This document shows positions 1-58,783 of a DNA stretch of 58,783 nucleotides, one piece after another. Within the stretch, counting starts at the first letter, position 1. Each line of letters starts with the position of its first letter. The translations under genes were made by a program, and so were the position numbers. This DNA is from Nitrososphaerota archaeon. Its GTDB lineage: Archaea > Thermoproteota > Nitrososphaeria > Nitrososphaerales > Nitrosopumilaceae. The stretch lies in the NCBI GenBank assembly GCA_032128215.1, contig JAQBHA010000016.1:1-58783 (forward strand), in the 5' to 3' direction. Under the pieces are notes generated by a model. The model saw only the letters and a program-made list of their open reading frames with translations. It had not been told where the DNA came from and ran no database searches.

Positions 1-245
1 CAAGTATCAACAGAAATAGGAAGATTAGAGTTTTGTTGAACAATTTTTATCGCTTGTATAATTCTCTTCGATTCTACTTTTTCTGATACATATGTAGATA
101 AATATGGAGCAGTCGACATTCCTCCAACATCGATAAAGTTGGCCCCTTCATCGGCCATTTGTCTTACTAAATTACTTATAGCTAGTTTCTTGGTAACAAT
201 TGTTTTTTTGTAGAAAGATTCGGGACTAGTATTAAGAATTCCCAT
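1..245 (-). CDS. folP: dihydropteroate synthase, N-terminal part; the gene runs off the window start
   Basis: The reverse-strand translation reads (V)NKLGRVSVGGTNPVRIMGILNTSPESFYKK...ADEGANFIDVGGMSTAPY...ISVDT. The 'GILN.TP.SF' and 'DVGG.ST.P' motifs are typical of DHPS. Start is ATG at 245, or in-frame GTG at 296. Not in the ORF track because it is truncated. Confidence 0.7.
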   Translation of the reverse strand, partial: MGILNTSPESFYKKTIVTKKLAISNLVRQMADEGANFIDVGGMSTAPYLSTYVSEKVESKRIIQAIKIVQQNSNLPISVDT

Positions 246-303
246 TATACGTACTGGATTTGTTCCTCCAACTGATACTCTTCCTAGTTTATTCACATGA
301 TTT

Positions 304-1083
304 ATGATTAGGATTACCAATTTGAGTTATATGACTGTTGTAGGTTGGGAAAAAAGATATTCAGAGATATTAAAGGAATTTGGATATAGTAAAAAAAGGG
401 ATCTTGAATCAGCAAAATTATTAAATTCCATTCTAAAAACTAAATTTCCTGTCAATAAGTTACGAAGTAAAATGTTTGAACAAAATGTATTTGTTATTGG
501 GGCAGGACCATCACTCCCATCTTGTATTCCTATATTGAAAAGATTTAGTGTTATCACAAAAATTGTTGCAGATGGAGCTGCTAAAGCATTAATTGAAAAT
601 AATATTATTCCAGATATTTTAGTAACTGATCTTGATGGTGATGAAGAATCATTAAAAAAAATTGGAAAAGGAAAAACTATCATGGTGGTTCATGCCCATG
701 GAGATAATTTTGATAAATTAGAAATGGCTTCCAAATTCAGAAATTGTATTGGTACTACTGAAGCAAAGTCATTTGGAAAAATTCATAATTTTGGAGGTTT
801 TACAGATGGTGATAGATGTGTCTTTCTTGGTAACCACTTTAAGGCAGAAAAAATAATTCTATTTGGAATGGATTTTGGGAACAAAATTGGCAAGTATTCA
901 AAAACAAAAATCACAAGTAAGAAGACAAAAATTAAAAAACTTAGGCGAGGAAAAAAACTTCTGGAATGGTTAGCATCAAAAAATTCTTCAGATCTATATA
1001 CTACCTCAACAGCTATCAGGGGTTTTAAAAAAATATCCTACAATGAGCTAGAAAGTGTTCTTGCAGATGAGAATGCGTTTTAA
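304..1083 (+). CDS. mptE: archaeal 6-hydroxymethyl-7,8-dihydropterin pyrophosphokinase, MptE-like (DUF115)
   Basis: 259 aa. Carries 'VFVIGAGPSL', 'VTDLDGD' and 'VHAHGDN' motifs characteristic of the MptE/DUF115 family. Divergent neighbour of folP. An alternative start at ATG 331 (MTVVGWEKRY) is possible. Confidence 0.6.
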   Translation: MIRITNLSYMTVVGWEKRYSEILKEFGYSKKRDLESAKLLNSILKTKFPVNKLRSKMFEQNVFVIGAGPSLPSCIPILKRFSVITKIVADGAAKALIENNIIPDILVTDLDGDEESLKKIGKGKTIMVVHAHGDNFDKLEMASKFRNCIGTTEAKSFGKIHNFGGFTDGDRCVFLGNHFKAEKIILFGMDFGNKIGKYSKTKITSKKTKIKKLRRGKKLLEWLASKNSSDLYTTSTAIRGFKKISYNELESVLADENAF

Positions 1084-1107
1084 TACGGTGTCTATTTAAC
1101 ACAAATT

Positions 1108-1650
1108 ATGGAATTTTCAGAAGAACAAATACGAAATGTTTTGGAGTTAAAAGAACGGATAGTCCAACAGATCGAAAAACATAAGGAAGAGATTGAAAGT
1201 CTTGAAAAAAATTTAACAGTTTTAGATATAATACTCAAGCAATCAAGTTTTACAAGAGCATCTTTACTTGAAGCTTCAACAACATCAAAAAAATCAGAAT
1301 CCCCAATTCCTTTAACAAAAACCTCTGATGGCTCAGTCATTGCAAATGCGTATGTTACACCAGAGCAGGTTTCAATTGTTTTAGAGGAGAGTATAGGCTT
1401 GCAACCTGAAACTCCTCCATTCAAATCATTTTTTGTTGAAAGAATAATTGGAGAGATGAAGAAGAAGGACAATGCCGAAGCAGAAATCGGAAAACTCCAA
1501 AGAGAATCAATTATCGATTGTATAATTAACAAAAATGGCAGCAAAATTAGAGAGATTATCATAAAAAATTATCGCCAGAAGGAACGAGTTAATGAAATTA
1601 TTAGTACAGCTGCTTGGTCTCTATCAAAAATGATTGATAATTCAACTTAG
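1108..1650 (+). CDS. hypothetical protein with an N-terminal coiled-coil
   Basis: 180-aa ORF co-directional with its neighbours and with balanced composition. The overlapping antisense ORF 1092..1562 has S/I/L/F-rich shadow-frame composition. Confidence 0.5.
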   Translation: MEFSEEQIRNVLELKERIVQQIEKHKEEIESLEKNLTVLDIILKQSSFTRASLLEASTTSKKSESPIPLTKTSDGSVIANAYVTPEQVSIVLEESIGLQPETPPFKSFFVERIIGEMKKKDNAEAEIGKLQRESIIDCIINKNGSKIREIIIKNYRQKERVNEIISTAAWSLSKMIDNST

Positions 1651-1658
1651 GAGAATTT

Positions 1659-3182
1659 ATGGAAAAAATTGTAGTATTAGATTTTGGATCGCAGTATAGT
1701 CACTTGATTTGTAGAAGGATTCGAGATTTTTCAGTATTAGCAGAACTTGTCCCTTACAATATCTCTCTTAACGAGCTAAAAAAACTGGAACCAAAAGGGA
1801 TTATTTTCTCAGGAGGTCCGTCTAGCGTCTATATTTCGGATGCACCTATGCCTGCAAAGGAAATTTTTGAAATGAAATTACCAATTTTAGGAATTTGTTA
1901 CGGTCATCAGCTAATTGTAAACAATTTTGGTGGTAAGGTAAAACGAGCTAACAAGGAATATGGTTCATCCCTACTAACAATTGATAACGATTCTGATTTA
2001 CTAAACGGGATAGGTGGACCAATTAGAGCATGGATGAGTCATGGTGATGAAGCAGAACAAATCCCATCAAATTTTAAAACAATAGGCCATACTGAAACTG
2101 TAAGTGCAGCAGCCATTGCAGATCAGAATAATTCTATTTATGGTATTCAATTTCATCCAGAAGTAGTTCATACTGAACAGGGAACTGCAATTCTGAAAAA
2201 TTTTGTATTAAAAATTTGTAGAGTCAAACAAGAGTGGACAATGGAAACTTTTGTAGAAAATACAGTAAACGAAATTTCTAAGATTGATGGTAATGTTTTA
2301 TGTGGAGTTAGTGGTGGAATTGATTCTACGGTAACTGCCTTACTTATTCACAAAGCAATTGGAGATAGACTAAAATGTATTTTTGTAGATAACGGACTTT
2401 TAAGATTAAATGAAGAAAAAGAAATAGAAGAGATGTTTAGAAAAAATTTTGCTGTTAATTTTAATTCCGTGAATGCAAAACAACAGTTTTTATCAAAACT
2501 AAAGGGAGTTGCTGATCCGGAACAAAAAAGAAAGATAATCGGTGAAGAATTTATTAGAATCTTTACAGATTTTGAACAAAAAAATGGGCCATTCAAGTGG
2601 CTTGCTCAAGGAACACTTTATCCGGATGTTATTGAAAGTGGTGTATCAAAAGGTCCTGCAGCAATAATTAAAACACATCATAATGTTGGTGGTTTACCAA
2701 AGTGGCTTAATCTAGAGATACTAGAACCTTTACGTGAATTATACAAAGATGAGGTCAGAAAAGTAGCAGAAATTCTTGGTGTTCCAAAAAATTTATTGAT
2801 GCGTCATCCATTTCCGGGACCTGGTCTTGCTGTAAGAATAATTGGGGAAGTTACAGATAAGAAATTAGAAATCGCCAAAATTGCAAGTAAAATTGTTGAA
2901 GAAGAATTAGTTGAGGCTGAACTTTATGATAAGGTCTGGCAAGCATATGCAGCAGTTGGTGATGATAGAGCTGTTGGAATTGTAGGAGATGAGAGAAAAT
3001 ATGGAAATATTGTAATGATTCGGGTTGTGGACTCTATTGATGCTATGACTGCAGATTGGACAAGACTACCACATGGATTACTTGAAAAAATTAGTAATAG
3101 AATAACCAATGAAATCGAGAGTGTAACCTGGGTTTCCTATGTTATATCTAGCAAACCGCCAGCAACCATAGAACCACAGTGA
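1659..3182 (+). CDS. guaA: GMP synthase (glutamine-hydrolysing)
   Basis: 507 aa. Has the GATase-1 'GICYGHQ' motif, the PP-loop 'GVSGGIDS' motif and the C-terminal GMP synthase dimerisation region ending '...KPPATIEPQ'. Confidence 0.95.
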   Translation: MEKIVVLDFGSQYSHLICRRIRDFSVLAELVPYNISLNELKKLEPKGIIFSGGPSSVYISDAPMPAKEIFEMKLPILGICYGHQLIVNNFGGKVKRANKEYGSSLLTIDNDSDLLNGIGGPIRAWMSHGDEAEQIPSNFKTIGHTETVSAAAIADQNNSIYGIQFHPEVVHTEQGTAILKNFVLKICRVKQEWTMETFVENTVNEISKIDGNVLCGVSGGIDSTVTALLIHKAIGDRLKCIFVDNGLLRLNEEKEIEEMFRKNFAVNFNSVNAKQQFLSKLKGVADPEQKRKIIGEEFIRIFTDFEQKNGPFKWLAQGTLYPDVIESGVSKGPAAIIKTHHNVGGLPKWLNLEILEPLRELYKDEVRKVAEILGVPKNLLMRHPFPGPGLAVRIIGEVTDKKLEIAKIASKIVEEELVEAELYDKVWQAYAAVGDDRAVGIVGDERKYGNIVMIRVVDSIDAMTADWTRLPHGLLEKISNRITNEIESVTWVSYVISSKPPATIEPQ

Positions 3183-3220
3183 GATTTAAAAAAATATACT
3201 GCTACTTTTGAAATTAGAAA

Positions 3221-3406
3221 TCAGTTTTTTGTTTCCATGTAAAAATTTGCTACAGATCTTTGGAATAAGGCCTCAATTTTAAGTAGATTTGGGAGATAAT
3301 ATTCATCAAATCTAGTTTCAACTTTGGAAAAATATACTAGGTCAAGATTCTGCTCAAACATCCTATCTTGGATATTTCTTAATTTTCTTTTATAGACATC
3401 TAACAT
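3221..3406 (-). CDS. small hypothetical protein
   Basis: 61-aa ORF only, with no recognisable motif. An 18-nt palindrome lies just upstream. Confidence 0.25.
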   Translation of the reverse strand: MLDVYKRKLRNIQDRMFEQNLDLVYFSKVETRFDEYYLPNLLKIEALFQRSVANFYMETKN

Positions 3407-3431
3407 TCAATTCTCACTTTTGATATAGTAC

Positions 3432-3449
3432 AAAATCTTTAAAGATTTT
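3432..3449. promoter_or_regulatory. perfect 18-nt palindrome AAAATCTTTAAAGATTTT, a possible operator
   Basis: Read directly from the sequence. It lies 26-43 nt upstream of the ATG at 3406 on the minus strand. Confidence 0.2.
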
Positions 3450-3610
3450 TAAATTAAATTTTGTCACAAACGAACAAACGGTGAATTCGATAGATTGATT
3501 AATCTAAATAATATGTCATTTTCTAAAAACTATCCATAATCTTGTTCCAATAAAGACTGCTACAGCAGCAATAATTAATCCAATTGTAGTGAATTGTTCA
3601 ATTTCCTCAG

Positions 3611-4480
3611 TCACAATAAACTAGCTCCAAAAACTCCCGCAGAATCACCAAGTTGATTTTTTAAAATTGGAGTTTCTACTAGATCACTAAATACCTTATC
3701 GTATACGGCATCTCTACCGTCATCATAAAGAAATGAAATGTTAGAAATACCTCCTCCTAAAACAATAACATCAGGATCTAAAATATCAATAACGTTTGCT
3801 AACCCAATTCCAAAATTTTCAAGAAATTCCTTTTTCCATTGTTGTCTTTTTTCATGTTCAAGATTATTGACAATTGAAGCTAGTGATTCAGTTTTTCCTG
3901 TAAGTTCAGTCCATCTTTTTTCTAGTGCAGGTCCACTGATGTAGGTTTCAACACATCCAAGTTTACCACAATAACATTTGTTTCCATTAATTCTAAGTGT
4001 GTGATGCCCCCATTCACCTGCAATGTACGTTCTACCTTTGTGAATCTCTCCATTGATTACGATTCCACCTCCAACTCCAGTTCCTATTATTACTCCAAAT
4101 ACGATCTTGTGGTTTTTTGCCACGCCCAAGGTGGCCTCAGCTAATGTAAAACAATTTGCGTCATTTTCTATCGCAATTTCTTGTTCCAATGCTTGTGTTA
4201 GATCCTCTTTTAGAGGCATGCCAATAAGACATTGTGTGTTACTATTTTTTATTAAGCCAGACTTTTTAGATATTGCACCAGGAGCACTAACTCCAATTGT
4301 AACATTTTCGCTTGATTTTATTTTTAGTCCCTCTACTAGTGAAACAATAGAATTTATGATTGATTTGTAACCTTTCTCTTGTTGTGTTGGAATACGAGTT
4401 CTTTGAACTACATTAAAGTGATCATCTAGTAAAATCCCTTCAATTTTTGTACCACCAAGATCAATTCCTATTTTATTCAC
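3611..4480 (-). CDS. ROK-family sugar kinase (glucokinase or N-acetylglucosamine kinase-like)
   Basis: 289 aa. Has 'IGIDLGGTK' and 'GTGVGGGIV' motifs and the ROK zinc motif 'CYCGKLGCVETY'. Confidence 0.85.
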   Translation of the reverse strand: MNKIGIDLGGTKIEGILLDDHFNVVQRTRIPTQQEKGYKSIINSIVSLVEGLKIKSSENVTIGVSAPGAISKKSGLIKNSNTQCLIGMPLKEDLTQALEQEIAIENDANCFTLAEATLGVAKNHKIVFGVIIGTGVGGGIVINGEIHKGRTYIAGEWGHHTLRINGNKCYCGKLGCVETYISGPALEKRWTELTGKTESLASIVNNLEHEKRQQWKKEFLENFGIGLANVIDILDPDVIVLGGGISNISFLYDDGRDAVYDKVFSDLVETPILKNQLGDSAGVFGASLL

Positions 4481-4553
4481 AATACTAAATTACAACTGTA
4501 TGTTTTGAAGTTTTCAGTTACTAACGAGGATAATAAAAATTCTAATTAGTTAG

Positions 4554-6173
4554 TTACATTTGTGGTGGCCCGCCGCCACGAGATCCACCTGAAATTGCTA
4601 TAACATCGTCAATTCTTAAAATCATGCATGCAGTTTCGGTAGCAGATTTGATAATCTGTTCCTTTACAACCACTGGTTCAACAATGTCTTGAGCATACAT
4701 GTCAGCAATCTTACCCTTTCTTGCATCTATTCCTGTCCATTTTTGTCCTTGTGATTGCTTTGCTCTAAGATTTGTCATAGTATCTATTGGATCCATCCCA
4801 GCATTTTCTGCAATTGTTAATGGAATAACTTCAAGTGCTTCAGCATATTTTTTGATTGCAAGTTGTTCTCTTCCATCAAAGCTGTCTGCCCATTCTTTTA
4901 GATTTGATGCTAGAAATGCTTCTGGAGCACCACCACCACCAACAATTGATGGTTTTTCAATTACATCTTTTACAACCATAAGAGCATCATGAATGGATCG
5001 ATCAACTTCATCAACTACTCTTTGAGAGCCGCCACGTATCAAAAGTGTCACTGATTGTGGGTTTTTGCAGCCTTCTACAAATACCCATTTATCTGATTCA
5101 ACCTTTTTTTGATGGACAATCTCGGCAGAACCTAGATCTTTTTCAGTCAAGTCATCAATATTAGTTGTAACTCTTCCACCAGTTGCCTTGGCAAGCTTTG
5201 TCATATCACTTTCCTTAACTCGTCTAACGGCTAAAATTCCATGCTTTGCTAGATAGTGTTGGGCAATATCATCAATACCTTTTTGACATATGAGTACATT
5301 TGCACCTACTTCATGAATTTTTTCAACCATAGTTTTTAGCATTCTATTTTCTTCCTCTAAGAACATCTGCATTTGAGAAGGATCACTAATTCTGATTTCA
5401 GCACTCATTTCAGTTTTTTCAATTTCAAGAGCAGCGTTAATTAGAGCAATTTTAGGTCTTTCAATTTTTGTTGGCATACCACTGTGAACAATCTCTTTGT
5501 CAAGGACAATTCCCATTATTAGCGAGGTATCTAATATTGATGCACCTGATTTTTTCTCAACTTTAATGTTGTCAAGGTCAACAGTATATTTTTCAGCCTT
5601 TTTAATTGCAACTTTTAAAATTGCATCCACTACTATTTTTGAGAGAGTTTCACTATCATCAGAGATTAATTTTGATTGCATGCTAGTCTTTGCAATTTTT
5701 AGTAAAGAAACTCGATCATCAGGTGAGATAGTTTTTGCAATTTCAGATAGTAATTGTAATGCCTTTTCAGCTGCTGCTTGATATCCCTCTACTATTACAG
5801 AAGAGTGAACATCTTTGTTCAACAGCTGTTCAGCCTTTTCAAGTAAGGCACCTGCAAAGATAACTGAAGAGGTCGTACCATCACCAACTTCATTATCAAT
5901 AGTCTTTGAAATCTCAACTATCATTTTGGCTGCTGGATGCTGGACATCAATTTCTTTTAGAATGGTTGCTCCATCATTTGTAATTGTAACATCCCCAATG
6001 GGATCAACTAGCATCTTATCCAAACCTCTAGGTCCGAGACTAGTTTTAACCAAATCTGCTACTAGTTTTGCAGCAGCAATATTGTTTTTTTGAGCGTCTT
6101 TACCTTTCTGCTGAAGAGCACTCTCTTTAAGCACTAAAACTGGTCCTTGTGGGGTTTGTTGAATTGATGCCAT
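4554..6173 (-). CDS. ths: thermosome subunit (group II chaperonin)
   Basis: 539 aa. Has 'GPRGLDKML', 'VGDGTTS' and 'GGGAPE' motifs and the overall CCT/thermosome layout. Confidence 0.95.
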
Positions 6174-6216
6174 ATAATTCGTTTCAAGTGGGTGGAATAC
6201 CCCTTTTTAAGATTAC

Positions 6217-7977
6217 TTAGTTGAAAGGTGGGATGAAGGATCTATTTTTTACATCAACTATTCCACTATACAGAATTCTAATTGCAGGTAATGCAAGAAA
6301 GGGCAAGAAAAGCGGTATTAAATGAGGTTTTTTGAATTTACATCCTGATTCTACAATTGTAGAATTCAAATCTGCAAAGTTTTGATGTACTTTCTCAAAA
6401 GAGTCAGTTGAAATAATTCCTGCCATTTGAAGTGGTAAAGAAGAAAGAGTATTGCCATTTTTAACAACAGTCATTCCGCCCTGTGATTTAACTAAATTAT
6501 TTGCTGCAATAGACATATCTTTTTCATTTGAACCAATTACAATTAGGTCGTTCTCATGAAAACTCCATGTGGAAGCAAAAGCACCTATTTGGGCTCCAAA
6601 ATTTTTTAGAAATCCAATGGCATGTTTTTTTGAACCATATGTTCTATCAAATGCTGCCACCTTCCAGACATCTTTATCTCTTGATGCTAACACATTTCCA
6701 TCTTTTGTTTTAAGCTCAGTCTCCTCTTTTGTAGTAATAATTTCACTCTGCATGCAAATTAAATTAGCAGTAACTGAAGAGGATTTTGATTTTATATGAA
6801 AAATATTTTCAGAGAATTTTTTAAGTTTTACAGTATTTCTAATCCACTTTGGAATAGTTTTTGGCTGTATTTTAGTAATAACTTTTCCATTTGATACAAC
6901 AAGTTTACCTCCAACAAAAACTTTGTTTGGGAGCATTGTGGTAAGATTGTCAAAAACTAAAATATCAGCAAGTTTTCCTGGGGCTATTCCTCCAAGGTCT
7001 TTTCCCAGGTTATAATAATCAAAACAGTTCTTTGAAGCCATTGTAATTGCGTCAATTGGATCTAATCCTAATTTTATGGACTCTCGAACACAATGATCGA
7101 TGTGACCGTAATGTAACAGATCAATTGGGTCTATTCCATCTGAACAAAACATCAGTCTTTGGGTATTTGTTTTATGGTTCATCACTCTAGGTAAAATTTC
7201 CTTCAGATCACGTCTAATAGAGCCCTCACGAATCATTATCCACATGCCAAGCCTAAGCCTCTCTAAAACTTGTTCAAAATTAACAGGTTCGTGACATGAA
7301 AGTATCCCAGATGAAACGTATGCATTGAGTTTTTTTCCAGAAGCACCAGCGGTATGCCCGTTAATGATACAATCGTTATCTAACATCATAGCTAAAGTTT
7401 TCATAGTTTTTGAATCCCTTGATGTAACCTTTGTCCAAGAAAATACTTCGCCTAGACCTAGAACATTTGGTAATTTTATTGCGGTTTTTTCTTGAATAGC
7501 ACTAAGGGTTTTTCCATGACTAAATTTTCTGTCAACTGGCAAACCGCCTGGCACAACATGAAAAAATCGAATTGGAAGATTTTGAGTGAGTTTTATAAAT
7601 TCCCTAAATCCACGGTATCCACAAACACTAACAATATCAATCGGATCAGAAAAGAGTGATGTTACACCACATAGAAGTGATTTTTTTGCAAGCTCAGAGG
7701 GCAGAACAAACTGATCAATGTGAATGTGAGGGTCAGCAAATCCAGGGGTTACATATTTTCCTTGTAAATCCATTACAATGGTTTTCGGACCTAATGTATG
7801 AGATGCATCTAGGCCTACATAGGCAATTCTTTCATTTACTATAGCAATTTGGGTTTTTGGTAAAATTTCATGTGAGTAAACATTCACTAGAGAACAATTT
7901 TTTAGAATGAGGTCTGCTTTTTTTTCTCCTATTGCAACAGCATTTAAAATTAGAATTGCTGAGGAAAGATTTTCCAC
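6217..7977 (-). CDS. ade: adenine deaminase (amidohydrolase superfamily)
   Basis: 586 aa. Has 'GFADPHIHID' metal-binding histidines followed by 'GVTSLFSDPIDIVSV', which resembles 'GTT..V.DPHEIANV'. Length is typical of Ade. Confidence 0.7.
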   Translation of the reverse strand: MENLSSAILILNAVAIGEKKADLILKNCSLVNVYSHEILPKTQIAIVNERIAYVGLDASHTLGPKTIVMDLQGKYVTPGFADPHIHIDQFVLPSELAKKSLLCGVTSLFSDPIDIVSVCGYRGFREFIKLTQNLPIRFFHVVPGGLPVDRKFSHGKTLSAIQEKTAIKLPNVLGLGEVFSWTKVTSRDSKTMKTLAMMLDNDCIINGHTAGASGKKLNAYVSSGILSCHEPVNFEQVLERLRLGMWIMIREGSIRRDLKEILPRVMNHKTNTQRLMFCSDGIDPIDLLHYGHIDHCVRESIKLGLDPIDAITMASKNCFDYYNLGKDLGGIAPGKLADILVFDNLTTMLPNKVFVGGKLVVSNGKVITKIQPKTIPKWIRNTVKLKKFSENIFHIKSKSSSVTANLICMQSEIITTKEETELKTKDGNVLASRDKDVWKVAAFDRTYGSKKHAIGFLKNFGAQIGAFASTWSFHENDLIVIGSNEKDMSIAANNLVKSQGGMTVVKNGNTLSSLPLQMAGIISTDSFEKVHQNFADLNSTIVESGCKFKKPHLIPLFLPFLALPAIRILYSGIVDVKNRSFIPPFN

Positions 7978-8051
7978 ATAAACTATTATTTTCAGAACCT
8001 ATTATAGATTCAAAGCGATGTTTAAATTACCGTCAAGGGAGGTTTTTCATA

Positions 8052-8333
8052 TTGAACTTACCCAAGGAGATTATGAGATATTGTCCTAAATGTAACACAC
8101 ATACAAAACAAAAGATGACTCAGTACAAGGCAGGAAAACGAAGAGGTTCAGCAATTGGTGAACGAAGACACGCAGAAGACAAGAAAGGATATGGGGGACA
8201 GAAATTCCCAAAACTTGCAAAGCCTGCAAAAACTACAAAAAAATTCACGCCTATTCTAACGTGTACTATATGTAAAAAGAAATGGAATAAATCTGGAATA
8301 AGAATTAGAAAAATCGAGTTGATAGCAAAATGA
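8052..8333 (+). CDS. rpl44e: 50S ribosomal protein L44e (eL42)
   Basis: Reads '(M)NLPKEIMRYCPKCNTHTKQK...YKAGKRR...CTICKKK' with four zinc-ribbon cysteines. The probable start is TTG 8052, or ATG 8073. The long upstream extension from 7932 overlaps ade and is rejected. Confidence 0.9.
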   Translation: MNLPKEIMRYCPKCNTHTKQKMTQYKAGKRRGSAIGERRHAEDKKGYGGQKFPKLAKPAKTTKKFTPILTCTICKKKWNKSGIRIRKIELIAK

Positions 8334-8527
8334 AAAAAGAGCATATACTCATTCCTAAACCTAATAGTAAATTCCAAAAAGTAAAATGTAAAGAATGTGA
8401 TGAAGAAAATATTGTATATTCACATGCATCAACACCAGTAACATGCAAATCATGTGGTAATGTTATTGCAGAGCCAACTGGAGCAGTAGCAACTCTTCAT
8501 GGTGAAATTTCAGGAACTGTCGAGTAG
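8330..8527 (+). CDS. rps27e: 30S ribosomal protein S27e (eS27)
   Basis: 65 aa. Has the zinc ribbon 'KVKCKECDEENIVYSHASTPVTCKSCG'. An ATGA overlap links it to rpl44e. Confidence 0.9.
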   Translation: MKKEHILIPKPNSKFQKVKCKECDEENIVYSHASTPVTCKSCGNVIAEPTGAVATLHGEISGTVE

Positions 8528-9094
8528 ACTATAATCGTCCATAGTGTTTAGATTAAATGCGATCCTTTTATCATTCAATATATGATATATTGTTTCTACT
8601 GTATCAAGATTATTAATTTCATTTGCATTGATTATTGAAACACCAGTAAAGTAACATTCTTTATTTTGAAAGATAACTGAGAAATCTGATTTTAAGCCTA
8701 GAGAGATTAAAAAATCCCTTGTCACAAGATAACTTGCCCAGATTTTTTCATGATGATGTGAGTTAACAATTTTTTTTATAATTTCCTCATCAAGTAACGG
8801 TAAATCGCCAGATACCACTAAGATGTCATCTTTTATTGAACGGAGAATTAAGTTTAGATCCTCCACATATCCGTTACCAGGTGTCTCAAATGTCTCAAAC
8901 CCAGCATTTTGTAACATTTCTTTAGTTTTAGGAGAATGTGGACTAGTTGCTACAATTATTTTTGAAAAGCAATTTGAATTTTGAAGGGCAAAGACCACAT
9001 GTAAAATTGTGGGATGTATGTGTTTTAGTAAGAGTTTTTCTTCATTTATTTTCATTCGGCTTCCTTTGCCCCCGGCCATAACTAGTCCTATCAT
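8510..9094 (-). CDS. cobY: adenosylcobinamide-phosphate guanylyltransferase, archaeal CobY-type (MobA-like NTP transferase fold)
   Basis: 194 aa. Has the 'VMAGGKGSRM' nucleotidyltransferase motif. It is the last gene of an overlapping cob operon. Confidence 0.65.
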   Translation of the reverse strand: MIGLVMAGGKGSRMKINEEKLLLKHIHPTILHVVFALQNSNCFSKIIVATSPHSPKTKEMLQNAGFETFETPGNGYVEDLNLILRSIKDDILVVSGDLPLLDEEIIKKIVNSHHHEKIWASYLVTRDFLISLGLKSDFSVIFQNKECYFTGVSIINANEINNLDTVETIYHILNDKRIAFNLNTMDDYSLLDSS

Positions 9095-9831
9095 ACTGAT
9101 GCAAAAATTACAAGAGAAGATAGTCGCGTAATCTCATTAGTAGCACCTAAAACATCTCCGGTTATACCCCCAAAGCTTCTAGTGGAGAGTGTAAGAATTA
9201 TCAGTGTAAAAGTAATACCTGCTCCAAAGATGATTAGTCCTGTTGTTCCCCCTATTATCACTAAGGGAATAATAGTGATTGTTCCAGCTATTACCAATCT
9301 TCTTTTATCCTTCATTATTTGTACGAATGGGGAATTAGAGCCAACTGCAGCAGAACGACCAAGACTTGCTTGTAATACCATGGAAAATTTTGATAATATT
9401 TCACTTAGAAGGATTGCTTGAAATAGCACTAACCCACTCAATAAAGAGAGCGCTAAAATCATTCCTACAACATAGAGAACTATTGAAAGAATTCCTGCCG
9501 AACCTGTTGAAACATCTTTCATAGCTTGCAATTTTTTGTCTTTATTTCCTTTTGCCATAATTCCATCAGCAAAGTCTGCAAGACCATCAATATGGTGCAA
9601 TCCAGTGATGATTGCTAACGAGCTTACAACCATGAGCGATACTATTAGTGGATCCAAAAATAATGAAAGTCCTAAAGCAAATGAACCTATGATTAATCCG
9701 ATAACAATTCCCACAATTGGAAAGATGTACATATATTTTGCAACAGTTTCAAGATTAGTGTTGCTTGCAGGAATTATTGTTAGAAATGAAAATACTGAGC
9801 CAATTTCTCTAAGCATGAATCCACCAACCAA
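9091..9831 (-). CDS. cobS: adenosylcobinamide-GDP ribazoletransferase (cobalamin 5'-phosphate synthase)
   Basis: 246-aa polytopic membrane protein with a 'GLHHIDGLADFADG' motif. A 4-nt overlap links it to cobY. Confidence 0.85.
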   Translation of the reverse strand: MVGGFMLREIGSVFSFLTIIPASNTNLETVAKYMYIFPIVGIVIGLIIGSFALGLSLFLDPLIVSLMVVSSLAIITGLHHIDGLADFADGIMAKGNKDKKLQAMKDVSTGSAGILSIVLYVVGMILALSLLSGLVLFQAILLSEILSKFSMVLQASLGRSAAVGSNSPFVQIMKDKRRLVIAGTITIIPLVIIGGTTGLIIFGAGITFTLIILTLSTRSFGGITGDVLGATNEITRLSSLVIFASV

Positions 9832-10780
9832 GATAAGATAAAATGATCATTATTGGAATTGTAAAAATCACACAGAATAAAATCGATGTTATCTTCATCA
9901 ATGCAATTGCAGAACATAGATGCGATTTTGTTAGAACTTGGTTTCCTTCACCAATACAATAATGATCAATTTTTTCAAATCTTGCCCCTAATGCCCCTGC
10001 AAGAGCAGCCATGGGATAACCTGCGTTAGGACTTTTAGTATTTTTACCATCTCTTTTCATTATGAGATATGATTTTTTCCAATCGTTGCCAAGGATCATG
10101 GCACCAATAATCATTACAAAACTTGTCATTCTTGCAGGAAGATAATTAAGTATATTATCACAATTTGCTCCAAACCATCCTATATTTCTAAAAATACTAG
10201 TTTTGTAACCAATCATAGAATCAATTGTGTTAACTATTCGATGTATGAATGCACCTGGAATTCCAAAAAAAGCAAAATAAAAGAGCGGCCCAGTAATTCC
10301 ATCTACAATATTCTCACTAATACTCTCAAGAGTACCTGAGAGTAAGTGATTTTTATCTAAATTCTTGGTATTTCTCTTTACAATCATGGATAGATTTGTC
10401 CTAGCAGCCTCAAGATCATTTTTCTCTATTGATAACATTACAGCCATGGCATGTTTTTCCATACCACGTATTGCAATTGTTGTTTTAAGTAATATTATAC
10501 CAATTACAACTGATACAATTGATGAAACAAATTCAATTGTAATATTATTAATTTCAATATTTAGAAAAACAAGAATTGTTGTTACAAAAGCAGTTACTGA
10601 TACAACTAAAATTATTCCACCGATCTTTTCTGCGTGAGGAGATTTGTTTTTTATAAGTGGAACAATCTTTGCAATCAAAGTTCCAATCCATGAAGTGGGA
10701 TGGAATTTATTTTTGGGATCACCTATGATAAGATCTAAAATAAGAGCAAAGGTAACCACCATAATAGATTCAAGTATCAT
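9809..10780 (-). CDS. cbiB: adenosylcobinamide-phosphate synthase CbiB/CobD
   Basis: 323-aa membrane protein with the CobD/CbiB family layout ('HPTSWIG', 'SPNAGYPMAALAGALG'). It overlaps both neighbours. Confidence 0.85.
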   Translation of the reverse strand: MILESIMVVTFALILDLIIGDPKNKFHPTSWIGTLIAKIVPLIKNKSPHAEKIGGIILVVSVTAFVTTILVFLNIEINNITIEFVSSIVSVVIGIILLKTTIAIRGMEKHAMAVMLSIEKNDLEAARTNLSMIVKRNTKNLDKNHLLSGTLESISENIVDGITGPLFYFAFFGIPGAFIHRIVNTIDSMIGYKTSIFRNIGWFGANCDNILNYLPARMTSFVMIIGAMILGNDWKKSYLIMKRDGKNTKSPNAGYPMAALAGALGARFEKIDHYCIGEGNQVLTKSHLCSAIALMKITSILFCVIFTIPIMIILSYLGWWIHA

Positions 10781-11604
10781 TTAATGAGCCTCTCTATAGC
10801 TTTGATGTTAATACTTGAATTTACTAATTTACTTAATTTTTCTATTTCTCTATCCATTATCTTGATATTTTTCTTGTTCCAAATCATAGTTTTAGGTTTA
10901 ACACCTAGTGAGTCCTCTTCAGGTAGTGAAAAGTTGGCCATAGGGATTGTTCCAAATACAGGTTTTCCTGTGTATCGCGTAATTTTTCTAAAGCCAGGTT
11001 TTAGAATCTCTATATCACCCCTGAATTTGTTAAAGACAAATCCTTTGACTAGTTTTCTATATTTTTGATCAAGTAATTGTAATGTCCCAACAAGACTTGC
11101 AAAAGAACCACCTCTATCTGTATCTGTAATTAAAATAACAGGGGAGTTTGATTTCGCTGCTACTCTCATATTTGCAATATCAAATTTTTCCAGATTAATC
11201 TCAGCTGGAGAGCCAGCTCCCTCCATTATTATAAGATCATATTTTTTGTTAAGTATATCAAGGGAATCAGAAATAAGGTTTAGACCATGTTGTAAAACGA
11301 ATTTTTTGTAATATTCATTTGCATAAAGTTTTTTATAGAATTTTCCTTGCAAAAAAATTGAGCTTCTATTATTTCCAAGTGGTTTTAGGAGAATTGGATT
11401 CATGTGAGGCGAAATTTCTGCCCTAGCGGCTATAGCCTGCATTGCTTGAGCACGAGAAATCTCAAAATCCTTACCTATGTAGGAATAATTTGACATATTT
11501 TGTGATTTAAATGGAGATACACTATATCCAGAATTTGCAAAAATTCTACATAGTGCAGCAACTAAGATAGTTTTACCTGCTCCAGATGAAGTGCCCTGAA
11601 TCAT
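10777..11604 (-). CDS. cobQ: cobyric acid synthase CobQ-like protein, ATPase (CbiA/CobQ N-terminal) domain only
   Basis: 275 aa. Has the 'GTSSGAGKT' P-loop, 'EGAGSPAEINL' and 'DTDRGG' motifs. No C-terminal glutamine amidotransferase domain is present. Confidence 0.65.
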   Translation of the reverse strand: MIQGTSSGAGKTILVAALCRIFANSGYSVSPFKSQNMSNYSYIGKDFEISRAQAMQAIAARAEISPHMNPILLKPLGNNRSSIFLQGKFYKKLYANEYYKKFVLQHGLNLISDSLDILNKKYDLIIMEGAGSPAEINLEKFDIANMRVAAKSNSPVILITDTDRGGSFASLVGTLQLLDQKYRKLVKGFVFNKFRGDIEILKPGFRKITRYTGKPVFGTIPMANFSLPEEDSLGVKPKTMIWNKKNIKIMDREIEKLSKLVNSSINIKAIERLIK

Positions 11605-11620
11605 TAGTGACTTTGTTAAG

Positions 11621-12697
11621 TTAAATCGCCTCCAATTCTTTGATGAGTTTTATATTATCTTTATGAGTTTTCACTGCAATTCTAATGTAGTTATTATTTA
11701 ATCCTCGAAATGAGTTACAATCTCGTATCAAAATGTTTTTCTTAAGTAATTTTTTTTGTAGAATATTAGATTTCATTTTAGTTTTAATTAAAATAAAATT
11801 AGCATCAGTATGTAAACATGAGAATCCATCAATTTTTGAAATAGAATCTCTTAAAATCCTTGTTTCTTTATTAATTATTTTAGAAGTTTCATCCAAGTAA
11901 TTATGATAGCATAATGCTGCACTTGCTGCCTTTTGAGCAATCCCACTTACATTCCAAGGAATTTTTATATTGTTTAGAACTGTAATTAGTTTTTTATTTC
12001 CCAGACCGTATCCTACTCGAATGCCCGCTAATCCAAATGATTTAGTTAATGAACGTAAAACAAAAAGATTGTTATATTTTTTTAAATATCTGACAACGGA
12101 TTGTTTAGAATCTGATAGTTCAATGAAACATTCATCCATAAAAACTAGTGTTGATCTTTTCTGTGATGTTGCAATTATTTTTTGCATTTTCTTTCTAGAG
12201 ATTAAAATTCCTGTTGGATTGTTTGGGTTACATAAGAATATACATCCTTTTTTAGGAATTTTTTTAATAAAAGTATCAAGATCGTTATTAAGATTCATTG
12301 TTTTAAAAAATAATAACTTTGAACCTTGCAGTTTTGCTGCTACCTCGTATTCACTAAATGTTGGAATAGGGATTAGCACGGAGGTTTTTTTATTTAGAAA
12401 AGCTTGACAAAAATTATAAATTATTTCAGTTGCACCATTTCCTACAACGATTTGATCTTCAGAAACTTTGGTGTACCATTTTAGATTTTTCCGTAATTCA
12501 GAAGAATCAGAATCTGGGTAAACGGATATTATTTTCATTTGTTTTGTAAGATATTTTTTTACACCTGGATGGTATCCGAGTGGATTAATGTTTGAACTAA
12601 AATCAATTATTCCTTGTTTTTTTGATTTAACTGAATACAGTCCCCCGTGTAATCTAGGTATGTGTTCTTTGACATTTTGGTTTGGAATTATTTTCAT
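11621..12697 (-). CDS. cobD: class I/II PLP aminotransferase-fold protein, probably L-threonine-O-3-phosphate decarboxylase
   Basis: 358 aa. HisC/CobD-like, with the 'LRSLTKSFGLAGIRVGY' PLP-lysine motif. It is the first gene of the cob operon. Confidence 0.6.
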   Translation of the reverse strand: MKIIPNQNVKEHIPRLHGGLYSVKSKKQGIIDFSSNINPLGYHPGVKKYLTKQMKIISVYPDSDSSELRKNLKWYTKVSEDQIVVGNGATEIIYNFCQAFLNKKTSVLIPIPTFSEYEVAAKLQGSKLLFFKTMNLNNDLDTFIKKIPKKGCIFLCNPNNPTGILISRKKMQKIIATSQKRSTLVFMDECFIELSDSKQSVVRYLKKYNNLFVLRSLTKSFGLAGIRVGYGLGNKKLITVLNNIKIPWNVSGIAQKAASAALCYHNYLDETSKIINKETRILRDSISKIDGFSCLHTDANFILIKTKMKSNILQKKLLKKNILIRDCNSFRGLNNNYIRIAVKTHKDNIKLIKELEAI

Positions 12698-12782
12698 TGA
12701 ATTAAATTGATACAGTGGGATTTAGTGTGTTTTGGTTTAGCTCACTAAAAGATTATTAACAGAACATGAAGAAATTTGATCT

Positions 12783-13859
12783 GTGAAAAAAAAAGTTGCA
12801 ATTATTGGGGTAACAGGCTCAGTAGGTCAAGAATTTGTAGTTTCACTTAGGGATCATCCTTGGTTTGAGGTAACTCAAATTGCAGCTTCAGAAAGATCTG
12901 CTGGGAAAAAGTACCTAGATGCCATTAGGGATCCAAATAGTGGAATTACGAACTGGCAAGTAGGAGGAAGTATTCCAGATTATATCAAAGATATGATAGT
13001 GGTGTCCGTAGATGATCTCAGAGTAGAAGATCTTGATCTCGTATTCTCATCAATTGAAAGTGAGGCAGCCAAAGAAATTGAGGCTCGTTTTGCAAAAGAT
13101 TTACCCGTAATCAGTACATCGTCAGCGTATAGATATGAAGATGATGTACCGATTCTGATACCTGGAATTAATGATGAACAGTCTGATTTGCTAGATGTTC
13201 AAAAAAAGAATCGCAACTGGAAGGGTTTTGTAGCTCCTCTTCCAAATTGTACTACAACTGGTCTGGCAATTACAATGAAACCACTTTATGAAAAGTATGG
13301 TGCAAAGAAGGTTTTGATGACATCAATGCAGGCAATTTCCGGTGCAGGAAGAGCTCCAGGGGTATCAGCTATGGATATTACAGGCAATATTATTCCGTAC
13401 ATCCCAAAAGAAGAAGAAAAGGTTAGAATTGAAACTGCAAAGATACTTGGTAAATTAAAGAATGGAAAGATTGAACCAGCTGATATCAAAGTAAGCTGCA
13501 CCTGTACACGTGTACCAGTTATTGATGGACATACTGAATCAGTGTTTGTAGAAACATCAGAACCAATTGATCCAAAATCAGCTAAGAAATCCTATGAGGA
13601 ATATTCTAAAAATATCTCAGTAGCTGGCTTGCCATCGGCTCCACCAGATTACTTGCTAGTATATGATGACCCTACAAGACCACAACCAAGAATCGAACGA
13701 GAAATTAACGAAGGTATGACTACCACAGTTGGCAGATTAGAAGAAACCCTATTTGATCATGGAATCAAGTACATGTTATTCTCACATAACAAAAAGATGG
13801 GTTCTGCAAAGGGAGCAGTACTTTTAGCGGAAATGCTATACAAAAAAGGCAAAATCTAA
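12783..13859 (+). CDS. asd: aspartate-semialdehyde dehydrogenase
   Basis: 358 aa with a GTG start. Has the 'VAIIGVTGSVGQ' Rossmann motif, the catalytic 'PNCTTTGL' motif and 'AISGAG'. Confidence 0.9.
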   Translation: MKKKVAIIGVTGSVGQEFVVSLRDHPWFEVTQIAASERSAGKKYLDAIRDPNSGITNWQVGGSIPDYIKDMIVVSVDDLRVEDLDLVFSSIESEAAKEIEARFAKDLPVISTSSAYRYEDDVPILIPGINDEQSDLLDVQKKNRNWKGFVAPLPNCTTTGLAITMKPLYEKYGAKKVLMTSMQAISGAGRAPGVSAMDITGNIIPYIPKEEEKVRIETAKILGKLKNGKIEPADIKVSCTCTRVPVIDGHTESVFVETSEPIDPKSAKKSYEEYSKNISVAGLPSAPPDYLLVYDDPTRPQPRIEREINEGMTTTVGRLEETLFDHGIKYMLFSHNKKMGSAKGAVLLAEMLYKKGKI

Positions 13860-13929
13860 ACTAATTTTATAAAAATTTCAATAATAGCTTTATTAGTTAG
13901 ATATTTCTGAACGATCTTTACTGGTTCTT

Positions 13930-14388
13930 ATGGTAAAAATTGATGATTTAGATCTCCAAATTTTATCTGAATTAAGTGAGGATGCAGCTATTTCTGTTCC
14001 TAAACTATCAAAGAAAATCAAAGTAAATTCGTCTGTGGTATATAGTAGAATTAAGAGACTCGTTAAACGGAAACTTATTGAGCGTTTTACAATTGTGGTA
14101 AATGATCAAGAGTTAGGATATCAAGTAAAGGCATTGGCTGGACTAAATATGGATTCCAAGCAACGGGATAATGTAATTGATGAGTTATTCAAGATTGATG
14201 GAGTACGTGAGATCGCTGAAGTCACTGGTAGGTTTGATATTTTAGTAACAATGTATGCAAAAACCCTAGATGAGATGCACAAACTTATTTCGGATAAGAT
14301 CGGACGAATTCAGGGAGTAATTAGCACTGAAAGCTTCATTGAGATGAAGACTAGGACAAAGTCTATGCCTTATATGCCTTCAAAATAG
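13930..14388 (+). CDS. Lrp/AsnC family transcriptional regulator
   Basis: 152 aa. Has an N-terminal HTH ('DDLDLQILSELSEDAAISVPKLSKKI') and a C-terminal RAM domain. Confidence 0.85.
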   Translation: MVKIDDLDLQILSELSEDAAISVPKLSKKIKVNSSVVYSRIKRLVKRKLIERFTIVVNDQELGYQVKALAGLNMDSKQRDNVIDELFKIDGVREIAEVTGRFDILVTMYAKTLDEMHKLISDKIGRIQGVISTESFIEMKTRTKSMPYMPSK

Positions 14389-14440
14389 CTTTGGTACATT
14401 TAATTTTAAGAAAGACTGGTTTTGGACTAGGTGTTGATTA

Positions 14441-15367
14441 ATGCAAAAAGCAAAAGTTGAATCTCGCATCAAAGTTTACTATGAGCTGACAAAGCCAAAA
14501 ATTTGGTATCTTCTAGTGTTTACTGCTTTTGCTGCTGCAATTACTGCATCAAACATCTATTCCGTTGAGATCTCACCAGTAACTTGGGCTTTGATGTTAT
14601 TTGGAGTGGCTGCGGGTTCAGCAGCGGCAAATACCCTGACTAATTATCATGACAGAGATATTGATGCAATCATGGAGAGGACAAAGGGAAGACCAATTCC
14701 GAGTGGAAGAATTGCACCAGAAAAGGCTCGTGACTTTGGTTTGGTGTTAGCTGGAATATCATTAGCTTGCGCATTTGCTATTTCTTACACTACATCATTT
14801 TGGCAGGGAGTTTTAGCTACCTCTTTTATGGCCTTTGGTTTAGCCGACAATATCTTTGTGTATAGTTATTTACTGAAAAGACGAAGTTGGACGAATATTA
14901 TTCTTGGTGGCTTTTCAGGTGGAGCACCAGCAATGATAGGATATGTTATAGTAACAACTCAAGGATTATGGGATCTTGGTTTGGTAATGGCAGCTCTTGT
15001 CTTTGTTTGGATTCCAATGCACATATGGGCATTGACACTACATTTTAGGGATGATTATAATAAAGTCAATGTTCCAATGCTGACAGCTACTCGTTCAGAA
15101 GGCACTGCTGCTAGAATTATAGCTGGAACCACATTAATGATGGTTTTATTTTCTATGGTTCCGTTTTTTCTTACTCATGAAGATGGAACATCTGTGATGG
15201 GCCAAGTGTATCTGTATACTGCCATAGCTTCTGGAGCATTGATGATAGTTTTGAGTGGTTGGGTTATCAAAAAACCATCCGAACAATCCTCATGGATTCT
15301 TTTCAAATTCTCAAGCCCATACCTAGCTGTATTATTTATCGCTCTAATGGTAGACTCTGCATTATAA
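14441..15367 (+). CDS. ctaB: protoheme IX farnesyltransferase (heme O synthase)
   Basis: 308-aa UbiA-family membrane prenyltransferase with a 'NYHDRDIDAIMERTKGRP' motif. Confidence 0.85.
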   Translation: MQKAKVESRIKVYYELTKPKIWYLLVFTAFAAAITASNIYSVEISPVTWALMLFGVAAGSAAANTLTNYHDRDIDAIMERTKGRPIPSGRIAPEKARDFGLVLAGISLACAFAISYTTSFWQGVLATSFMAFGLADNIFVYSYLLKRRSWTNIILGGFSGGAPAMIGYVIVTTQGLWDLGLVMAALVFVWIPMHIWALTLHFRDDYNKVNVPMLTATRSEGTAARIIAGTTLMMVLFSMVPFFLTHEDGTSVMGQVYLYTAIASGALMIVLSGWVIKKPSEQSSWILFKFSSPYLAVLFIALMVDSAL

Positions 15368-15396
15368 AATAAGTGTAAACTAAAGATAGTCATCTG

Positions 15397-15582
15397 ATGT
15401 TCATTATGGACATAAATTGGATTAAAAGAAAAATTTGTTTATTAAAAATATTGATTCAATACTGTAAGAAATGTGGAAAAAAACTGAAAGATATTTCCTC
15501 TGAAGGAAGTTACTGTTCATTAGAATGTGCTTATAATATCTATGAAATTAATTTTGATAAAATTACGGTAACACGACCTTAG
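15397..15582 (+). CDS. small putative zinc-ribbon protein
   Basis: 61-aa ORF with 'CKKCGKK...CSLEC'. There is no other support. Confidence 0.3.
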   Translation: MFIMDINWIKRKICLLKILIQYCKKCGKKLKDISSEGSYCSLECAYNIYEINFDKITVTRP

Positions 15583-15804
15583 TCTCTCAAAAACACATTA
15601 TACCAAAAAGTCTAGGAACTTAAGACCAGAAACGGTGGTATTCTGATGACAGTTCCAATACCGATTGAATTATTCTGGAGTATTTAGATCATACTGATGA
15701 TTTCTACGAAAGTGATTTAATACAATTTTACAAATCAGTTCTAGCATACCCAGACCACACTTGAGCTATTCCCAGACCAACCGACGGGAGTAATCATACG
15801 TTGT

Positions 15805-15828
15805 GAGGGGAGGTACCGGCCTCCCCTC
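15805..15828. other. GC-rich perfect hairpin (9-bp stem GAGGGGAGG/CCTCCCCTC, 6-nt loop) in an intergenic region
   Basis: Read directly. It is conspicuous in AT-rich surroundings. It is preceded by two copies of CCCAGACCA at 15749-15757 and 15771-15779. Confidence 0.5.
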
Positions 15829-15899
15829 ATTAATAAAATAGGATTGCACTGATCTGTTCCTCCGAAATCTTATCTAATGAAGTCTGATTATAGAGATCC

Positions 15900-16673
15900 T
15901 TGAGTGTAAGTATTGGATTAGTGTTGATTCCAATTTTTCTAATAGGCATAGCCTTTGGTTTAGGAATAATCGAATTTTCGCCGCAAGGAGGTAGCATATT
16001 TGTACAAAGCCTTCAGAATACAAGGGACGAGATCTTAGATCTTGCACAAGGCAAAACTACCATCCATGAAAGTCTTGATAAAGCTAATATCTCTGTAGGA
16101 GAGGCTACAGAAGAAAGTAGTAAAAAACTAGATAATGTAATAAAATATGCTCAGAAAAAGGTAGCTCTTTCACAAGTTGATGAAAACAAACCAGAGTTTG
16201 ATCCTAAACAAATTGAATACCTTGTTCATGAGCTTACAAATAAAGAACGAAAAAAGTATGGTCTTTCACAATTAACATTTGATTCTGAGATTATTCAGAT
16301 TGCACGAGGGCATAGTCTTGATATGGCATCAAGAGAATATTTTGCACATGAAACACCAGAAGGTTTTACTCCTTCAGATAGAGCGGAACAGGATGGATAT
16401 TCTTGTCAAAAAATTGTTGGTTTACTAATCTATTCAGGAATTGCAGAAAATATCTTTCAGGGATATCTTTTTGATTCTTATTATACCATAAATGGCGAAA
16501 TTACATCGTATGATTGGAGTACAGAAGAGAAAATAGCAAAGATTACTGTTGATGGATGGATGAATTCTCTAGGTCACAGAGAAAATATACTAACAGGTAT
16601 TTTTGATAGAGAAGGCATTGGTGTTGAAATTACAGAGGATTCCAAAGTGTATGTTACTCAGAATTTTTGCTAG
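15900..16673 (+). CDS. membrane-anchored or secreted CAP/SCP (YkwD-like) domain protein
   Basis: 257 aa with a TTG start and an N-terminal TM helix. The C-terminal motifs 'ARGHSLDMASREYFAHETPEG' and 'GWMNSLGHRENIL' are typical of CAP domains. Confidence 0.75.
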   Translation: MSVSIGLVLIPIFLIGIAFGLGIIEFSPQGGSIFVQSLQNTRDEILDLAQGKTTIHESLDKANISVGEATEESSKKLDNVIKYAQKKVALSQVDENKPEFDPKQIEYLVHELTNKERKKYGLSQLTFDSEIIQIARGHSLDMASREYFAHETPEGFTPSDRAEQDGYSCQKIVGLLIYSGIAENIFQGYLFDSYYTINGEITSYDWSTEEKIAKITVDGWMNSLGHRENILTGIFDREGIGVEITEDSKVYVTQNFC

Positions 16674-16958
16674 TTAGAGATTATTGAAAATATGGATAAC
16701 TTATCAATTCTTCGCATGTTTTATATCCAAAAATTCTATTTTTGATTCATGATAATATTTGCTAATCGAATTATCTATTATTTTTTAATATTGAAACCTG
16801 ATTTTGAAAAAATCTTTGATATGGCTTCTTATCTTATTGGATATTAGGAATAAAGTAAATGTAGAAAGAAAATCTGCTCAAAATCTATTTCTATGATGCT
16901 ATAGGTCAATAAGTAACAACGTAGTTGCTGAATAATAAAAAACCCAATTTGAGGTCAA

Positions 16959-17603
16959 ATGTATAAGAATTTTATTTCAGTGCTTGCTATAATTTTTCTG
17001 TTTGGAACAATAACTAGTTTTTCAGAAGCAGAACTAAGTACACCGTTTGAATATTTCTCAACCGGGGGAGATATTGTAGATTTTGAGCTTGATTTCAAAG
17101 ACATTGAGGTAATACTTGATGTTAAAGTAACTGAGAGTCCTTCAACTTTTGAGATTACATTTGAACGAGAGTTTTTTGATTCAACAAACTTAGAGCAAGA
17201 TAGCGAGTTTACAATAATTGCTGATGGTGATCTTGTGTATTATGACGAGATTGTTACGAACTCAAAATATCGAACTATCAAATTTAATTTATCTTCTGAC
17301 ATTGAACTAGTTGAAATTTTCGGGACACATCTCAAAGGGATTATAGCCCAGTCCCCAATTATTGAAATTTCTAAGAAAATTCCATCTACCCAAGTTGAAC
17401 AGACTGGAAAAATAAATGAATTAATAGAAGAAAATCAAGTGCTTCACAAAGAAAATAATCTTCTTAAAGAAACAAATGAAGAGTTGGATGATAGAATTTT
17501 TGATCTTGAAAATCTAGTTTCTGCCTTAGAAGTACAAGTTACTAATCTCAATACAATCGTTACGGATCAAATAAAAGGCATTTACAATTGGATTCTAAAA
17601 TAA
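16959..17603 (+). CDS. secreted hypothetical protein with a C-terminal coiled-coil
   Basis: 214 aa with a signal-peptide-like N-terminus and heptad-rich 'NELIEENQVLHKENNLLKETNEELDDRIFDLENL'. Confidence 0.55.
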   Translation: MYKNFISVLAIIFLFGTITSFSEAELSTPFEYFSTGGDIVDFELDFKDIEVILDVKVTESPSTFEITFEREFFDSTNLEQDSEFTIIADGDLVYYDEIVTNSKYRTIKFNLSSDIELVEIFGTHLKGIIAQSPIIEISKKIPSTQVEQTGKINELIEENQVLHKENNLLKETNEELDDRIFDLENLVSALEVQVTNLNTIVTDQIKGIYNWILK

Positions 17604-17623
17604 TCAATTAATCAGATAGATAT

Positions 17624-17875
17624 CTAATAATTAAAATCTAATTTTTTTATTTTTTCCATTCGTAGTAGATGTTCTTTGATTGTGGAATTTATAGACGCTA
17701 AACATTCAGCGGTTTCTGCTGCATCATTTTTTAAATTTGAGATTTTTTCTTTTGTATGGTCAAATTCTGCATGAGGTGTTTGTTCAGTGGAGTTAATGAG
17801 TTCAACTGATGCAGCATCCTTGATTTCCAATTTCGATAAAGATTTTGTCATGACTTTGCTTATGATTTTTGTCAA
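17624..17875 (-). CDS. hypothetical protein
   Basis: 83-aa ORF with no motif recognised. Confidence 0.35.
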   Translation of the reverse strand: MTKIISKVMTKSLSKLEIKDAASVELINSTEQTPHAEFDHTKEKISNLKNDAAETAECLASINSTIKEHLLRMEKIKKLDFNY

Positions 17876-17987
17876 TTAACAATTTGTTTGTAAATTTATT
17901 GCAACAGATCTGTATTTAAAAAGAGAAAAAATGTGTGTCATATAATCTAAGAATTCTTTTTTGATTGCTTGTATCTTCCCATTTATT

Positions 17988-18326
17988 CTAATACCATGTG
18001 TCGGGTTCAAATGAGGTCGGTTTTTCTTTATTTTCTATTTTTTCTAAAACAGGGGACCAATCAGAATTTTCTTCTTTTGCTTGAACAATAGCGTTTTTGT
18101 ACATAAGTTCAAATGTCCACTTTAAAATTTCACTCCATATTGCTTTTAGTGACTCTTCATCTGTCCAAAAAACACTGGTTTTAACTGTAGTCATAGCTAC
18201 AATATTTCTTGGATTAGGTTTGGGTTCTGCTTTCCATTTTACAAGTACTTTATCACAAAATTCCAAGATTTCTTTTTTTGGTGGAACTAAGCTAAAAGGA
18301 TCAAACTCCTTGGTTACTTTTTTCAT
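17988..18326 (-). CDS. hypothetical protein
   Basis: 112-aa ORF with Trp-rich, balanced composition. The antisense ORF 18097..18408 looks like a shadow frame. Confidence 0.45.
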   Translation of the reverse strand: MKKVTKEFDPFSLVPPKKEILEFCDKVLVKWKAEPKPNPRNIVAMTTVKTSVFWTDEESLKAIWSEILKWTFELMYKNAIVQAKEENSDWSPVLEKIENKEKPTSFEPDTWY

Positions 18327-18420
18327 TGGAATTAATAAAAAACTACTCTGCGATAAATGTTACAAGTCAACTCGATTTAAGGATAAAGAAACAATTTATG
18401 AAGGATAACAATGCAATCTA

Positions 18421-18834
18421 ATGATGTCTAAAATCAGTAAACCTACCAATGAGTGGGATAAACTATGGCAAGAATATTCAAAGGTATTACAGAAATGGAA
18501 AGAAGTATTTGAGACATTTCAAAACACAACTACTGAAATGCAAAAAAAATACAATGAAGTCATGGGGATAGCCGCCAATGAATCAAGTAAAGACACCATG
18601 AAGCAATTTGGGGAAAATTGGCAAAAAGCTATGAGTCAGTCTGGAGTAGATATATTCAAACAATTTAGTGATAATTGGGAAAAAGCAATGAATGAATATA
18701 CTTCGAATGCATTCAAACAATTTGGAGAGAGCTGGCAAAAAACAATGAGTCAGTCTGGAATGGAATCATTCAAGTCCTATGGTGAAATGATGAACAAATT
18801 TGCAGAAACTTGGAAAAATATGTGGCCTAAATAA
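18421..18834 (+). CDS. hypothetical protein with four tandem ~19-aa 'FKQFGxxWxKxM' repeats
   Basis: 137 aa. The repeats are visible at both protein and DNA level, for example 'atgagtcagtctgga' occurs twice. Confidence 0.55.
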   Translation: MMSKISKPTNEWDKLWQEYSKVLQKWKEVFETFQNTTTEMQKKYNEVMGIAANESSKDTMKQFGENWQKAMSQSGVDIFKQFSDNWEKAMNEYTSNAFKQFGESWQKTMSQSGMESFKSYGEMMNKFAETWKNMWPK

Positions 18835-18917
18835 TAAATCAAAATATAATTATAAATGTAAATCGTATAAAAAAAATTATTTGCTTAAAATAAAAAGAGA
18901 CAAAAGTCAATCCATTT

Positions 18918-20252
18918 CTAAAAATAATCTTTTAGAAAAATTTTATTCTGATCTGGAATTTTTGCAATCTCAAAGCCTTCCTTTCTTTTTGAAAGTGATT
19001 TAGTAGCATCAATTCCTAATTTTGCTGTTTTTAATTTTTTTTGATCACTTGATGGATCCAGACTAGAACCGCGAACATTTTTGAATATAAGCAAATCCCT
19101 ATCTGCCTGAAATCTTGTTGCTAATGCATACTCGACTGATACTGCATCATTAGGATCAATATCATCATCTACTATTGTAACCATTTTCAAAGAGCGATGT
19201 ATTTCAAATGTTTTTTTGATAATAAGTTTAACATCATTTTCTTTTCTTTTTTTAATCTGGACAACCGCATGTAGCCAATTGCAACCACCATTTGTCATAG
19301 AAACATGTTTTGTTTGTGGAAAAGATTTTTTTAAGTTTCGATTTAGTTTGGATTCAATTGGCATACCCATTAACAAACGATGTTCAGAATAACCAGAAAG
19401 TACATCATGAAAGATTGGATTATTTCTATAATACAGTGATTCTAACTCAAAGACTGGTTGTAAACGAGCAAAATCATAAGTTCGAAGCATTTCAACCATC
19501 CATTCCTTGTGAGTTTTGTTACGCAGTATTCTGCCTTCCATAACTATTTCGGCTCCAGATGGTACAAGCATTCCAGAGTATGGACATTCTGCCAAGCAAA
19601 GTTTTCCACCTAAAATGGAATTTGCAATATCAAGTTCATCTTTTCCCCAATCTGCCTGATATGCTCCTGCAATAGAAATAGCCGGGTGAACCCCAATAGT
19701 TATTGAGACTTTAAGATCCTTGTTTTGTTTTTTTGCATGCATAAATGCACGGTGAAGATCACGGCCTTCAACCATTCTTACTGAAAAGTGCTTATTGTCA
19801 AGTGGCAGCAATCTATGAAAAGATGAATTTTGAGTACCTTTTTCTGGATTTTTGGAATAAATTATTGATGAAGTGATAAATGGTCCAGGCTCTTTTTCAA
19901 AGTGAGAAACTATAGGTAAAATGGAGATATTTGAGGAATGATTCTCCATGAATTGACCTTTTGAAATTATCTTAGGTTTTTGGGGATGTTCGATGGCGCC
20001 AATTACCTTTTCATGAATGTTGAGTTCTTGCGAGCCTACTGCTTTGGCAAATCGTGCCCTTGTTCCAATTAGATTCGATACTAGTCTAAATTTTTTCCCA
20101 TTAATTTTCTCAAATAATAAAGCATGTGACCCATCTACTTTTGCTGTAATGGCAGCAATCTCATATTTTGTTGAAACTTTTCGTTTAATTGTTTTAAGAT
20201 CATCTGACTTTTTCAACAATCCTAAATAACTTCGCAAATCAGTCAAGCTCAT
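18918..20252 (-). CDS. UbiD-family (prFMN-dependent) decarboxylase
   Basis: 444 aa. The N-terminus 'LRSYLGLLKKSDDLKTIKRKVSTKYEIAAI' and overall length and layout are typical of UbiD homologues. Confidence 0.8.
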   Translation of the reverse strand: MSLTDLRSYLGLLKKSDDLKTIKRKVSTKYEIAAITAKVDGSHALLFEKINGKKFRLVSNLIGTRARFAKAVGSQELNIHEKVIGAIEHPQKPKIISKGQFMENHSSNISILPIVSHFEKEPGPFITSSIIYSKNPEKGTQNSSFHRLLPLDNKHFSVRMVEGRDLHRAFMHAKKQNKDLKVSITIGVHPAISIAGAYQADWGKDELDIANSILGGKLCLAECPYSGMLVPSGAEIVMEGRILRNKTHKEWMVEMLRTYDFARLQPVFELESLYYRNNPIFHDVLSGYSEHRLLMGMPIESKLNRNLKKSFPQTKHVSMTNGGCNWLHAVVQIKKRKENDVKLIIKKTFEIHRSLKMVTIVDDDIDPNDAVSVEYALATRFQADRDLLIFKNVRGSSLDPSSDQKKLKTAKLGIDATKSLSKRKEGFEIAKIPDQNKIFLKDYF

Positions 20253-20581
20253 ACCAACTCCATTATTTCACCCATCAATATCTTGGAACATTCGTTACCA
20301 AGCTCTCTTTCGGCATACAAAGAAACCACCCCTATTCCCTTTATTGAGGTAGAAATTTTTTCGGCAATTAATTTTAAAAAAAGGGAATCCGTTTTGGTGG
20401 GTATTACCGTGACAGAAGTAGCTGCAGGTCCAGTTCCAATTGAGACAACCATTGAACCAATTTTTTGACCATTTTCACTAACAGAAACAAAGGTTCCATT
20501 TTCGAAAGAAAGTATTTGAATTAAAAATTTACGGTCAACCACATCAAGAGTCTTTTTTGTATAACCTGGTGTAGTCATCAA
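20249..20581 (-). CDS. small hypothetical protein translationally coupled to the UbiD homologue
   Basis: 110 aa. A 4-nt overlap (20249-20252) links it to the downstream UbiD-family gene. Confidence 0.55.
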   Translation of the reverse strand: MMTTPGYTKKTLDVVDRKFLIQILSFENGTFVSVSENGQKIGSMVVSIGTGPAATSVTVIPTKTDSLFLKLIAEKISTSIKGIGVVSLYAERELGNECSKILMGEIMELV

Positions 20582-20597
20582 TAAGTTTCGATGAAAC

Positions 20598-20849
20598 TTA
20601 TGCCTTTATTGCTATCGCTTCTGCCATTTTTTCTATCTTAGTATCAGCTTCAACTCTTGCTCTAAGTTTTGCTTTATACTTGAGATTTCGTGGTTTGGTT
20701 CTTAGGCGGTATCCACAACATGGGCACCACAAACCTTCCCATTTAATGAAAATTTCACAGATTTGACATCGTCTCTGTCCAGAAGCATATCTTCCGGTCC
20801 CTACAGGCTTTTGAGCCTTATATCGAACACAAATTCCTTTACAAGTCAT
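20598..20849 (-). CDS. small zinc-ribbon protein
   Basis: 83 aa. Has 'CKGIC...CQICE...CPCCG' cysteine pairs and a basic C-terminal tail. Confidence 0.6.
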   Translation of the reverse strand: MTCKGICVRYKAQKPVGTGRYASGQRRCQICEIFIKWEGLWCPCCGYRLRTKPRNLKYKAKLRARVEADTKIEKMAEAIAIKA

Positions 20850-21107
20850 ATTTCATCAGTACCTAATCTAATTTAGTATAACATCCATAACTATTTAAGC
20901 ATGGATCGATAATTTCTATAAATTTTATATCCTTTTTTTGCAAAATTTTCAATGATTACTCTTTTATTAAAAATAGATTTCAGGTTTATGAGAAAAACTC
21001 TATAAATATTTATCGATAATTCTGAAAATCGTATTTTTTGTAATTTTTATAATAATTTTACTCATTTAATAAAAAGTTTCATAATCAATGAAAATTTTTA
21101 AAAAAAA

Positions 21108-21524
21108 TTATCCTGTTCTAGAGAGTGGTAAAATAAAATGCCTTAATCCTTCTCTTTGTGTAATGTATTTTGCAGACATCATGTCTCGCTTTCCTCGTTG
21201 ATTATGGTTCTTTACTTTAAGTGTAGTTCTTCTTTCGTCTACATATTCAAATTCAAAATTAGAACAAAATCTCAGGTTAAGTAATGTGATGATCTTTTTT
21301 GCAAGATTCATGTTTCCGTTACCAATTTTTACAATCTTTTTTTCAGCCTTCAGATCTGCTAGAATTTTAGTTACATGAATTACCAAATCTTCTATAGAAG
21401 TAAAAATCGACCTTTCAATTTCCTTTCCAAAGTAAAACACGGAAAGTCCAGTTCTTTGTCCTGGATCAATTCCAATCAGCAGATCATTTTTATCTAGTCC
21501 TCCTTCTAGTTTTTGAATTATCAA
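21108..21524 (-). CDS. RNase H-fold nuclease-like protein (RuvC/RuvX-YqgF-like); the true N-terminus is probably further upstream
   Basis: Has 'LIGIDPGQRTGLSV' (RuvC/YqgF 'GIDPG' motif) and 'VDERRTT' (YqgF 'DER.(S/T)T'). The first canonical start is TTG 21524, but the frame stays open up to 21785. Confidence 0.6.
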   Translation of the reverse strand: MIIQKLEGGLDKNDLLIGIDPGQRTGLSVFYFGKEIERSIFTSIEDLVIHVTKILADLKAEKKIVKIGNGNMNLAKKIITLLNLRFCSNFEFEYVDERRTTLKVKNHNQRGKRDMMSAKYITQREGLRHFILPLSRTG

Positions 21525-21791
21525 GCCTCGAATAACAGCCGGTACTTTATCTATGATTTCTTCGTTAAGTAGAGGTTTTTGAGAAAACTTAGGTGATTCT
21601 TTGAGAGTAGTTAGAATTAAGCTACCACTATAGCTGTTAATCTCCTCAGGAAGAAGAGAATCATATTGTAATTTTAGAGTTTTTAGAGCCTTGACAAATT
21701 TGTAATAGGGTCTCCCATAGGTTGTAGCAATTCCAATCCGAGTTTGGTTTAATTGGTAGATGTTTTTGCTTTGCCTATGTAAAATTTAGGT

Positions 21792-22184
21792 TTATGCCTT
21801 TAGAACTGTTGACACTACATGGTCAACTGCTTCATTAAACTTGGTATCGATTTTATCCTGAACGTCTTTTAAGTTCAGATCCCCCGCTGCCAAAATTCTT
21901 TGAGATTCAGATTTAGCCTTTTCACTGGCATCCGAAATGATAGATTCAGCCTCTTTGGTAGCCATTTGAATAACCTGTTCTAGTAATCTGTCAATTTCCT
22001 TTTGGGCTTTTTGATTTAGCTGTTTTTTCATATCTCCGAGAGTTTCGTTAAGAGAATCAATATCAGATTCTAAACCAGAGAGTGCCACAATAATTTTATC
22101 AACAGTACCTGGTGAAACAGAGGTGGATAGAATCTCTTTTGTTATTGTCTTTGGGGCTTTTTTTTTTGAACCCTTGAGTTTCAA
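21792..22184 (-). CDS. coiled-coil hypothetical protein
   Basis: 130 aa, basic at the N-terminus with long heptad-like helices ('KEAESIISDASEKAKSESQRILA'). No secure family assignment. Confidence 0.5.
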   Translation of the reverse strand: MKLKGSKKKAPKTITKEILSTSVSPGTVDKIIVALSGLESDIDSLNETLGDMKKQLNQKAQKEIDRLLEQVIQMATKEAESIISDASEKAKSESQRILAAGDLNLKDVQDKIDTKFNEAVDHVVSTVLKA

Positions 22185-22222
22185 GTTAAATCAAGATCTC
22201 CAAAATCCATTAATTAAATCCT

Positions 22223-22564
22223 TCATTTAGTTGTAAGAAGTAATATGGCTCTTGCAAGATCTCCCTTTGCCTCAGTTAACGCACTAATTGCTTGTTCCTC
22301 ACCCACACTCGCCTGTTGACAAACTAATTGAATATCTTCGTCGCTAAATATTGGAACCTCTCTTTCCTTTTCCTCATAGCTTTCTGCGACTACCTGAAAA
22401 ATAGAATTATCCTTTGCTTTCATTTCAGTTACAGAGGGTTTGGAAATTATAATCTCTTTTTTGTCGGTTTTAATAATGACCTCTTGAACGTTTGGGATTT
22501 CGGCCATATCAAGACCCATCTTATCCATCATCCTTCGCATTTCGCGATTACCTCCACGCATCAT
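22223..22564 (-). CDS. nac: nascent polypeptide-associated complex protein (NAC, archaeal alpha-type)
   Basis: 113 aa. Has the NAC domain 'VQEVIIKTDKKEIIISKPSVTEMK' and a C-terminal UBA-like 'EEQAISALTEAKGDLARAILLL'. Confidence 0.9.
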   Translation of the reverse strand: MMRGGNREMRRMMDKMGLDMAEIPNVQEVIIKTDKKEIIISKPSVTEMKAKDNSIFQVVAESYEEKEREVPIFSDEDIQLVCQQASVGEEQAISALTEAKGDLARAILLLTTK

Positions 22565-23037
22565 AATGAACGATCTCCTTTATTCTGACTTTTTAAACTA
22601 TCCCTAATTTTTATTGCCACACCTCTATTTTGAGATTGAATCATTTCTGACGAAAGAACTGCTCTACCTACAGCTATTACATTTTTTTTGAATAAAACTG
22701 GAACGTCTGATGAGATTTGTATGTTTTTTCCACACCATACCACGTGATTGCAAAAAACTGACCGTCCATCTTCGACAAAAGGCTTAGAGTCTATATCTAT
22801 CTCAAGACAATTTTCTTTGAATTTTTTACTTTTGAGTAACATTTGAGCAAATAGAGGAGTAATAGCCAGACCACCATCAATTCGTAATGTACAAAGGAGA
22901 TTTCCATCATAAAAGACACTTCGAATTCTTCCGTTTTTCTTAGAATAGCTAATCTCAATTTTTTTTGGTAAGAATTTTGAAACTCCGTTTCCAAATAAGG
23001 CATCTATTGTGTGATGTAGTTTTTCTACCGAGTCCAT
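22561..23037 (-). CDS. PUA domain-containing protein
   Basis: 158 aa. The C-terminal 'FVEDGRSVFCNHVV...VIAVGRAVLSSEMI...GVAIKIR' follows the PUA pattern. A 4-nt overlap links it to nac. Confidence 0.65.
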   Translation of the reverse strand: MDSVEKLHHTIDALFGNGVSKFLPKKIEISYSKKNGRIRSVFYDGNLLCTLRIDGGLAITPLFAQMLLKSKKFKENCLEIDIDSKPFVEDGRSVFCNHVVWCGKNIQISSDVPVLFKKNVIAVGRAVLSSEMIQSQNRGVAIKIRDSLKSQNKGDRSL

Positions 23038-23129
23038 ATTAATTCAAAGATGATATTCTAAATATTTGTTAATACTTGGACTATATTTTATATCGATATC
23101 TATATAGAATGCTCAAAAAAATATAGATT

Positions 23130-24179
23130 ATGGAAGACAGGAACGATACAAGAAAAATTCAATTCACTGGAAAATCATCCTATATTGTATCACTACCAAA
23201 ACAATGGATATTGGATCATGGTCTAAAACAAGGGGATCCCATTAATGTGGTTAGACAAAGCTCTTCAATTTTACAAATTTCTCCAACGCAATTTAATACG
23301 AGAACTTTTCAAATCGAATTTGCAACTTTTGAGGTAGAACCAGAAGATGATGATATATCAATAATTAGGAGATTAATTTCACTCTACTTTCTTGGATTTA
23401 AAACAATTAACGTCATACCTAAAACTGGCAGATTTAAACCAGCACAAAGAACTGCTGTAAAAGATGCGGTAAAAAAAATGTTAATGGGAACAGAGATTAT
23501 TTCTGATTCTACAGAAGGCATTACAATTCAGGTACTAGTAAATTTACTAGAGCTTTCAGTAAATGGTGCTTTCAAAAGAATGATGCATCTTGCCAAATCA
23601 ATGCTTGGGGATGCTTTACTTGCAGTAAAAGAATCAAATTTTGAACTGGCTAAAGAAGTAATTAATGCTGATGATGAAGTTGACAGATTTGGTTTTTACA
23701 TTATTCGGCAGCTAAAAATTGCTATTCAAAATGAGTACATGTTAAAAGAGATGGGATTTAAAAATATGAGGGATTGTTTGGATTTCAGATTAGTTGTTAA
23801 AAATATTGAAAGGACGGGGGATCATGCAGTAATTATTGCACGAGATTTGCTAGAATTTAAAAAACCAATTAAAAAAGAGATTCTATCTAAAATTCAAGAA
23901 ATGAATGACTTTACACTATCATTTTTAGATGATGCATGTCTTGCTCTCTTTAAGGAAGATTTTATCCAGGCAGAAAAAATCATACAAAAATCAACAGAAA
24001 TTACTAAATATGAAAAAAAGGTTCTTGATGCCACTAAATTACTAAAGGATGATGAAGAAATTTTCATAGTAAGAAGAATGATTGAAAATATTCGAAGAAT
24101 TGCAGAATATGCCACTGATATTTCTGAAATAGTTCTTAACATGAATGTAGAAAAAATTCTTCAAAAACCAAAAATATGA
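23130..24179 (+). CDS. PhoU-domain regulator with an N-terminal AbrB/SpoVT-like DNA-binding domain
   Basis: 349 aa. Has 'KSSYIVSLPKQWILDHGLKQGD' (AbrB-like swapped hairpin) followed by two PhoU-like helical repeats ('ERTGDHAVIIA', 'RIAEYATDISE'). Confidence 0.8.
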   Translation: MEDRNDTRKIQFTGKSSYIVSLPKQWILDHGLKQGDPINVVRQSSSILQISPTQFNTRTFQIEFATFEVEPEDDDISIIRRLISLYFLGFKTINVIPKTGRFKPAQRTAVKDAVKKMLMGTEIISDSTEGITIQVLVNLLELSVNGAFKRMMHLAKSMLGDALLAVKESNFELAKEVINADDEVDRFGFYIIRQLKIAIQNEYMLKEMGFKNMRDCLDFRLVVKNIERTGDHAVIIARDLLEFKKPIKKEILSKIQEMNDFTLSFLDDACLALFKEDFIQAEKIIQKSTEITKYEKKVLDATKLLKDDEEIFIVRRMIENIRRIAEYATDISEIVLNMNVEKILQKPKI

Positions 24180-24193
24180 ATTGGTGATAGAAA

Positions 24194-25294
24194 ATGAAAA
24201 GTGCTATATTAATTACCTATGACATAAATGATTCAGTAAATGAAGCATTAGCACTCTGTGATACTGCAAATTACACAGTTTCCAAGATAATTAAGGAAGA
24301 TTATTTGTTAAGAGCAAATTTTGGAATTGGTGAAGGAAAAGTTGATGAGATACAGGAGTTAATTAAAAAATTAAAGCCAGATGTAATTATTTATGATGAA
24401 ATTCTAAAGCCAAGACAAAACTACAATTTGGCATCTAAATTAAAAATTCCTATTATTGACAGAGAGGCATTGATTTTGGAGATCTTCGTGAATCATGCGG
24501 TAAGTTCTGAATCTAAACTTCAAATAAAGTTGGCACAACTTCGTTACGAAATGTCAAGAGCAAGAGAATCGGTGCGTCTAGCTAAACAGGGAGAGCAACC
24601 AGGATTTTTTGGTATAGGAAAATTTGAAGTTGATGTATATTATAACGACATTAAACATAGAATAGAAAATATAAAATCAAAGCTAAAAAAAGCTGGAAAA
24701 CAACGTGCACTTCACAGACAGTCAAGAACTAGACTTGGTTTTAAAACAATTTCATTAGCAGGATATACCTCAGCAGGAAAGACAACGTTGTTTAATCTGT
24801 TAACAGGTGAAGATCGTAAAAAGGGAAAGGAACTTTTTACAACTCTCTCAACTACGACACGGAGGCTGAACATAAACAAAACACCTGTATTAATTTCAGA
24901 TACTGTGGGATTTATCAGTAGACTTCCTGCCTACATGATTGAGGCGTTTAAATCAACTCTCGAAGAGCTTCTTTACACAGATATTGTAATAGTTGTTGTT
25001 GATGCTAGTGATCTCCAAACAGAATTAAAAAAGAAATTTCAAAGTTGCACAAAAACTCTTAATGAGTTAGGTGTTGAACCAGATAAGATGATTTTTGCTT
25101 TGAACAAATCTGATCTCATTAAACCAGATAAGATTATAGAAAATACAAAATATCTGAAACTAGATGAAACTAACAAATGGATTCCCATTTCAGCCGTAAC
25201 CGGAAAAAATATTTCAGAATTAAAGGATCTAATTGGAAGGATGTTAGAATTAGAGAAATTTGAAAGGATAAAAAACCCATCAAGGCAGAGCTAG
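24194..25294 (+). CDS. hflX: GTPase HflX
   Basis: 366 aa. Has an HflX N-terminal domain, the G1 motif '[12 protein letters not shown]', 'DTVGF' and 'NKSD'. Confidence 0.9.
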
Positions 25295-25303
25295 ACTGAA
25301 TTT

Positions 25304-25840
25304 ATGAATTTTGAAGTGCTACGAATTGGGCAGAGGGTGGTAAGAGATGACCGTGTAACAACACATGTAGCCCTAGTTGCACGTGCATTTGGTGCTTCAA
25401 AAATATACATGAATGAAGTAAATCTGGAAATTAAAGATACTCTAAACAAAATTAATCAGACTTGGGGAGGAAATTTTGAAATAAAGTTCATCTCTGATTG
25501 GAAAAAGATAATCAAAGAAAAAAAAACAAATTCTGTAAAAATTGTTCACTTGACTATGTATGGAGAAAATATAAACAAACTAGCTAGCTCTTTACAAAAA
25601 GAGGAAAACATTCTCATTGTTGTAGGTGCAGAAAAAGTTCCCCGTGAAATTTACGATTTTGCAGATTATAATGTAGCAATAGGAAATCAACCACATTCTG
25701 AAATTAGTGCACTAGCAGTTTTGTTAGATAGAATTCAGGGGGGTAATCAGTTTTTGATAAAATTTGAAAATTCAGTAAGAGAAATAATCCCAACAAAACG
25801 AGGAAAAAATGTTATCATGAAGGAAACAATGGATAAATAA
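25304..25840 (+). CDS. trm56: tRNA (cytidine56-2'-O)-methyltransferase (aTrm56, SPOUT)
   Basis: 178 aa. Reads 'LRIGQRVVRDDRVTTHVALVARAFGA', with the typical Trm56 length. Confidence 0.8.
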   Translation: MNFEVLRIGQRVVRDDRVTTHVALVARAFGASKIYMNEVNLEIKDTLNKINQTWGGNFEIKFISDWKKIIKEKKTNSVKIVHLTMYGENINKLASSLQKEENILIVVGAEKVPREIYDFADYNVAIGNQPHSEISALAVLLDRIQGGNQFLIKFENSVREIIPTKRGKNVIMKETMDK

Positions 25841-25865
25841 TGGAATACAAGGGATGTAATGAGCC

Positions 25866-26375
25866 TTGATTGACAAATATGAAGATCCATTTGTGCGGAT
25901 TTCGACAATGATAGGTGGAGATGAATATCTCAAAGTAGCAAGATCCCTTTTAAAATCAGAGGATGCAACAGATGAAGAAATTGCAAGCTCCACTGGATTA
26001 CGAATCAACATGGTGAGAAAAGTACTTTATGATCTTTTTGGGAAGGCATTGATTACTGGAATTAGAGTTAAAGATGAAAAGAAGGGATGGTTTGTGTACC
26101 GATGGCGTTCAAGGAGAGATGAAGTAGAAAATTTTATTGAGGGTCAAAAAAAGAAAATATCTGAAAGACTACAACAAAGATCAGATTATGAAAATTCTTC
26201 AGATTTTTATCATTGTGGAAATAATGATTGTTCAAGAGTTACCTTTGAAAATGCTTTAGAGTTATTTTTCAAATGTCCCTCATGTGGTCTTGTATTAAAC
26301 ATAAAGAAAAATGATAAATCAAAAAAGGCATTTGCTTTTAAAATTGATCATATTAGAAAAGATATGAGACAATAA
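25866..26375 (+). CDS. tfe: transcription factor E (TFE/TFIIE-alpha homologue)
   Basis: 169 aa with a TTG start. Has the winged helix 'ATDEEIASSTGLRINMVRKVLYDL' and the zinc ribbon 'HCGNNDC...CPSCG'. Confidence 0.8.
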   Translation: MIDKYEDPFVRISTMIGGDEYLKVARSLLKSEDATDEEIASSTGLRINMVRKVLYDLFGKALITGIRVKDEKKGWFVYRWRSRRDEVENFIEGQKKKISERLQQRSDYENSSDFYHCGNNDCSRVTFENALELFFKCPSCGLVLNIKKNDKSKKAFAFKIDHIRKDMRQ

Positions 26376-26586
26376 ATCAAATTTCGTTTATTTTCATTTA
26401 TTATCTTGGTTATTTTGGCATTATCTTTTATTTTTTAAATTTTGTGTAATCTGAATTTATTATGTCTAAAAATAATTTCTCAATTAACTGAATTGCTGTT
26501 CAATTGAACGCACAAAATGTCAATAAGCCCATAAAGATAAAACTAAAAACATGATTAATAATTTAGCAATTTCTAAAATGGAATAG

Positions 26587-26856
26587 ATGAGGTTTACTTT
26601 GGCAGGCGTCTATACAAAAGAGGAAGAATTAGAAGATATGCTACAAAACGGAGAGCTAGAAAGTGAAGAAGCGATAATGAATGATAAAGAAAGGTTTGGA
26701 AGAGTCAGAACAAGTCTTATGAAACAATTGAGAACAAAATATGGAGACGATATTGCAAATAGAGCACTTTATAGAATTAACAAACGAATCTCGGAAGGAT
26801 CTTTAATGATAAAGGCGAATCTTAGTATCATTCATAATCCCAAAACAGAAATTTAA
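26587..26856 (+). CDS. hypothetical protein
   Basis: 89-aa ORF, charged and helical, with no motif recognised. Confidence 0.4.
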   Translation: MRFTLAGVYTKEEELEDMLQNGELESEEAIMNDKERFGRVRTSLMKQLRTKYGDDIANRALYRINKRISEGSLMIKANLSIIHNPKTEI

Positions 26857-26897
26857 CCTACTAAAAGTACTATATTATTGATGGTAGAAATTAGACT

Positions 26898-27050
26898 ATG
26901 ATGACAGAGCCTCCGAAATCAGAAGGGTCGGAAGAAATTTGTCCGATTTGCAACAAGCCTAAAAGAAGCCATACCCCAGAAGAAGTATTGATATGTTCAA
27001 AAAAAATTAGAGAGTTTCACGAGGCCAAAGAAGATGAGTCTGGAAATTAA
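26898..27050 (+). CDS. small CxxC hypothetical protein (50 aa, below the ORF-track cutoff)
   Basis: My own translation is MMTEPPKSEGSEEICPICNKPKRSHTPEEVLICSKKIREFHEAKEDESGN*. It fills an otherwise empty gap. Confidence 0.3.
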   Translation: MMTEPPKSEGSEEICPICNKPKRSHTPEEVLICSKKIREFHEAKEDESGN

Positions 27051-28019
27051 TTAACCATCGGGGTTAAGATACCAAAAAATATTTTTATTTTCAGTTGAAT
27101 TATTGCCCCATCTCAATTTACCATCTTGATCAAAATAATTTTGGGTAGATTCGTCAGCAAGTCCATATTTAATATTTAATTCAGAATTATAAGCAACTAC
27201 TTCTTGCTTAGTTATAGCCGCCCTTTTTTGGAAAATTTTCGTAGCATTTATACTGGTTTCCCCATTTTCTAATGCAGTTTGTTTAGCTGCAGATGCTTCA
27301 TTATGTTGGTTTTCTGTTAAGTTGAACTGACCCCAAAAGATGACTTGAATGGTTTCATCAATACTTTGAACAAATCTATCAAAAGCAAGTCTAGGTGTAT
27401 AAAATTTGGATTCGTTTTCAAAACTTAATAGATCTTCTTGGAGCATATTTTGTGAAATTTTTCTTTGTTCATCTATGATATTTTTACGATTCTCTATTTC
27501 TAGCTGTTTTTTTTCTGCTTCTTCTTGTTGTATTTTCATTTTCGCCATATGTTGAAGAATGATTTCTGAAAGTGGATTTTTGGTTAATCCTTCTTCAGTA
27601 AATAATTGGAATTGATCAATTACAGTTAAATCAGATTTTGGAATTATTGAAGGAATGCCATTAACTAAATAGGATGTGCTGATTACATTCATTCCATATC
27701 CTTCCTTAGTTGATATAACATTCACAGTATAATCGCCAGGTTGGGCCGCAGTTTTTAGTTCTATATAGAAAGAGCCTACATTATTTGTAGTGGAAGTTAT
27801 AATTTCTGTTGCAAATGAAATTTTTACTTGGACTCCTGAGATGGGATTACCTCCTTGGTCTTTTACATTACCTACAATTATTGGAAAATCGCCATCTTCA
27901 AGGGGATTATTTAGTGGCCAAGCGGTGGTAACTAAGTCTCCTGATGTTGAATAAGCAAACGATGCTATAGTAGAAAGCATTACTAGTGATAGAATTAGAG
28001 TATAGCCTATCTTTCTCAT
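27051..28019 (-). CDS. secreted protein with a carboxypeptidase-regulatory-like (Ig/transthyretin-like) domain and a coiled-coil
   Basis: 322 aa with a signal peptide. The segment 'GNVKDQGGNPISGVQVKISF...VGSFYIEL...PGDYTVNV' fits the CarboxypepD_reg pattern. Confidence 0.55.
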   Translation of the reverse strand: MRKIGYTLILSLVMLSTIASFAYSTSGDLVTTAWPLNNPLEDGDFPIIVGNVKDQGGNPISGVQVKISFATEIITSTTNNVGSFYIELKTAAQPGDYTVNVISTKEGYGMNVISTSYLVNGIPSIIPKSDLTVIDQFQLFTEEGLTKNPLSEIILQHMAKMKIQQEEAEKKQLEIENRKNIIDEQRKISQNMLQEDLLSFENESKFYTPRLAFDRFVQSIDETIQVIFWGQFNLTENQHNEASAAKQTALENGETSINATKIFQKRAAITKQEVVAYNSELNIKYGLADESTQNYFDQDGKLRWGNNSTENKNIFWYLNPDG

Positions 28020-28299
28020 ACCAATATCTTTTGAATTTCAAGATTAAGCCCCTAGATGATGTGTTTTTATCAGCAGATGAAATTTTTTTGAGTGAGATTT
28101 CCTAACCACATAATTCAGTAGTAAGATTAATTAATTTCTCAAAAATTGGAGGTAATTTTCAAAAAAAAGAATTATGCTCTTCTCAATTTTTCTTTTACAA
28201 ATCTGCAAATTTCAATCTATGGTTTAATGAAACATGTAGTCTAGATCAATTAATCTGGACGCAATAATACATATCAACAAGTCTAGATTATCTAATACA

Positions 28300-28689
28300 G
28301 TGAATACAGAAATTCGGTCATTATGGAGTTTGCCATCTGATAGATTTGAGTATGTTTTTGAAAGAATTAGAAATCAAATTGGCAAATTAGCCACAAATCT
28401 TGTTTCTAGTTCTACTCCTATGACAAATACCGACAAAATAGGATTGATCATTACAATAATTGCTTTCAGTATTGTAATTACTCCTATTGCGTTAAGTGAT
28501 TCTGATCCATACCATCTAAAATGGATATTTGAAGAGATAAGGGGCCAGGTGCCATTAATAGAAAACTCTTTTGGGAATCAAGGTAGTAGTCAATACACTG
28601 TAATTATCCATCTGAAATCTTCACCTGAATTTCATTTAGATGCAACAGAGAAAGTTATTTTAGGAAAATTTAGGTCTATAACAAATTAA
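28300..28689 (+). CDS. hypothetical membrane protein
   Basis: 129-aa ORF with a GTG start and one predicted TM helix ('IGLIITIIAFSIVITPIAL'). Confidence 0.35.
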   Translation: MNTEIRSLWSLPSDRFEYVFERIRNQIGKLATNLVSSSTPMTNTDKIGLIITIIAFSIVITPIALSDSDPYHLKWIFEEIRGQVPLIENSFGNQGSSQYTVIIHLKSSPEFHLDATEKVILGKFRSITN

Positions 28690-29354
28690 CTGTAATGTAA
28701 TACAATTTCGCTTCCTAACCGACTAATTTTTTTCAATTTTAATTTAGGAGATTTATGAATATTGGAAAATCCTTCACCTTCAACCAATGTAATAGCTTTT
28801 TGACCACCTACAATGTAGGGTGTAATTGTGATTATCAGCTCATCTACTACACCTAATCTGATAAATTCCCAATTAACAGTGCCTCCACCTTCTACAAGAA
28901 GAGTTTTAATTTTTTTCTTTGATAGAGATTTCAAGAGACTTTTGATGTCTACTTGATTTTTGCCTGCTATCATTATCTCAAGCGGATACTTCTTTAGTTT
29001 GGAAATATTTTGTTTTGATGCTTTTTTAGAAACTACTAATATTGTGGGGATTTTATTACAAGTTCTAATAATTTGAGATTTTTGGGGGATAGTTGCTTTG
29101 GAATCTAAAACAATTCGTATTGGGTTTTTACCTTTAACATATCTGACTGTTAAAAGAGGATTATCTCTCTTAACAGTATGAGAACCTACTAGAATAGCAT
29201 CTACTTTTGAACGTAATTTGTGAATACGAATTTTATCTTGTTTTGAAGATAACTCTGAATCACCAGTTTTTGTGGCTATTTTTCCATCAAGACTCATTGC
29301 TGCACTTAGAATCACTCTGGGTCTAGATTTTTCCATGAACAATTTTTCCTCCAA
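28686..29354 (-). CDS. arfC: 2,5-diamino-6-ribosylamino-4(3H)-pyrimidinone 5'-phosphate reductase (RibD C-terminal/ArfC-type)
   Basis: 222 aa. Has 'RPRVILSAAMSLDGKIATKTGDSELSS' and 'LLVEGGGTVNW' motifs of the RibD_C reductase family. It is the last gene of the rib operon. Confidence 0.85.
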   Translation of the reverse strand: MEEKLFMEKSRPRVILSAAMSLDGKIATKTGDSELSSKQDKIRIHKLRSKVDAILVGSHTVKRDNPLLTVRYVKGKNPIRIVLDSKATIPQKSQIIRTCNKIPTILVVSKKASKQNISKLKKYPLEIMIAGKNQVDIKSLLKSLSKKKIKTLLVEGGGTVNWEFIRLGVVDELIITITPYIVGGQKAITLVEGEGFSNIHKSPKLKLKKISRLGSEIVLHYS

Positions 29355-30513
29355 TCATTACTGCTCTAATTGTAGATTCACTAACTCTGTGTACAATTGA
29401 AGCATATGGATTATGCATTGGTTCTAAGTTTATTGCATGTTTGTCAATAAATACACAGTCAGCAAATTTACCAATTTCAATAACACCAATATTTTTTTGT
29501 AAAAGTTTTCCAGCATTTACTGTTGCCATTTTTAGAATTTGTTTTGGTGCAATTCTTTTACGATTCAAACCCATTGTAACCTTCCAGAGATAATCCATCT
29601 CACGAAACATATCAGGAGAATTTATCATTACGTTATCTGTTCCAATTGCAATATTACAGCCAGCTTTGAGCATATTTTCTGCATTAGGAATACCTTCTGC
29701 CAATGAAGAGTTTGCACGCGGACAAATTACAATTCCCCTAGTCTTCTTAGCAACTTGATGCAAATCTCTATGTGATGCATAGGTCATGTGAACAAGAAAA
29801 TGAGGTTTTAACAATAATGCACGTTGGGTCTCAGTTTTTTTCATTGTTCTTTTTGATAGGTTTGAGCTCTGAAGTGTTTCTTCAGAATGGATAGCTTTAA
29901 TCTTCGGAATTCGTGAATAAAATTTTAACATAGAATTACTGTTTTCGTTTGCGCCGCTAATACCTAGGCCATCACAGTTTTTTAAAAGAGTAGTGAGTTC
30001 TTGTCTTTTAGAATTAGGAAATGAAATGTTATTTCTAATTTGTTTGTGATCTTGGTAATATTCTAGCCTTCCAAGTATAACAGATCTTATTGGCAATGTA
30101 GATAACACTTTTTTGAGAAGAAATATGCCATCTAGGCCACCCTCTCGAAAATCAACAAATGTGGTAGTACCATTTCTTATCATAGAAATACATGTGTTTT
30201 TCATAAAATTTGCAAGATGTGAGGGGCTTGTTTTCTTTAGAATTTTTTGTTTTGCGCCTATAATAGGATGAATTTTTTCATCAACATCATTGTTTAATAA
30301 AATATCCTTTGCAATAGAATCTCCTATGTGGGTATGTGAATTAATTAAACCTGGAATTAATATTAATCCTTCACAGTCAATTGTATCCTCTTTTGAGTTT
30401 GGTCTAAGATTTGGTTTTATATTTTTAAAAAGTTCCTCAGAAATTTTTAGATTTGTAGAGGAAATAAAAGTTAATTCTTTGCCGTAAAGGATGCTTGCAT
30501 TTTTTAAAAGCAT
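29323..30513 (-). CDS. amidohydrolase-superfamily enzyme with a nucleobase-deaminase-type signature (Atz/Trz, guanine/cytosine/MTA deaminase-like)
   Basis: 396 aa. Has 'PGLINSHTHIGD' (HxH), 'AIHSEE' (HxxE), 'LVHMTYA' and 'AIGTDN' motifs. It overlaps arfA by 10 nt and arfC by 32 nt. Confidence 0.8.
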   Translation of the reverse strand: MLLKNASILYGKELTFISSTNLKISEELFKNIKPNLRPNSKEDTIDCEGLILIPGLINSHTHIGDSIAKDILLNNDVDEKIHPIIGAKQKILKKTSPSHLANFMKNTCISMIRNGTTTFVDFREGGLDGIFLLKKVLSTLPIRSVILGRLEYYQDHKQIRNNISFPNSKRQELTTLLKNCDGLGISGANENSNSMLKFYSRIPKIKAIHSEETLQSSNLSKRTMKKTETQRALLLKPHFLVHMTYASHRDLHQVAKKTRGIVICPRANSSLAEGIPNAENMLKAGCNIAIGTDNVMINSPDMFREMDYLWKVTMGLNRKRIAPKQILKMATVNAGKLLQKNIGVIEIGKFADCVFIDKHAINLEPMHNPYASIVHRVSESTIRAVMIGGKIVHGKI

Positions 30514-31259
30514 GATGTTTCTATAATTTCTGGTTTTTCATTTCCAGAATCCCTAATCTCCCTTATTTTATCAAGTGATTGTGTTGCTAACTTGGCAGCT
30601 TCACGTGAGGTTTTTCCAATTCCAATACCACAATTAAGGAATATACCAAGATCTTTTTTTATTCTATCAATGAAATCCCTTGCCATTTCTTTTGCATTAT
30701 CATTTGCAACAACCATAAAATTATCACCGCCCATAAAGAATGCCATTGATTTTTTATCTAAGAAAAATTCAGACATTAAAGAATAGAGTTTAAACATAAT
30801 TGAAGATATCTCGTAAGGAGATTTTGTTTTTCGTTTAGATGATAAATTATCTACATCAAAGTGCATAATAGTTACTTTCTGTTCAGAAAATCCATTAAGA
30901 AATCCATAGATATTGTGTTCTTTGTTTAAAATGACTTGATGTTGTTTACCCTCAAAAGCTTTTAAATTTGCATCAAACGGAGTCTTAGCAGATCCCACAG
31001 ACATTGAGAGGTTGAGTTCAAAGGATTCTTTGAGCATTTTTTGAATTGAAATATGATCATCAAGTGTTAATCCATTGGTTACAACAAAAAACTCATCCGA
31101 TCTATTCAGAAATGCCAAACAATTTCTTTCTGAGAATAATTTTTGAACTTGTTTGTACAATGAAGCTTGTAACATTTGGAGCTCATGTTCTCTGTCGCTA
31201 CCCAAAGTTAGTGTCCAAGGGCCATACTCATTAATTTTGATGATAGTGAGTTGAATCAA
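30504..31259 (-). CDS. arfA: GTP cyclohydrolase III (archaeal, FAPy-forming)
   Basis: 251 aa. The N-terminus 'MIQLTIIKINEYGPWTLTLGSDREHELQMLQASLY' closely resembles the MJ0145-type GCH III N-terminus as I recall it. Confidence 0.85.
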   Translation of the reverse strand: MIQLTIIKINEYGPWTLTLGSDREHELQMLQASLYKQVQKLFSERNCLAFLNRSDEFFVVTNGLTLDDHISIQKMLKESFELNLSMSVGSAKTPFDANLKAFEGKQHQVILNKEHNIYGFLNGFSEQKVTIMHFDVDNLSSKRKTKSPYEISSIMFKLYSLMSEFFLDKKSMAFFMGGDNFMVVANDNAKEMARDFIDRIKKDLGIFLNCGIGIGKTSREAAKLATQSLDKIREIRDSGNEKPEIIETSCF

Positions 31260-31260
31260 T

Positions 31261-31674
31261 TTATCTAATTTTTTCTAGTTCCTCTGAAATTCTTAATACT
31301 GCTTCTACAGCCCTTTCTGAAACTGGTCTGATTCGTGCGTAAGCTTGCCTTTCTTCTATGCCAGGTCCGGTAATTCCTAATGAAATGGGTTTTTTATGTT
31401 TTAATGAAAGCTTTGTAATACGTGTTACAGTAGCATTTGCTATTAGCTCATCATGTTTTGTCTGGCCTTTAATTACTGTACCAAGTGTCACTACACCATC
31501 AACTTCTTTTTTTTCAAGTAATGTTTCTATAATTAATGGCATATCAAAAATACCTGGAACTTTACAAGTGAATTTAACATTTAATTTGAGAAATTTTGCT
31601 TTTTCCAAAGCTACTTCCAGCATTCTTGATGTTATTTTATCATTAAATTCTGAAACTACTATAGCAATATTCAA
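31261..31674 (-). CDS. ribH: 6,7-dimethyl-8-ribityllumazine synthase
   Basis: 137 aa. Reads 'IAIVVSEFNDKITSRMLE...VPGIFDMPL...GTVIKGQTKHDE'. Confidence 0.9.
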   Translation of the reverse strand: MNIAIVVSEFNDKITSRMLEVALEKAKFLKLNVKFTCKVPGIFDMPLIIETLLEKKEVDGVVTLGTVIKGQTKHDELIANATVTRITKLSLKHKKPISLGITGPGIEERQAYARIRPVSERAVEAVLRISEELEKIR

Positions 31675-31676
31675 AA

Positions 31677-32351
31677 TTAATGCACCTTAGCATATTCTAA
31701 CAATTCTTTTCCATCAATAAATGGAATAGCATTTTGTTTTGCATATTTTTTTGCTTTTTCCACTGATAGGGCTGAATATGTTTCTGCATCCATCATTTCA
31801 CAAATAGCAGATACAGGATTCAATTTTGCAAGGTCTGTTAAATAGATGGACATTTCTGTATGTCCCCGTCTGTTTAAAAGTAAACCATCTACAGCAATCA
31901 ATATAGGAACATGTCCAGGGGTTTTAAATGATGAAATAAACTTGTTGTGTTGATTATCTGCCTTGGTTAGATTTGCCATTTCACGAATAGTAAGAGCTCT
32001 ATCTCTATCTGTAATTCCTGTGTAAGTTTGATAATGGTTAATTGAGATTGAAAAAGTTGGGTGATCTCCATATGGAGCTAATCCCATAATCATTTCCTTT
32101 GATTTTGAGTCAAAATGTGCAGAACTAGACAAAATTTCATGCATATAATTAAGACCAATCTCTTTCCCAAGAGAGTTGTTTATTGCAAGACATATCAAAC
32201 CTCCTGCATGCTGTCTCATTCGTGCAATGTGTTCTGGCGTAACAAACTCCGCTGCAACTACCATATCGATTTCATTTTCTCGTCCACTAGAATCATGAAG
32301 TAATACAAATTCACCTCTTTTTAGAGATAATAATGCATCATCAAGTGACAT
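31677..32351 (-). CDS. ribB: 3,4-dihydroxy-2-butanone-4-phosphate synthase
   Basis: 224 aa. Has 'HDSSGRENEIDMV' and 'RRGHTEMS' motifs. It is monofunctional, with no RibA fusion. Confidence 0.9.
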   Translation of the reverse strand: MSLDDALLSLKRGEFVLLHDSSGRENEIDMVVAAEFVTPEHIARMRQHAGGLICLAINNSLGKEIGLNYMHEILSSSAHFDSKSKEMIMGLAPYGDHPTFSISINHYQTYTGITDRDRALTIREMANLTKADNQHNKFISSFKTPGHVPILIAVDGLLLNRRGHTEMSIYLTDLAKLNPVSAICEMMDAETYSALSVEKAKKYAKQNAIPFIDGKELLEYAKVH

Positions 32352-32428
32352 AATAAAAAGTGATTTTCTCTAAGTATATAGTTTACTAAAAAACTAGTAA
32401 TTACCAATTAAATGGTAATGAAATAGGT

Positions 32429-33013
32429 TTATTTTAGAATATATTTTCCCAAAATATCAGTTTCAATATTAATCTTATCGCCCACTTTTTTTGATTGAAA
32501 ATTAGTAATTTTGACGGTGTGGGGGATTAAACAAACTGAAGCATTATTTTTTGAGACATCAACTACTGTCAAACTTATCCCATCAATAGCAATAGATCCT
32601 TTTTTAACAACAAATTTAATTAATTTTTTTGGAACTTCAAACCATATTTTAACTTCTTTAGGTTTTTTTTCAATTTTTTTTATTACTCCTACACCATCCA
32701 CATGACCTAATACAAAGTGCCCTTCCAGCCTATCACCTATTTTCAAGCTACGCTCAATATTCACTTTATCACCTGGCACCAAGTTTCCAAGATCTGTTTG
32801 TTTGATGGTTTCACCTATCATTTCAAAGTCACATTTATTTTTTGAAATCTTAGTGGCAGAAAGACATACACCATTTAATGCCACACTCTGCCCCACTTTA
32901 AGTCCTTTAGCATGGTTTCCTAAATTTACTGTCATCTGAAAAGCACTACGATTTTTTGTATTACGGGTTATTTTTTCTATTTGTCCTACTCCTTGAATAA
33001 TTCCAGTGAACAT
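32429..33013 (-). CDS. ribE: riboflavin synthase, bacterial/eukaryotic-type alpha chain
   Basis: 194 aa. Has the 'MFTGIIQGVGQI' N-terminus and an internal duplicated lumazine-binding barrel ('GHFVLGHVDGVG'). Confidence 0.9.
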   Translation of the reverse strand: MFTGIIQGVGQIEKITRNTKNRSAFQMTVNLGNHAKGLKVGQSVALNGVCLSATKISKNKCDFEMIGETIKQTDLGNLVPGDKVNIERSLKIGDRLEGHFVLGHVDGVGVIKKIEKKPKEVKIWFEVPKKLIKFVVKKGSIAIDGISLTVVDVSKNNASVCLIPHTVKITNFQSKKVGDKINIETDILGKYILK

Positions 33014-33115
33014 AGATTTGATTAAAATAATTCTGTATAAAAAGCATCAACTTGTATTGAAGATTTTTACACTACAAGATTCATCAGAAAAGTGTTGGTT
33101 TCTGGCATAAAATTT

Positions 33116-33967
33116 ATGGAAAAGATCCTTTATGGTGTTGCTAAACAATGGATTGCTGGAGAAACAATAGATGATGCTTTAGAATCTGCGAGAGATGTCT
33201 ATAAGAAAGGCAGACATGCAATTGTAAACAAATTAGGAGAGTATCATACTTCTAAACCAGTTATTATTAAAACAGTAAAAGAATATCAACTAATTTCTTC
33301 ATCATTTAGGAAATGGAAAGTAAGAGGTGCAATATCTGTTAAACCTACCCAAGTAGGGCTTTCAATAAGTAGAAAGGAATGTTTGAGAAATTTTGAAACA
33401 ATTATTAAAAATGCGTCTTTATCACACACATTTGTTTGGATGGATATGGAATCTTCAGATCATACTGATGAGACTATAGAAATTTATGATAATTTATTTG
33501 CTAGATACGAAAGATTGGGATTAGCGATTCAAGCAAATCTAAAGAGGACAAAAAATGATCTAATGGATTTACTCAAATATGGAGCAAAAATACGTCTAGT
33601 AAAAGGAGCATATAATGAGAATGCAAAGATTGCTTACAAATCAAAAAACAAGATTGATGAAAACTATCTAAGATTAATGGAGTTACTTTTTAGAGATGGA
33701 AATGAATTTGGGATTGCAACTCATGATTCAAGCATGATTAATCAGGCAATACGACTTTCAAAAATATACAAACGTAAATTTGAATTTCAGATGCTCAAAG
33801 GAATTCGTGATGAGTTAAAGCCAGATCTTATCAGAAAGGGATTTGTTGTATCTGATTATATTCCCTATGGAACAAATTGGCTTTCTTATTCTATTCGTAG
33901 AGTAAAGGAAAGAAAACGAAATATCTTACTTCTTGGAAGCTCTTTTATTCAATCACATCGAGTTTGA
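33116..33967 (+). CDS. proline dehydrogenase
   Basis: About 283 aa from ATG 33116; the track ORF begins at GTG 33092. It has the PutA-type ProDH barrel layout ('RLVKGAY', 'IATHD', 'EFQMLKGIR'). Confidence 0.75.
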   Translation: MEKILYGVAKQWIAGETIDDALESARDVYKKGRHAIVNKLGEYHTSKPVIIKTVKEYQLISSSFRKWKVRGAISVKPTQVGLSISRKECLRNFETIIKNASLSHTFVWMDMESSDHTDETIEIYDNLFARYERLGLAIQANLKRTKNDLMDLLKYGAKIRLVKGAYNENAKIAYKSKNKIDENYLRLMELLFRDGNEFGIATHDSSMINQAIRLSKIYKRKFEFQMLKGIRDELKPDLIRKGFVVSDYIPYGTNWLSYSIRRVKERKRNILLLGSSFIQSHRV

Positions 33968-35514
33968 GTCTGGGCTCGCATAAATTGTTGTAGATAGTTT
34001 TCACCACCGGCTCCCTTTCCTGTAGATCCTGAATGTTTCCAACCAACAAATGGTTGACTGCGTACTAAAGCTGCAGTTGTAGCACTCGCTGCTCTATTTG
34101 CATACACTGTACCTGCTTGAATTTTATCAAAAAAATCATCAACTTGTTTTTTGTCATCACTAAATATTCCAGCCGTCAAACCATATTCAGATTGGTTTGC
34201 AAGATTTATTGCTTCATCAAAATCGTCATACTGGTCTATGCATAGAAAAGGCAAAAACAATTCTTCCTTCATTAATTTATGATCTCTTGGAAGTTTTGTG
34301 ACTATAGTAGGAGTAACATAGTAACCATTTTGATACTCAGAATCATTCAAAATAGTTCCTCCTACAAGAATTTCTCCATCTTTTTTAGCTAATTCTACTG
34401 CTGCTTCGAATTTTTTCTTTGCAGCATCATTGATAACCGGTCCCAAAAAAACATCTCTTTTCCAGGGAAGTCCAATTTTAAGTGATTTTGTTTTCTCTAC
34501 TAGCTTTACAATGAATTTATCTGCAATCTCTTTTTGTACGTAGACCCTAGAGCATGCACTACATTTTTGTCCTCCATATCCAAATGCAGATCTCATAACT
34601 CCATCTGTTGCCTTGTCAAGATTCGCATGTTTCGTAACGATAGTTGGATTTTTTCCTCCCATCTCAGAAATGAATGGTTTGATTTCATTTTGAGTGAAAG
34701 TTTTGTATCCAGACATTCCTACTTCTCTCGAACCAGTAAATGCAATCCCATCAACATCTGGGCTTTCTATGAGAGTCTTACCCACTACACTTCCTGGTCC
34801 TGTTACAAAGTTAATGGCTCCAGCAGGTAATTTCTTGTAAATTGCGTTTACAAATTCAAATGAAGAAAGTGGAGTGTCACTAGCAGGTTTTAAGACAGTT
34901 GTGTTTCCTGTAATTAAAGCTCCAGTAGTCATTCCGATTGCTATAGCTGATGGAAAGTTAAAGGGAGCAATAATCCCCCATACCCCATATGGTTTAAGGA
35001 TGGTTCGAGTTTTTTCTTTTGGATTAGGATGTTCGGTTTCTTTTGAAAATCCTTTATTAATTTCCAATTGATAAGCATAAAATCTCATAAAGTCAATTGC
35101 TTCATCAACATCTCCCATAGCTTCGATTCTGGTTTTTCCATTTTCAAAGGACGTAATTGCTGATAGATGGAATTTTTGTTTTGAAAACAAGTCAGCGCAT
35201 TCTTTGAAAATTTTTGCTCTAGTTTGATATGGAGTATTACTCCATTCAAAGAATGCATATTTTGCTGATTTTATAGCATCATTGGTATCATTTGTGGTTC
35301 CTTTGGGAAACTTAGCAACAATAATTGTCGTATCAGAGGGCGATTTTACTTCAAATTGTATTTTAGAAAAAATTTCTTTACCGTTAATTATTAAAGGATA
35401 TTCTTTATTTAAATTATTTTTGACTTGTTCAGCTGCTTTTTCAAATTGTTCATGAAATACATCAGTTGCATTATTTGTTATTGCATTTCCCCATGTGAAT
35501 TCATTTTCAAACAT
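33949..35514 (-). CDS. 1-pyrroline-5-carboxylate dehydrogenase (aldehyde dehydrogenase family)
   Basis: 521 aa. Has 'EMGGKNP' and 'GQKCSACSR' ALDH catalytic motifs. It is convergent with ProDH and overlaps it by 19 nt. Confidence 0.8.
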   Translation of the reverse strand: MFENEFTWGNAITNNATDVFHEQFEKAAEQVKNNLNKEYPLIINGKEIFSKIQFEVKSPSDTTIIVAKFPKGTTNDTNDAIKSAKYAFFEWSNTPYQTRAKIFKECADLFSKQKFHLSAITSFENGKTRIEAMGDVDEAIDFMRFYAYQLEINKGFSKETEHPNPKEKTRTILKPYGVWGIIAPFNFPSAIAIGMTTGALITGNTTVLKPASDTPLSSFEFVNAIYKKLPAGAINFVTGPGSVVGKTLIESPDVDGIAFTGSREVGMSGYKTFTQNEIKPFISEMGGKNPTIVTKHANLDKATDGVMRSAFGYGGQKCSACSRVYVQKEIADKFIVKLVEKTKSLKIGLPWKRDVFLGPVINDAAKKKFEAAVELAKKDGEILVGGTILNDSEYQNGYYVTPTIVTKLPRDHKLMKEELFLPFLCIDQYDDFDEAINLANQSEYGLTAGIFSDDKKQVDDFFDKIQAGTVYANRAASATTAALVRSQPFVGWKHSGSTGKGAGGENYLQQFMRAQTQTRCD

Positions 35515-35694
35515 AATAGTAATACATACATCCCATATTTTAAATGAATAAAAAATTTGTTAATGAAATTCTATGGCAACACAAAAACTAGTGATCTTTA
35601 CATTATAAGACATATCTAATTGATTCTAGTCTTCACGTCGCAGTCCAGCGTGAATAAGGAGGATGAATTTCTTATACTTTTTTTATTTTAATTT

Positions 35695-36543
35695 CTATTT
35701 ACAGGAAGAAATTACCTCAGAAATCATTCGAGATGCAAGATGTGATGTTCTGTCTTTGATATCATAGCTTGGACAGACCTCCATTATATCCATTCCAATA
35801 ATTCCTTGTTCTACTATAGTTTTTAGAAGATATACTGCTTCCAAATTTTTTAGACCCAAAGGTACTGGAACTGAAACTCCTGGAGCAAACGCAGGATCAA
35901 CACAATCCATATCAAATGAAACGTAGACATTCTTGCCAATTGTTTTTAATATCATTTTTGAGATTTCGTGTACTCCTTTTTCTAAGATATCAAAAGGGGT
36001 AATGACATTGACGTCGTATTTTTTTAGATTATCTAGTTCTTCTGGCTCTGGAGTTCTAATTCCTATCTGGAAACTAGTTTTTAGATCGATATTGGGCAAA
36101 ACGTCATAAAAAACTGAACCGTAATAGTTCTGGGTTGAACTCACCATATCAGGGTGGGCATCAAAATAAACCAAAGAGATTGGACCTTTTTTCTTTGAAA
36201 TCGCTTTTATTATATTCCTGGAAATGGAATGATCGCCTCCAATCACAATAGGGATTTTTGATTTTGAAATAATTCTTTCAAAAACTTCATCAATCTGATT
36301 CCTGGTAATGTCTCCATAATCGAGGATTTTTTTTTGTCCGACTCCTTTATACGGAAGACCAAGAAATTTTTTTCCATCCCTGGTGTAAGTGTCCCTCAAA
36401 TTTGAAATCTCTCGGATGAAATGCGGAGCTTCCGATGCTCCTTTTCTTAGAGCATGAGATTGAGATTCATCTGGAATTCCAAGAATCACAATTTCTGATT
36501 TGTCAAAATCAGTAGTATTTGCCCAACAAATAGTTTTTTCCAT
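35695..36543 (-). CDS. speB: agmatinase (arginase/ureohydrolase family)
   Basis: 282 aa. Has 'GGDHSIS', 'FDAHPD' and 'SFDMDCVDPAFAPG' Mn-binding motifs. Confidence 0.85.
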   Translation of the reverse strand: MEKTICWANTTDFDKSEIVILGIPDESQSHALRKGASEAPHFIREISNLRDTYTRDGKKFLGLPYKGVGQKKILDYGDITRNQIDEVFERIISKSKIPIVIGGDHSISRNIIKAISKKKGPISLVYFDAHPDMVSSTQNYYGSVFYDVLPNIDLKTSFQIGIRTPEPEELDNLKKYDVNVITPFDILEKGVHEISKMILKTIGKNVYVSFDMDCVDPAFAPGVSVPVPLGLKNLEAVYLLKTIVEQGIIGMDIMEVCPSYDIKDRTSHLASRMISEVISSCK

Positions 36544-36620
36544 GTTTCTTTTAATTTTTCTCTATAGAAATTGTTTACTCAAACTACCTTAGGTTTTAAT
36601 TACTATTTTACTATGTTATT

Positions 36621-37277
36621 TTGTTGTCTAGTCAATATTTTGTAGAAACAGCTGATTTTGAGAGTTTTGCCAGATATGTTTGTGCATTAAAGGAGAATCC
36701 TTTAAGGGTGTATTCGCATGACTTGAATAAAAAAAAGGTCTTATCTAGCAGAAGAGTTCTTTCAAAATCTCTTTTGTCAATTTATACAGTTACGCCCATT
36801 AGTGGTAGATATATTTCATATAATGTAAAAAATGGAAAAGAAGAATGTAGTATAGTTAATTCTACAAAATTGTTTTCACAGTATGCCCCCATTATTCATT
36901 TAACTGCTCTTCCTACAAAGATAATTGTTAATTCAAAAAAAATTCAAGATAAATTTACCCCATTAAAGATTGAAGACTTGGGAAGTCTTGCGAGGTTGAC
37001 ATATGATCCTGAATTACCAGATGAACCAGACTTAACACTTTTTGCTTTTCCACAAAAAACAAAATGGATAATTGGATATATCACATCAATTAATTTAGAT
37101 AATACATTGTATTTTTTTAATTACGTAACACTTGATTCAGAACCTACAAAACCATTCTTACAATATTCAAACAATGATGATAAGGTTCCAGTATTTACAG
37201 ATAGATTTCAGCATGGTTTATCATATTTGCCTGTTGTTAAACTTAAAGCAGGTCATCCAATTTTTGGCTTGAAATAA
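36621..37277 (+). CDS. hypothetical protein
   Basis: 218-aa ORF with a TTG start and no motif recognised. Confidence 0.45.
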   Translation: MLSSQYFVETADFESFARYVCALKENPLRVYSHDLNKKKVLSSRRVLSKSLLSIYTVTPISGRYISYNVKNGKEECSIVNSTKLFSQYAPIIHLTALPTKIIVNSKKIQDKFTPLKIEDLGSLARLTYDPELPDEPDLTLFAFPQKTKWIIGYITSINLDNTLYFFNYVTLDSEPTKPFLQYSNNDDKVPVFTDRFQHGLSYLPVVKLKAGHPIFGLK

Positions 37278-37305
37278 TAATTAGAAAATATAATATACCT
37301 AAAAA

Positions 37306-37692
37306 TTATTTGTTCCTTTCATCATAATCGTCATCTTCAAAATCGTCTTCGTCATCATCATATTGTTCGTCATCGTTCATCTCTGTAGGTACTTTTAACG
37401 GTTTTTTTTCATCTGGAATTATATCTGGAATTAATTCTGCCATTTTTTCACCCCTATCAATATCTCCTGCATCCATTAGGGTTATAGTGGACTTAATATT
37501 AATTAATTTGTGGATATTCTCAATAATTGCTTCTTTGAGTTGCTCCTGATTTTCTGATTCTACTTTAGCAATAATATCATAAACTCCTAAAGTGCCACGA
37601 ATCTCCTTGATAGAGTCCACCTTTTTTAATTCCTCAATTATTAATTCATCAAAACCGGTATTACAATTAATTAAAACGAATGCTCTTTCCAT
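37306..37692 (-). CDS. stand-alone Lrp/AsnC ligand-binding (RAM) domain protein with a polyacidic C-terminal tail
   Basis: 128 aa. Has the RAM fold 'AFVLINCNTG...IKEIRGTLGVYDIIAKVE'. The tail reads 'DDEQYDDDEDDFEDDDYDE'. Confidence 0.6.
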   Translation of the reverse strand: MERAFVLINCNTGFDELIIEELKKVDSIKEIRGTLGVYDIIAKVESENQEQLKEAIIENIHKLINIKSTITLMDAGDIDRGEKMAELIPDIIPDEKKPLKVPTEMNDDEQYDDDEDDFEDDDYDERNK

Positions 37693-37916
37693 CTCGATTT
37701 AATTATGAATTAATGAAAAAAAAAGATTTGCCAGTTTTATAACAAATTGATTTTTAGTGATTTGAATTATTCCTAATTTTTTAATTGTGTTATAATGAAT
37801 TAGGTTTAGAAATTTTTCAAATTCTATTGATTTTTTAATATCCTTAAATTGGATTTTATTGGTAATGAGTGGTAATTATTACCATAGTTTATATTCCTAG
37901 TTTCGTAAGCTTTATC

Positions 37917-39281
37917 GTGAAAATTACAACCGTAAACCCAGCAACAGAAGAAATCCTAGCTGAGTATGATTCCTTAACCGAAGAACAAGTGAATCATGAA
38001 GTTAATGATTCTAGAAAGATCTACGAGTCAATATGGAAAAAATTTGACATTTCTGAGAGAGCCAAGCTCCTACGAAATCTTGGACATATGTTGCAGCAAA
38101 GAAAAAAGGAATATTCAACCATAATTACAAATGAGATGGGAAAGCCAATTACTGAAGCTTTAGCAGAAGTTGAGAAATGTAGTTGGGTTTGTGAATATTA
38201 TGCAGATAATGGGGAAAAATTCTTAAAACCTGAATTTATTCAAACAAATGCAAAAGATAGTTACGTTCGCTTTGATCCCTTGGGGGTAATAGGTTGTATA
38301 ATGCCATGGAATTTTCCATTCTGGCAAGTATTGAGATTTTGTGTCCCCGCTATACTTGCTGGAAATACAGTGTTACTAAAACATTCAAGTGTTTGTCCAT
38401 TAGCAGGAAATACCATTCAAAAGGTATTTGAAGAAGCTGGATTTCCAAAAGGAGTATTTCGACATTTGGTAGGAAATTACATTGTTGGTGAAGCACTGGC
38501 AAGAGCAAATGTTGATGCAGTTTCAATTACTGGAAGTACAAGAGCAGGAAAAAGAGTTGCAGAAATTGCAAGTCAACAGTTACATAAATTTATTTTAGAA
38601 CTGGGTGGAAGTGATCCATTTATAGTTTTAAAGGACGCTAATATTGATAAAGCCGCAGAAGTTGGAGTAAAATCCAGATTTCTAAATAACGGTCAGAGTT
38701 GTATTGCTGCGAAAAGATTCATTGTTGAACAAGATGTAATTGAAGAATTTACAAAGAAATTCATTGAAAATGTAGAAAAGCAAATAGTTGGTGATCCGTT
38801 AGATCCTAAAACAACTATTGGTCCCCTAGTTCGAGATAATTCACGAGACACAATCGTAAACCAAATTGGACAGTCAGCTCTGAAAGGCGCTAAAGTTTTG
38901 ATAGGAGGAAATGTCCCCCAGATGAGAGGATATTTCTTTAATCCGACTGTTATTGGAAAAGTAACTCCAGATATGACAATAGCACGAGAAGAGGTGTTTG
39001 GCCCAGTTGCTCCAATAATTGCAGCACGAAATACAACAGAAGCCATTAGATTTGCTAATGATACAGAATTTGGATTGGGTTCCAGTATTTGGTCCGAAAA
39101 ATTTGCCAAGGAGAATAATTTGGTTAAGGACATTGAGGCTGGAATGGTTTTTGTAAATACGATGGTAATTTCTGACCCACGAATTCCATTTGGAGGTATC
39201 AAAAATTCAGGAATTGGAAGAGAATTATCAGATTATGGTTTGAAAGAATTTGTTAATGTAAAATCAGTTATAATGAATTAA
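37917..39281 (+). CDS. NAD(P)+-dependent succinate-semialdehyde dehydrogenase-like aldehyde dehydrogenase
   Basis: The likely start is GTG 37917 ('VKITTVNPATEE'). Has 'ELGGSDP' and 'GQSCIAAKR' motifs. The 16 upstream codons in the track ORF look non-coding. Confidence 0.85.
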   Translation: MKITTVNPATEEILAEYDSLTEEQVNHEVNDSRKIYESIWKKFDISERAKLLRNLGHMLQQRKKEYSTIITNEMGKPITEALAEVEKCSWVCEYYADNGEKFLKPEFIQTNAKDSYVRFDPLGVIGCIMPWNFPFWQVLRFCVPAILAGNTVLLKHSSVCPLAGNTIQKVFEEAGFPKGVFRHLVGNYIVGEALARANVDAVSITGSTRAGKRVAEIASQQLHKFILELGGSDPFIVLKDANIDKAAEVGVKSRFLNNGQSCIAAKRFIVEQDVIEEFTKKFIENVEKQIVGDPLDPKTTIGPLVRDNSRDTIVNQIGQSALKGAKVLIGGNVPQMRGYFFNPTVIGKVTPDMTIAREEVFGPVAPIIAARNTTEAIRFANDTEFGLGSSIWSEKFAKENNLVKDIEAGMVFVNTMVISDPRIPFGGIKNSGIGRELSDYGLKEFVNVKSVIMN

Positions 39282-40132
39282 TTTCCAAATTCTAACAAGG
39301 TTTTTGCCCGTTTATAATGAACTTCATCTATCATTTTTCCTTCCACAGTAGTTGCTCCCTTTCCTTGTTTTGTTGATGTTTCATATGCTTGACATACTTT
39401 TTTTGCCCAATCTATTTCAATTTTGTTAGGTTGAAAAGCTTGATGTGTTATTGTAATTTGATCAGGGTGTATGATCGTTTTTCCAATATATCCAAGACTT
39501 TTTCCAATCTTACAATCTTCTAGCAAACCATTTTTGTCATGTACATCTTGCCATATTGCATCTAGTGCATCTACACCTGCTGCTCTAGCTTCTAATGGAA
39601 TTTTTTCTCTTGCATATCTAGCACCTTCTGCTTGTTTAGTATATTCAATACCCATGTCATTGAGTAGATCAAATACTCCAAAAATTAATGCTGAAATTCG
39701 TTTGCTTGCAGAAGCAATCTCGTAAGTGTTAGTCACACCCTCAGCTGATTCTATAGATGGCACAAGAGATATTGAAGACATTTTTCGTTTTTTCTCAAGA
39801 AGTGCTAAAGTTTTTTCAATTGTTTTTAATTCTTTAGAATTATTCACTTTTGGAATTACAATTCCATCTAAACCATTTTGAACTATTTCTTGAAGATCAT
39901 CTTGGATTGTAGAAGACCTAGGGGAGTTTATTCTCACGTAAACGTCAGAAGTGTATTGCGAACGCTCTTTTAATGCATCCTTGATTAATTTCCTTGCATT
40001 TTTCTTTTCTGAATCTGGTACAGAATCCTCCAAATCAAAACAAACTATATCTGCCTGTAAAGTTTTGGCCTTATCTAAAAAGCGTGGATTATTTCCTGGA
40101 ACAAAGATTAAACTTCGAATAAATCTTTTCAT
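39278..40132 (-). CDS. HpcH/HpaI aldolase - citrate lyase beta subunit-like (citryl/malyl-CoA lyase family)
   Basis: The likely start is the Met in 'MKRFIRSLIFVPGNNPRFLDKA', a typical CitE N-terminus. Also has 'DLEDSV' and 'IHPDQI'. Confidence 0.8.
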   Translation of the reverse strand: MKRFIRSLIFVPGNNPRFLDKAKTLQADIVCFDLEDSVPDSEKKNARKLIKDALKERSQYTSDVYVRINSPRSSTIQDDLQEIVQNGLDGIVIPKVNNSKELKTIEKTLALLEKKRKMSSISLVPSIESAEGVTNTYEIASASKRISALIFGVFDLLNDMGIEYTKQAEGARYAREKIPLEARAAGVDALDAIWQDVHDKNGLLEDCKIGKSLGYIGKTIIHPDQITITHQAFQPNKIEIDWAKKVCQAYETSTKQGKGATTVEGKMIDEVHYKRAKTLLEFGN

Positions 40133-40191
40133 TATATGGCAATACTTTTTTGATAAGATTAAGATTGTGATTTTGATTTGTAGATATAATC

Positions 40192-41241
40192 TCATACTAA
40201 AACAGTTTGATATGCTGCTTTTTCCAATCTATTCATTATAGCAAATCCCAGATCTGAATCGTTAATTTCTTTTACTAATATGACATCTATGCCTTTTTTA
40301 TCAAATTTTCTAAAAGCCTCGAAGAGATTTTTTGCAATTGTTTTATTAGTTCTACCCACAAATAACGTCATATCTGATTTATGTGAAGTTTTTTTGGTAG
40401 TAGTAATTACACCGACTTTATTATTTTGGTCATGATATTTAATGATTAAACTTGAAATTTTTTTTATGCATTTCTTAGTTTGGCCTTTAACTAAAATGAT
40501 TTTTGCATTAGGTGCATAGTGTTTGTATTTCATTCCTGGGGATTTAGAAATTAAATTTTTTAGTTTTTTTCCTTTTAGATAATTAGTTAACTTAATTTTT
40601 CCAAATAAACACAATTCTTCATATGAAATTTTCCCTGGGCGTAATAATACTGGTATATCTGAAGTAAGATCTAAAACAGTAGATTCCAATCCTATACTAG
40701 TTTTCCCACCATCAATCACTAGATCTATTTTTCCATCTAGATCTTCTAAAACATGTTGAGCCATAGTTGGACTAGGTTTTCCAAACAAGTTGGCTGATGG
40801 GGCAGCTATTGGTGTACCTGATTCCTTTATCAAAGAGATTGCAATTTTGTTATTAGGCATTCTTATGGCAACTGTATTTTGGTTCCCCGTGGTAATTTTG
40901 GGTACAAGTTTTGATTTTTTTAATATTACAGTAAGTGGTCCGGGCCAATATTTTTTCATAATTTTTTCTGCCAAAGGAGAAATTTCTAATGCAAGTTTTG
41001 ATACAGTATTAAAGTCATAAATGTGAATAATTAATGGATCATCGAATGGTCTTTCTTTAGCAAGAAAAATTTTTTTGACTGCTTTAGGATTTAAGGCATT
41101 TGCACCTAATCCGTAGACAGTTTCTGTGGGAAATGCTACAATACCCCCACTTTTGATTATAGCTGCAGCTTTTCTAATTTTAATTTTTTCTGGACTTTTT
41201 GAATTGATTTTAATTCTTTGTGTTTGATATTTTAATAACAT
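40192..41241 (-). CDS. sua5: L-threonylcarbamoyladenylate synthase (Sua5/YwlC; YrdC plus Sua5 domains)
   Basis: 349 aa. Has 'GGIVAFPTETVYGLGANA', 'WPGPLT' and 'SAN.FG' motifs and a C-terminal Sua5 domain. Confidence 0.9.
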   Translation of the reverse strand: MLLKYQTQRIKINSKSPEKIKIRKAAAIIKSGGIVAFPTETVYGLGANALNPKAVKKIFLAKERPFDDPLIIHIYDFNTVSKLALEISPLAEKIMKKYWPGPLTVILKKSKLVPKITTGNQNTVAIRMPNNKIAISLIKESGTPIAAPSANLFGKPSPTMAQHVLEDLDGKIDLVIDGGKTSIGLESTVLDLTSDIPVLLRPGKISYEELCLFGKIKLTNYLKGKKLKNLISKSPGMKYKHYAPNAKIILVKGQTKKCIKKISSLIIKYHDQNNKVGVITTTKKTSHKSDMTLFVGRTNKTIAKNLFEAFRKFDKKGIDVILVKEINDSDLGFAIMNRLEKAAYQTVLV

Positions 41242-41262
41242 AAAATGAAATAGTGATTGTAT

Positions 41263-42336
41263 TTAATTTGGCTTCATTAGAATTTTACCAAAGAGCCCTT
41301 TTCCAGTCAACATTTTTGTGTGAGCTTCTGCGGCATTTTCAAAAGAGTGAATAGAATCAATTGCAGCCTTTATCTTTCCTTGTCCCATCCAGTAGAATCC
41401 TTGTTCAAGCTCAGCCCTGGTTCCTTGGGTGGAACCTAAGATGTTTGTTCCTTTAAAGAAAATATGTCGCAAGTCAGTTTTTGCATCATATCCTGTAGTT
41501 GCCCCACATGAAACTAGAGTTGCTCCATATTTGAGTAAAGTAAGTTGTTGATTCCAATGAGTTTGACCTATATGATCAAATGATACATCAATTCCAGGAG
41601 ATACTCCAGTTTTCTTTGAAATTTCTTTAGTAATTCCACGAACTTCTTTGTACCAGTCTTCTTTTCTATGGTCAACTGCATAATCAGCCCCAAGTTCTTT
41701 TAGCTTATCTAATTTATCTGGGCTGGCTGTAGCAATTACAGTACAATTGTAAAGTTTTGCAATTTGAATACCAAAGCTTCCTACCCCCGAGCCACCTCCC
41801 ATAATCAGAATTGTTTGTCCAGGTCTAATTTTGGCTCTGCCCACTAACATGTGCCAAGATGTTAAAAGAGTCATTGAAGCAGCTGCAGCTTCATCATAAC
41901 TTACACTGTCTGGAATTTTTAAAACGTTTACCTCAGGCAGATGAGTTACTTCAGAGAAAGCTCCCCAATTTGGTCCTGTTTGAAATCCCCAGATTGTTCG
42001 TTTATCACAATCGAATTCACGTCCATCAGTACATGCAGTACAAACTCTACAAGACATGTTTGAATGAGAAACAACTCTATCACCTACTTTGATGTTAGTT
42101 ACTTCATCACCAACTGCAATTACATCGCCTGATGCATCTGATCCAGAAATATGTGGAAGAGGAACCGGAACTGGGTTACCTCGCATTCCCCAGATATCAT
42201 TATAGTTTAATGCTGTTGCTTTTACTTTGAAAACTACTTCATTTGGCTTGGGTTTAGGATCATCAATATCCTTAATTTTTAGAATTTTCTTAAAATTATC
42301 ATCAGGTGCATATTCTTCATAAACTAGCCCTTTCAT
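41263..42336 (-). CDS. zinc-type medium-chain dehydrogenase/reductase (alcohol dehydrogenase or enoyl-reductase-like)
   Basis: 357 aa. Has a GroES-like N-terminal domain, the structural Zn cluster 'CRVCTACTDGREFDC' and the 'GGGSGVGS' nucleotide-binding motif. Confidence 0.8.
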   Translation of the reverse strand: MKGLVYEEYAPDDNFKKILKIKDIDDPKPKPNEVVFKVKATALNYNDIWGMRGNPVPVPLPHISGSDASGDVIAVGDEVTNIKVGDRVVSHSNMSCRVCTACTDGREFDCDKRTIWGFQTGPNWGAFSEVTHLPEVNVLKIPDSVSYDEAAAASMTLLTSWHMLVGRAKIRPGQTILIMGGGSGVGSFGIQIAKLYNCTVIATASPDKLDKLKELGADYAVDHRKEDWYKEVRGITKEISKKTGVSPGIDVSFDHIGQTHWNQQLTLLKYGATLVSCGATTGYDAKTDLRHIFFKGTNILGSTQGTRAELEQGFYWMGQGKIKAAIDSIHSFENAAEAHTKMLTGKGLFGKILMKPN

Positions 42337-42379
42337 GAATACACTCGCCTTGCATCCCCTAATTATATTTTCTCAGAGA

Positions 42380-42658
42380 TTATCGTCGATTAATTTTGAA
42401 ATCACGTTTTGGTTGTTGTATAGATAATAGAATTTGCTTTAGTTGATCATCAGTTATTGGTGGTCTGACTTTTCCCTGGGAAGCAAGATTTATCAGATAA
42501 TTTTCTACATTATTTGCTACATCTGGTTTAACCATCTTTACATTGTTTAATCTCAGTCGTGCGTCAGAAGAAAGAATTTGTTTTAAAATAATTTCTTTTT
42601 GCGCGGCAATTTCGGGTTCAGTTGGTTGATAATTTTCATCAGAGTCAGATGAACTCAT
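42380..42658 (-). CDS. PDCD5/TFAR19-like dsDNA-binding protein
   Basis: 92 aa. Reads 'ILSSDARLRLNNVKMVKPDVANNVENYLINLASQGKV'. Confidence 0.8.
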   Translation of the reverse strand: MSSSDSDENYQPTEPEIAAQKEIILKQILSSDARLRLNNVKMVKPDVANNVENYLINLASQGKVRPPITDDQLKQILLSIQQPKRDFKINRR

Positions 42659-42667
42659 GACATTACA

Positions 42668-43120
42668 CTAAGAATATACCTTCAATTGTGGAGTTTCAGC
42701 AACAAGTTGTGATAAAATTTCAGTTGAAAGTCTATCTAGCTTTTGCATGCCATTTTTAGAAACAACTCTACCTTTTCCTGCAACTTTCTCAACGTAGCCC
42801 AATTTTTCTAATCCTTGAACGGCTGTTCTGATAATTACGCCACCAGCTTTCTTGTGGTCTCTATTACCGTATCCAACGGCTTTACCACCACCATACACTT
42901 TACGTAAATCATTGATTCCCATAGGACCGTGAAGATATATTTTTCTTAATATTGATGCACATCGAGTATGCCACCAATCTGGTTTTTGTGGAGGTTTTTC
43001 AGCATGAGAACCTGTCTTGACAAAAGGAGCCCAACTTGGTGCTGGAATATCTTCGTTTTTTAAAATTTCAGTTAATTTATCTATTAACAAATCTGCTGGT
43101 ACGTCATACACTTTTGCCAT
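42668..43120 (-). CDS. rps19e: 30S ribosomal protein S19e (eS19)
   Basis: 150 aa. Reads 'VYDVPADLLIDKLTEILK...PSWAPFVKTGSHAEKPP...DWWHTRCASILRKIY'. Confidence 0.9.
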   Translation of the reverse strand: MAKVYDVPADLLIDKLTEILKNEDIPAPSWAPFVKTGSHAEKPPQKPDWWHTRCASILRKIYLHGPMGINDLRKVYGGGKAVGYGNRDHKKAGGVIIRTAVQGLEKLGYVEKVAGKGRVVSKNGMQKLDRLSTEILSQLVAETPQLKVYS

Positions 43121-43151
43121 AAAAAATTAAACTTTGAAATCGTCTTATAAA

Positions 43152-43454
43152 TCATTGAGCTATTACTTTACGATATATGTGACCACAAAAGCGACATGTT
43201 ATTCGAATAGATTTTAGTGATGTTCCTCCAACCCTGATCCTAGAATTTACACCTGGAACAATGAAGTTTTTACATTTTTTACAAAAATTCATTTTAATCT
43301 CATATGGCATTGCAATACGATATCTAGTACTGATCTTTTTTGCAAGATCTGCCTGTCTTTGAGCTAATTTTGGAAATGTTCGTGAATTTGAAATTGCATT
43401 TTTAATTAATATCTTAATTCTTTCATTTGCAATAATTTTTATGTTTTGTTTCAT
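43152..43454 (-). CDS. rnp4: RNase P protein component 4 (Rpp21/Rpr2)
   Basis: 100 aa. Has the helical N-terminus 'ERIKILI...A' and the zinc ribbon 'CKKCKNFIVPGVNSRIRV...ITCRFCGH'. Confidence 0.85.
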   Translation of the reverse strand: MKQNIKIIANERIKILIKNAISNSRTFPKLAQRQADLAKKISTRYRIAMPYEIKMNFCKKCKNFIVPGVNSRIRVGGTSLKSIRITCRFCGHIYRKVIAQ

Positions 43455-43506
43455 GTTTTAAGAAAAAGAAATCCTCTTAAAATTTGGATCGTTTAATAAA
43501 ATTAAA

Positions 43507-43579
43507 TGCGGTCGCCGGGATTTGAACCCGGGTGACGGGCTTGGAAGGCCAGCGTACTACCAGGCTATACTACGACCGC
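43507..43579 (-). tRNA. tRNA-Gly (anticodon UCC)
   Basis: Hand-folded cloverleaf:
- Acceptor stem GCGGTCG/CGACCGC.
- D arm GTAT-AGCCTGGTA-GTAC.
- Anticodon arm CTGGC-CTTCCAA-GCCCG, with U33, anticodon TCC, A37 and one U-C mismatch.
- T arm CCGGG-TTCAAAT-CCCGG.
- Discriminator A.
- No encoded CCA. Confidence 0.85.
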
Positions 43580-43601
43580 ATAAAAGAGAAAACTCGACTG
43601 C

Positions 43602-44270
43602 CTACATAAAAATGGTTTTTTCATATTCATACAGAACTCGACTAATTACAATGTGTGATTCTAATGGAGCATCGTCAACATTTACTATGTATTCAAATCT
43701 GTTTTTTATTTCGTTAGAGAAATGACCTTTTGGAAATCCCCCAATAACAAGGCAGGTTTCATCGTTTAATTTTTTTGATACGTCTTCACATGAACTGGAA
43801 ACTCCCTCTGTAGATAAGCCTATGATTCGTTTTGGATTAATTTCTTTTAATAACTGATCAAATGTCATATCTTTTATTTCAAGAAGATTTTTACCATCTG
43901 CCTGAATTACTTTTTCTAAGAATAACTTTTCTACTAATCCAGCAAATCTATGATATGATTTAGGTAGATGCACATCATTTGCTATGAAAATGACTTTGTC
44001 TTCAATTGTATGTACATATACTGAAATTTTTTTTTTATAATAAAGAGGAATTGTACATGCTTCCAATAATGAAATATGTACAAGATCAGGTCTTCCTCTT
44101 TTTATTTCATTTTTGATTCCTTTCATTGCCCCATAATGCCATGAATTATCTAAAAGAATCTCTGATGGATTTTTCCCAAGTTTTCTACTATGAGAGATAA
44201 CTGAATTATGATGATGTAGTTCTTTTGGAACTAATTCTAGTGAGGATTCTGCTAGTATTAATGAAAGCAT
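43602..44270 (-). CDS. nep1: ribosomal RNA small-subunit methyltransferase Nep1 (EMG1, SPOUT)
   Basis: 222 aa. Reads 'LILAESSLELVPKEL' ... 'RGRPDLVH'. It overlaps the upstream gene's stop codon as TAATG. Confidence 0.85.
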   Translation of the reverse strand: MLSLILAESSLELVPKELHHHNSVISHSRKLGKNPSEILLDNSWHYGAMKGIKNEIKRGRPDLVHISLLEACTIPLYYKKKISVYVHTIEDKVIFIANDVHLPKSYHRFAGLVEKLFLEKVIQADGKNLLEIKDMTFDQLLKEINPKRIIGLSTEGVSSSCEDVSKKLNDETCLVIGGFPKGHFSNEIKNRFEYIVNVDDAPLESHIVISRVLYEYEKTIFM

Positions 44271-45448
44271 TATTGATATGCAATAATTCCAGCTTCAATA
44301 AGATATTTTATGCCTGAGACAAAATCCCCATCCGAAATTAATCCTGATGACCACCATTCAGCATTATTTCTAATCCATGATGGAATTTCATCTGATGGTT
44401 CAGAGTTTTTTTCAACTTTCTGAATTTTCATAATGTCATTTTGAATTAAATATTCAATTCCATTTAGAAAATCAGAATCAGTAATAGTTCCTTCAGACCA
44501 CCAAGCAGCATTATTTTTTATCCATTGAGGAATTTCTTGCTTGGAGTTAGTTTTTAGAGTATCATCTGGAAAGGCGTATAACCAAACTGCTCCAGATTTT
44601 GTTTTATCTTTTAGAGTACCTGAAATTACAATATCTTCTTGAATAAAAGAAACAGATAATTCATTAGTGTTTATTCCGCGATATGTCACCTTAATTCCTG
44701 AACCAACTAACTGTGGATGTTCAAATCTACTAGTAATTTTCTTTAGAAATTCTCCATTTTCAGTTTCTATTGGATTTATTTTTTCTAGAAAAAATACTCC
44801 GCCTTCTTTACTCACTAGTTCAGTTGCAAATTCTTCTTGTAGAGGATTGATTACTATATGTTCTTTGTCGGAGTAAGAATAATCGATTTTATCTGTTGCT
44901 ATTTTATTACAAACGTTATTACGCCATTCTTGTGACGATGAAATTGCATCAAGCATTAACTGACCATGAAGTAATTCATGATATATGATGATAAGATTAT
45001 CCACTTTTTGAGAACGTAGATCTTTTTTGTCAGTGGGATTAATCACATCTGGATTAAATTTTATAGTATTATCACAATCCATTGTAATAATTCCTTTAGA
45101 GCTTGTTGTAATTTTGCACTGCCATGAATAAGTGCCACCAACTAAAACTCCTCCTTCATGTTCTTCAGGGACGGTAAAACCTGCAAGACGAGTTTCAACT
45201 ACATTAACAACTAAGTCATTAATGTCAGAAAGTTTACAAGGAATTGTAACAATTTTTGGCTTTTCAAATGTTTGTAGAATTCCAGAAACATCTTTTTTGG
45301 CAATATCAAGTTTTAAAAATTCATCTAAAAGATTTTTAAAAATTTTTTGTTCTTCTATTGATGGAACAATATATTTGTCTTCAAATGAATCAATACTTCC
45401 AGAAACTAATGGGACAAGTAATAAAATAAATAAATTCAAAAGTATCAT
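44270..45448 (-). CDS. secreted HExxH protein (putative zinc metallopeptidase) with a tandem Trp-rich C-terminal module
   Basis: 392 aa with a signal peptide. Has 'IIIYHELLHGQ' (HExxH at nt 44966-44980). Two ~37-aa C-terminal repeats read 'IP.WI.NNA.WWS.G.I.D.DF..GI.YLI'. Confidence 0.6.
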   Translation of the reverse strand: MILLNLFILLLVPLVSGSIDSFEDKYIVPSIEEQKIFKNLLDEFLKLDIAKKDVSGILQTFEKPKIVTIPCKLSDINDLVVNVVETRLAGFTVPEEHEGGVLVGGTYSWQCKITTSSKGIITMDCDNTIKFNPDVINPTDKKDLRSQKVDNLIIIYHELLHGQLMLDAISSSQEWRNNVCNKIATDKIDYSYSDKEHIVINPLQEEFATELVSKEGGVFFLEKINPIETENGEFLKKITSRFEHPQLVGSGIKVTYRGINTNELSVSFIQEDIVISGTLKDKTKSGAVWLYAFPDDTLKTNSKQEIPQWIKNNAAWWSEGTITDSDFLNGIEYLIQNDIMKIQKVEKNSEPSDEIPSWIRNNAEWWSSGLISDGDFVSGIKYLIEAGIIAYQ

Positions 45449-45467
45449 GATTTATTCAGAGTGATTT

Positions 45468-46604
45468 TTAAGAATTTATACTAATTTGTATCTGTCTTTT
45501 GAATTCATCCCAGGCAGGTTTTGGATTACCATCTGTATCAATTAAACCAGCATTGCAAATGTAATGACTTAGTCGCTCAATCACATACTCACTACTCCCA
45601 ATACCTGAAGGATCACCTATGCTTATTGATCCTTCAATAGTATTTGGAATAATATCACATGTTCCCTCTGGTTTATCGTATTGTCTATACCAAGTAACAA
45701 ATTCTAGTTTTGATTCATTATCTCTGAAAAAATCAAATACTGTTTTAACAAAATCTGTTTGATCTTTTTGATTGCCATTTACAAAATCAGCTGTACTCCA
45801 ACTTATCTCAAAAATCCCCACATTTTTATCTGGAATCATTTCTATAATTTTTTCTAGATCAGCTCTTGCCGCTTGAGGATTTTTGTTTATTTCATTAAGA
45901 GAGTCTACTGGAAAATAACTAAAAGCAACAAAATCGCCATCACCAAGTTCTTTAACTATATGACTAAGATTTTTGTTAATTACTCCATGTAATGAAAATA
46001 CATTACCAAATTTTACATCAGAGTGTTTTTCTTTTAAAGAGCCATATACTACATCAAAAAGTTCTTTGTATACTGGAATATTTTCTTCAGAGTATCTGAA
46101 ATATTCTTCTGCATTTCCTGCAATAATAACAGAGTCTATGTTGTCATAGCGTGTAAGTATATCATCAAGAACTTTGATAAGATTGTCTTCTGAAATTGAA
46201 TTCAAGCTTGGTCTTCCTATCCAATTTGGAAATGGGCCTAACGTTTTTCCATTAATTATGGAAAAGTAAAGGGTTACTTTAAGATCATTTTGTTTGTTGA
46301 AGTCCATCCAGAGATCAGATTGTCTCCAATCATAATTTCCTTTTTCAGGTTCAATTAAATTCCAAAAAAGATAGAGATTAGTTCTACCAATCCCTGTAGA
46401 AGAAGCTTGCGCGTAATAGTTTTTTAAATCGTCAAGAGTGTTTTTGTTTGATGAAGGATTAATGATCAGACCAAGCTTTTCATTATGAGATGAAGATTGT
46501 ATAAAACCAACATCTGGTGAAAATAAAAATGCAGAAACAATTGCCACTATAACGACTGTAGCAATCATTACTCCAATTATTTTTTTATCCACAAGTGATG
46601 CCAA
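45468..46604 (-). CDS. membrane-anchored or secreted TIM-barrel glycoside-hydrolase-like protein
   Basis: 378 aa with an N-terminal TM helix. The segment 'LFWNLIEPEKGNYDWRQSD' resembles the 'W..IEP..G.YDW' motif of clan GH-A enzymes. The assignment is tentative. Confidence 0.5.
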   Translation of the reverse strand: MASLVDKKIIGVMIATVVIVAIVSAFLFSPDVGFIQSSSHNEKLGLIINPSSNKNTLDDLKNYYAQASSTGIGRTNLYLFWNLIEPEKGNYDWRQSDLWMDFNKQNDLKVTLYFSIINGKTLGPFPNWIGRPSLNSISEDNLIKVLDDILTRYDNIDSVIIAGNAEEYFRYSEENIPVYKELFDVVYGSLKEKHSDVKFGNVFSLHGVINKNLSHIVKELGDGDFVAFSYFPVDSLNEINKNPQAARADLEKIIEMIPDKNVGIFEISWSTADFVNGNQKDQTDFVKTVFDFFRDNESKLEFVTWYRQYDKPEGTCDIIPNTIEGSISIGDPSGIGSSEYVIERLSHYICNAGLIDTDGNPKPAWDEFKRQIQISINS

Positions 46605-46816
46605 TTGATAGCTCGTAAAAAAGTTGTGATCTAATTGTCATAAATTTAGACGTGATAGTTTATAATGGTCTACTATGATTGGTTATTGTTTTAGGACGGA
46701 TAAGGATCGATATCTCGAAGGTTCTGCTTCCTCTATAGAAGGAAGTATTGTCCTTACTTCCCACATTACATAAGATAACTGCAAATTGATTAAAATTATT
46801 GAGATCCATCTCTGTA

Positions 46817-49468
46817 TTAGCCTGATGTACAACCACTAAAGCCACATTCTATACAAAGACTACATCCTTCTACGAATACCAGATTGTTTTTACATGTAGG
46901 ACAAAGATCCTCTTCTTTTTCTTCTTCTATTATCTGTGGGGCGTGAGTTTCTTCTTGAGGTACTATTAGTCGTAATGCATTATCTACTTGTTTTCTTACA
47001 TAGGGATTTGTGATTTTTGTGTTAACATAATCTGTAACAACTTCACTGGGTCTTGTATCAAATATTTTTTTTGCATTGGCACTTGTCATGTGTAAAACTT
47101 GTTCATGCCTAGAACTATCTCTATAAACGGTAATTCCCTTAAGACCCATCTCATGTGCAAGTAGATATGCTGCTTTTACGTCATCAGCAGATACATCATA
47201 TGGCATGTTAATGGTTTTAGCAATTGCATTTCCTATCCAGTCTTGCCAAACTTCTTGAGCACAGAGATGATCAGCCCAATGGATATCCATTGCAGTAACA
47301 AAGATCTTTTGAATCCATTCTGGAATTTCTGGGATGCCTCTAACAGAACCATAGTTATCTGCAACTTTTGCAAGTAGTTCTTCACTGTGAAGTCCATTTT
47401 CTCTTAGAACTTGTTCAAATATTTTATTTGTATAGAAAAATCTACCAACTGTAACTCTCTTTTCAAAGACAAGTGCAAACGTTGGTTCCATACCATTTGA
47501 ACAATCTGCAATCATTGAAAGGGTGCCAGTTGGTGCAACAGTTGTTGTCAACACGTTTCTAATTCCATGTTTTTTAATTTTTGAAATCAATGCATCCCAA
47601 TCGTAAGAATGGTGGTTCTTTGATTTTTCATAATAGCCTGCAATTGGGATTTTTCCTTCTGGAAATTCTGTTTTTGAACACAAAGGAAATTCACCCCTTG
47701 TTTTTGCAAGAGCTACACTTTCTTCCATTGAATAGTAGGTCAGGGCTTCAGATAGTTTGGATTGCATTTCATAACCCTCCTTTGAATTGTATGGGATTCT
47801 TAACTTGTAAAGAAGATCAGCTACCCCCATAACACCAAGACCAATTCTTCGAGACTCTTTAGATGCTACATCTATTTCATGAACTGGGTAATTGTTCACG
47901 TCAATAATATTATCTAAGAATCTAGTTGTCTTTCTAATTGTCTCTTCATATCTTTGCCAATCAAACTCATATTGTCCATCTGCTTTTCGTTTGACAAGGT
48001 TTGCTAAATTGATGGAGCCTAAATTACATGACTCGTATGGATACAAGCTTTGTTCTCCACATGGATTGGTAGCTCGAAGTGGTCCTCCTCTAGCTTTTGC
48101 AAAAACATTGTATTGATTTATTTTATCAAAGAATATCAGTCCAGGTTCTGCACTTTTCCACGCTGACAGGGCAATTAGATCAATTAGTTGATGGGCATTA
48201 ATTTCTCTTATTGGCACTCTACCATTAGGAGAACGTAACATGAACTTTCCATCTTCAGTATTTACAAGTGCATTCCAAAAATCCTCCCCTATACCTACAC
48301 TTACGTTGAAATTCTCAAGAATTCCAGGCTGAGTCTTATTTGTAATGAATTTTTCAACATCCGGATGCCATGCTTCTATAATACCCATATTGGCGCCTCT
48401 TCTTTTCCCCCCCTGTTTGACTACCTCAGTTACGGTGTTTATGATATTCATAAAGGAAACAGGACCTGAAGCAACTCCAGATGTGGAGGCTACAATATCT
48501 CCTTCTTGACGTAAATCTGAATAATTAATTCCTACTCCACCTCCGGATTTGAAAATTAGCGCAGCATCTGATGTTGATTTCATAATTCCTCCCATATCAT
48601 CAGGCATGGCTAATACGAAACATGCAGAAAGCTGTCCCAAGCGTCCACCAGCATTCATCATAGTTGGAGAGTTTGGTAAGAAGATTTGTTCTGTCATTAA
48701 ATTATAATATTCTGAAACTTTATCTGCATAATTATCAAATTTCTTAGCAGCAAGCAGTGTCAAAAGTTCTTTGAAGCTTATTTTCATCTGACTTTTCATT
48801 GCGAGGTCAATGTAGTGATTAATTAAACTTCTAAAGTGCCATTTGTTAAGATAATATTCGCCCAATTTGAATTTGTAATCAAAGTCATTTAGTTTACCTA
48901 GATAACTTCGTGCCTCTTCGACATTCTGTTTTATGCCACCTTCTATTGAAAAGATTGTACTATCACGTAATAGATCACCTATAGCTACAAGAAGAGCAAC
49001 TCTTTCAAACATTTGAGATGGGGATTCAATGATTTCACTTTTATTATTTCTAAAAAGATATCTTGATGCTAAAACTCGCAAACAATTAAGATCAAATTTC
49101 TTTGATACTAGATCGAGGATTTTGAGGTTAAGTACTTTGATCTTATCGTCTCTTACTTTACGGCGTTCGTGTCTATATAGTATATAGGCTTTGGCAATAT
49201 CGCTGAATCCTTTGTCAATCAAAGTAGATTCAACTATATCTTGGATATCTTCAACGCTTGGAGGTGTAGCTGCTGAGAAGCCCTGTTTATACAATTTGGC
49301 AAGTACCCCTTCGGTTAATTGTTCTGCGATGTTACGATCAGATTGACCTGTAGCATCTAATGCTTTAGAAATCGCGTTTGTGATCTTATCTTTGTCAAAG
49401 AAGGTTACTTGTCCGTTTCTTTTTCGGATCTCAGCGATACCACTTTCTATTTGTGAATTTTCAACCAT
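46817..49468 (-). CDS. nrdJ: adenosylcobalamin-dependent ribonucleotide reductase (class II) with an N-terminal ATP-cone
   Basis: 883 aa. Has the ATP-cone 'IRKRNGQVTFFDKDKI', the active site 'NPCGEQSLYPYESCNLGSINL' and the C-terminal Cys cluster 'CPTCKNN...CSLCIECG'. No NrdB-like gene is nearby. Confidence 0.9.
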   Translation of the reverse strand: MVENSQIESGIAEIRKRNGQVTFFDKDKITNAISKALDATGQSDRNIAEQLTEGVLAKLYKQGFSAATPPSVEDIQDIVESTLIDKGFSDIAKAYILYRHERRKVRDDKIKVLNLKILDLVSKKFDLNCLRVLASRYLFRNNKSEIIESPSQMFERVALLVAIGDLLRDSTIFSIEGGIKQNVEEARSYLGKLNDFDYKFKLGEYYLNKWHFRSLINHYIDLAMKSQMKISFKELLTLLAAKKFDNYADKVSEYYNLMTEQIFLPNSPTMMNAGGRLGQLSACFVLAMPDDMGGIMKSTSDAALIFKSGGGVGINYSDLRQEGDIVASTSGVASGPVSFMNIINTVTEVVKQGGKRRGANMGIIEAWHPDVEKFITNKTQPGILENFNVSVGIGEDFWNALVNTEDGKFMLRSPNGRVPIREINAHQLIDLIALSAWKSAEPGLIFFDKINQYNVFAKARGGPLRATNPCGEQSLYPYESCNLGSINLANLVKRKADGQYEFDWQRYEETIRKTTRFLDNIIDVNNYPVHEIDVASKESRRIGLGVMGVADLLYKLRIPYNSKEGYEMQSKLSEALTYYSMEESVALAKTRGEFPLCSKTEFPEGKIPIAGYYEKSKNHHSYDWDALISKIKKHGIRNVLTTTVAPTGTLSMIADCSNGMEPTFALVFEKRVTVGRFFYTNKIFEQVLRENGLHSEELLAKVADNYGSVRGIPEIPEWIQKIFVTAMDIHWADHLCAQEVWQDWIGNAIAKTINMPYDVSADDVKAAYLLAHEMGLKGITVYRDSSRHEQVLHMTSANAKKIFDTRPSEVVTDYVNTKITNPYVRKQVDNALRLIVPQEETHAPQIIEEEKEEDLCPTCKNNLVFVEGCSLCIECGFSGCTSG

Positions 49469-49697
49469 AATAACATCTCCCCCGCGATAGGTAATGAAAC
49501 ATGTGCTTATATCTGCTGTGGCAAAAAAAAATTTATCTAGATCAGATTTAGCTCAACTTATTTTACACTAGTAGTATGAATTTCATACCGGTCTAATTTT
49601 CGTAAGCTAAAACAAAATTAGTAAATTCCTTTTGAAAAATCACTTTAAGTTAGAAAGTTATTTTTATCTTATGAAACTAAGCTTACGAATTTCGTCG

Positions 49698-51800
49698 TTA
49701 GATGATGTATGAAGACTTGCAGTTAGGACATTTGTCTACCAATTTCTCATCTTTCATACCGCAATTCCCACAAATTGGTACCTGTTTGAATGGCTTAAAG
49801 GAGGTAGTTAGATCGGCTGCCTTTTCAATTGTTTTTTTGATTTCAGCAACTTTGGTGTCTCTATCAAACCGAATCTGTGTTAGCAATCCGCCATTAAGGA
49901 TCTTTGCGATTTTATTACATTCAACAATTTTTTCGTTTTTGATTGAAAGTTGAAGAATTTCGGTTGCATCAAATGAAATACCTTCTGAGTAAGGTTTTCC
50001 TTGAAGAGATTGTAAAACAGAATTCTTTCCATATTTCTCTCCATCCAATGTTGCAAATCTTGCAGAGCCTTCACTTTGAATCATGCATATACTAACGTTA
50101 TCTCCAATTTCTTTTCCTTTCTTCTTTGCAACATCTACTGCTGTTTCAATTACTTTATGTAAAATCTCTCTTCCTTCTTTGTTGTCTTCAAATCCTAGAA
50201 TGTTAAAGACGGCTTCATGTAAGCCCACTAGATTAACAATAAGTGTACTAGTACTTCGTTGCATGTATTGAGTATTTCCAGCAAGAATTGGATTTAGACC
50301 TCGTCTTGTCAGATCAGAAATATCTTTCTTTCTTAATGACATTGAAGAAAGAGCTGGCTTCATCAATAGTGCTAATCGTGCTCTAAAGTAAGTTTCATCT
50401 TTGTTTGATTCAAATGCAAGTCGAGGTAGATTAATTGATAGAGATTGGAATTTAATTGATGTTGCTCCTGTGTTTTTTGTATCTTCTCTTAAGATTCCCT
50501 GAGTTGAAGCGCTTCCTTTAGAGAAAATTATTTTTCCACCAAGTGCAATTATTTCTGCTAATACATCAGATGAATCAGTTAATTTTGCTTTTTCGTAATC
50601 AATGATAAGACCAATTTTTGGGATTGGTGTGATTTTCACGTAGTTTTTGTATGCTAGAAGGATTGCTTTTACAATTTTTTGATCGGAACCTAGTTGGATT
50701 ATAAAAGAGACAAGGGTTGGGTTGTGACTATATTGTGATGTTGTAGAAGATATAGCAAAGGCATCGGTTAATTTTTGTTCTAAATCTAATGAATTTTTGG
50801 TATGTTTGACTAATAACTGGGCTAGTCCATCCATTACTACTTCTTGTGATACTTCCTTTGAGATCAAAGAGATTATCATTGAAAGTGCAGAGGTTAGATT
50901 ATCTAGAGTTTTAATTGATGGAATTCTACTTACGCCTAGGGCTTTGCCGCGTAAATCAATTCCATCTTCGATTAATTCTTTTAGATTCACAAAAATTGTA
51001 TCAGGTAGGAGGGACCATACTCCAGGATTTGTAATATGTAGGTCTCCAGACAGGTGAGAATCTGACACATCTTTTGGTAGGGTATTTAATAGAAGGTGTT
51101 CTGCAAACACCGTTTGTCCTGTCTTATACAAGAGACCCTCTGCTCCATTGTCTACATTTTCTACATTTGAAATCATTTCTTTTACCTCAAATACTGGCAT
51201 TCCAAGTCTTGCCAGTTTGTTTCTATATTCTTCGTGACCATGTTCTAAAAGAACAGAGTTTACCATCTCACGAATAAGTGAACCAGTAAGATATGTTGTT
51301 TGATATTTATAAATCCGATTTTCTACTTCTTCTGTAATCTTTTGGGCTAATTCCAAAGGAAGACTTCCTTCACGTACTAAAGATTGAATTATTTTGTGAG
51401 AGTTAAACTCTTCAATTGATTCATGTGAAGTACGAACATACATTTTACCACTTTCTATGATTGAACGTTCTTCAATCTGTCTTGCAAGACTCAAAACTAG
51501 TTTTCCTAGATTTGTAATTGTATAACGCCTTTCTGATCTATTCAGCGCCACAAGTGATTGTCTCAATAATTTTCTCAGATGATAGGCAAATTTTCCGCTT
51601 TCTTTTTTTGACTTAAATCCAGCCAAGGATTTTAATTCAGAATAAGTTAACGGTCCTTTTGAGTTTAGAATTCTTAAAATATCAATTCTATTAGGGCTTG
51701 CCATAACAGAAAAGATCATTCTTACACGTTTTGATGTAGATTGTAGAATTCCTCCTCGCTTTGGTTCCTCTAACTCCTCCTCGCTCATTTCCATATTCAT
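49698..51800 (-). CDS. NrdD (class III RNR)-like protein with an N-terminal winged-helix and ATP-cone-like region; apparently lacks radical-chemistry residues
   Basis: 700 aa.
- wHTH: 'RIDILRILNSKGPLTYSELKSLAG...YHLRKLLRQSLV'.
- ATP-cone-like: 'YVRTSHESIEEFNSHKIIQSL...'.
- NrdD-like motifs: 'HLSGDLHITNPG' and 'SLSINLPRLAFE'.
- C-terminal ribbon: 'CGNCG...CPNCK'. The protein ends 6 aa after the ribbon. Confidence 0.75.
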   Translation of the reverse strand: MNMEMSEEELEEPKRGGILQSTSKRVRMIFSVMASPNRIDILRILNSKGPLTYSELKSLAGFKSKKESGKFAYHLRKLLRQSLVALNRSERRYTITNLGKLVLSLARQIEERSIIESGKMYVRTSHESIEEFNSHKIIQSLVREGSLPLELAQKITEEVENRIYKYQTTYLTGSLIREMVNSVLLEHGHEEYRNKLARLGMPVFEVKEMISNVENVDNGAEGLLYKTGQTVFAEHLLLNTLPKDVSDSHLSGDLHITNPGVWSLLPDTIFVNLKELIEDGIDLRGKALGVSRIPSIKTLDNLTSALSMIISLISKEVSQEVVMDGLAQLLVKHTKNSLDLEQKLTDAFAISSTTSQYSHNPTLVSFIIQLGSDQKIVKAILLAYKNYVKITPIPKIGLIIDYEKAKLTDSSDVLAEIIALGGKIIFSKGSASTQGILREDTKNTGATSIKFQSLSINLPRLAFESNKDETYFRARLALLMKPALSSMSLRKKDISDLTRRGLNPILAGNTQYMQRSTSTLIVNLVGLHEAVFNILGFEDNKEGREILHKVIETAVDVAKKKGKEIGDNVSICMIQSEGSARFATLDGEKYGKNSVLQSLQGKPYSEGISFDATEILQLSIKNEKIVECNKIAKILNGGLLTQIRFDRDTKVAEIKKTIEKAADLTTSFKPFKQVPICGNCGMKDEKLVDKCPNCKSSYII

Positions 51801-51858
51801 GTCTAAAAGATCATGGGGTAATTAAGATTTGTGACGGAATAATGATGTAGTATTTAGA

Positions 51859-52020
51859 TCAGCTTTCTCTTACATCCAATGTAAATTCTGATGTTGAAAG
51901 AGTCTGTCCACATTCTGGACATTTATTGTTGTATGGTCTAATTACATCTTTTACAGACTTTAACATTTTCATGTTGGCGATCTTTTTTCCACATTTACCA
52001 CAAATTATTTCAACGGACAT
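51859..52020 (-). CDS. small zinc-ribbon protein (53 aa, below the ORF-track cutoff)
   Basis: My own translation is MSVEIICGKCGKKIANMKMLKSVKDVIRPYNNKCPECGQTLSTSEFTLDVRES*. It has two CxxC pairs and fills an intergenic gap. Confidence 0.4.
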   Translation of the reverse strand: MSVEIICGKCGKKIANMKMLKSVKDVIRPYNNKCPECGQTLSTSEFTLDVRES

Positions 52021-52090
52021 ATGAACTGGTGAAGTTTAAAATTATTAAAAATCCTTTTTGATTTTATTTCATACTTACGATAAATTAGAT

Positions 52091-52486
52091 TCACTGTTTT
52101 TCGATCAAAATTCCACGATCGTCAAATCCAACAATTTTGGCCTTTGATCCAATTGGAAGATCTGATGGTTTTGAAATTCTAGCCATAAAGCCTGAAATTC
52201 TAAGGTTAGAGTTATCAAGATTAAGTACAACCCAGGCATAGGGGACATATTTTTCAAATCCTGCTGGAGGAACTGTGATGATAGTATATGTTGCAATAGA
52301 ACCTTGGCCCTCAAGAATGACATTTTCAAATTCCTTATTTCCACAATTTTGACAATAATATACAGTCGCTAAATGCAATTCCCCACATTTTTTACATTTT
52401 CTTGCGATTACTTTGCCTAATTTGATTGCATCAATGAATTCCTGTTTGGAAGACAATTTACACACTTTGGAATATATGTACGGCAC
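52091..52486 (-). CDS. DUF35 OB-fold/zinc-ribbon protein (thiolase-associated scaffold)
   Basis: 131 aa. Has a 'CKKCGELHLATVYYCQNCG' rubredoxin-like ribbon followed by an OB-fold. It overlaps the thiolase gene by 29 nt. Confidence 0.8.
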   Translation of the reverse strand: MPYIYSKVCKLSSKQEFIDAIKLGKVIARKCKKCGELHLATVYYCQNCGNKEFENVILEGQGSIATYTIITVPPAGFEKYVPYAWVVLNLDNSNLRISGFMARISKPSDLPIGSKAKIVGFDDRGILIEKQ

Positions 52487-53627
52487 AACTCGCTCCTGTT
52501 GCTCCGAAATTCTGCGTTAAACCAATTTTTGCATCTTTTATTGTTCGTTCACCGGCTTTGCCGGTAAGTTGATCAAATACTTCAACAACTTGTCCCACAC
52601 CTGTAGCGCCAATTGGGTGACCTTTTGATTTTAACCCGCCTGATGGATTAATGGGGATGCCACCATTTCGTGCAGTTTGTCCTTCACGCACACCTTCAAC
52701 ACCCTTACCTTTTTCAAAGAAACCCAAGTCTTCAGTATCAACTATTTCAGCTATAGTAAAACAATCATGAACTTCAGCAAAATCAATATCTTTTGGTGTT
52801 ATTCCTGCCATTTTGTAAGCAGCTTCAGCTGCAATCTTAGTACTTGGTATTGTTGTTAAATGTTCACGTCCTTGAAGTGCAGCCGGTGAACCACCTCTTC
52901 CAGAACCAATGACTCTAATGTAATCTTTAGTATGATCTTTTGCAAATTTTTCACTACATATGATAACAGAACTTGCACCATCTGAAAAAGGACAACAATC
53001 GTAAAGTTTAAGCGGACTTGCAACTACGGCTGAATTCATTACATCGTCAATTGTGATTTTTTTTCTCAAATGCGCTTTTGGATTTAAGAATCCATTATCA
53101 TGATTTTTTACTGCCACCATTGCAAGATCTTCTTCTGTAGCTTTAAACTCTGTAAGATAAGCTCTGGCCATAGATGCAAACAATCCTGGAAAAGATGCAC
53201 CTGCCTGTCCTTCATAAAAAAAATCTGAACAGTAAGAAAAATAAGTTGTAGTCCATTCTGTTCCTGTATGTGTTACTTTTTCTACACCTGTTACTAAAAC
53301 TACATCATAAAAACCAGCAGCAACATTTGCAAATGCTTCTCTAAATGAAACTGATCCACTTCCACATGCAGATTCAATTGACAAGGATGGTCGTTCAGAT
53401 ATTCCAAGATTACTCATGACAACTGGCCCTAGGTGAACTTGTTTATCAGCTACACCAAAAACATTGGAAATGTAACCAGCCTTGATTTCTTTAGGATCAA
53501 TTCCTGCGCTATCAATAGCTTCAATTGATGCTTGAAGAGTAATATCAGAAATACTAGCATCAAGTTTTCCATACTTTGTGCTACCAGCACCTATAACACA
53601 AACATTTTCCACAAAAGACACTGACAA
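52458..53627 (-). CDS. archaeal-type acetyl-CoA C-acetyltransferase (thiolase)
   Basis: 389 aa. Has the catalytic Cys in 'IESACGSGS', plus 'EVHDCFT' and 'NPSGGLKSKGHPIGATG'. Confidence 0.9.
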   Translation of the reverse strand: MSVSFVENVCVIGAGSTKYGKLDASISDITLQASIEAIDSAGIDPKEIKAGYISNVFGVADKQVHLGPVVMSNLGISERPSLSIESACGSGSVSFREAFANVAAGFYDVVLVTGVEKVTHTGTEWTTTYFSYCSDFFYEGQAGASFPGLFASMARAYLTEFKATEEDLAMVAVKNHDNGFLNPKAHLRKKITIDDVMNSAVVASPLKLYDCCPFSDGASSVIICSEKFAKDHTKDYIRVIGSGRGGSPAALQGREHLTTIPSTKIAAEAAYKMAGITPKDIDFAEVHDCFTIAEIVDTEDLGFFEKGKGVEGVREGQTARNGGIPINPSGGLKSKGHPIGATGVGQVVEVFDQLTGKAGERTIKDAKIGLTQNFGATGASCAVHIFQSV

Positions 53628-53679
53628 GAATCCCTATAAAAATTGTTCATACGTTTTCATTAAGCTAGTTCAAACAAAG

Positions 53680-54150
53680 ATGATAATGGTTTTTCAAAAA
53701 AATATAACGCAAATTTTGAAAAGAAAAAATGGGGTTGTTTCAAGAAATATTGTAAAACCAACAAAAACCAAAGTAGTTGTTTTAAAAAACGAAATTAAAC
53801 AATATTTTGATAATAATGGATACCTGTCTTGGTCTTCAAAGAAAAAAATGTATATTATTTTAGGAACAAATTCGCCTCAAAATGGACTTGTACAATGTCC
53901 AGAATGCAAAATAGGGGAATTAATGGTAATTAGATCCTATAAAACAAAAAAGCGCTTCCTTGGATGCTCAAATTATTATAATGGATGTAAGGCCTCATCG
54001 CCTCTTTTACAAAAGGCAAAGTTACGAGCAACAAAGATTCCATGTGGCTTGTGTTCATGGCCAATTATTATATTTCGATATAGTAGAAAGCAAAAATGGA
54101 CTAGACAGTGTTCAAATATCGGATGCCAAAGTAGAAATCTTAAAGTTTGA
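53680..54150 (+). CDS. protein with a topoisomerase-type C4 zinc-finger domain
   Basis: The likely start is ATG 53680. The segment 'CPECKIGELMVIRSYKTKKRFLGCSNYYNGCK' matches the zf-C4_Topoisom pattern, and a second Cys cluster follows. The track extension from 53578 overlaps the thiolase start. Confidence 0.6.
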   Translation: MIMVFQKNITQILKRKNGVVSRNIVKPTKTKVVVLKNEIKQYFDNNGYLSWSSKKKMYIILGTNSPQNGLVQCPECKIGELMVIRSYKTKKRFLGCSNYYNGCKASSPLLQKAKLRATKIPCGLCSWPIIIFRYSRKQKWTRQCSNIGCQSRNLKV

Positions 54151-54942
54151 ATAAAGATCTGTTCTTCTGTTCTTAAGAAGGGGTAACATTTTTCTTGTTT
54201 GTTTTACTTTATCAAGAGAGATACTGACTAAACCAATTCCTTGTCTTTTTTTCATATCAAGTAATATTTTTCCAAATGGATCTACTACAATGCTGCGTCC
54301 ACAGTAAATGTTACCAACTTGGTCTGGAGCAATGATATAACAACCATTTTCTATGGCACGAGTTTTGTTTATTGTTATCCAGTGGTCCTCTTTCATTTTA
54401 CCTTGAACCCATGCAGAAGGTGCAACTAAGATCTCTGAACCAGCAGATGCAAGACTGCGCGCCATTTCAGGAAATCTTAGATCATAACAAATGAGCATTC
54501 CAAGTTTTCCTATACTAGTTCGTGTTGGTAATGAAATTTTTGAACCTGGTATCATTTTGTTAGATTCTCTAAATCCTAACGCGTCATAGAGATGAATCTT
54601 TCTGTATGTAGAAATAACTTTTCCTGACTTGTTAACAAGAAAAGATGTATCATATACATGATTTTTCTTTGTGCTTTTTTCATAAAATGTTCCTACAACT
54701 TGAATAGAATTTTGTTTAGCAGCTTCTGCAACTGATCTTACAAATGGCCCCTTAATACTTTCAGCCAATGATGCAAGCTTTGCTGGGCTTTGAGAAGACG
54801 TTGTGTAAAACATCATAAACTCTGGAAATGCACAAAGTTCTGCACCACAATTTGCTGCTTTTTCTATATAATTTAAAATTCGTTTAAGATTTTGATTTTT
54901 ATCTGTTGAAGCTTTGAATTGTACTATTGCTATCTTTGACAT
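54112..54942 (-). CDS. carbon-nitrogen hydrolase (nitrilase superfamily amidase)
   Basis: 276 aa. The E-K-C triad context is 'CAFPEF', 'YRKIHLYD' and 'LICYDLRFPE'. Confidence 0.85.
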   Translation of the reverse strand: MSKIAIVQFKASTDKNQNLKRILNYIEKAANCGAELCAFPEFMMFYTTSSQSPAKLASLAESIKGPFVRSVAEAAKQNSIQVVGTFYEKSTKKNHVYDTSFLVNKSGKVISTYRKIHLYDALGFRESNKMIPGSKISLPTRTSIGKLGMLICYDLRFPEMARSLASAGSEILVAPSAWVQGKMKEDHWITINKTRAIENGCYIIAPDQVGNIYCGRSIVVDPFGKILLDMKKRQGIGLVSISLDKVKQTRKMLPLLKNRRTDLYSNFKISTLASDI

Positions 54943-55109
54943 GAGTGTTGTAAAAACAATTAAAATAAAAGATTATTGTAATGTAACTTTACTAGATAGG
55001 GAAGAATCGAATAATAGTTCAAAGATATTGGTTTATCTTCAAATAACCCTTGCTTCAAACTTTGTATGGACTTTATGATAAAAAATTATGAAGAAAAAAC
55101 GATCAGAAT

Positions 55110-56165
55110 ATGACAGATCTTTATCGCTTACTACCAGAGGAAATGGAAAAGATGGTTATGGAACTGGGACAACCACGATATCGTGCAGATCAGATTCTTT
55201 TTCCTATATACAACAAATTTCCAAAGGACATATCTGAACTACGACAGCTTCCTATAGAATTACGAGATACGCTAATTGCAGAAGGATATACAATTGGTTC
55301 TGCAAATGAAGTACACCGTATTGTAAGTGAAGATGGTGATACAACAAAATTACTTCTCAATCTTGTAGATGGAATACCTGTTGAAACAGTTCTGATACAG
55401 TATCCACCATCAAAGGATAATGGTCACCCTAGGTCTACTATCTGTGTTTCAACACAAGTTGGTTGTGCAATGGGTTGCATATTTTGTGCCACGGGTCAGA
55501 TGGGATTTAAGCGAAACATAAAAGCCGAAGAAATTGTTGCACAAGTAATACACTTTGCCCGTCTTCTTCAAGAACGTGGTGAACATGTTACTAACCTAGT
55601 CTTTATGGGAATGGGCGAACCACTAGCAAATTATGATGAGACTATACGTGCGGTTCGCTTATTAATACACAATCGAGGTTTTGGAATTGGACAACGTCAC
55701 ATAACTATTTCTACAATAGGTATAATCGATGGTATAGATCGTCTTGCCGATGAGGATCTTCAGGTTGGACTTGCTATTTCACTACATGCACCAAATGACA
55801 AATTACGTAAGAAACTTGTACCTACTGCAGGTCCACATTCTGTAGATGATTTGATCTCTGCCGGAAGACGTTTCTTCAAGAAGACGGGACGACGTGTTAC
55901 ATTTGAATATGCTCTAATTGAAGGCATTAATGATTCCACAGAGATTGCAACTGAGCTTGCGGATTTATTACATGGCAATGGTTCACATGTGAATTTAATT
56001 CCAATAAACCCAACCGCAGGAAACTTTCAACGTCCAGAAAGACAAAATGTCATTGAATTTGAACGAATACTCACTAACGCTGGAGTGAATTGTACGGTGA
56101 GAGTGGAAAAAGGGTCGGAGATCTCAGCTGCATGTGGTCAATTACGAACCGATATTGTAGGTTGA
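55110..56165 (+). CDS. rlmN: radical SAM rRNA/tRNA adenine-C2 methyltransferase RlmN/Cfr family
   Basis: 351 aa. Has the 'GCAMGCIFCATGQMG' CxxxCxxC cluster, 'MGMGEPLAN' and the C-terminal 'AACGQL'. Confidence 0.9.
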   Translation: MTDLYRLLPEEMEKMVMELGQPRYRADQILFPIYNKFPKDISELRQLPIELRDTLIAEGYTIGSANEVHRIVSEDGDTTKLLLNLVDGIPVETVLIQYPPSKDNGHPRSTICVSTQVGCAMGCIFCATGQMGFKRNIKAEEIVAQVIHFARLLQERGEHVTNLVFMGMGEPLANYDETIRAVRLLIHNRGFGIGQRHITISTIGIIDGIDRLADEDLQVGLAISLHAPNDKLRKKLVPTAGPHSVDDLISAGRRFFKKTGRRVTFEYALIEGINDSTEIATELADLLHGNGSHVNLIPINPTAGNFQRPERQNVIEFERILTNAGVNCTVRVEKGSEISAACGQLRTDIVG

Positions 56166-56244
56166 TTGAATTTTTGATAAAGTATTAAGATGTGTATAAC
56201 AGAAATTTTTGATTTAATATTACATGTAAAAATAAAAAAATGAA

Positions 56245-56421
56245 TTAGAGTTGGTTTCCTGCCATAAACCAATTTTCTTTTGGTTTTTCATCAAAAACCA
56301 CAATTACATGATTTTCTTTGGTCTTTAGAATTTCAACTGCAGACTTTGTGATTGCTTTTACATAGTCCTCTTTTTGTTGTTGAGTTCTGCCAGGGTATAG
56401 TGAGACGGTAATTAGAGGCAT
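56245..56421 (-). CDS. 4-oxalocrotonate tautomerase family protein (58 aa, below the ORF-track cutoff)
   Basis: My own translation is MPLITVSLYPGRTQQQKEDYVKAITKSAVEILKTKENHVIVVFDEKPKENWFMAGNQL*. It has the Pro-1 and 'GRT..QK' tautomerase signature. Confidence 0.7.
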   Translation of the reverse strand: MPLITVSLYPGRTQQQKEDYVKAITKSAVEILKTKENHVIVVFDEKPKENWFMAGNQL

Positions 56422-56465
56422 GAATTATTCTGAAATACCTCCTGATTTATTCCTTAAAGAGTGAA

Positions 56466-57230
56466 TTAACTATCGCCTTTCCAGCCATATCGTGTCCCAT
56501 AGGTAAATTCAGCACTATGAGTTTTTTTGTATAAATATCCAGTAGCTAATCCTATTAGAAAACCACCAATATGTGCCATGTATGCTACTCCCCCTCCAGC
56601 AATACCAAAACCACCAATAAAGAATGGGAGTAGATTTTGAAAGATGAGCCAAAAAGGCAAAAACCATTTTGCTTGAATGTGGATCATTCTCCAAAAAAAT
56701 CCAAGCATCATAAAAGTCATAATTTTAGATCTTGGAAAAAGTATGAGATATGCACCTAAAACACCAGAGATTGCACCAGATGCTCCAACTGCTGGAATAG
56801 AGCTTAATGGATCAATTACAATGTGAGCTAAACCTGCACCGATTCCCCAGAAAAGATAAATTCCAAGAAACTTTGCTCTACCAAATTTGAACTCAATGTT
56901 ATCACCAAAAATCCATAGAAATAACATATTGCCACCTAAATGCATTAATCCACCATGAAGAAACATCGAGCTTAACAACGAAACGTATGGCATGTCAGGA
57001 CATGGAATTTGCATTCCTGGTTGAATGATATAGTTAGAACCAGTAATACAAGTTGGTACAGCTCCCCATTCAAAGAATAATGTTGCAGCTTGCTGATTTG
57101 AAAATTCCCAAAATTGACCTGTATATACTACTTCATAGAAAAATACTATCACATTTATGATAATGAGAAGAATAGTTAGTTTTGGTTTGAACCATGTTGG
57201 GTGGGGATTTTCATCCCGAAGTGGAAGCAT
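56466..57230 (-). CDS. rhomboid family intramembrane serine protease
   Basis: 254 aa. Has 'HGGLMHLGGNMLFLWIFG' (HxxxN) and 'GASGAISGVLGAY' (GxSG) motifs and multiple TM helices. Confidence 0.9.
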   Translation of the reverse strand: MLPLRDENPHPTWFKPKLTILLIIINVIVFFYEVVYTGQFWEFSNQQAATLFFEWGAVPTCITGSNYIIQPGMQIPCPDMPYVSLLSSMFLHGGLMHLGGNMLFLWIFGDNIEFKFGRAKFLGIYLFWGIGAGLAHIVIDPLSSIPAVGASGAISGVLGAYLILFPRSKIMTFMMLGFFWRMIHIQAKWFLPFWLIFQNLLPFFIGGFGIAGGGVAYMAHIGGFLIGLATGYLYKKTHSAEFTYGTRYGWKGDS

Positions 57231-57277
57231 GAATTACTTTGCTTATTGAAAATTTGTATAATAGTATTTCAGAAAAA

Positions 57278-58783
57278 CTATACAGAGATTATTCCTTGTT
57301 GAATTAGATATTGAATTCCATTTGCAAAGTCCTCATCAGAAATTAATCCTTCTGACCACCAGCCTGCGTTATTTCTAACCCAATCAGGAATTACTGCATT
57401 TTTTGGTGCTTCTCCACTAGTTATAGGTGGAACTTTGATAATACTCTCCTTAATCATAAATTCGATTCCAGAAGCAAAGTCATTATCTGTAATTGCCCCA
57501 TCTGACCACCAACCTGCGTTATTTCTAACCCAATCAGGAATTGAAATTTTGGATGATGGCTGTTGATTATTATTTTGTGGTTTAATGCTACCTGGTTCTA
57601 CTTCAATAAGTCCTGAACCAATTCCTGCGTATTTAGGATCATATTTAATTCCCTGACCAAAAACTTCAATATCAAGACGATAGGTTTCTTGAGATGGTAT
57701 CTTTACTCTTTGAATATCTAGTCCTTCGGAAGCTAGAATGCCTGGCATGTTAGAATCACTTCCAAGATTTTGAAATATTATTTTATTATTTTGATCAATT
57801 AAATAAAGACCATAATGAATATCCTTCAAAAGATTTCTATTTTCATCAAAGAATGTAATTTCAAATGGAATTTCGTCATTTACACCATAGGAGCTATCCC
57901 ATGAAACCTGTACAGTTGTTCCTACCGGTTTAAGTGATTTTTTATTTACAAGATAAAAGTCAAAAGAATTTTTTACAATTTCGCTTTGGGGGACTAAATT
58001 AAATTTCATTGTTTGTTTATCATAGTGAGATGAACCTAATTTGTCATTAATTCTTTGTAATTCTGAACCAGATACAAGAAAATGAATTATGTTTGTATCT
58101 TCAATGGAATAAGGATCAAGTAATAAGACTCTACTATCAACTTCTACACCATCAACATAACCTTTGAATTGTTTTCCTTCAGCATATGGAGCAAAACTTT
58201 TTGGGACACGAATTTCTTCGTGTACAACTTTTACCAAATTAATATAATCTGGTGACCAATCAAAATCCATATCAAATGATAGAGAATTATCTGAGTTTTG
58301 GAATTTGAAATCTTTTACTTCGTCATAATAGGTTTTAACAACTACTGGAATTTCTTGAGCTTGTGCAGATTGAATAAGAAAATTCTGTTCTTCTGCAATG
58401 CTTACGAATGTGTCAAAGCTTAATAGTTGTGCAACTTGGGTTCGTGGACTGGATGCACCTTCAATATCTACTCGTATATAGTACAATCCACCTTTATCAA
58501 AAATAGGGCCAGTAATTGTTGGTCTTCCACCTCCATAAACATACAAAGCACCTGGTGCACTAACATGTTCAGATCCACCATAGGTAGTACAATCAATTAG
58601 TCTTATTTCATTACATCCCAATACTGGTTTTAATTCAACATTAAGTTCTCCGTCTGTATCAAAAAACAAATTTCTTGCCAACAAATCTCCACTTCGCCAG
58701 ATTTCTACTCGATAAGTAACTTGATCAAAGTTCTTGTCAGTTAATTGATCAAAAAATCTTACAGCCATGTTTGCACTAGTTAC
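57278..58783 (-). CDS. secreted or surface protein with the same tandem Trp-rich C-terminal module; the N-terminus may run off the window end
   Basis: At least 496 aa. The frame remains open from the ATG at 58768 to the window edge. The C-terminal repeats are '[30 protein letters not shown]' and '[30 protein letters not shown]'. Confidence 0.6.
57351..57542. repeat. intragenic direct repeat: a 42-nt unit at 57351-57392 and 57501-57542 with one mismatch, offset by exactly 150 nt
   Basis: Read directly: tctgaccacc(a/g)(g/a)cctgcgttatttctaacccaatcaggaatt. The unit encodes the '[13 protein letters not shown](D/E)G' core of the duplicated C-terminal module. Confidence 0.9.

Follow-up and report, generated by a model that had tools for sequence, protein, structure and literature searches.

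An amidohydrolase gene lodged in the riboflavin cluster of an ammonia-oxidising Nitrosopumilaceae archaeon raises the question of whether it encodes the pyrimidine deaminase of the archaeal route to riboflavin and the F420 precursor. Deamination and dephosphorylation are the only steps of this route for which our literature search found no biochemically assigned enzyme. A preliminary description of the locus, made from a 58.8-kb stretch of DNA (the window, meaning the whole stretch that was analysed), had proposed the gene, here called AMH, as a candidate for the deaminase or, failing that, as a substitute for the formamide hydrolase ArfB. We favor the first proposal, with a probability of about 0.8: AMH is likely the orthologue in Nitrosopumilaceae of 'PyrD', the predicted pyrimidine deaminase of archaea, and a non-homologous stand-in for the CDA-fold domain of RibD. 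This reading has held up on a deaminase-type active site, a COG0402 fold, an RbkR-type operator, and linkage to arfA/arfC and cofG/cofH that spans Nitrososphaeria, Bathyarchaeia, and methanogen lineages.

Table 1. Coordinates of the rib cluster genes and of the putative control elements in the window.
Feature	Coordinates	Strand	Evidence or remarks
arfC, archaeal 2,5-diamino-6-ribosylamino-4(3H)-pyrimidinone 5'-phosphate reductase	28686..29336	-	TIGR01508 208.9 bits, cut-off 186
AMH, amidohydrolase ORF	29323..30513	-	396 aa, ATG start; amidohydrolase superfamily; NCBIfam NF005552; proposed DArPP deaminase
arfA, GTP cyclohydrolase III	30504..31259	-	Pfam GCH_III E=1.5e-50
ribH, 6,7-dimethyl-8-ribityllumazine synthase	31261..31674	-	TIGR00114 122.7 bits, cut-off 84.6
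ribB	31677..32351	-	TIGR00506 215.5 bits, cut-off 177
TATA-like element (TATATA), putative promoter element	32375..32380	-	follows the operator immediately and precedes the ribB ATG by ~25 nt
Two adjacent TTAC-N10-GTAA palindromes, RbkR-type	32383..32418	.	fit the published thaumarchaeal RbkR operator consensus (PMC5397151)
ribE, bacterial-type riboflavin synthase	32429..33013	-	NF006767 223 bits, cut-off 155

AMH is a real gene. Pfam Amidohydro_1 matches its product from end to end (E=1e-39), and this profile and Amidohydro_3 are the sole Pfam matches, with the creatininase fold (PF02633) absent. When the profile classification suggested in the preliminary description was run, the protein fell within NF005552 (PRK07213, 'chlorohydrolase'), which it matches over residues 1-387 of 396 with 327.4 bits against a cut-off of 294. 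Profile matches confirmed every other gene in the order given earlier for the minus strand (ribE, ribB, ribH, arfA, AMH, arfC), and the 10-nt overlap described between arfA and AMH can be read directly off the sequence, the arfA stop codon overlapping the AMH ATG. AMH and arfC overlap as well, as had been stated, but the length given for that overlap, 32 nt, requires the TTG at 29354 that opens the longest arfC ORF (28686-29354, a RibD_C profile match). Of 78 related loci, 74 keep the ATG at 29336, which follows a GGAGG, but only 53 have the TTG, and a 14-nt overlap is for this reason the better-supported one.

The arfC product is a stand-alone RibD_C protein according to Pfam, and the window agrees with the earlier statements that the RibD CDA-fold deaminase domain is absent and that the operon lacks a creatininase-fold ArfB. 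Pfam scans of 46 ORFs in the window turned up neither a creatininase nor a CDA domain, an ArfB-like creatininase used as a tblastn query had no match in the whole window, and the H/C-A-E...PCxxC zinc motif is absent from all six of its frames. A Pfam match to 'Phage_connect_1' on the ORF at 21792-22184 (E=6e-4) fell below the cut-off and was dismissed as noise.

The 77-nt spacer between ribE and ribB holds the tandem palindromes and the TATA-like box. Both matches to TTAC-N10-GTAA in the window lie in this spacer, at least one exact RbkR-type site is present in the ribE-ribB spacer of 62 of 71 related loci, and spacers that make up about 1% of the sequence of the related loci contain 76 of their 122 exact sites. 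The TATA-like element also has a conserved counterpart in related loci, TTTATAAT/TATATAAT. Because the spacer carries the palindromes together with a TATA-like box, ribB-ribH-arfA-AMH-arfC is probably a transcription unit of its own and ribE, upstream of the operator, a separate one; the single operon envisaged earlier keeps its gene order in this arrangement but loses ribE. With the operator consensus upstream of ribB, the unit containing AMH is a predicted member of the proposed RbkR regulon (PMC5397151).

The metal-ligand and HxxE motifs quoted in the preliminary description are all present in AMH: NSHTHIGD at residues 58-65, AIHSEE at 207-212, VHMTYA at 241-246, and GTDN at 291-294. Their His, Glu, and Asp residues are almost invariant. 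In an alignment of the query with 114 family representatives at 50% clustering, no fewer than 113 of the 115 sequences keep each of H60, H62, H209, E212, H242, and D293, and the same six residues occur in 75 of 75 sequences of alignment A3. As judged from these residues, the active site of AMH is of the deaminase type, probably mononuclear, and complete (H60, H62, H209-x-x-E212, H242, D293). Conserved residues specific to the family are D65, K88, D121-F-R-E124, R149, C264-P-R266, N294, and R376; the conserved residue following predicted strand 4 (143-148) is R149, not lysine.

The AlphaFold model of AMH has high confidence (pLDDT 95, pTM 0.93) and predicts a (beta/alpha)8 barrel with an N/C-terminal beta-sandwich, as in COG0402 proteins. 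The best 50 Foldseek matches all belong to the amidohydrolase superfamily (TMq 0.69-0.87), and the nearest PDB folds, like the profile matches, are all COG0402 deaminases or dechlorinases. These share the fold at TMq 0.80-0.87 and include the isocytosine/8-oxoguanine deaminase 7ww2 (TMq 0.85), the guanine deaminases 2uz9, 6ohb, and 2i9u (about 0.80), the MTA/SAH deaminases TM0936 (1p1m), 4f0r, and 4gbd, and AtzA/TrzN. AMH has its metal ligands, HxxE proton shuttle, and beta-6 histidine in common with the COG0402 deaminases, and the chemistry of the guanine and isocytosine deaminases, which take the 2-amino group off a 2-amino-4-oxopyrimidine ring, is the one we propose for it. The presumed substrate of AMH differs in being a phosphorylated ribitylamino-pyrimidine and not a free base or nucleoside.

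Within the superfamily, profile scores set the AMH family apart as a discrete family. NF005552 is the best match by a wide margin for AMH and for 10 divergent members, scoring at least 283 bits for members and at most 145 bits for MTA/SAH-type deaminases, and a family HMM gives 299-581 bits for members and no more than 180 for outgroups. The 'chlorohydrolase' in the name of NF005552 is a legacy label, not a function.

Other annotations within the family might point to another role. Some homologues are named 5'-deoxyadenosine deaminase, nucleoside deaminase, or cytosine/adenosine deaminase-related hydrolase, and with some 20% identity to any characterised enzyme (15-22% to the COG0402 deaminases), AMH could act on guanine, isocytosine, 8-oxoguanine, MTA/SAH, 5'-deoxyadenosine, or a damaged or side-product pyrimidine. 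Linkage to rib genes would then reflect housekeeping or damage control. Against this, AMH lies far under the curated cut-offs of all those named families, with 106 bits against 522 for DadD (NF005557), 69.8 against 375.4 for guanine deaminase (TIGR02967), and 66 against 779 for MTA/SAH deaminase (NF012037).

Gene neighborhoods bear on this question as well. A scan of the genome collection with AMH alone returned Nitrosopumilaceae only, and the wider sample consists of family-encoding contigs and the results of a metagenome scan, whose pattern search used the tighter alignment A4 in place of alignment A1, which was too diverse. All 80 of the Nitrosopumilaceae loci sampled are collinear, 69 with the full six-gene order and the rest with shorter versions, and AMH lies between arfA and arfC in every one. 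Neighboring rib or cof genes occur at 35 of 37 distant metagenomic loci (28 with arfC, 23 with arfA, 19 with an ArfB-like creatininase, and 5 with cofG/H), so that the linkage to rib genes, whose absence from related genomes would have counted against the preliminary description, is kept at close and long range alike. Gene orders include ribB-ribH-ribC-arfA-AMH in a Nitrososphaerales example and AMH-arfC-cofG-cofH, with genuine CofG and CofH, the F0 synthase proteins, and without arfA, in a Bathyarchaeia example, an arrangement also found in locus L171, likewise without arfA; in methanogens, arfC adjoins AMH or stands two genes off. No member clustered with RibA (GTP cyclohydrolase II) in place of ArfA, a pairing that would have told independently against an ArfB role, was found among the Pfam-annotated neighborhoods.

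Some family members do lack rib neighbors, namely those on haloarchaeal megaplasmids, at one Methanosarcinales locus, and in an Actinomycetota-labelled clade, as might be expected of an enzyme with a different substrate. Nevertheless, linkage to arfC, arfA, and cofGH is seen repeatedly in Nitrososphaeria, Bathyarchaeia, and methanogens, in several gene orders that are independent of one another. This is hard to square with an unrelated salvage enzyme, and we regard a housekeeping or damage-control role on another substrate as unlikely. Taken as a whole, the neighborhood evidence strongly backs AMH as a candidate riboflavin/F420 deaminase.

The same neighborhoods speak to the alternative put forward in the preliminary description, that AMH is a non-orthologous replacement for ArfB, hydrolysing the formamide of the ArfA product (2-amino-5-formylamino-6-ribosylamino-4(3H)-pyrimidinone 5'-phosphate) in lineages without a creatininase-fold rib gene. 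AMH lies directly downstream of arfA and overlaps it, amide hydrolysis is possible in principle for enzymes of the amidohydrolase superfamily, and a creatininase gene is missing not only from the window but from all 80 + 43 Nitrosopumilaceae-type loci. Related Nitrososphaeria keep arfB between arfC and ribE, and the Nitrosopumilaceae rib cluster has lost it. A substitute for ArfB would be expected to exclude it, but the two occur together in the cluster of locus L088 (ribB, ribH, arfA, AMH, arfC, creatininase, ribE) and in the 19 distant loci with an ArfB-like gene, where ribB-ribH-arfA-AMH-arfC-arfB-ribE is the typical order. We rejected the replacement of ArfB, which we consider highly improbable, because the AMH family co-occurs with creatininase genes. 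It is further contradicted by the HxxE site and by close structural and profile relatives that are all deaminases or dechlorinases, with no amide or formamide hydrolases among them, by the AMH-arfC-cofG-cofH clusters that lack arfA, and by the creatininase-like genes reported in cultured Nitrosopumilaceae (PMC12625717). The creatininase-fold formamide hydrolases ArfB (MJ0116) and BrbF differ from AMH in fold and reaction; they serve a neighboring step of the pathway, are often encoded in the AMH cluster, and co-occur with AMH without replacing it.

Synteny by itself cannot separate deamination from the other steps next to ArfC, and the assignment needs an argument by elimination. Clusters of the L088 type contain a dedicated gene for every enzymatic step bar deamination and dephosphorylation, and AMH is their sole unassigned gene, which argues for its role as the deaminase. 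Elimination leaves the second of these steps in play too, the phosphatase for 5-amino-6-ribitylamino-2,4-pyrimidinedione 5'-phosphate being a gap in the archaeal pathway (PMC8305020), and the conserved basic residues of AMH could hold a phosphate. The HxH/H/D metal site, probably mononuclear, together with HxxE and the beta-6 histidine, is however of a kind typical of deaminases, and no phosphatase is found among the best-matching solved relatives. The known ARPP phosphatases of other organisms are HAD-family enzymes. From the type of active site we rated a phosphatase as unlikely, and overall as extremely improbable.

A deaminase at this position in the pathway would be an analogue of the RibD N-terminal domain and of yeast Rib2, which the proposed AMH reaction resembles in type and in pathway position, rather than a homologue, since RibD and Rib2 have a zinc-dependent CDA fold and AMH a (beta/alpha)8 barrel. 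In the mechanism that we propose, a single divalent metal, Zn or Fe, bound within the barrel by H60, H62, H209, and D293, would activate a water molecule, while H242 and the HxxE glutamate, E212, would shuttle protons. Hydroxide would then attack C2 of 2,5-diamino-6-ribitylamino-4(3H)-pyrimidinone 5'-phosphate (DArPP), the product of ArfC, to yield ammonia and 5-amino-6-ribitylamino-2,4(1H,3H)-pyrimidinedione 5'-phosphate. K88, R123, R149, R266, and R376, which are conserved and basic, may hold the 5'-phosphate and the ribityl tail. Once dephosphorylated, the pyrimidinedione would pass to lumazine synthase for riboflavin and, in other lineages, also to CofG/CofH for F420. Here the biochemistry of M. 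jannaschii supplies, by analogy, both the sequence of the steps and the precise form of the substrate, whether ribityl or ribosyl and with or without phosphate. The message from which AMH would be translated, ribB-ribH-arfA-AMH-arfC, would have the tandem RbkR-type operator in its promoter.

A bolder reading, which we hold to be very unlikely, is that the Nitrosopumilaceae enzyme might have gained a second activity, deformylating the product of ArfA as well as deaminating that of ArfC. Separately, and as part of the same reading, the Actinomycetota-labelled clade might represent a deaminase of archaeal type that bacteria have taken up for F420 or for some other pathway of deazaflavins or pterins. 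Dual activity, if true, would merge two hydrolytic steps in one enzyme.

The deaminase reading has a history. What appears to be the same family was proposed as the archaeal pyrimidine deaminase 'PyrD' by Rodionova et al. in 2017 (PMC5397151), and that paper's account points back to a comparative-genomic 'PyrD' proposal for the archaeal B2/F420 deaminase by Osterman, Overbeek & Rodionov in 2010 (PMC5397151). Published candidates are MJ0699 and HVO_2483 (PMC5397151; PMC8305020), and Pfeiffer and Dyall-Smith in 2021 still listed the function of PyrD among open, untested issues (PMC8305020). A homologue (P0116) that is 70% identical to AMH over 100% of the query bears the SEED/RAST name 'Pyrimidine deaminase archaeal predicted' (EC 3.5.4.26), and haloarchaeal homologues score within the AMH family with the family HMM. 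From that name and those homologues, which provide the link to MJ0699 and HVO_2483, the AMH family appears to be the PyrD family. The rationale is common to both, clustering and co-occurrence with riboflavin genes, and so is the proposed RbkR regulon, the operator consensus lying upstream of ribB in the AMH cluster.

Neither an assay of the enzyme nor a genetic test turned up in the searchable literature for any member of the family, and the PyrD candidate is not named in two 2026 reviews. The earlier statement that the step has no assigned enzyme therefore stands as far as reported biochemical tests are concerned, but not as a claim to novelty, given the predictions of 2010 and 2017 and the SEED name. 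AMH as a deaminase candidate is a rediscovery of a prediction more than 15 years old that is already in SEED/RAST, and it adds one more orthologue to the Nitrosopumilales that the 2017 study covered (PMC5397151). New here are the counts of co-clustering with ArfB-like genes and the cofG/cofH clusters, and the worth of the finding lies in this added evidence, in the confident structural model, and in drawing attention to the fact that the search found no published experiment. If confirmed, the family would provide a plain example of non-orthologous displacement, with an amidohydrolase barrel doing the job of the CDA-fold domain of RibD and Rib2, and would correct the widespread annotation of these proteins in archaeal genomes as 'chlorohydrolase', 'amidohydrolase family protein', or '5'-deoxyadenosine deaminase'.

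Profile matches bear out the gene order given in the preliminary description, in which the amidohydrolase-superfamily ORF studied here (AMH, a name also used for its homologues) lies in a minus-strand series of ribE, ribB, ribH, arfA, AMH and arfC. The AMH product (396 aa) aligns over its whole length with Pfam Amidohydro_1 (E=1e-39) and, at 327 bits, passes the curated cut-off of 294 for NCBIfam NF005552 (PRK07213), a model with the legacy name 'chlorohydrolase'. Its best homologues are from Nitrosopumilaceae, with identities up to 91-93%, and the G+C content of the window is ~33%. Reading the junction sequence confirmed the 10-nt arfA/AMH overlap described earlier. The 32-nt overlap proposed for AMH and arfC is valid solely for the longest possible arfC ORF, and an overlap of 14 nt is better supported, since 74 of 78 related loci have the in-frame arfC ATG found at 29336 behind a GGAGG, and only 53 have the upstream TTG start. 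With either arfC start, the packing of arfA, AMH and arfC is tight enough to permit translational coupling. A putative 129-aa ORF converges with arfC, overlaps its stop by 4 nt and has no Pfam match.

Two back-to-back TTAC-N10-GTAA palindromes, the sole matches in the window, lie in the ribE-ribB spacer and are directly followed by a TATA-like element ~25 nt before the ribB ATG. This motif is the thaumarchaeal operator consensus of the regulator RbkR, usually found in tandem (Rodionova et al., PMC5397151). At least one exact site occurs in the ribE-ribB spacer of 62 of 71 related loci, and 76 of the 122 exact sites in 843 kb fall inside these spacers, which make up ~1% of the sequence; the tandem operator and TATA-like box are conserved across Nitrosopumilaceae. 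These features suggest that RbkR probably controls ribB-ribH-arfA-AMH-arfC as one unit, which would have its own promoter and probably a transcript with a short or absent leader. As a correction to the preliminary description, ribE is probably a separate transcription unit.

Features of the window and of other loci carrying AMH
Locus	Feature	Coordinates	Strand	Remarks
Window	ribE	32429-33013	minus	profile match
Window	tandem palindromes	32383-32418		
Window	palindromes and TATA-like element	32375-32418		
Window	ribB	31677-32351	minus	profile match
Window	ribH	31261-31674	minus	profile match
Window	arfA (GTP cyclohydrolase III)	30504-31259	minus	profile match
Window	AMH	29323..30513	minus	between arfA and arfC
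Window	arfC (stand-alone RibD_C reductase)	28686-29354	minus	longest ORF; passes archaeal reductase model TIGR01508
Window	129-aa ORF	28300-28689	plus	
Window	cobalamin late-step cluster	8510-12697	minus	MobA-like NTP transferase, CobS, CobD/CbiB, CbiA/CobQ-like P-loop protein, class I/II aminotransferase
Window	proline dehydrogenase (plus) and 521-aa ORF (minus)	33092-35514		convergent, 19-nt overlap; adjoin ribE
Window	arginase/agmatinase-family gene	35695-36543		follows the preceding pair
Window	392-aa and 378-aa ORFs	44270-45448, 45468-46604	minus	adjacent; no Pfam match at E<=0.001
Window	thiolase and small OB-fold/zinc-ribbon gene	52091-53627	minus	overlapping; DUF35-type, ChsH2-like
L081, L082 (Nitrososphaerales)	ribB-ribH-ribC-arfA-AMH			
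L083 (Bathyarchaeia)	AMH-arfC-cofG-cofH			both F0 synthase subunits exceed NCBIfam cut-offs
L171 (low-GC lineage)	AMH-arfC-cofG-cofH			
L085 (Methanothrix)	arfC			divergently adjacent to AMH
L087, L090 (two other methanogen contigs)	arfC			one or two genes downstream of AMH
L088	ribB-ribH-arfA-AMH-arfC-creatininase-ribE			
L088	ribH	3771-4236		called in two fragments, 74 and 65 aa
L084	Usp and CBS-pair genes	6120-7464		
L085	Usp and CBS-pair genes	6148-7446		
L087	Usp and CBS-pair genes	6128-7487		
L089	Usp and CBS-pair genes	6195-7761		
L090	CBS gene alone	6194-7072		no Usp gene after AMH
L086 (Actinomycetota-labelled)	AMH	5001-6263		
L172 (Halobacterium salinarum pNRC200)	AMH	4992-6011		VNG_RS11445
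L173 (Natrinema thermotolerans)	AMH	4992-6044		

Among other genes of the window, the 521-aa ORF reads like an aldehyde dehydrogenase, and pairing of a thiolase with a DUF35-type gene is typical of the archaeal acetoacetyl-CoA thiolase/HMG-CoA synthase complex.

The motifs reported earlier (NSHTHIGD, AIHSEE, VHMTYA and GTDN) are all present in AMH. Residues H60, H62, H209, E212, H242 and D293 are each kept in 113 or more of the 115 sequences of one alignment, which joins the query to 114 full-length representatives (50% clustering), and in every one of the 75 sequences of a second, phylogenetically broad alignment; family-specific conservation extends to D65, K88, D121-F-R-E124, R149, C264-P-R266, N294 and R376. 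The broad alignment gave an AlphaFold model of very high confidence (mean pLDDT 95, pTM 0.93). By fold and by profile, the nearest solved structures all belong to the COG0402 type of the amidohydrolase superfamily: MTA/adenosine deaminase homologues (4gbd, 4dyk, TM0936), AtzA, TrzN, the isocytosine/8-oxoguanine deaminase Vcz (7ww2, TMq 0.85-0.86) and guanine deaminases (TMq about 0.80). AMH shares only 15-22% sequence identity with these relatives, and in the NCBIfam profile scan its scores are far below the curated cut-off of each named deaminase family; AMH is a distinct family inside the deaminase subgroup. Guanine and isocytosine deaminases take the 2-amino group off a 2-amino-4-oxopyrimidine ring, the same transformation that is required on 2,5-diamino-6-ribitylamino-4(3H)-pyrimidinone 5'-phosphate.

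Each of the 80 genome loci from Nitrosopumilaceae follows the gene order of the window, 69 in full from ribE to arfC and 11 in shorter versions; as this sample is phylogenetically narrow, more distant loci were examined (see table). A metagenome scan added 80 AMH loci, of which 43 are Nitrosopumilaceae-like and repeat the gene order of the window, and 37 are distant (<55% identity to the window AMH). In 35 of the 37, AMH is flanked by one or more genes of riboflavin or F0 synthesis, one of the two exceptions being a 1.5-kb contig without flanking sequence. Neighbours in these distant loci include arfC (28), arfA (23), an ArfB-like creatininase (19), ribE (10), ribB (9) and cofG/H (5), usually in the order ribB-ribH-(ribC)-arfA-AMH-arfC-arfB-ribE. 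In Nitrosopumilaceae-type clusters (43 loci among L112-L170) ribE stands in front and arfB is absent, and in distant Nitrososphaeria-like clusters (L092-L119) arfB and ribE follow arfC; judging from gene order, the rib cluster was evidently rearranged in the Nitrosopumilaceae lineage and arfB moved elsewhere. In methanogen-type loci, genes for a universal stress protein (Usp) and a CBS-pair protein always come after AMH, except in L090, where only the CBS gene does, and arfC is sometimes just behind this trio. The split ribH of L088, whose riboflavin cluster is otherwise intact, is probably a frameshift or assembly error.

Gene context, fold and active site strongly support the earlier suggestion that AMH is a candidate for the archaeal deaminase step, and we estimate a probability of about 0.8 that it acts on 2,5-diamino-6-ribitylamino-4(3H)-pyrimidinone 5'-phosphate. 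In L088-type clusters, every enzymatic step but deamination and dephosphorylation has a dedicated gene, and AMH is the sole unassigned one. A role as the missing phosphatase is very unlikely, as the active-site residues are those of deaminases and not of phosphatases. AMH is also linked to lumazine synthase and to CofG/CofH, both of which use the deaminated pyrimidine, and this favours the deaminase role; a deaminase for an unrelated substrate is unlikely. The alternative that AMH substitutes for ArfB, the creatininase-fold formamide hydrolase, is contradicted by the recurrence of a creatininase-fold gene in the same clusters (L088 and 19 of the 37 distant loci), identified by fold and context and scoring below the cut-offs of named creatininase subfamilies. 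The AMH-arfC-cofG-cofH clusters wholly lacking arfA also speak against a substitute, and we rejected this role as highly improbable. An ArfB-like creatininase was looked for across the 58.8-kb window and not found; a 2025 paper (PMC12625717) makes mention of sequences resembling creatininase in cultured Nitrosopumilaceae, which further weakens the substitute role and suggests that the ArfB gene is probably elsewhere in this genome.

Sequence comparison shows AMH to be a discrete family with a wide distribution among archaea. Of 1.84 billion cluster representatives, only 181 matched at E<=1e-30 in an exhaustive HMMER search. NF005552 was the best match for all 10 divergent representatives (234-320 bits; next family <=124 bits), and in a profile search full-length members scored >=283 bits, followed at <=145 bits by other full-length proteins, most of which bear the name of MTA/SAH deaminases. 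Members occur in Nitrosopumilales, Nitrososphaerales, Bathyarchaeia, Methylarchaceae, Methanosarcinales, Methanothrix, Njordarchaeia and Nanoarchaeia MAGs, and haloarchaea, including pNRC200 of Halobacterium salinarum. By score the haloarchaeal homologues fall within the family, and almost all signature residues are conserved in them; L172 and L173 lie alone on megaplasmids without riboflavin neighbours, and one is annotated 'nucleoside deaminase'. A further clade, labelled Actinomycetota/Acidimicrobiia (L086, P0186, P0406, P0421; high-GC, 65%), keeps all catalytic and almost all family-specific residues (489 bits against the family HMM), and lies among genes typical of actinobacteria, with no rib gene nearby. 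The clade could have arisen by horizontal transfer, or its proteins could serve another function in bacteria.

The deaminase idea is not as new as the preliminary description implied: the AMH family had already been predicted to fill this role. Rodionova et al. (2017; PMC5397151) stated that Archaea lack orthologues of the RibD deaminase domain and placed the predicted pyrimidine deaminase PyrD in 15 RbkR regulons, and Pfeiffer and Dyall-Smith (2021; PMC8305020) listed HVO_2483 and MJ0699 as candidates still requiring experimental confirmation. The SEED name 'Pyrimidine deaminase archaeal predicted' is borne by a homologue that shares 70% identity with the window AMH; this name, together with the haloarchaeal homologues scoring inside the family, suggests a probable link of AMH to MJ0699/HVO_2483. 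Literature searches found no characterisation of a family member, and no archaeal deaminase gene is named in reviews of riboflavin biosynthesis from 2026. The case for assaying deaminase activity is sharpened by the counts of co-clustering with ArfB-like genes and by the clusters with cofG/cofH.

Follow-up and report, generated by a model that had tools for sequence, protein, structure and literature searches.

A winged-helix protein derived from an inactivated NrdD as a putative regulator of ribonucleotide reductase genes in Thermoproteota

A gene of the ammonia-oxidizing archaeal family Nitrosopumilaceae, labelled in databases as an anaerobic ribonucleoside-triphosphate reductase, encodes a 700-amino-acid protein that, judged by its sequence, is a paralogue of archaeal NrdD that has lost its catalytic capacity but kept its barrel, ATP-cone, and Zn ribbon. 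We propose, with slightly better than even confidence, that this RNR-derived protein regulates transcription of RNR and dNTP genes in response to nucleotides, in the manner of NrdR. The gene lies in a 58.8-kb stretch of DNA, all of which was analysed and which we call the window. As the initial annotation of this DNA had stated, it shares the minus strand with nrdJ, from which it is separated by a spacer of exactly 229 nt. The features of the locus are listed in Table 1.

Table 1. Features of the regulator-candidate gene, the nrdJ spacer, and neighbouring genes (positions are those of the window; a point marks features without strand)
Feature	Position	Strand	Basis or remarks
wHTH/ATP-cone/NrdD-like/Zn-ribbon CDS	49698-51800	-	700 aa, ATG start; database gene call from Met3 gives 698 aa
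ArsR-type winged helix, aa 29-103	51492-51716	-	Pfam HTH_20, DUF7347; AF2 model
ATP-cone, 'VRTS' variant, aa 120-196	51213-51443	-	Pfam ATP-cone; residue mapping
NrdD-type alpha/beta barrel core without radical residues, aa 197-670	49791-51212	-	Pfam, BLASTP, PDB profile, Foldseek
Thr268, equivalent of E. coli NrdD Cys175 (T4 Cys79)	50997-50999	-	Alignments
Finger-loop remnant SKGSASTQGILRED, aa 427-440, without Cys	50481-50522	-	Alignments
NLPRLA motif, aa 457-462	50415-50432	-	Alignments
CxxC-x10-CxxC Zn ribbon (C-terminal), aa 677-694	49719-49772	-	Sequence
Site A, palindrome ACGAA-A-TTCGT with GAA-N-TTC core, directly past the stop codon	49685-49695	.	Sequence, conservation
Site B, perfect palindrome GTATGAA-N-TTCATAC, 106-120 nt upstream of nrdJ ATG	49574-49588	.	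Sequence, conservation
T9 run, likely terminator of the upstream gene and/or A/T-rich pre-promoter element	49523-49531	-	From sequence; putative function
TATA-like box ATATAA, ~40 nt upstream of nrdJ ATG	49507-49512	-	Conserved block; putative function
Shine-Dalgarno-like GGGGGAG of nrdJ, conserved	49477-49483	-	Sequence, conservation
nrdJ, B12-dependent class II RNR with canonical ATP-cone	46817-49468	-	TIGR02504, 705 bits; presumed regulatory target
53-aa Zn-ribbon gene, conserved	51859-52020	-	Inside the stretch 51801-52090

The NrdD homology of the core was recovered by profile, pairwise, and structural comparisons. The Pfam model NRDD (PF13597) scores 95.6 bits against a cut-off of 26.2, a profile of the family matches NrdD in the PDB (E 1.8e-38), BLASTP against E. 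coli K-12 NrdD aligns query residues 241-694 (E 3e-10), and the top 36 Foldseek matches of the AF2 model (pLDDT 87.3) are all NrdD, with E values down to 1e-22. Several motifs are kept in common with real NrdD, namely D..H..G.(I/L)H, NLPR, R...D..(Y/F)G, Tyr604, and GG, and Asn457 of NLPRLA is present in 97/99 family sequences. The NrdD-type motifs on which the initial annotation relied are all found in the translation, SHLSGDLHITNPG at residues 248-260, SLSINLPRLAFESNKD at residues 453-468, and SKGSASTQGILRED as the remnant of the finger loop. Set beside NrdD from T4, E. coli, T. maritima, P. copri, S. thermophilus, and Bathyarchaeia, the protein has a homologous barrel, NLPR strand, and C-terminal Zn ribbon, and an N-terminal ATP-cone that is likewise followed by the linker YLTAPLIRE...YRHKLTRLGxPVxDV. 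Unlike these enzymes, the family adds an N-terminal winged helix, has lost the radical Cys pair and the glycyl-radical domain, and has a poorly conserved barrel; in the 58.8-kb window there is no activase near the gene.

The position of the thiyl-radical Cys (E. coli Cys384, T4 Cys290) is occupied by Ser430 in the BLASTP alignment and by Ile436 in the family alignment, and this Cys is missing in nearly all of 98 family representatives. The second active-site Cys is replaced by Thr268, in a column that holds T, S, E, or N across the family. The first Cys of the chain is residue 572; the others are Cys628 and the ribbon residues Cys677/680/691/694, which align with Cys644/647/662/665 of E. coli NrdD. 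The chain ends at residue 700, six residues past Cys694. No counterpart of E. coli NrdD residues 666-712, which include Gly681, appears in the BLASTP alignment, and longer members of the family retain the tail with its Gly gone. The NrdD equivalog model TIGR02487 scores 92.5 bits, well below its cut-off of 326.35, and the remaining NrdD equivalog models also score far under theirs. In none of the three frames of the spacer downstream of the gene is there an R..G[YF] motif. When the six-frame ORFs of the window were searched by phmmer, with NrdG, NrdD, and the NrdD tail of E. coli as queries, only this gene and the cone of nrdJ were recovered; no NrdG-like ORF or glycyl-radical remnant was found within the 58.8 kb, where the sole CxxxCxxC (radical-SAM) protein is RlmN-like. 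What the initial annotation had read from the letters is borne out by these comparisons: six Cys with four of them in the ribbon, none just before NLPRLA, a stop six residues after the ribbon, and no neighbouring NrdG-type activase. Its description of a dead NrdD stands, with the NrdD fold supported by profile and Foldseek and the radical residues absent here and across the family representatives; by alignment the finger-loop Cys and the glycyl-radical domain are truly missing, and neither the six-frame ORFs nor the spacer translation holds these catalytic parts in an adjacent shifted frame.

The N-terminus had been described as an ArsR/TrmB-like winged helix, and this assignment is confirmed. 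Residues 29-103 match HTH_20 (32.7 bits, cut-off 27) and DUF7347 (40 bits, cut-off 27.6), and the AF2 model has a winged-helix fold with helices at residues 24-33, 36-48, 53-60, and 65-80 and strands at 84-87 and 92-95 (pLDDT ~88-94). The predicted recognition helix, residues 65-80, includes Tyr73 and His74, which are invariant in the family columns. The ArsR/SmtB metalloregulator model NF033788 scores 24 bits, below its cut-off of 55.

The ATP-cone (Pfam PF03477, 33.1 bits, cut-off 25.8, residues 120-192) is modelled as a hairpin (strands 121-123 and 129-131) followed by a helical bundle (helices 134-145, 149-165, and 173-186). The phosphate-binding Lys-Arg pair of the V-x-K-R-D-G hairpin, which is Lys50/Arg51 in S. 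coelicolor NrdR, is replaced by Thr124-Ser125, and an invariant Arg123 stands one position ahead of the canonical pair. By alignment, NrdR Glu56, Phe58, and Lys62 (the adenine-recognising Glu and Phe and a second Lys) correspond to Glu130, Phe132, and Lys136; Phe132 is invariant in the family and Glu130 nearly so. The start of the cone had been called degenerate in the initial annotation. Both the cone and the loss of its Lys-Arg pair are upheld, but the decay is not peculiar to this protein, as an intact archaeal NrdD (locus L084) also begins its cone with 'VRTS'. Because the adenine Glu and Phe are kept but the phosphate-binding pair is missing, nucleotide sensing by the cone would be the least secure part of the regulator reading. 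Conservation in the family is highest in the ATP-cone (0.63), followed by the winged helix (0.53), the helices after the cone (0.49), and the barrel (0.29-0.31), and this profile, which peaks in the winged helix and the cone and not in the barrel, resembles that of a regulator.

Relatives were found in the genomes of at least 598 species, and the family extends across the Thermoproteota; no relative was found on viral contigs. Identity among Nitrosopumilaceae genera is 72-96%, compared with 75-94% for nrdJ. In N. maritimus, Nmar_1628, a 723-aa 'regulatory protein ArsR' that adjoins the RNR gene Nmar_1627, is what we infer to be the orthologue from its size, annotation, and position rather than from its sequence. 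In proteomes it has been detected by 34 peptides that cover 51% of its sequence, and its abundance is altered under anoxia. Since the gene is conserved like nrdJ, occurs in so many species genomes, and has an inferred orthologue detected as protein, it is a functional gene under purifying selection and not a decaying one.

In Bathyarchaeia the gene lies directly upstream of a glutaredoxin-like gene and an intact NrdD. This NrdD is its closest relative, sharing 35% identity over 683 aa (23% for E. coli NrdD), which points to an origin by duplication of the neighbouring NrdD and fusion to a winged helix. Decay is graded over the clades, from a tail without Gly to no tail, then to no ribbon, and finally to a barely recognisable barrel; members in the Caldarchaeales are the most degenerated, and Pfam NRDD often fails to detect their core. 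Some members of the family are annotated 'ArsR family transcriptional regulator'. The protein had initially been regarded as an oddity of the Nitrosopumilales, a view that does not survive the finding of relatives throughout the Thermoproteota. Members of the host family oxidize ammonia aerobically, and an origin beside a working NrdD accounts for an 'anaerobic RNR' homologue in an aerobe better than a story specific to aerobes. The literature searched, papers on RNR evolution and RNR databases included, does not describe any NrdD family that is inactive or fused to an HTH.

Association with an RNR gene recurs in the family, as does the loss of the radical residues in its representatives. At 76/76 Nitrosopumilaceae loci that reach nrdJ, the gene immediately precedes nrdJ in the same orientation. 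In Conexivisphaerales and a related lineage it is convergent with an ATP-cone class I/II-type (NrdJ-type) RNR, and in other lineages it adjoins dCTP deaminase or pyrB/pyrI; Caldarchaeales members have neither an RNR nor a nucleotide-metabolism gene as neighbour. Genes for a thiolase and a DUF35 protein lie upstream in both Nitrosopumilaceae and Methanomethyliales. A backbone of pyrBI / X / [RNR] / NAC / PUA / HflX / HTH_3 recurs, so the RNR adjacencies are not independent events and in part represent inherited synteny. On the other side of the gene, the stretch 51801-52090 had been taken for intergenic DNA and instead contains the conserved 53-aa Zn-ribbon gene.

Two GAA-N-TTC palindromes upstream of nrdJ (sites A and B) are kept in most Nitrosopumilaceae. 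Their core is enriched 8-fold in nrdJ spacers, and the two sites are ~100-108 bp apart. Site B is the sole perfect match of its palindrome in the window, and TATGAA-N-TTCATA occurs at a fixed distance from nrdJ at 49 of the 76 loci, with invariant arms, a free central base, and no compensatory changes. This pattern, together with a position upstream of the TATA-like box, makes an RNA hairpin unlikely. A search of 49300-52300 against Rfam at permissive thresholds gave one chance-level match only, and thus no known riboswitch or RNA family in the spacer. The TATA-like box reads TTATAT in most orthologues; site B lies ~65 nt upstream of it, a distance that would be easier to reconcile with an activator or looping than with simple occlusion of the promoter. 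Nitrosotalea-like and Nitrosopelagicus spacers, and some of those in Nitrosotenuis, lack the palindromes, which, where conserved, could belong to another factor. Conservation did not support the half-sites GTATGAAAT and TTCATAT near 52010-52080, and autoregulation through the same motif was set aside, there being no TATGAA-N-TTCATA with at most one mismatch upstream of the regulator-candidate gene. By eye, no equivalent palindrome was seen upstream in Bathyarchaeia. Two Bathyarchaeia loci (L082 and L083) have an ATACA-N7-ATACA/TATA-like element ahead of the glutaredoxin-nrdD operon, and a related one is present in L084; this element is not a GAA-N-TTC palindrome.

In the mechanism that we propose, the protein would dimerise through its NrdD-type interface and so set two winged helices onto the GAA-N-TTC boxes, sites A and B, upstream of the nrdJ promoter. 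Its cues would be adenine nucleotides bound by the ATP-cone, (d)NTPs bound in pockets inherited from the enzyme, or both, and it would tune how strongly the RNR gene, and probably other genes of dNTP metabolism, are transcribed. DNA binding, target sites, ligand binding, and the choice between activation and repression we only infer. An NrdR-like regulator of nrdJ had been suggested in the initial annotation; its dead NrdD is established above, and its regulatory part, strengthened by RNR adjacency, the palindromes, and the conservation of winged helix and cone, stays putative. A wider reading, which we offer tentatively and regard as rather doubtful, is that of a master sensor of the dNTP pool throughout the Thermoproteota, most of which lack NrdR. 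It would gauge nucleotides in enzyme-derived pockets (the ATP-cone, perhaps also those for specificity and substrate), would set transcription of RNR and dNTP genes accordingly by binding paired GAA-N-TTC boxes, and would have outlived the replacement of NrdD by the B12-dependent NrdJ in aerobic ammonia oxidizers.

The likeness to NrdR lies in a DNA-binding-type module fused to an ATP-cone, in linkage of the gene to RNR genes, and in palindromic boxes upstream of an RNR gene, of which NrdR often has two and the present spacer has two candidates. NrdR is, however, a protein of ~150 aa with a Zn ribbon and an ATP-cone, whereas here a winged helix, an ATP-cone, an NrdD core, and a C-terminal ribbon make up 700 aa; homology is confined to the cone, which has no Lys-Arg pair, and the boxes are ~100 bp apart and upstream of the TATA-like box instead of over the start site. 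By this analogy the protein would be an analogue of NrdR at most, and no member of that family. It shares with ArsR/SmtB and TrmB-type archaeal regulators an HTH_20/HTH_5/DUF7347 winged helix, a long helix, and a putative sensing body, but differs in having a dead RNR with an ATP-cone as that body. A precedent for a non-enzymatic role is provided by M45/UL45 of betaherpesviruses, RNR large-subunit homologues that have lost their catalytic residues. These proteins are viral, descend from class I RNR, and target host cell-death signalling, and to our knowledge they have neither a DNA-binding domain nor a tie to RNR regulation.

A DNA-binding regulator need not act on RNR genes. Its targets could instead be the mevalonate genes represented by thiolase and DUF35, which lie upstream in two lineages, or its role could be global, with the NrdD body as a dimerisation scaffold and RNR adjacency as a relic of the duplication. 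Much of that adjacency is indeed accounted for by the conserved backbone, the most degenerated members, those of the Caldarchaeales, lack an adjacent RNR gene and bear plain ArsR-regulator annotations, conservation of the barrel is poor, and the canonical Lys-Arg pair of the cone is gone. Yet no module of the family is as well conserved as the cone, which is hard to square with a mere scaffold, RNR adjacency has been kept despite a change of class (NrdD in Bathyarchaeia, NrdJ-type in Nitrosopumilaceae and Conexivisphaerales), and the palindromes lie between the gene and nrdJ and not upstream of the thiolase operon; we therefore consider non-RNR targets unlikely. Action on the RNR enzyme or on dNTP metabolism through protein contacts or nucleotide sequestration, for example if the protein paired with RNR as an inactive subunit or buffered nucleotides and its winged helix mediated protein interactions, seems to us quite improbable. 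A heterodimer is conceivable in Bathyarchaeia, where an intact paralogue is encoded alongside, and the helices after the cone, whose counterpart in NrdD probably makes up the dimer interface, are well conserved (0.49). In Nitrosopumilaceae, however, the only adjacent RNR is the class II NrdJ, which is not a paralogue; moreover, the winged helix matches DNA-binding ArsR-type families, its predicted recognition-helix residues are invariant, and candidate palindromic operators are present.

The two enzymatic readings fare worse. Survival of several motifs common to real NrdD would be expected of a non-radical activity on nucleotides that uses the leftover active-site scaffold, but conservation is lowest in the barrel, and modules have been shed clade by clade, the tail before the ribbon, in the pattern of a scaffold and not of a catalytic site; we give this reading very little weight. 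A working anaerobic ribonucleoside-triphosphate reductase is what the source annotations and the Pfam NRDD match would imply. The sequence refutes it, lacking the thiyl Cys, the second Cys, and the glycyl-radical domain, and the score far under the NrdD equivalog cut-off, the window without NrdG, and the aerobic life of the ammonia-oxidizing hosts leave it practically no probability.

Thousands of database entries for proteins of this family bear the label 'anaerobic ribonucleoside-triphosphate reductase', which would wrongly imply class III RNR and anaerobic DNA synthesis in aerobic ammonia oxidizers and so affects metabolic inference from metagenomes. NrdR is rare in archaea (PMC9110341); the family described here is a concrete candidate for the control of archaeal RNR transcription and would fill the niche that the rarity of NrdR leaves. 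Its hosts are abundant, including marine and soil ammonia oxidizers and Bathyarchaeia, and N. maritimus, with Nmar_1628, offers a culturable model. If the regulator reading is true, this would be, according to the literature searched, the first RNR catalytic-subunit homologue to have been turned into a DNA-binding protein.

The NrdD-like gene lies on the same strand as nrdJ, separated from it by exactly 229 nt as the initial annotation had it, and profile searches divide its product into four modules: a winged helix, an ATP-cone, an NRDD core, and a terminal Zn ribbon (see table). The N-terminal helix-turn-helix that had been recognized by eye is borne out by two families scoring above their cut-offs. 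The protein reaches 92.5 bits against the NCBI NrdD equivalog model, which needs 326. BLASTP returned a single alignment with E. coli K-12 NrdD (query 241-694, E 3e-10), the family profile matched solved NrdD sequences at E 1.8e-38, and the top 36 structural hits of an AlphaFold2 model (mean pLDDT 87.3, pTM 0.77) were all class III RNRs, with E values down to 1e-22.

The residues required for radical chemistry are missing. In the pairwise alignment E. coli Cys384, the site of the thiyl radical, falls opposite Ser430; the family alignment pairs it with Ile436. Thr268 falls opposite Cys175, and the alignments give no counterpart for E. coli residues 666-712, which include Gly681. The protein has exactly six cysteines (572, 628, 677, 680, 691, and 694), none earlier than residue 572. 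No R..G[YF] remnant was found in any frame of the downstream spacer, the 76 orthologous spacers yielded a single match attributable to chance, and no ORF of the window is NrdG-like, the sole CxxxCxxC protein being RlmN-like. The initial annotation had called the gene an apparently dead class III RNR; its quoted residue strings are all present (aa 248-260, 427-440, and 453-468), its cysteine count, chain end, and absent NrdG neighbor hold in the translation and window, and alignment and model agree that an NrdD fold persists, while the alignments show no finger-loop cysteine or glycyl-radical region. That the protein is nevertheless a genuine RNR is exceedingly improbable.

Features of the NrdD-like gene, its surroundings, and the Bathyarchaeia loci L082-L084 used for comparison (conservation: mean frequency of the commonest residue, family-wide)
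Feature	Position	Strand	Observation
378-aa protein 3' of nrdJ	45468-46604	-	glycosyl-hydrolase-like Pfam matches, sub-threshold only; position conserved in Nitrosopumilaceae, 47-77% identity
nrdJ	46817-49468	-	883 aa; TIGR02504 NrdJ, 705.8 bits; canonical N-terminal ATP-cone
Site B	49574-49588		perfect palindrome GTATGAA-N-TTCATAC; single occurrence in window
Inverted repeat	49599-49608, 49680-49689		perfect, 10 nt, TTCGTAAGCT / AGCTTACGAA; 71 nt between arms; one arm overlaps site A, the other ~10 nt off site B (~20 nt between centres)
Site A	49685-49695		ACGAAATTCGT; CTGAAATTCGTAA in many orthologues
NrdD-like gene	49698-51800	-	700 aa
ArsR-type winged helix	aa 29-103		HTH_20 32.7 bits, DUF7347 40 bits, both above cut-offs; conservation 0.53
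ATP-cone	aa 120-192		33.1 bits (cut-off 25.8); conservation 0.63
First core helices	aa 197-270		conservation 0.49
NRDD			95.6 bits (cut-off 26.2)
NLPR strand			conservation 0.47
Barrel remainder			conservation 0.29-0.31
Zn ribbon	C-terminus		chain ends 6 residues beyond ribbon; conservation 0.31
53-aa zinc-ribbon ORF	51859-52020	-	CxxC...CxxC (MSVEIICGKCGKK...CPECGQ...); unannotated; ~60 nt 5' of NrdD-like gene
Thiolase and DUF35-type OB-fold/Zn-ribbon protein	52091-53627	-	389 and 131 aa, overlapping genes just upstream
Putative 190-aa ORF	53578-54150	+	topoisomerase-type C4 zinc finger under Pfam cut-off; overlaps thiolase 5' end and nitrilase-like (CN hydrolase) 3' end on opposite strand
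TGCRF family members	L082 7001-9310; L083 7001-9307		finger-loop Cys kept
A/T-rich element	L082 9311-9399; L083 9308-9570; L084 9302-9498		5' of intact glutaredoxin-nrdD operon

The family is large, old, and Thermoproteota-wide, and no local accident. A word-indexed search returned more than 4,000 homologues, and cluster representatives at 50% identity, searched exhaustively, gave 181 clusters (E ≤ 1e-30), of which each full-length one inspected begins with the same winged helix and cone. Relatives occur in at least 598 GTDB species genomes, spanning, by source names, Nitrosopumilaceae, Nitrososphaerales, Conexivisphaerales, Caldarchaeales ("Aigarchaeota"), Bathyarchaeia, Methanomethyliales, and Thermoprotei. 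The losses recur in an alignment of E. coli NrdD with 98 representatives: the Cys175 column holds Cys in none of them and the radical-Cys column holds I, L, V, Y, S, or T with few exceptions (e.g., P0179, with SGCRL), while the NLPR Asn is kept in 97 of the 99 sequences. Three length classes form a graded decay series. Members of ~750 aa (Bathyarchaeia and others) carry a vestigial glycyl-radical tail, Y.R...xY.PL..W, with the Gly substituted almost everywhere; those of ~700 aa, the clade of the NrdD-like protein, end after the ribbon; and those of ~570-600 aa (Caldarchaeales) have no ribbon and often no Pfam-detectable NRDD. The TGCRF members of Bathyarchaeia, which have neither a Cys175 equivalent nor the radical Gly (SRISAKY), may mark an intermediate stage, or their Cys may have residual function.

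Three Bathyarchaeia genomes point to the family's origin. In each, a second NRDD gene directly follows the family gene on its strand, and a glutaredoxin- or thioredoxin-like gene usually accompanies them. This second NRDD gene is intact, with FCQ at the Cys175 position, a QCC finger loop, NLPR, ribbon, and WWSR(V/I)TGYYQ. The neighbors share 35% identity over 683 aa (E 6e-127), whereas either is just 23% identical to E. coli NrdD; the family thus arose as a duplicate of an archaeal NrdD that gained a winged helix. The intact L084 enzyme has a cone beginning VRTSK...FEQFD...KI, followed by the family's linker LSAPLIRELV...YTRLGLPVSDV. The cone start VRTSHES, initially described as degenerate, is therefore no decay peculiar to this protein: VRTS is a lineage trait that a working enzyme shares. 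By eye, the A/T-rich element reads ATACA(A/G)AATTTTATACAACTT in L082 and L083, and L084 has a related sequence that runs in the opposite orientation; the element differs from the GAA-N-TTC palindrome described below and could be a promoter or operator.

Conservation along the protein (see table) is the opposite of the pattern expected of a working enzyme, and fits a DNA-binding and cone module acting as the business end on a dimeric scaffold. A residual, non-radical enzymatic activity is accordingly very improbable, and we regard the protein as almost certainly functional and non-catalytic. The cone was compared with that of S. coelicolor NrdR, in which Val48, Lys50, Arg51, Glu56, Phe58, and Lys62 are known to be important (PMC9110341). 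The NrdD-like protein keeps Val122, Glu130, Phe132, and Lys136, but the phosphate-binding Lys-Arg is replaced by Thr124-Ser125, with an invariant Arg123 one position earlier. Adenine-nucleotide binding at the cone is therefore plausible, though it would have to proceed by other means.

Orthologues of the protein at 80 Nitrosopumilaceae loci share 72-96% identity with it, a range like that of the nrdJ product (75-94%). Gene order (thiolase, DUF35, small Zn ribbon, NrdD-like gene, nrdJ) is the same in every sufficiently long locus, and the linkage to nrdJ, noted at first in one contig, holds in all 76 loci that reach it, with nrdJ downstream on the same strand (median spacer ~205 nt). The upstream DNA, initially taken as intergenic, holds the 53-aa ORF, which tblastn finds at 66-100% identity in essentially all loci reaching that position; it has only generic Zn-ribbon matches under Pfam cut-offs, and may be co-transcribed with the NrdD-like gene. 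In Methanomethyliales locus L088, an HMG-CoA synthase-like gene and then a thiolase/DUF35 pair precede the family member, so that part of the neighborhood is very old. In seven loci, Nitrosotenuis-type and others (L013-L017, L040, and L080), the best tblastn NrdJ match stops after roughly the first 466 aa and the distance to the next gene exceeds the usual one by ~0.4-1 kb, a pattern suggestive of an insertion, perhaps an intein, within nrdJ.

The B12-dependent RNR of N. maritimus is given as Nmar_1627 (PMC4303638). The adjoining Nmar_1628, a "regulatory protein ArsR" of 723 aa and 79.8 kDa, was detected with 34 peptides (50.9% coverage) and changed by log2 -0.65 (p ~0.01) during anoxic oxygen production; a passage of the main text groups it with down-regulated transcriptional regulators (Kraft et al., bioRxiv 10.1101/2021.04.01.436977, with supplementary file 2). 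By size, annotation, and position, Nmar_1628 can hardly be anything but the orthologue of the NrdD-like protein, which is, by way of this inferred orthologue, a functional, expressed protein.

Outside Nitrosopumilaceae, about ten distinct family proteins were sampled (tallies sum to eleven, and denominators are approximate). An RNR gene is directly adjacent for five (P0377, P0289, P0273, P0474, and P0473; four in the tabulated tally): NrdD in L082, L083, and L084/L085, the last two being one protein, and, in L087 and L090, an ATP-cone RNR of class I/II type in convergent orientation. Three have another nucleotide-metabolism gene (dCTP deaminase, L089; pyrB/pyrI with a YfbR-like HD protein, L091; pyrB, L092), and three have neither (Caldarchaeales L086 and L093; the short contig L088). 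The backbone pyrBI, family gene, (RNR), NAC, PUA, HflX, HTH_3 recurs, so these associations are not independent; the informative point is that the family gene remains at the RNR locus whatever RNR class sits there.

The spacer holds candidate operators. Among 76 orthologous spacers, most of those from Nitrosopumilus and Nitrosarchaeum carry the core of site B, TATGAA-N-TTCATA, between -101 and -120 relative to the nrdJ ATG; its arms are invariant and its central base is free to vary. With up to one mismatch the core occurs 71 times in 0.94 Mb of loci, 49 times in this spacer and four more in the same place on contigs ending before nrdJ. Site A, a second GAA-N-TTC-core palindrome, lies across the NrdD-like gene's stop codon or immediately behind it. 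At least one GAA-N-TTC site is present in 59 of 75 spacers and both in 28, 100-108 bp apart; core density is 4.7 per kb in spacers versus 0.59 per kb in the remaining loci. A T-run, a conserved TATA-like box at ~-40, and a Shine-Dalgarno-like GGGGAG follow 3' of site B, placing it ~65 nt upstream of the likely promoter. No Rfam family matched the spacer region. The spacers of Nitrosotalea-like and Nitrosopelagicus loci, and some of those from Nitrosotenuis, lack GAA-N-TTC sites.

That the protein binds DNA is probable, and action through protein contacts instead is improbable. Candidate sites A and B are tied to it only by proximity and by the expectation that a dimeric winged helix reads a palindrome. 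The main rival, a regulator of unrelated targets whose place next to an RNR gene is a relic of duplication, is favored by the recurring gene backbone, and the persistence of the family gene beside RNRs of differing class speaks against it; we think it unlikely. On balance we lean toward the most economical reading, in which a protein descended from RNR regulates the transcription of RNR and dNTP genes, nrdJ among them, and probably responds to nucleotides. It would work similarly to NrdR, yet stands outside the NrdR family.

Full-text searches and targeted reading on RNR evolution, RNRdb, and NrdR turned up no account of an NrdD family that is inactive or fused to an HTH; the sole trace is a proteome table (Kraft et al., bioRxiv 10.1101/2021.04.01.436977) in which Nmar_1628 is entered as a regulator. 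The general ideas have precedents, in enzymes recruited as sensors and in ATP-cone regulators of RNR genes. Source names for the family range over "anaerobic ribonucleoside-triphosphate reductase", "helix-turn-helix domain-containing protein", "ATP cone domain-containing protein", and "ArsR family transcriptional regulator", and the practical weight of the finding is that thousands of entries carry the wrong label of anaerobic RNR.
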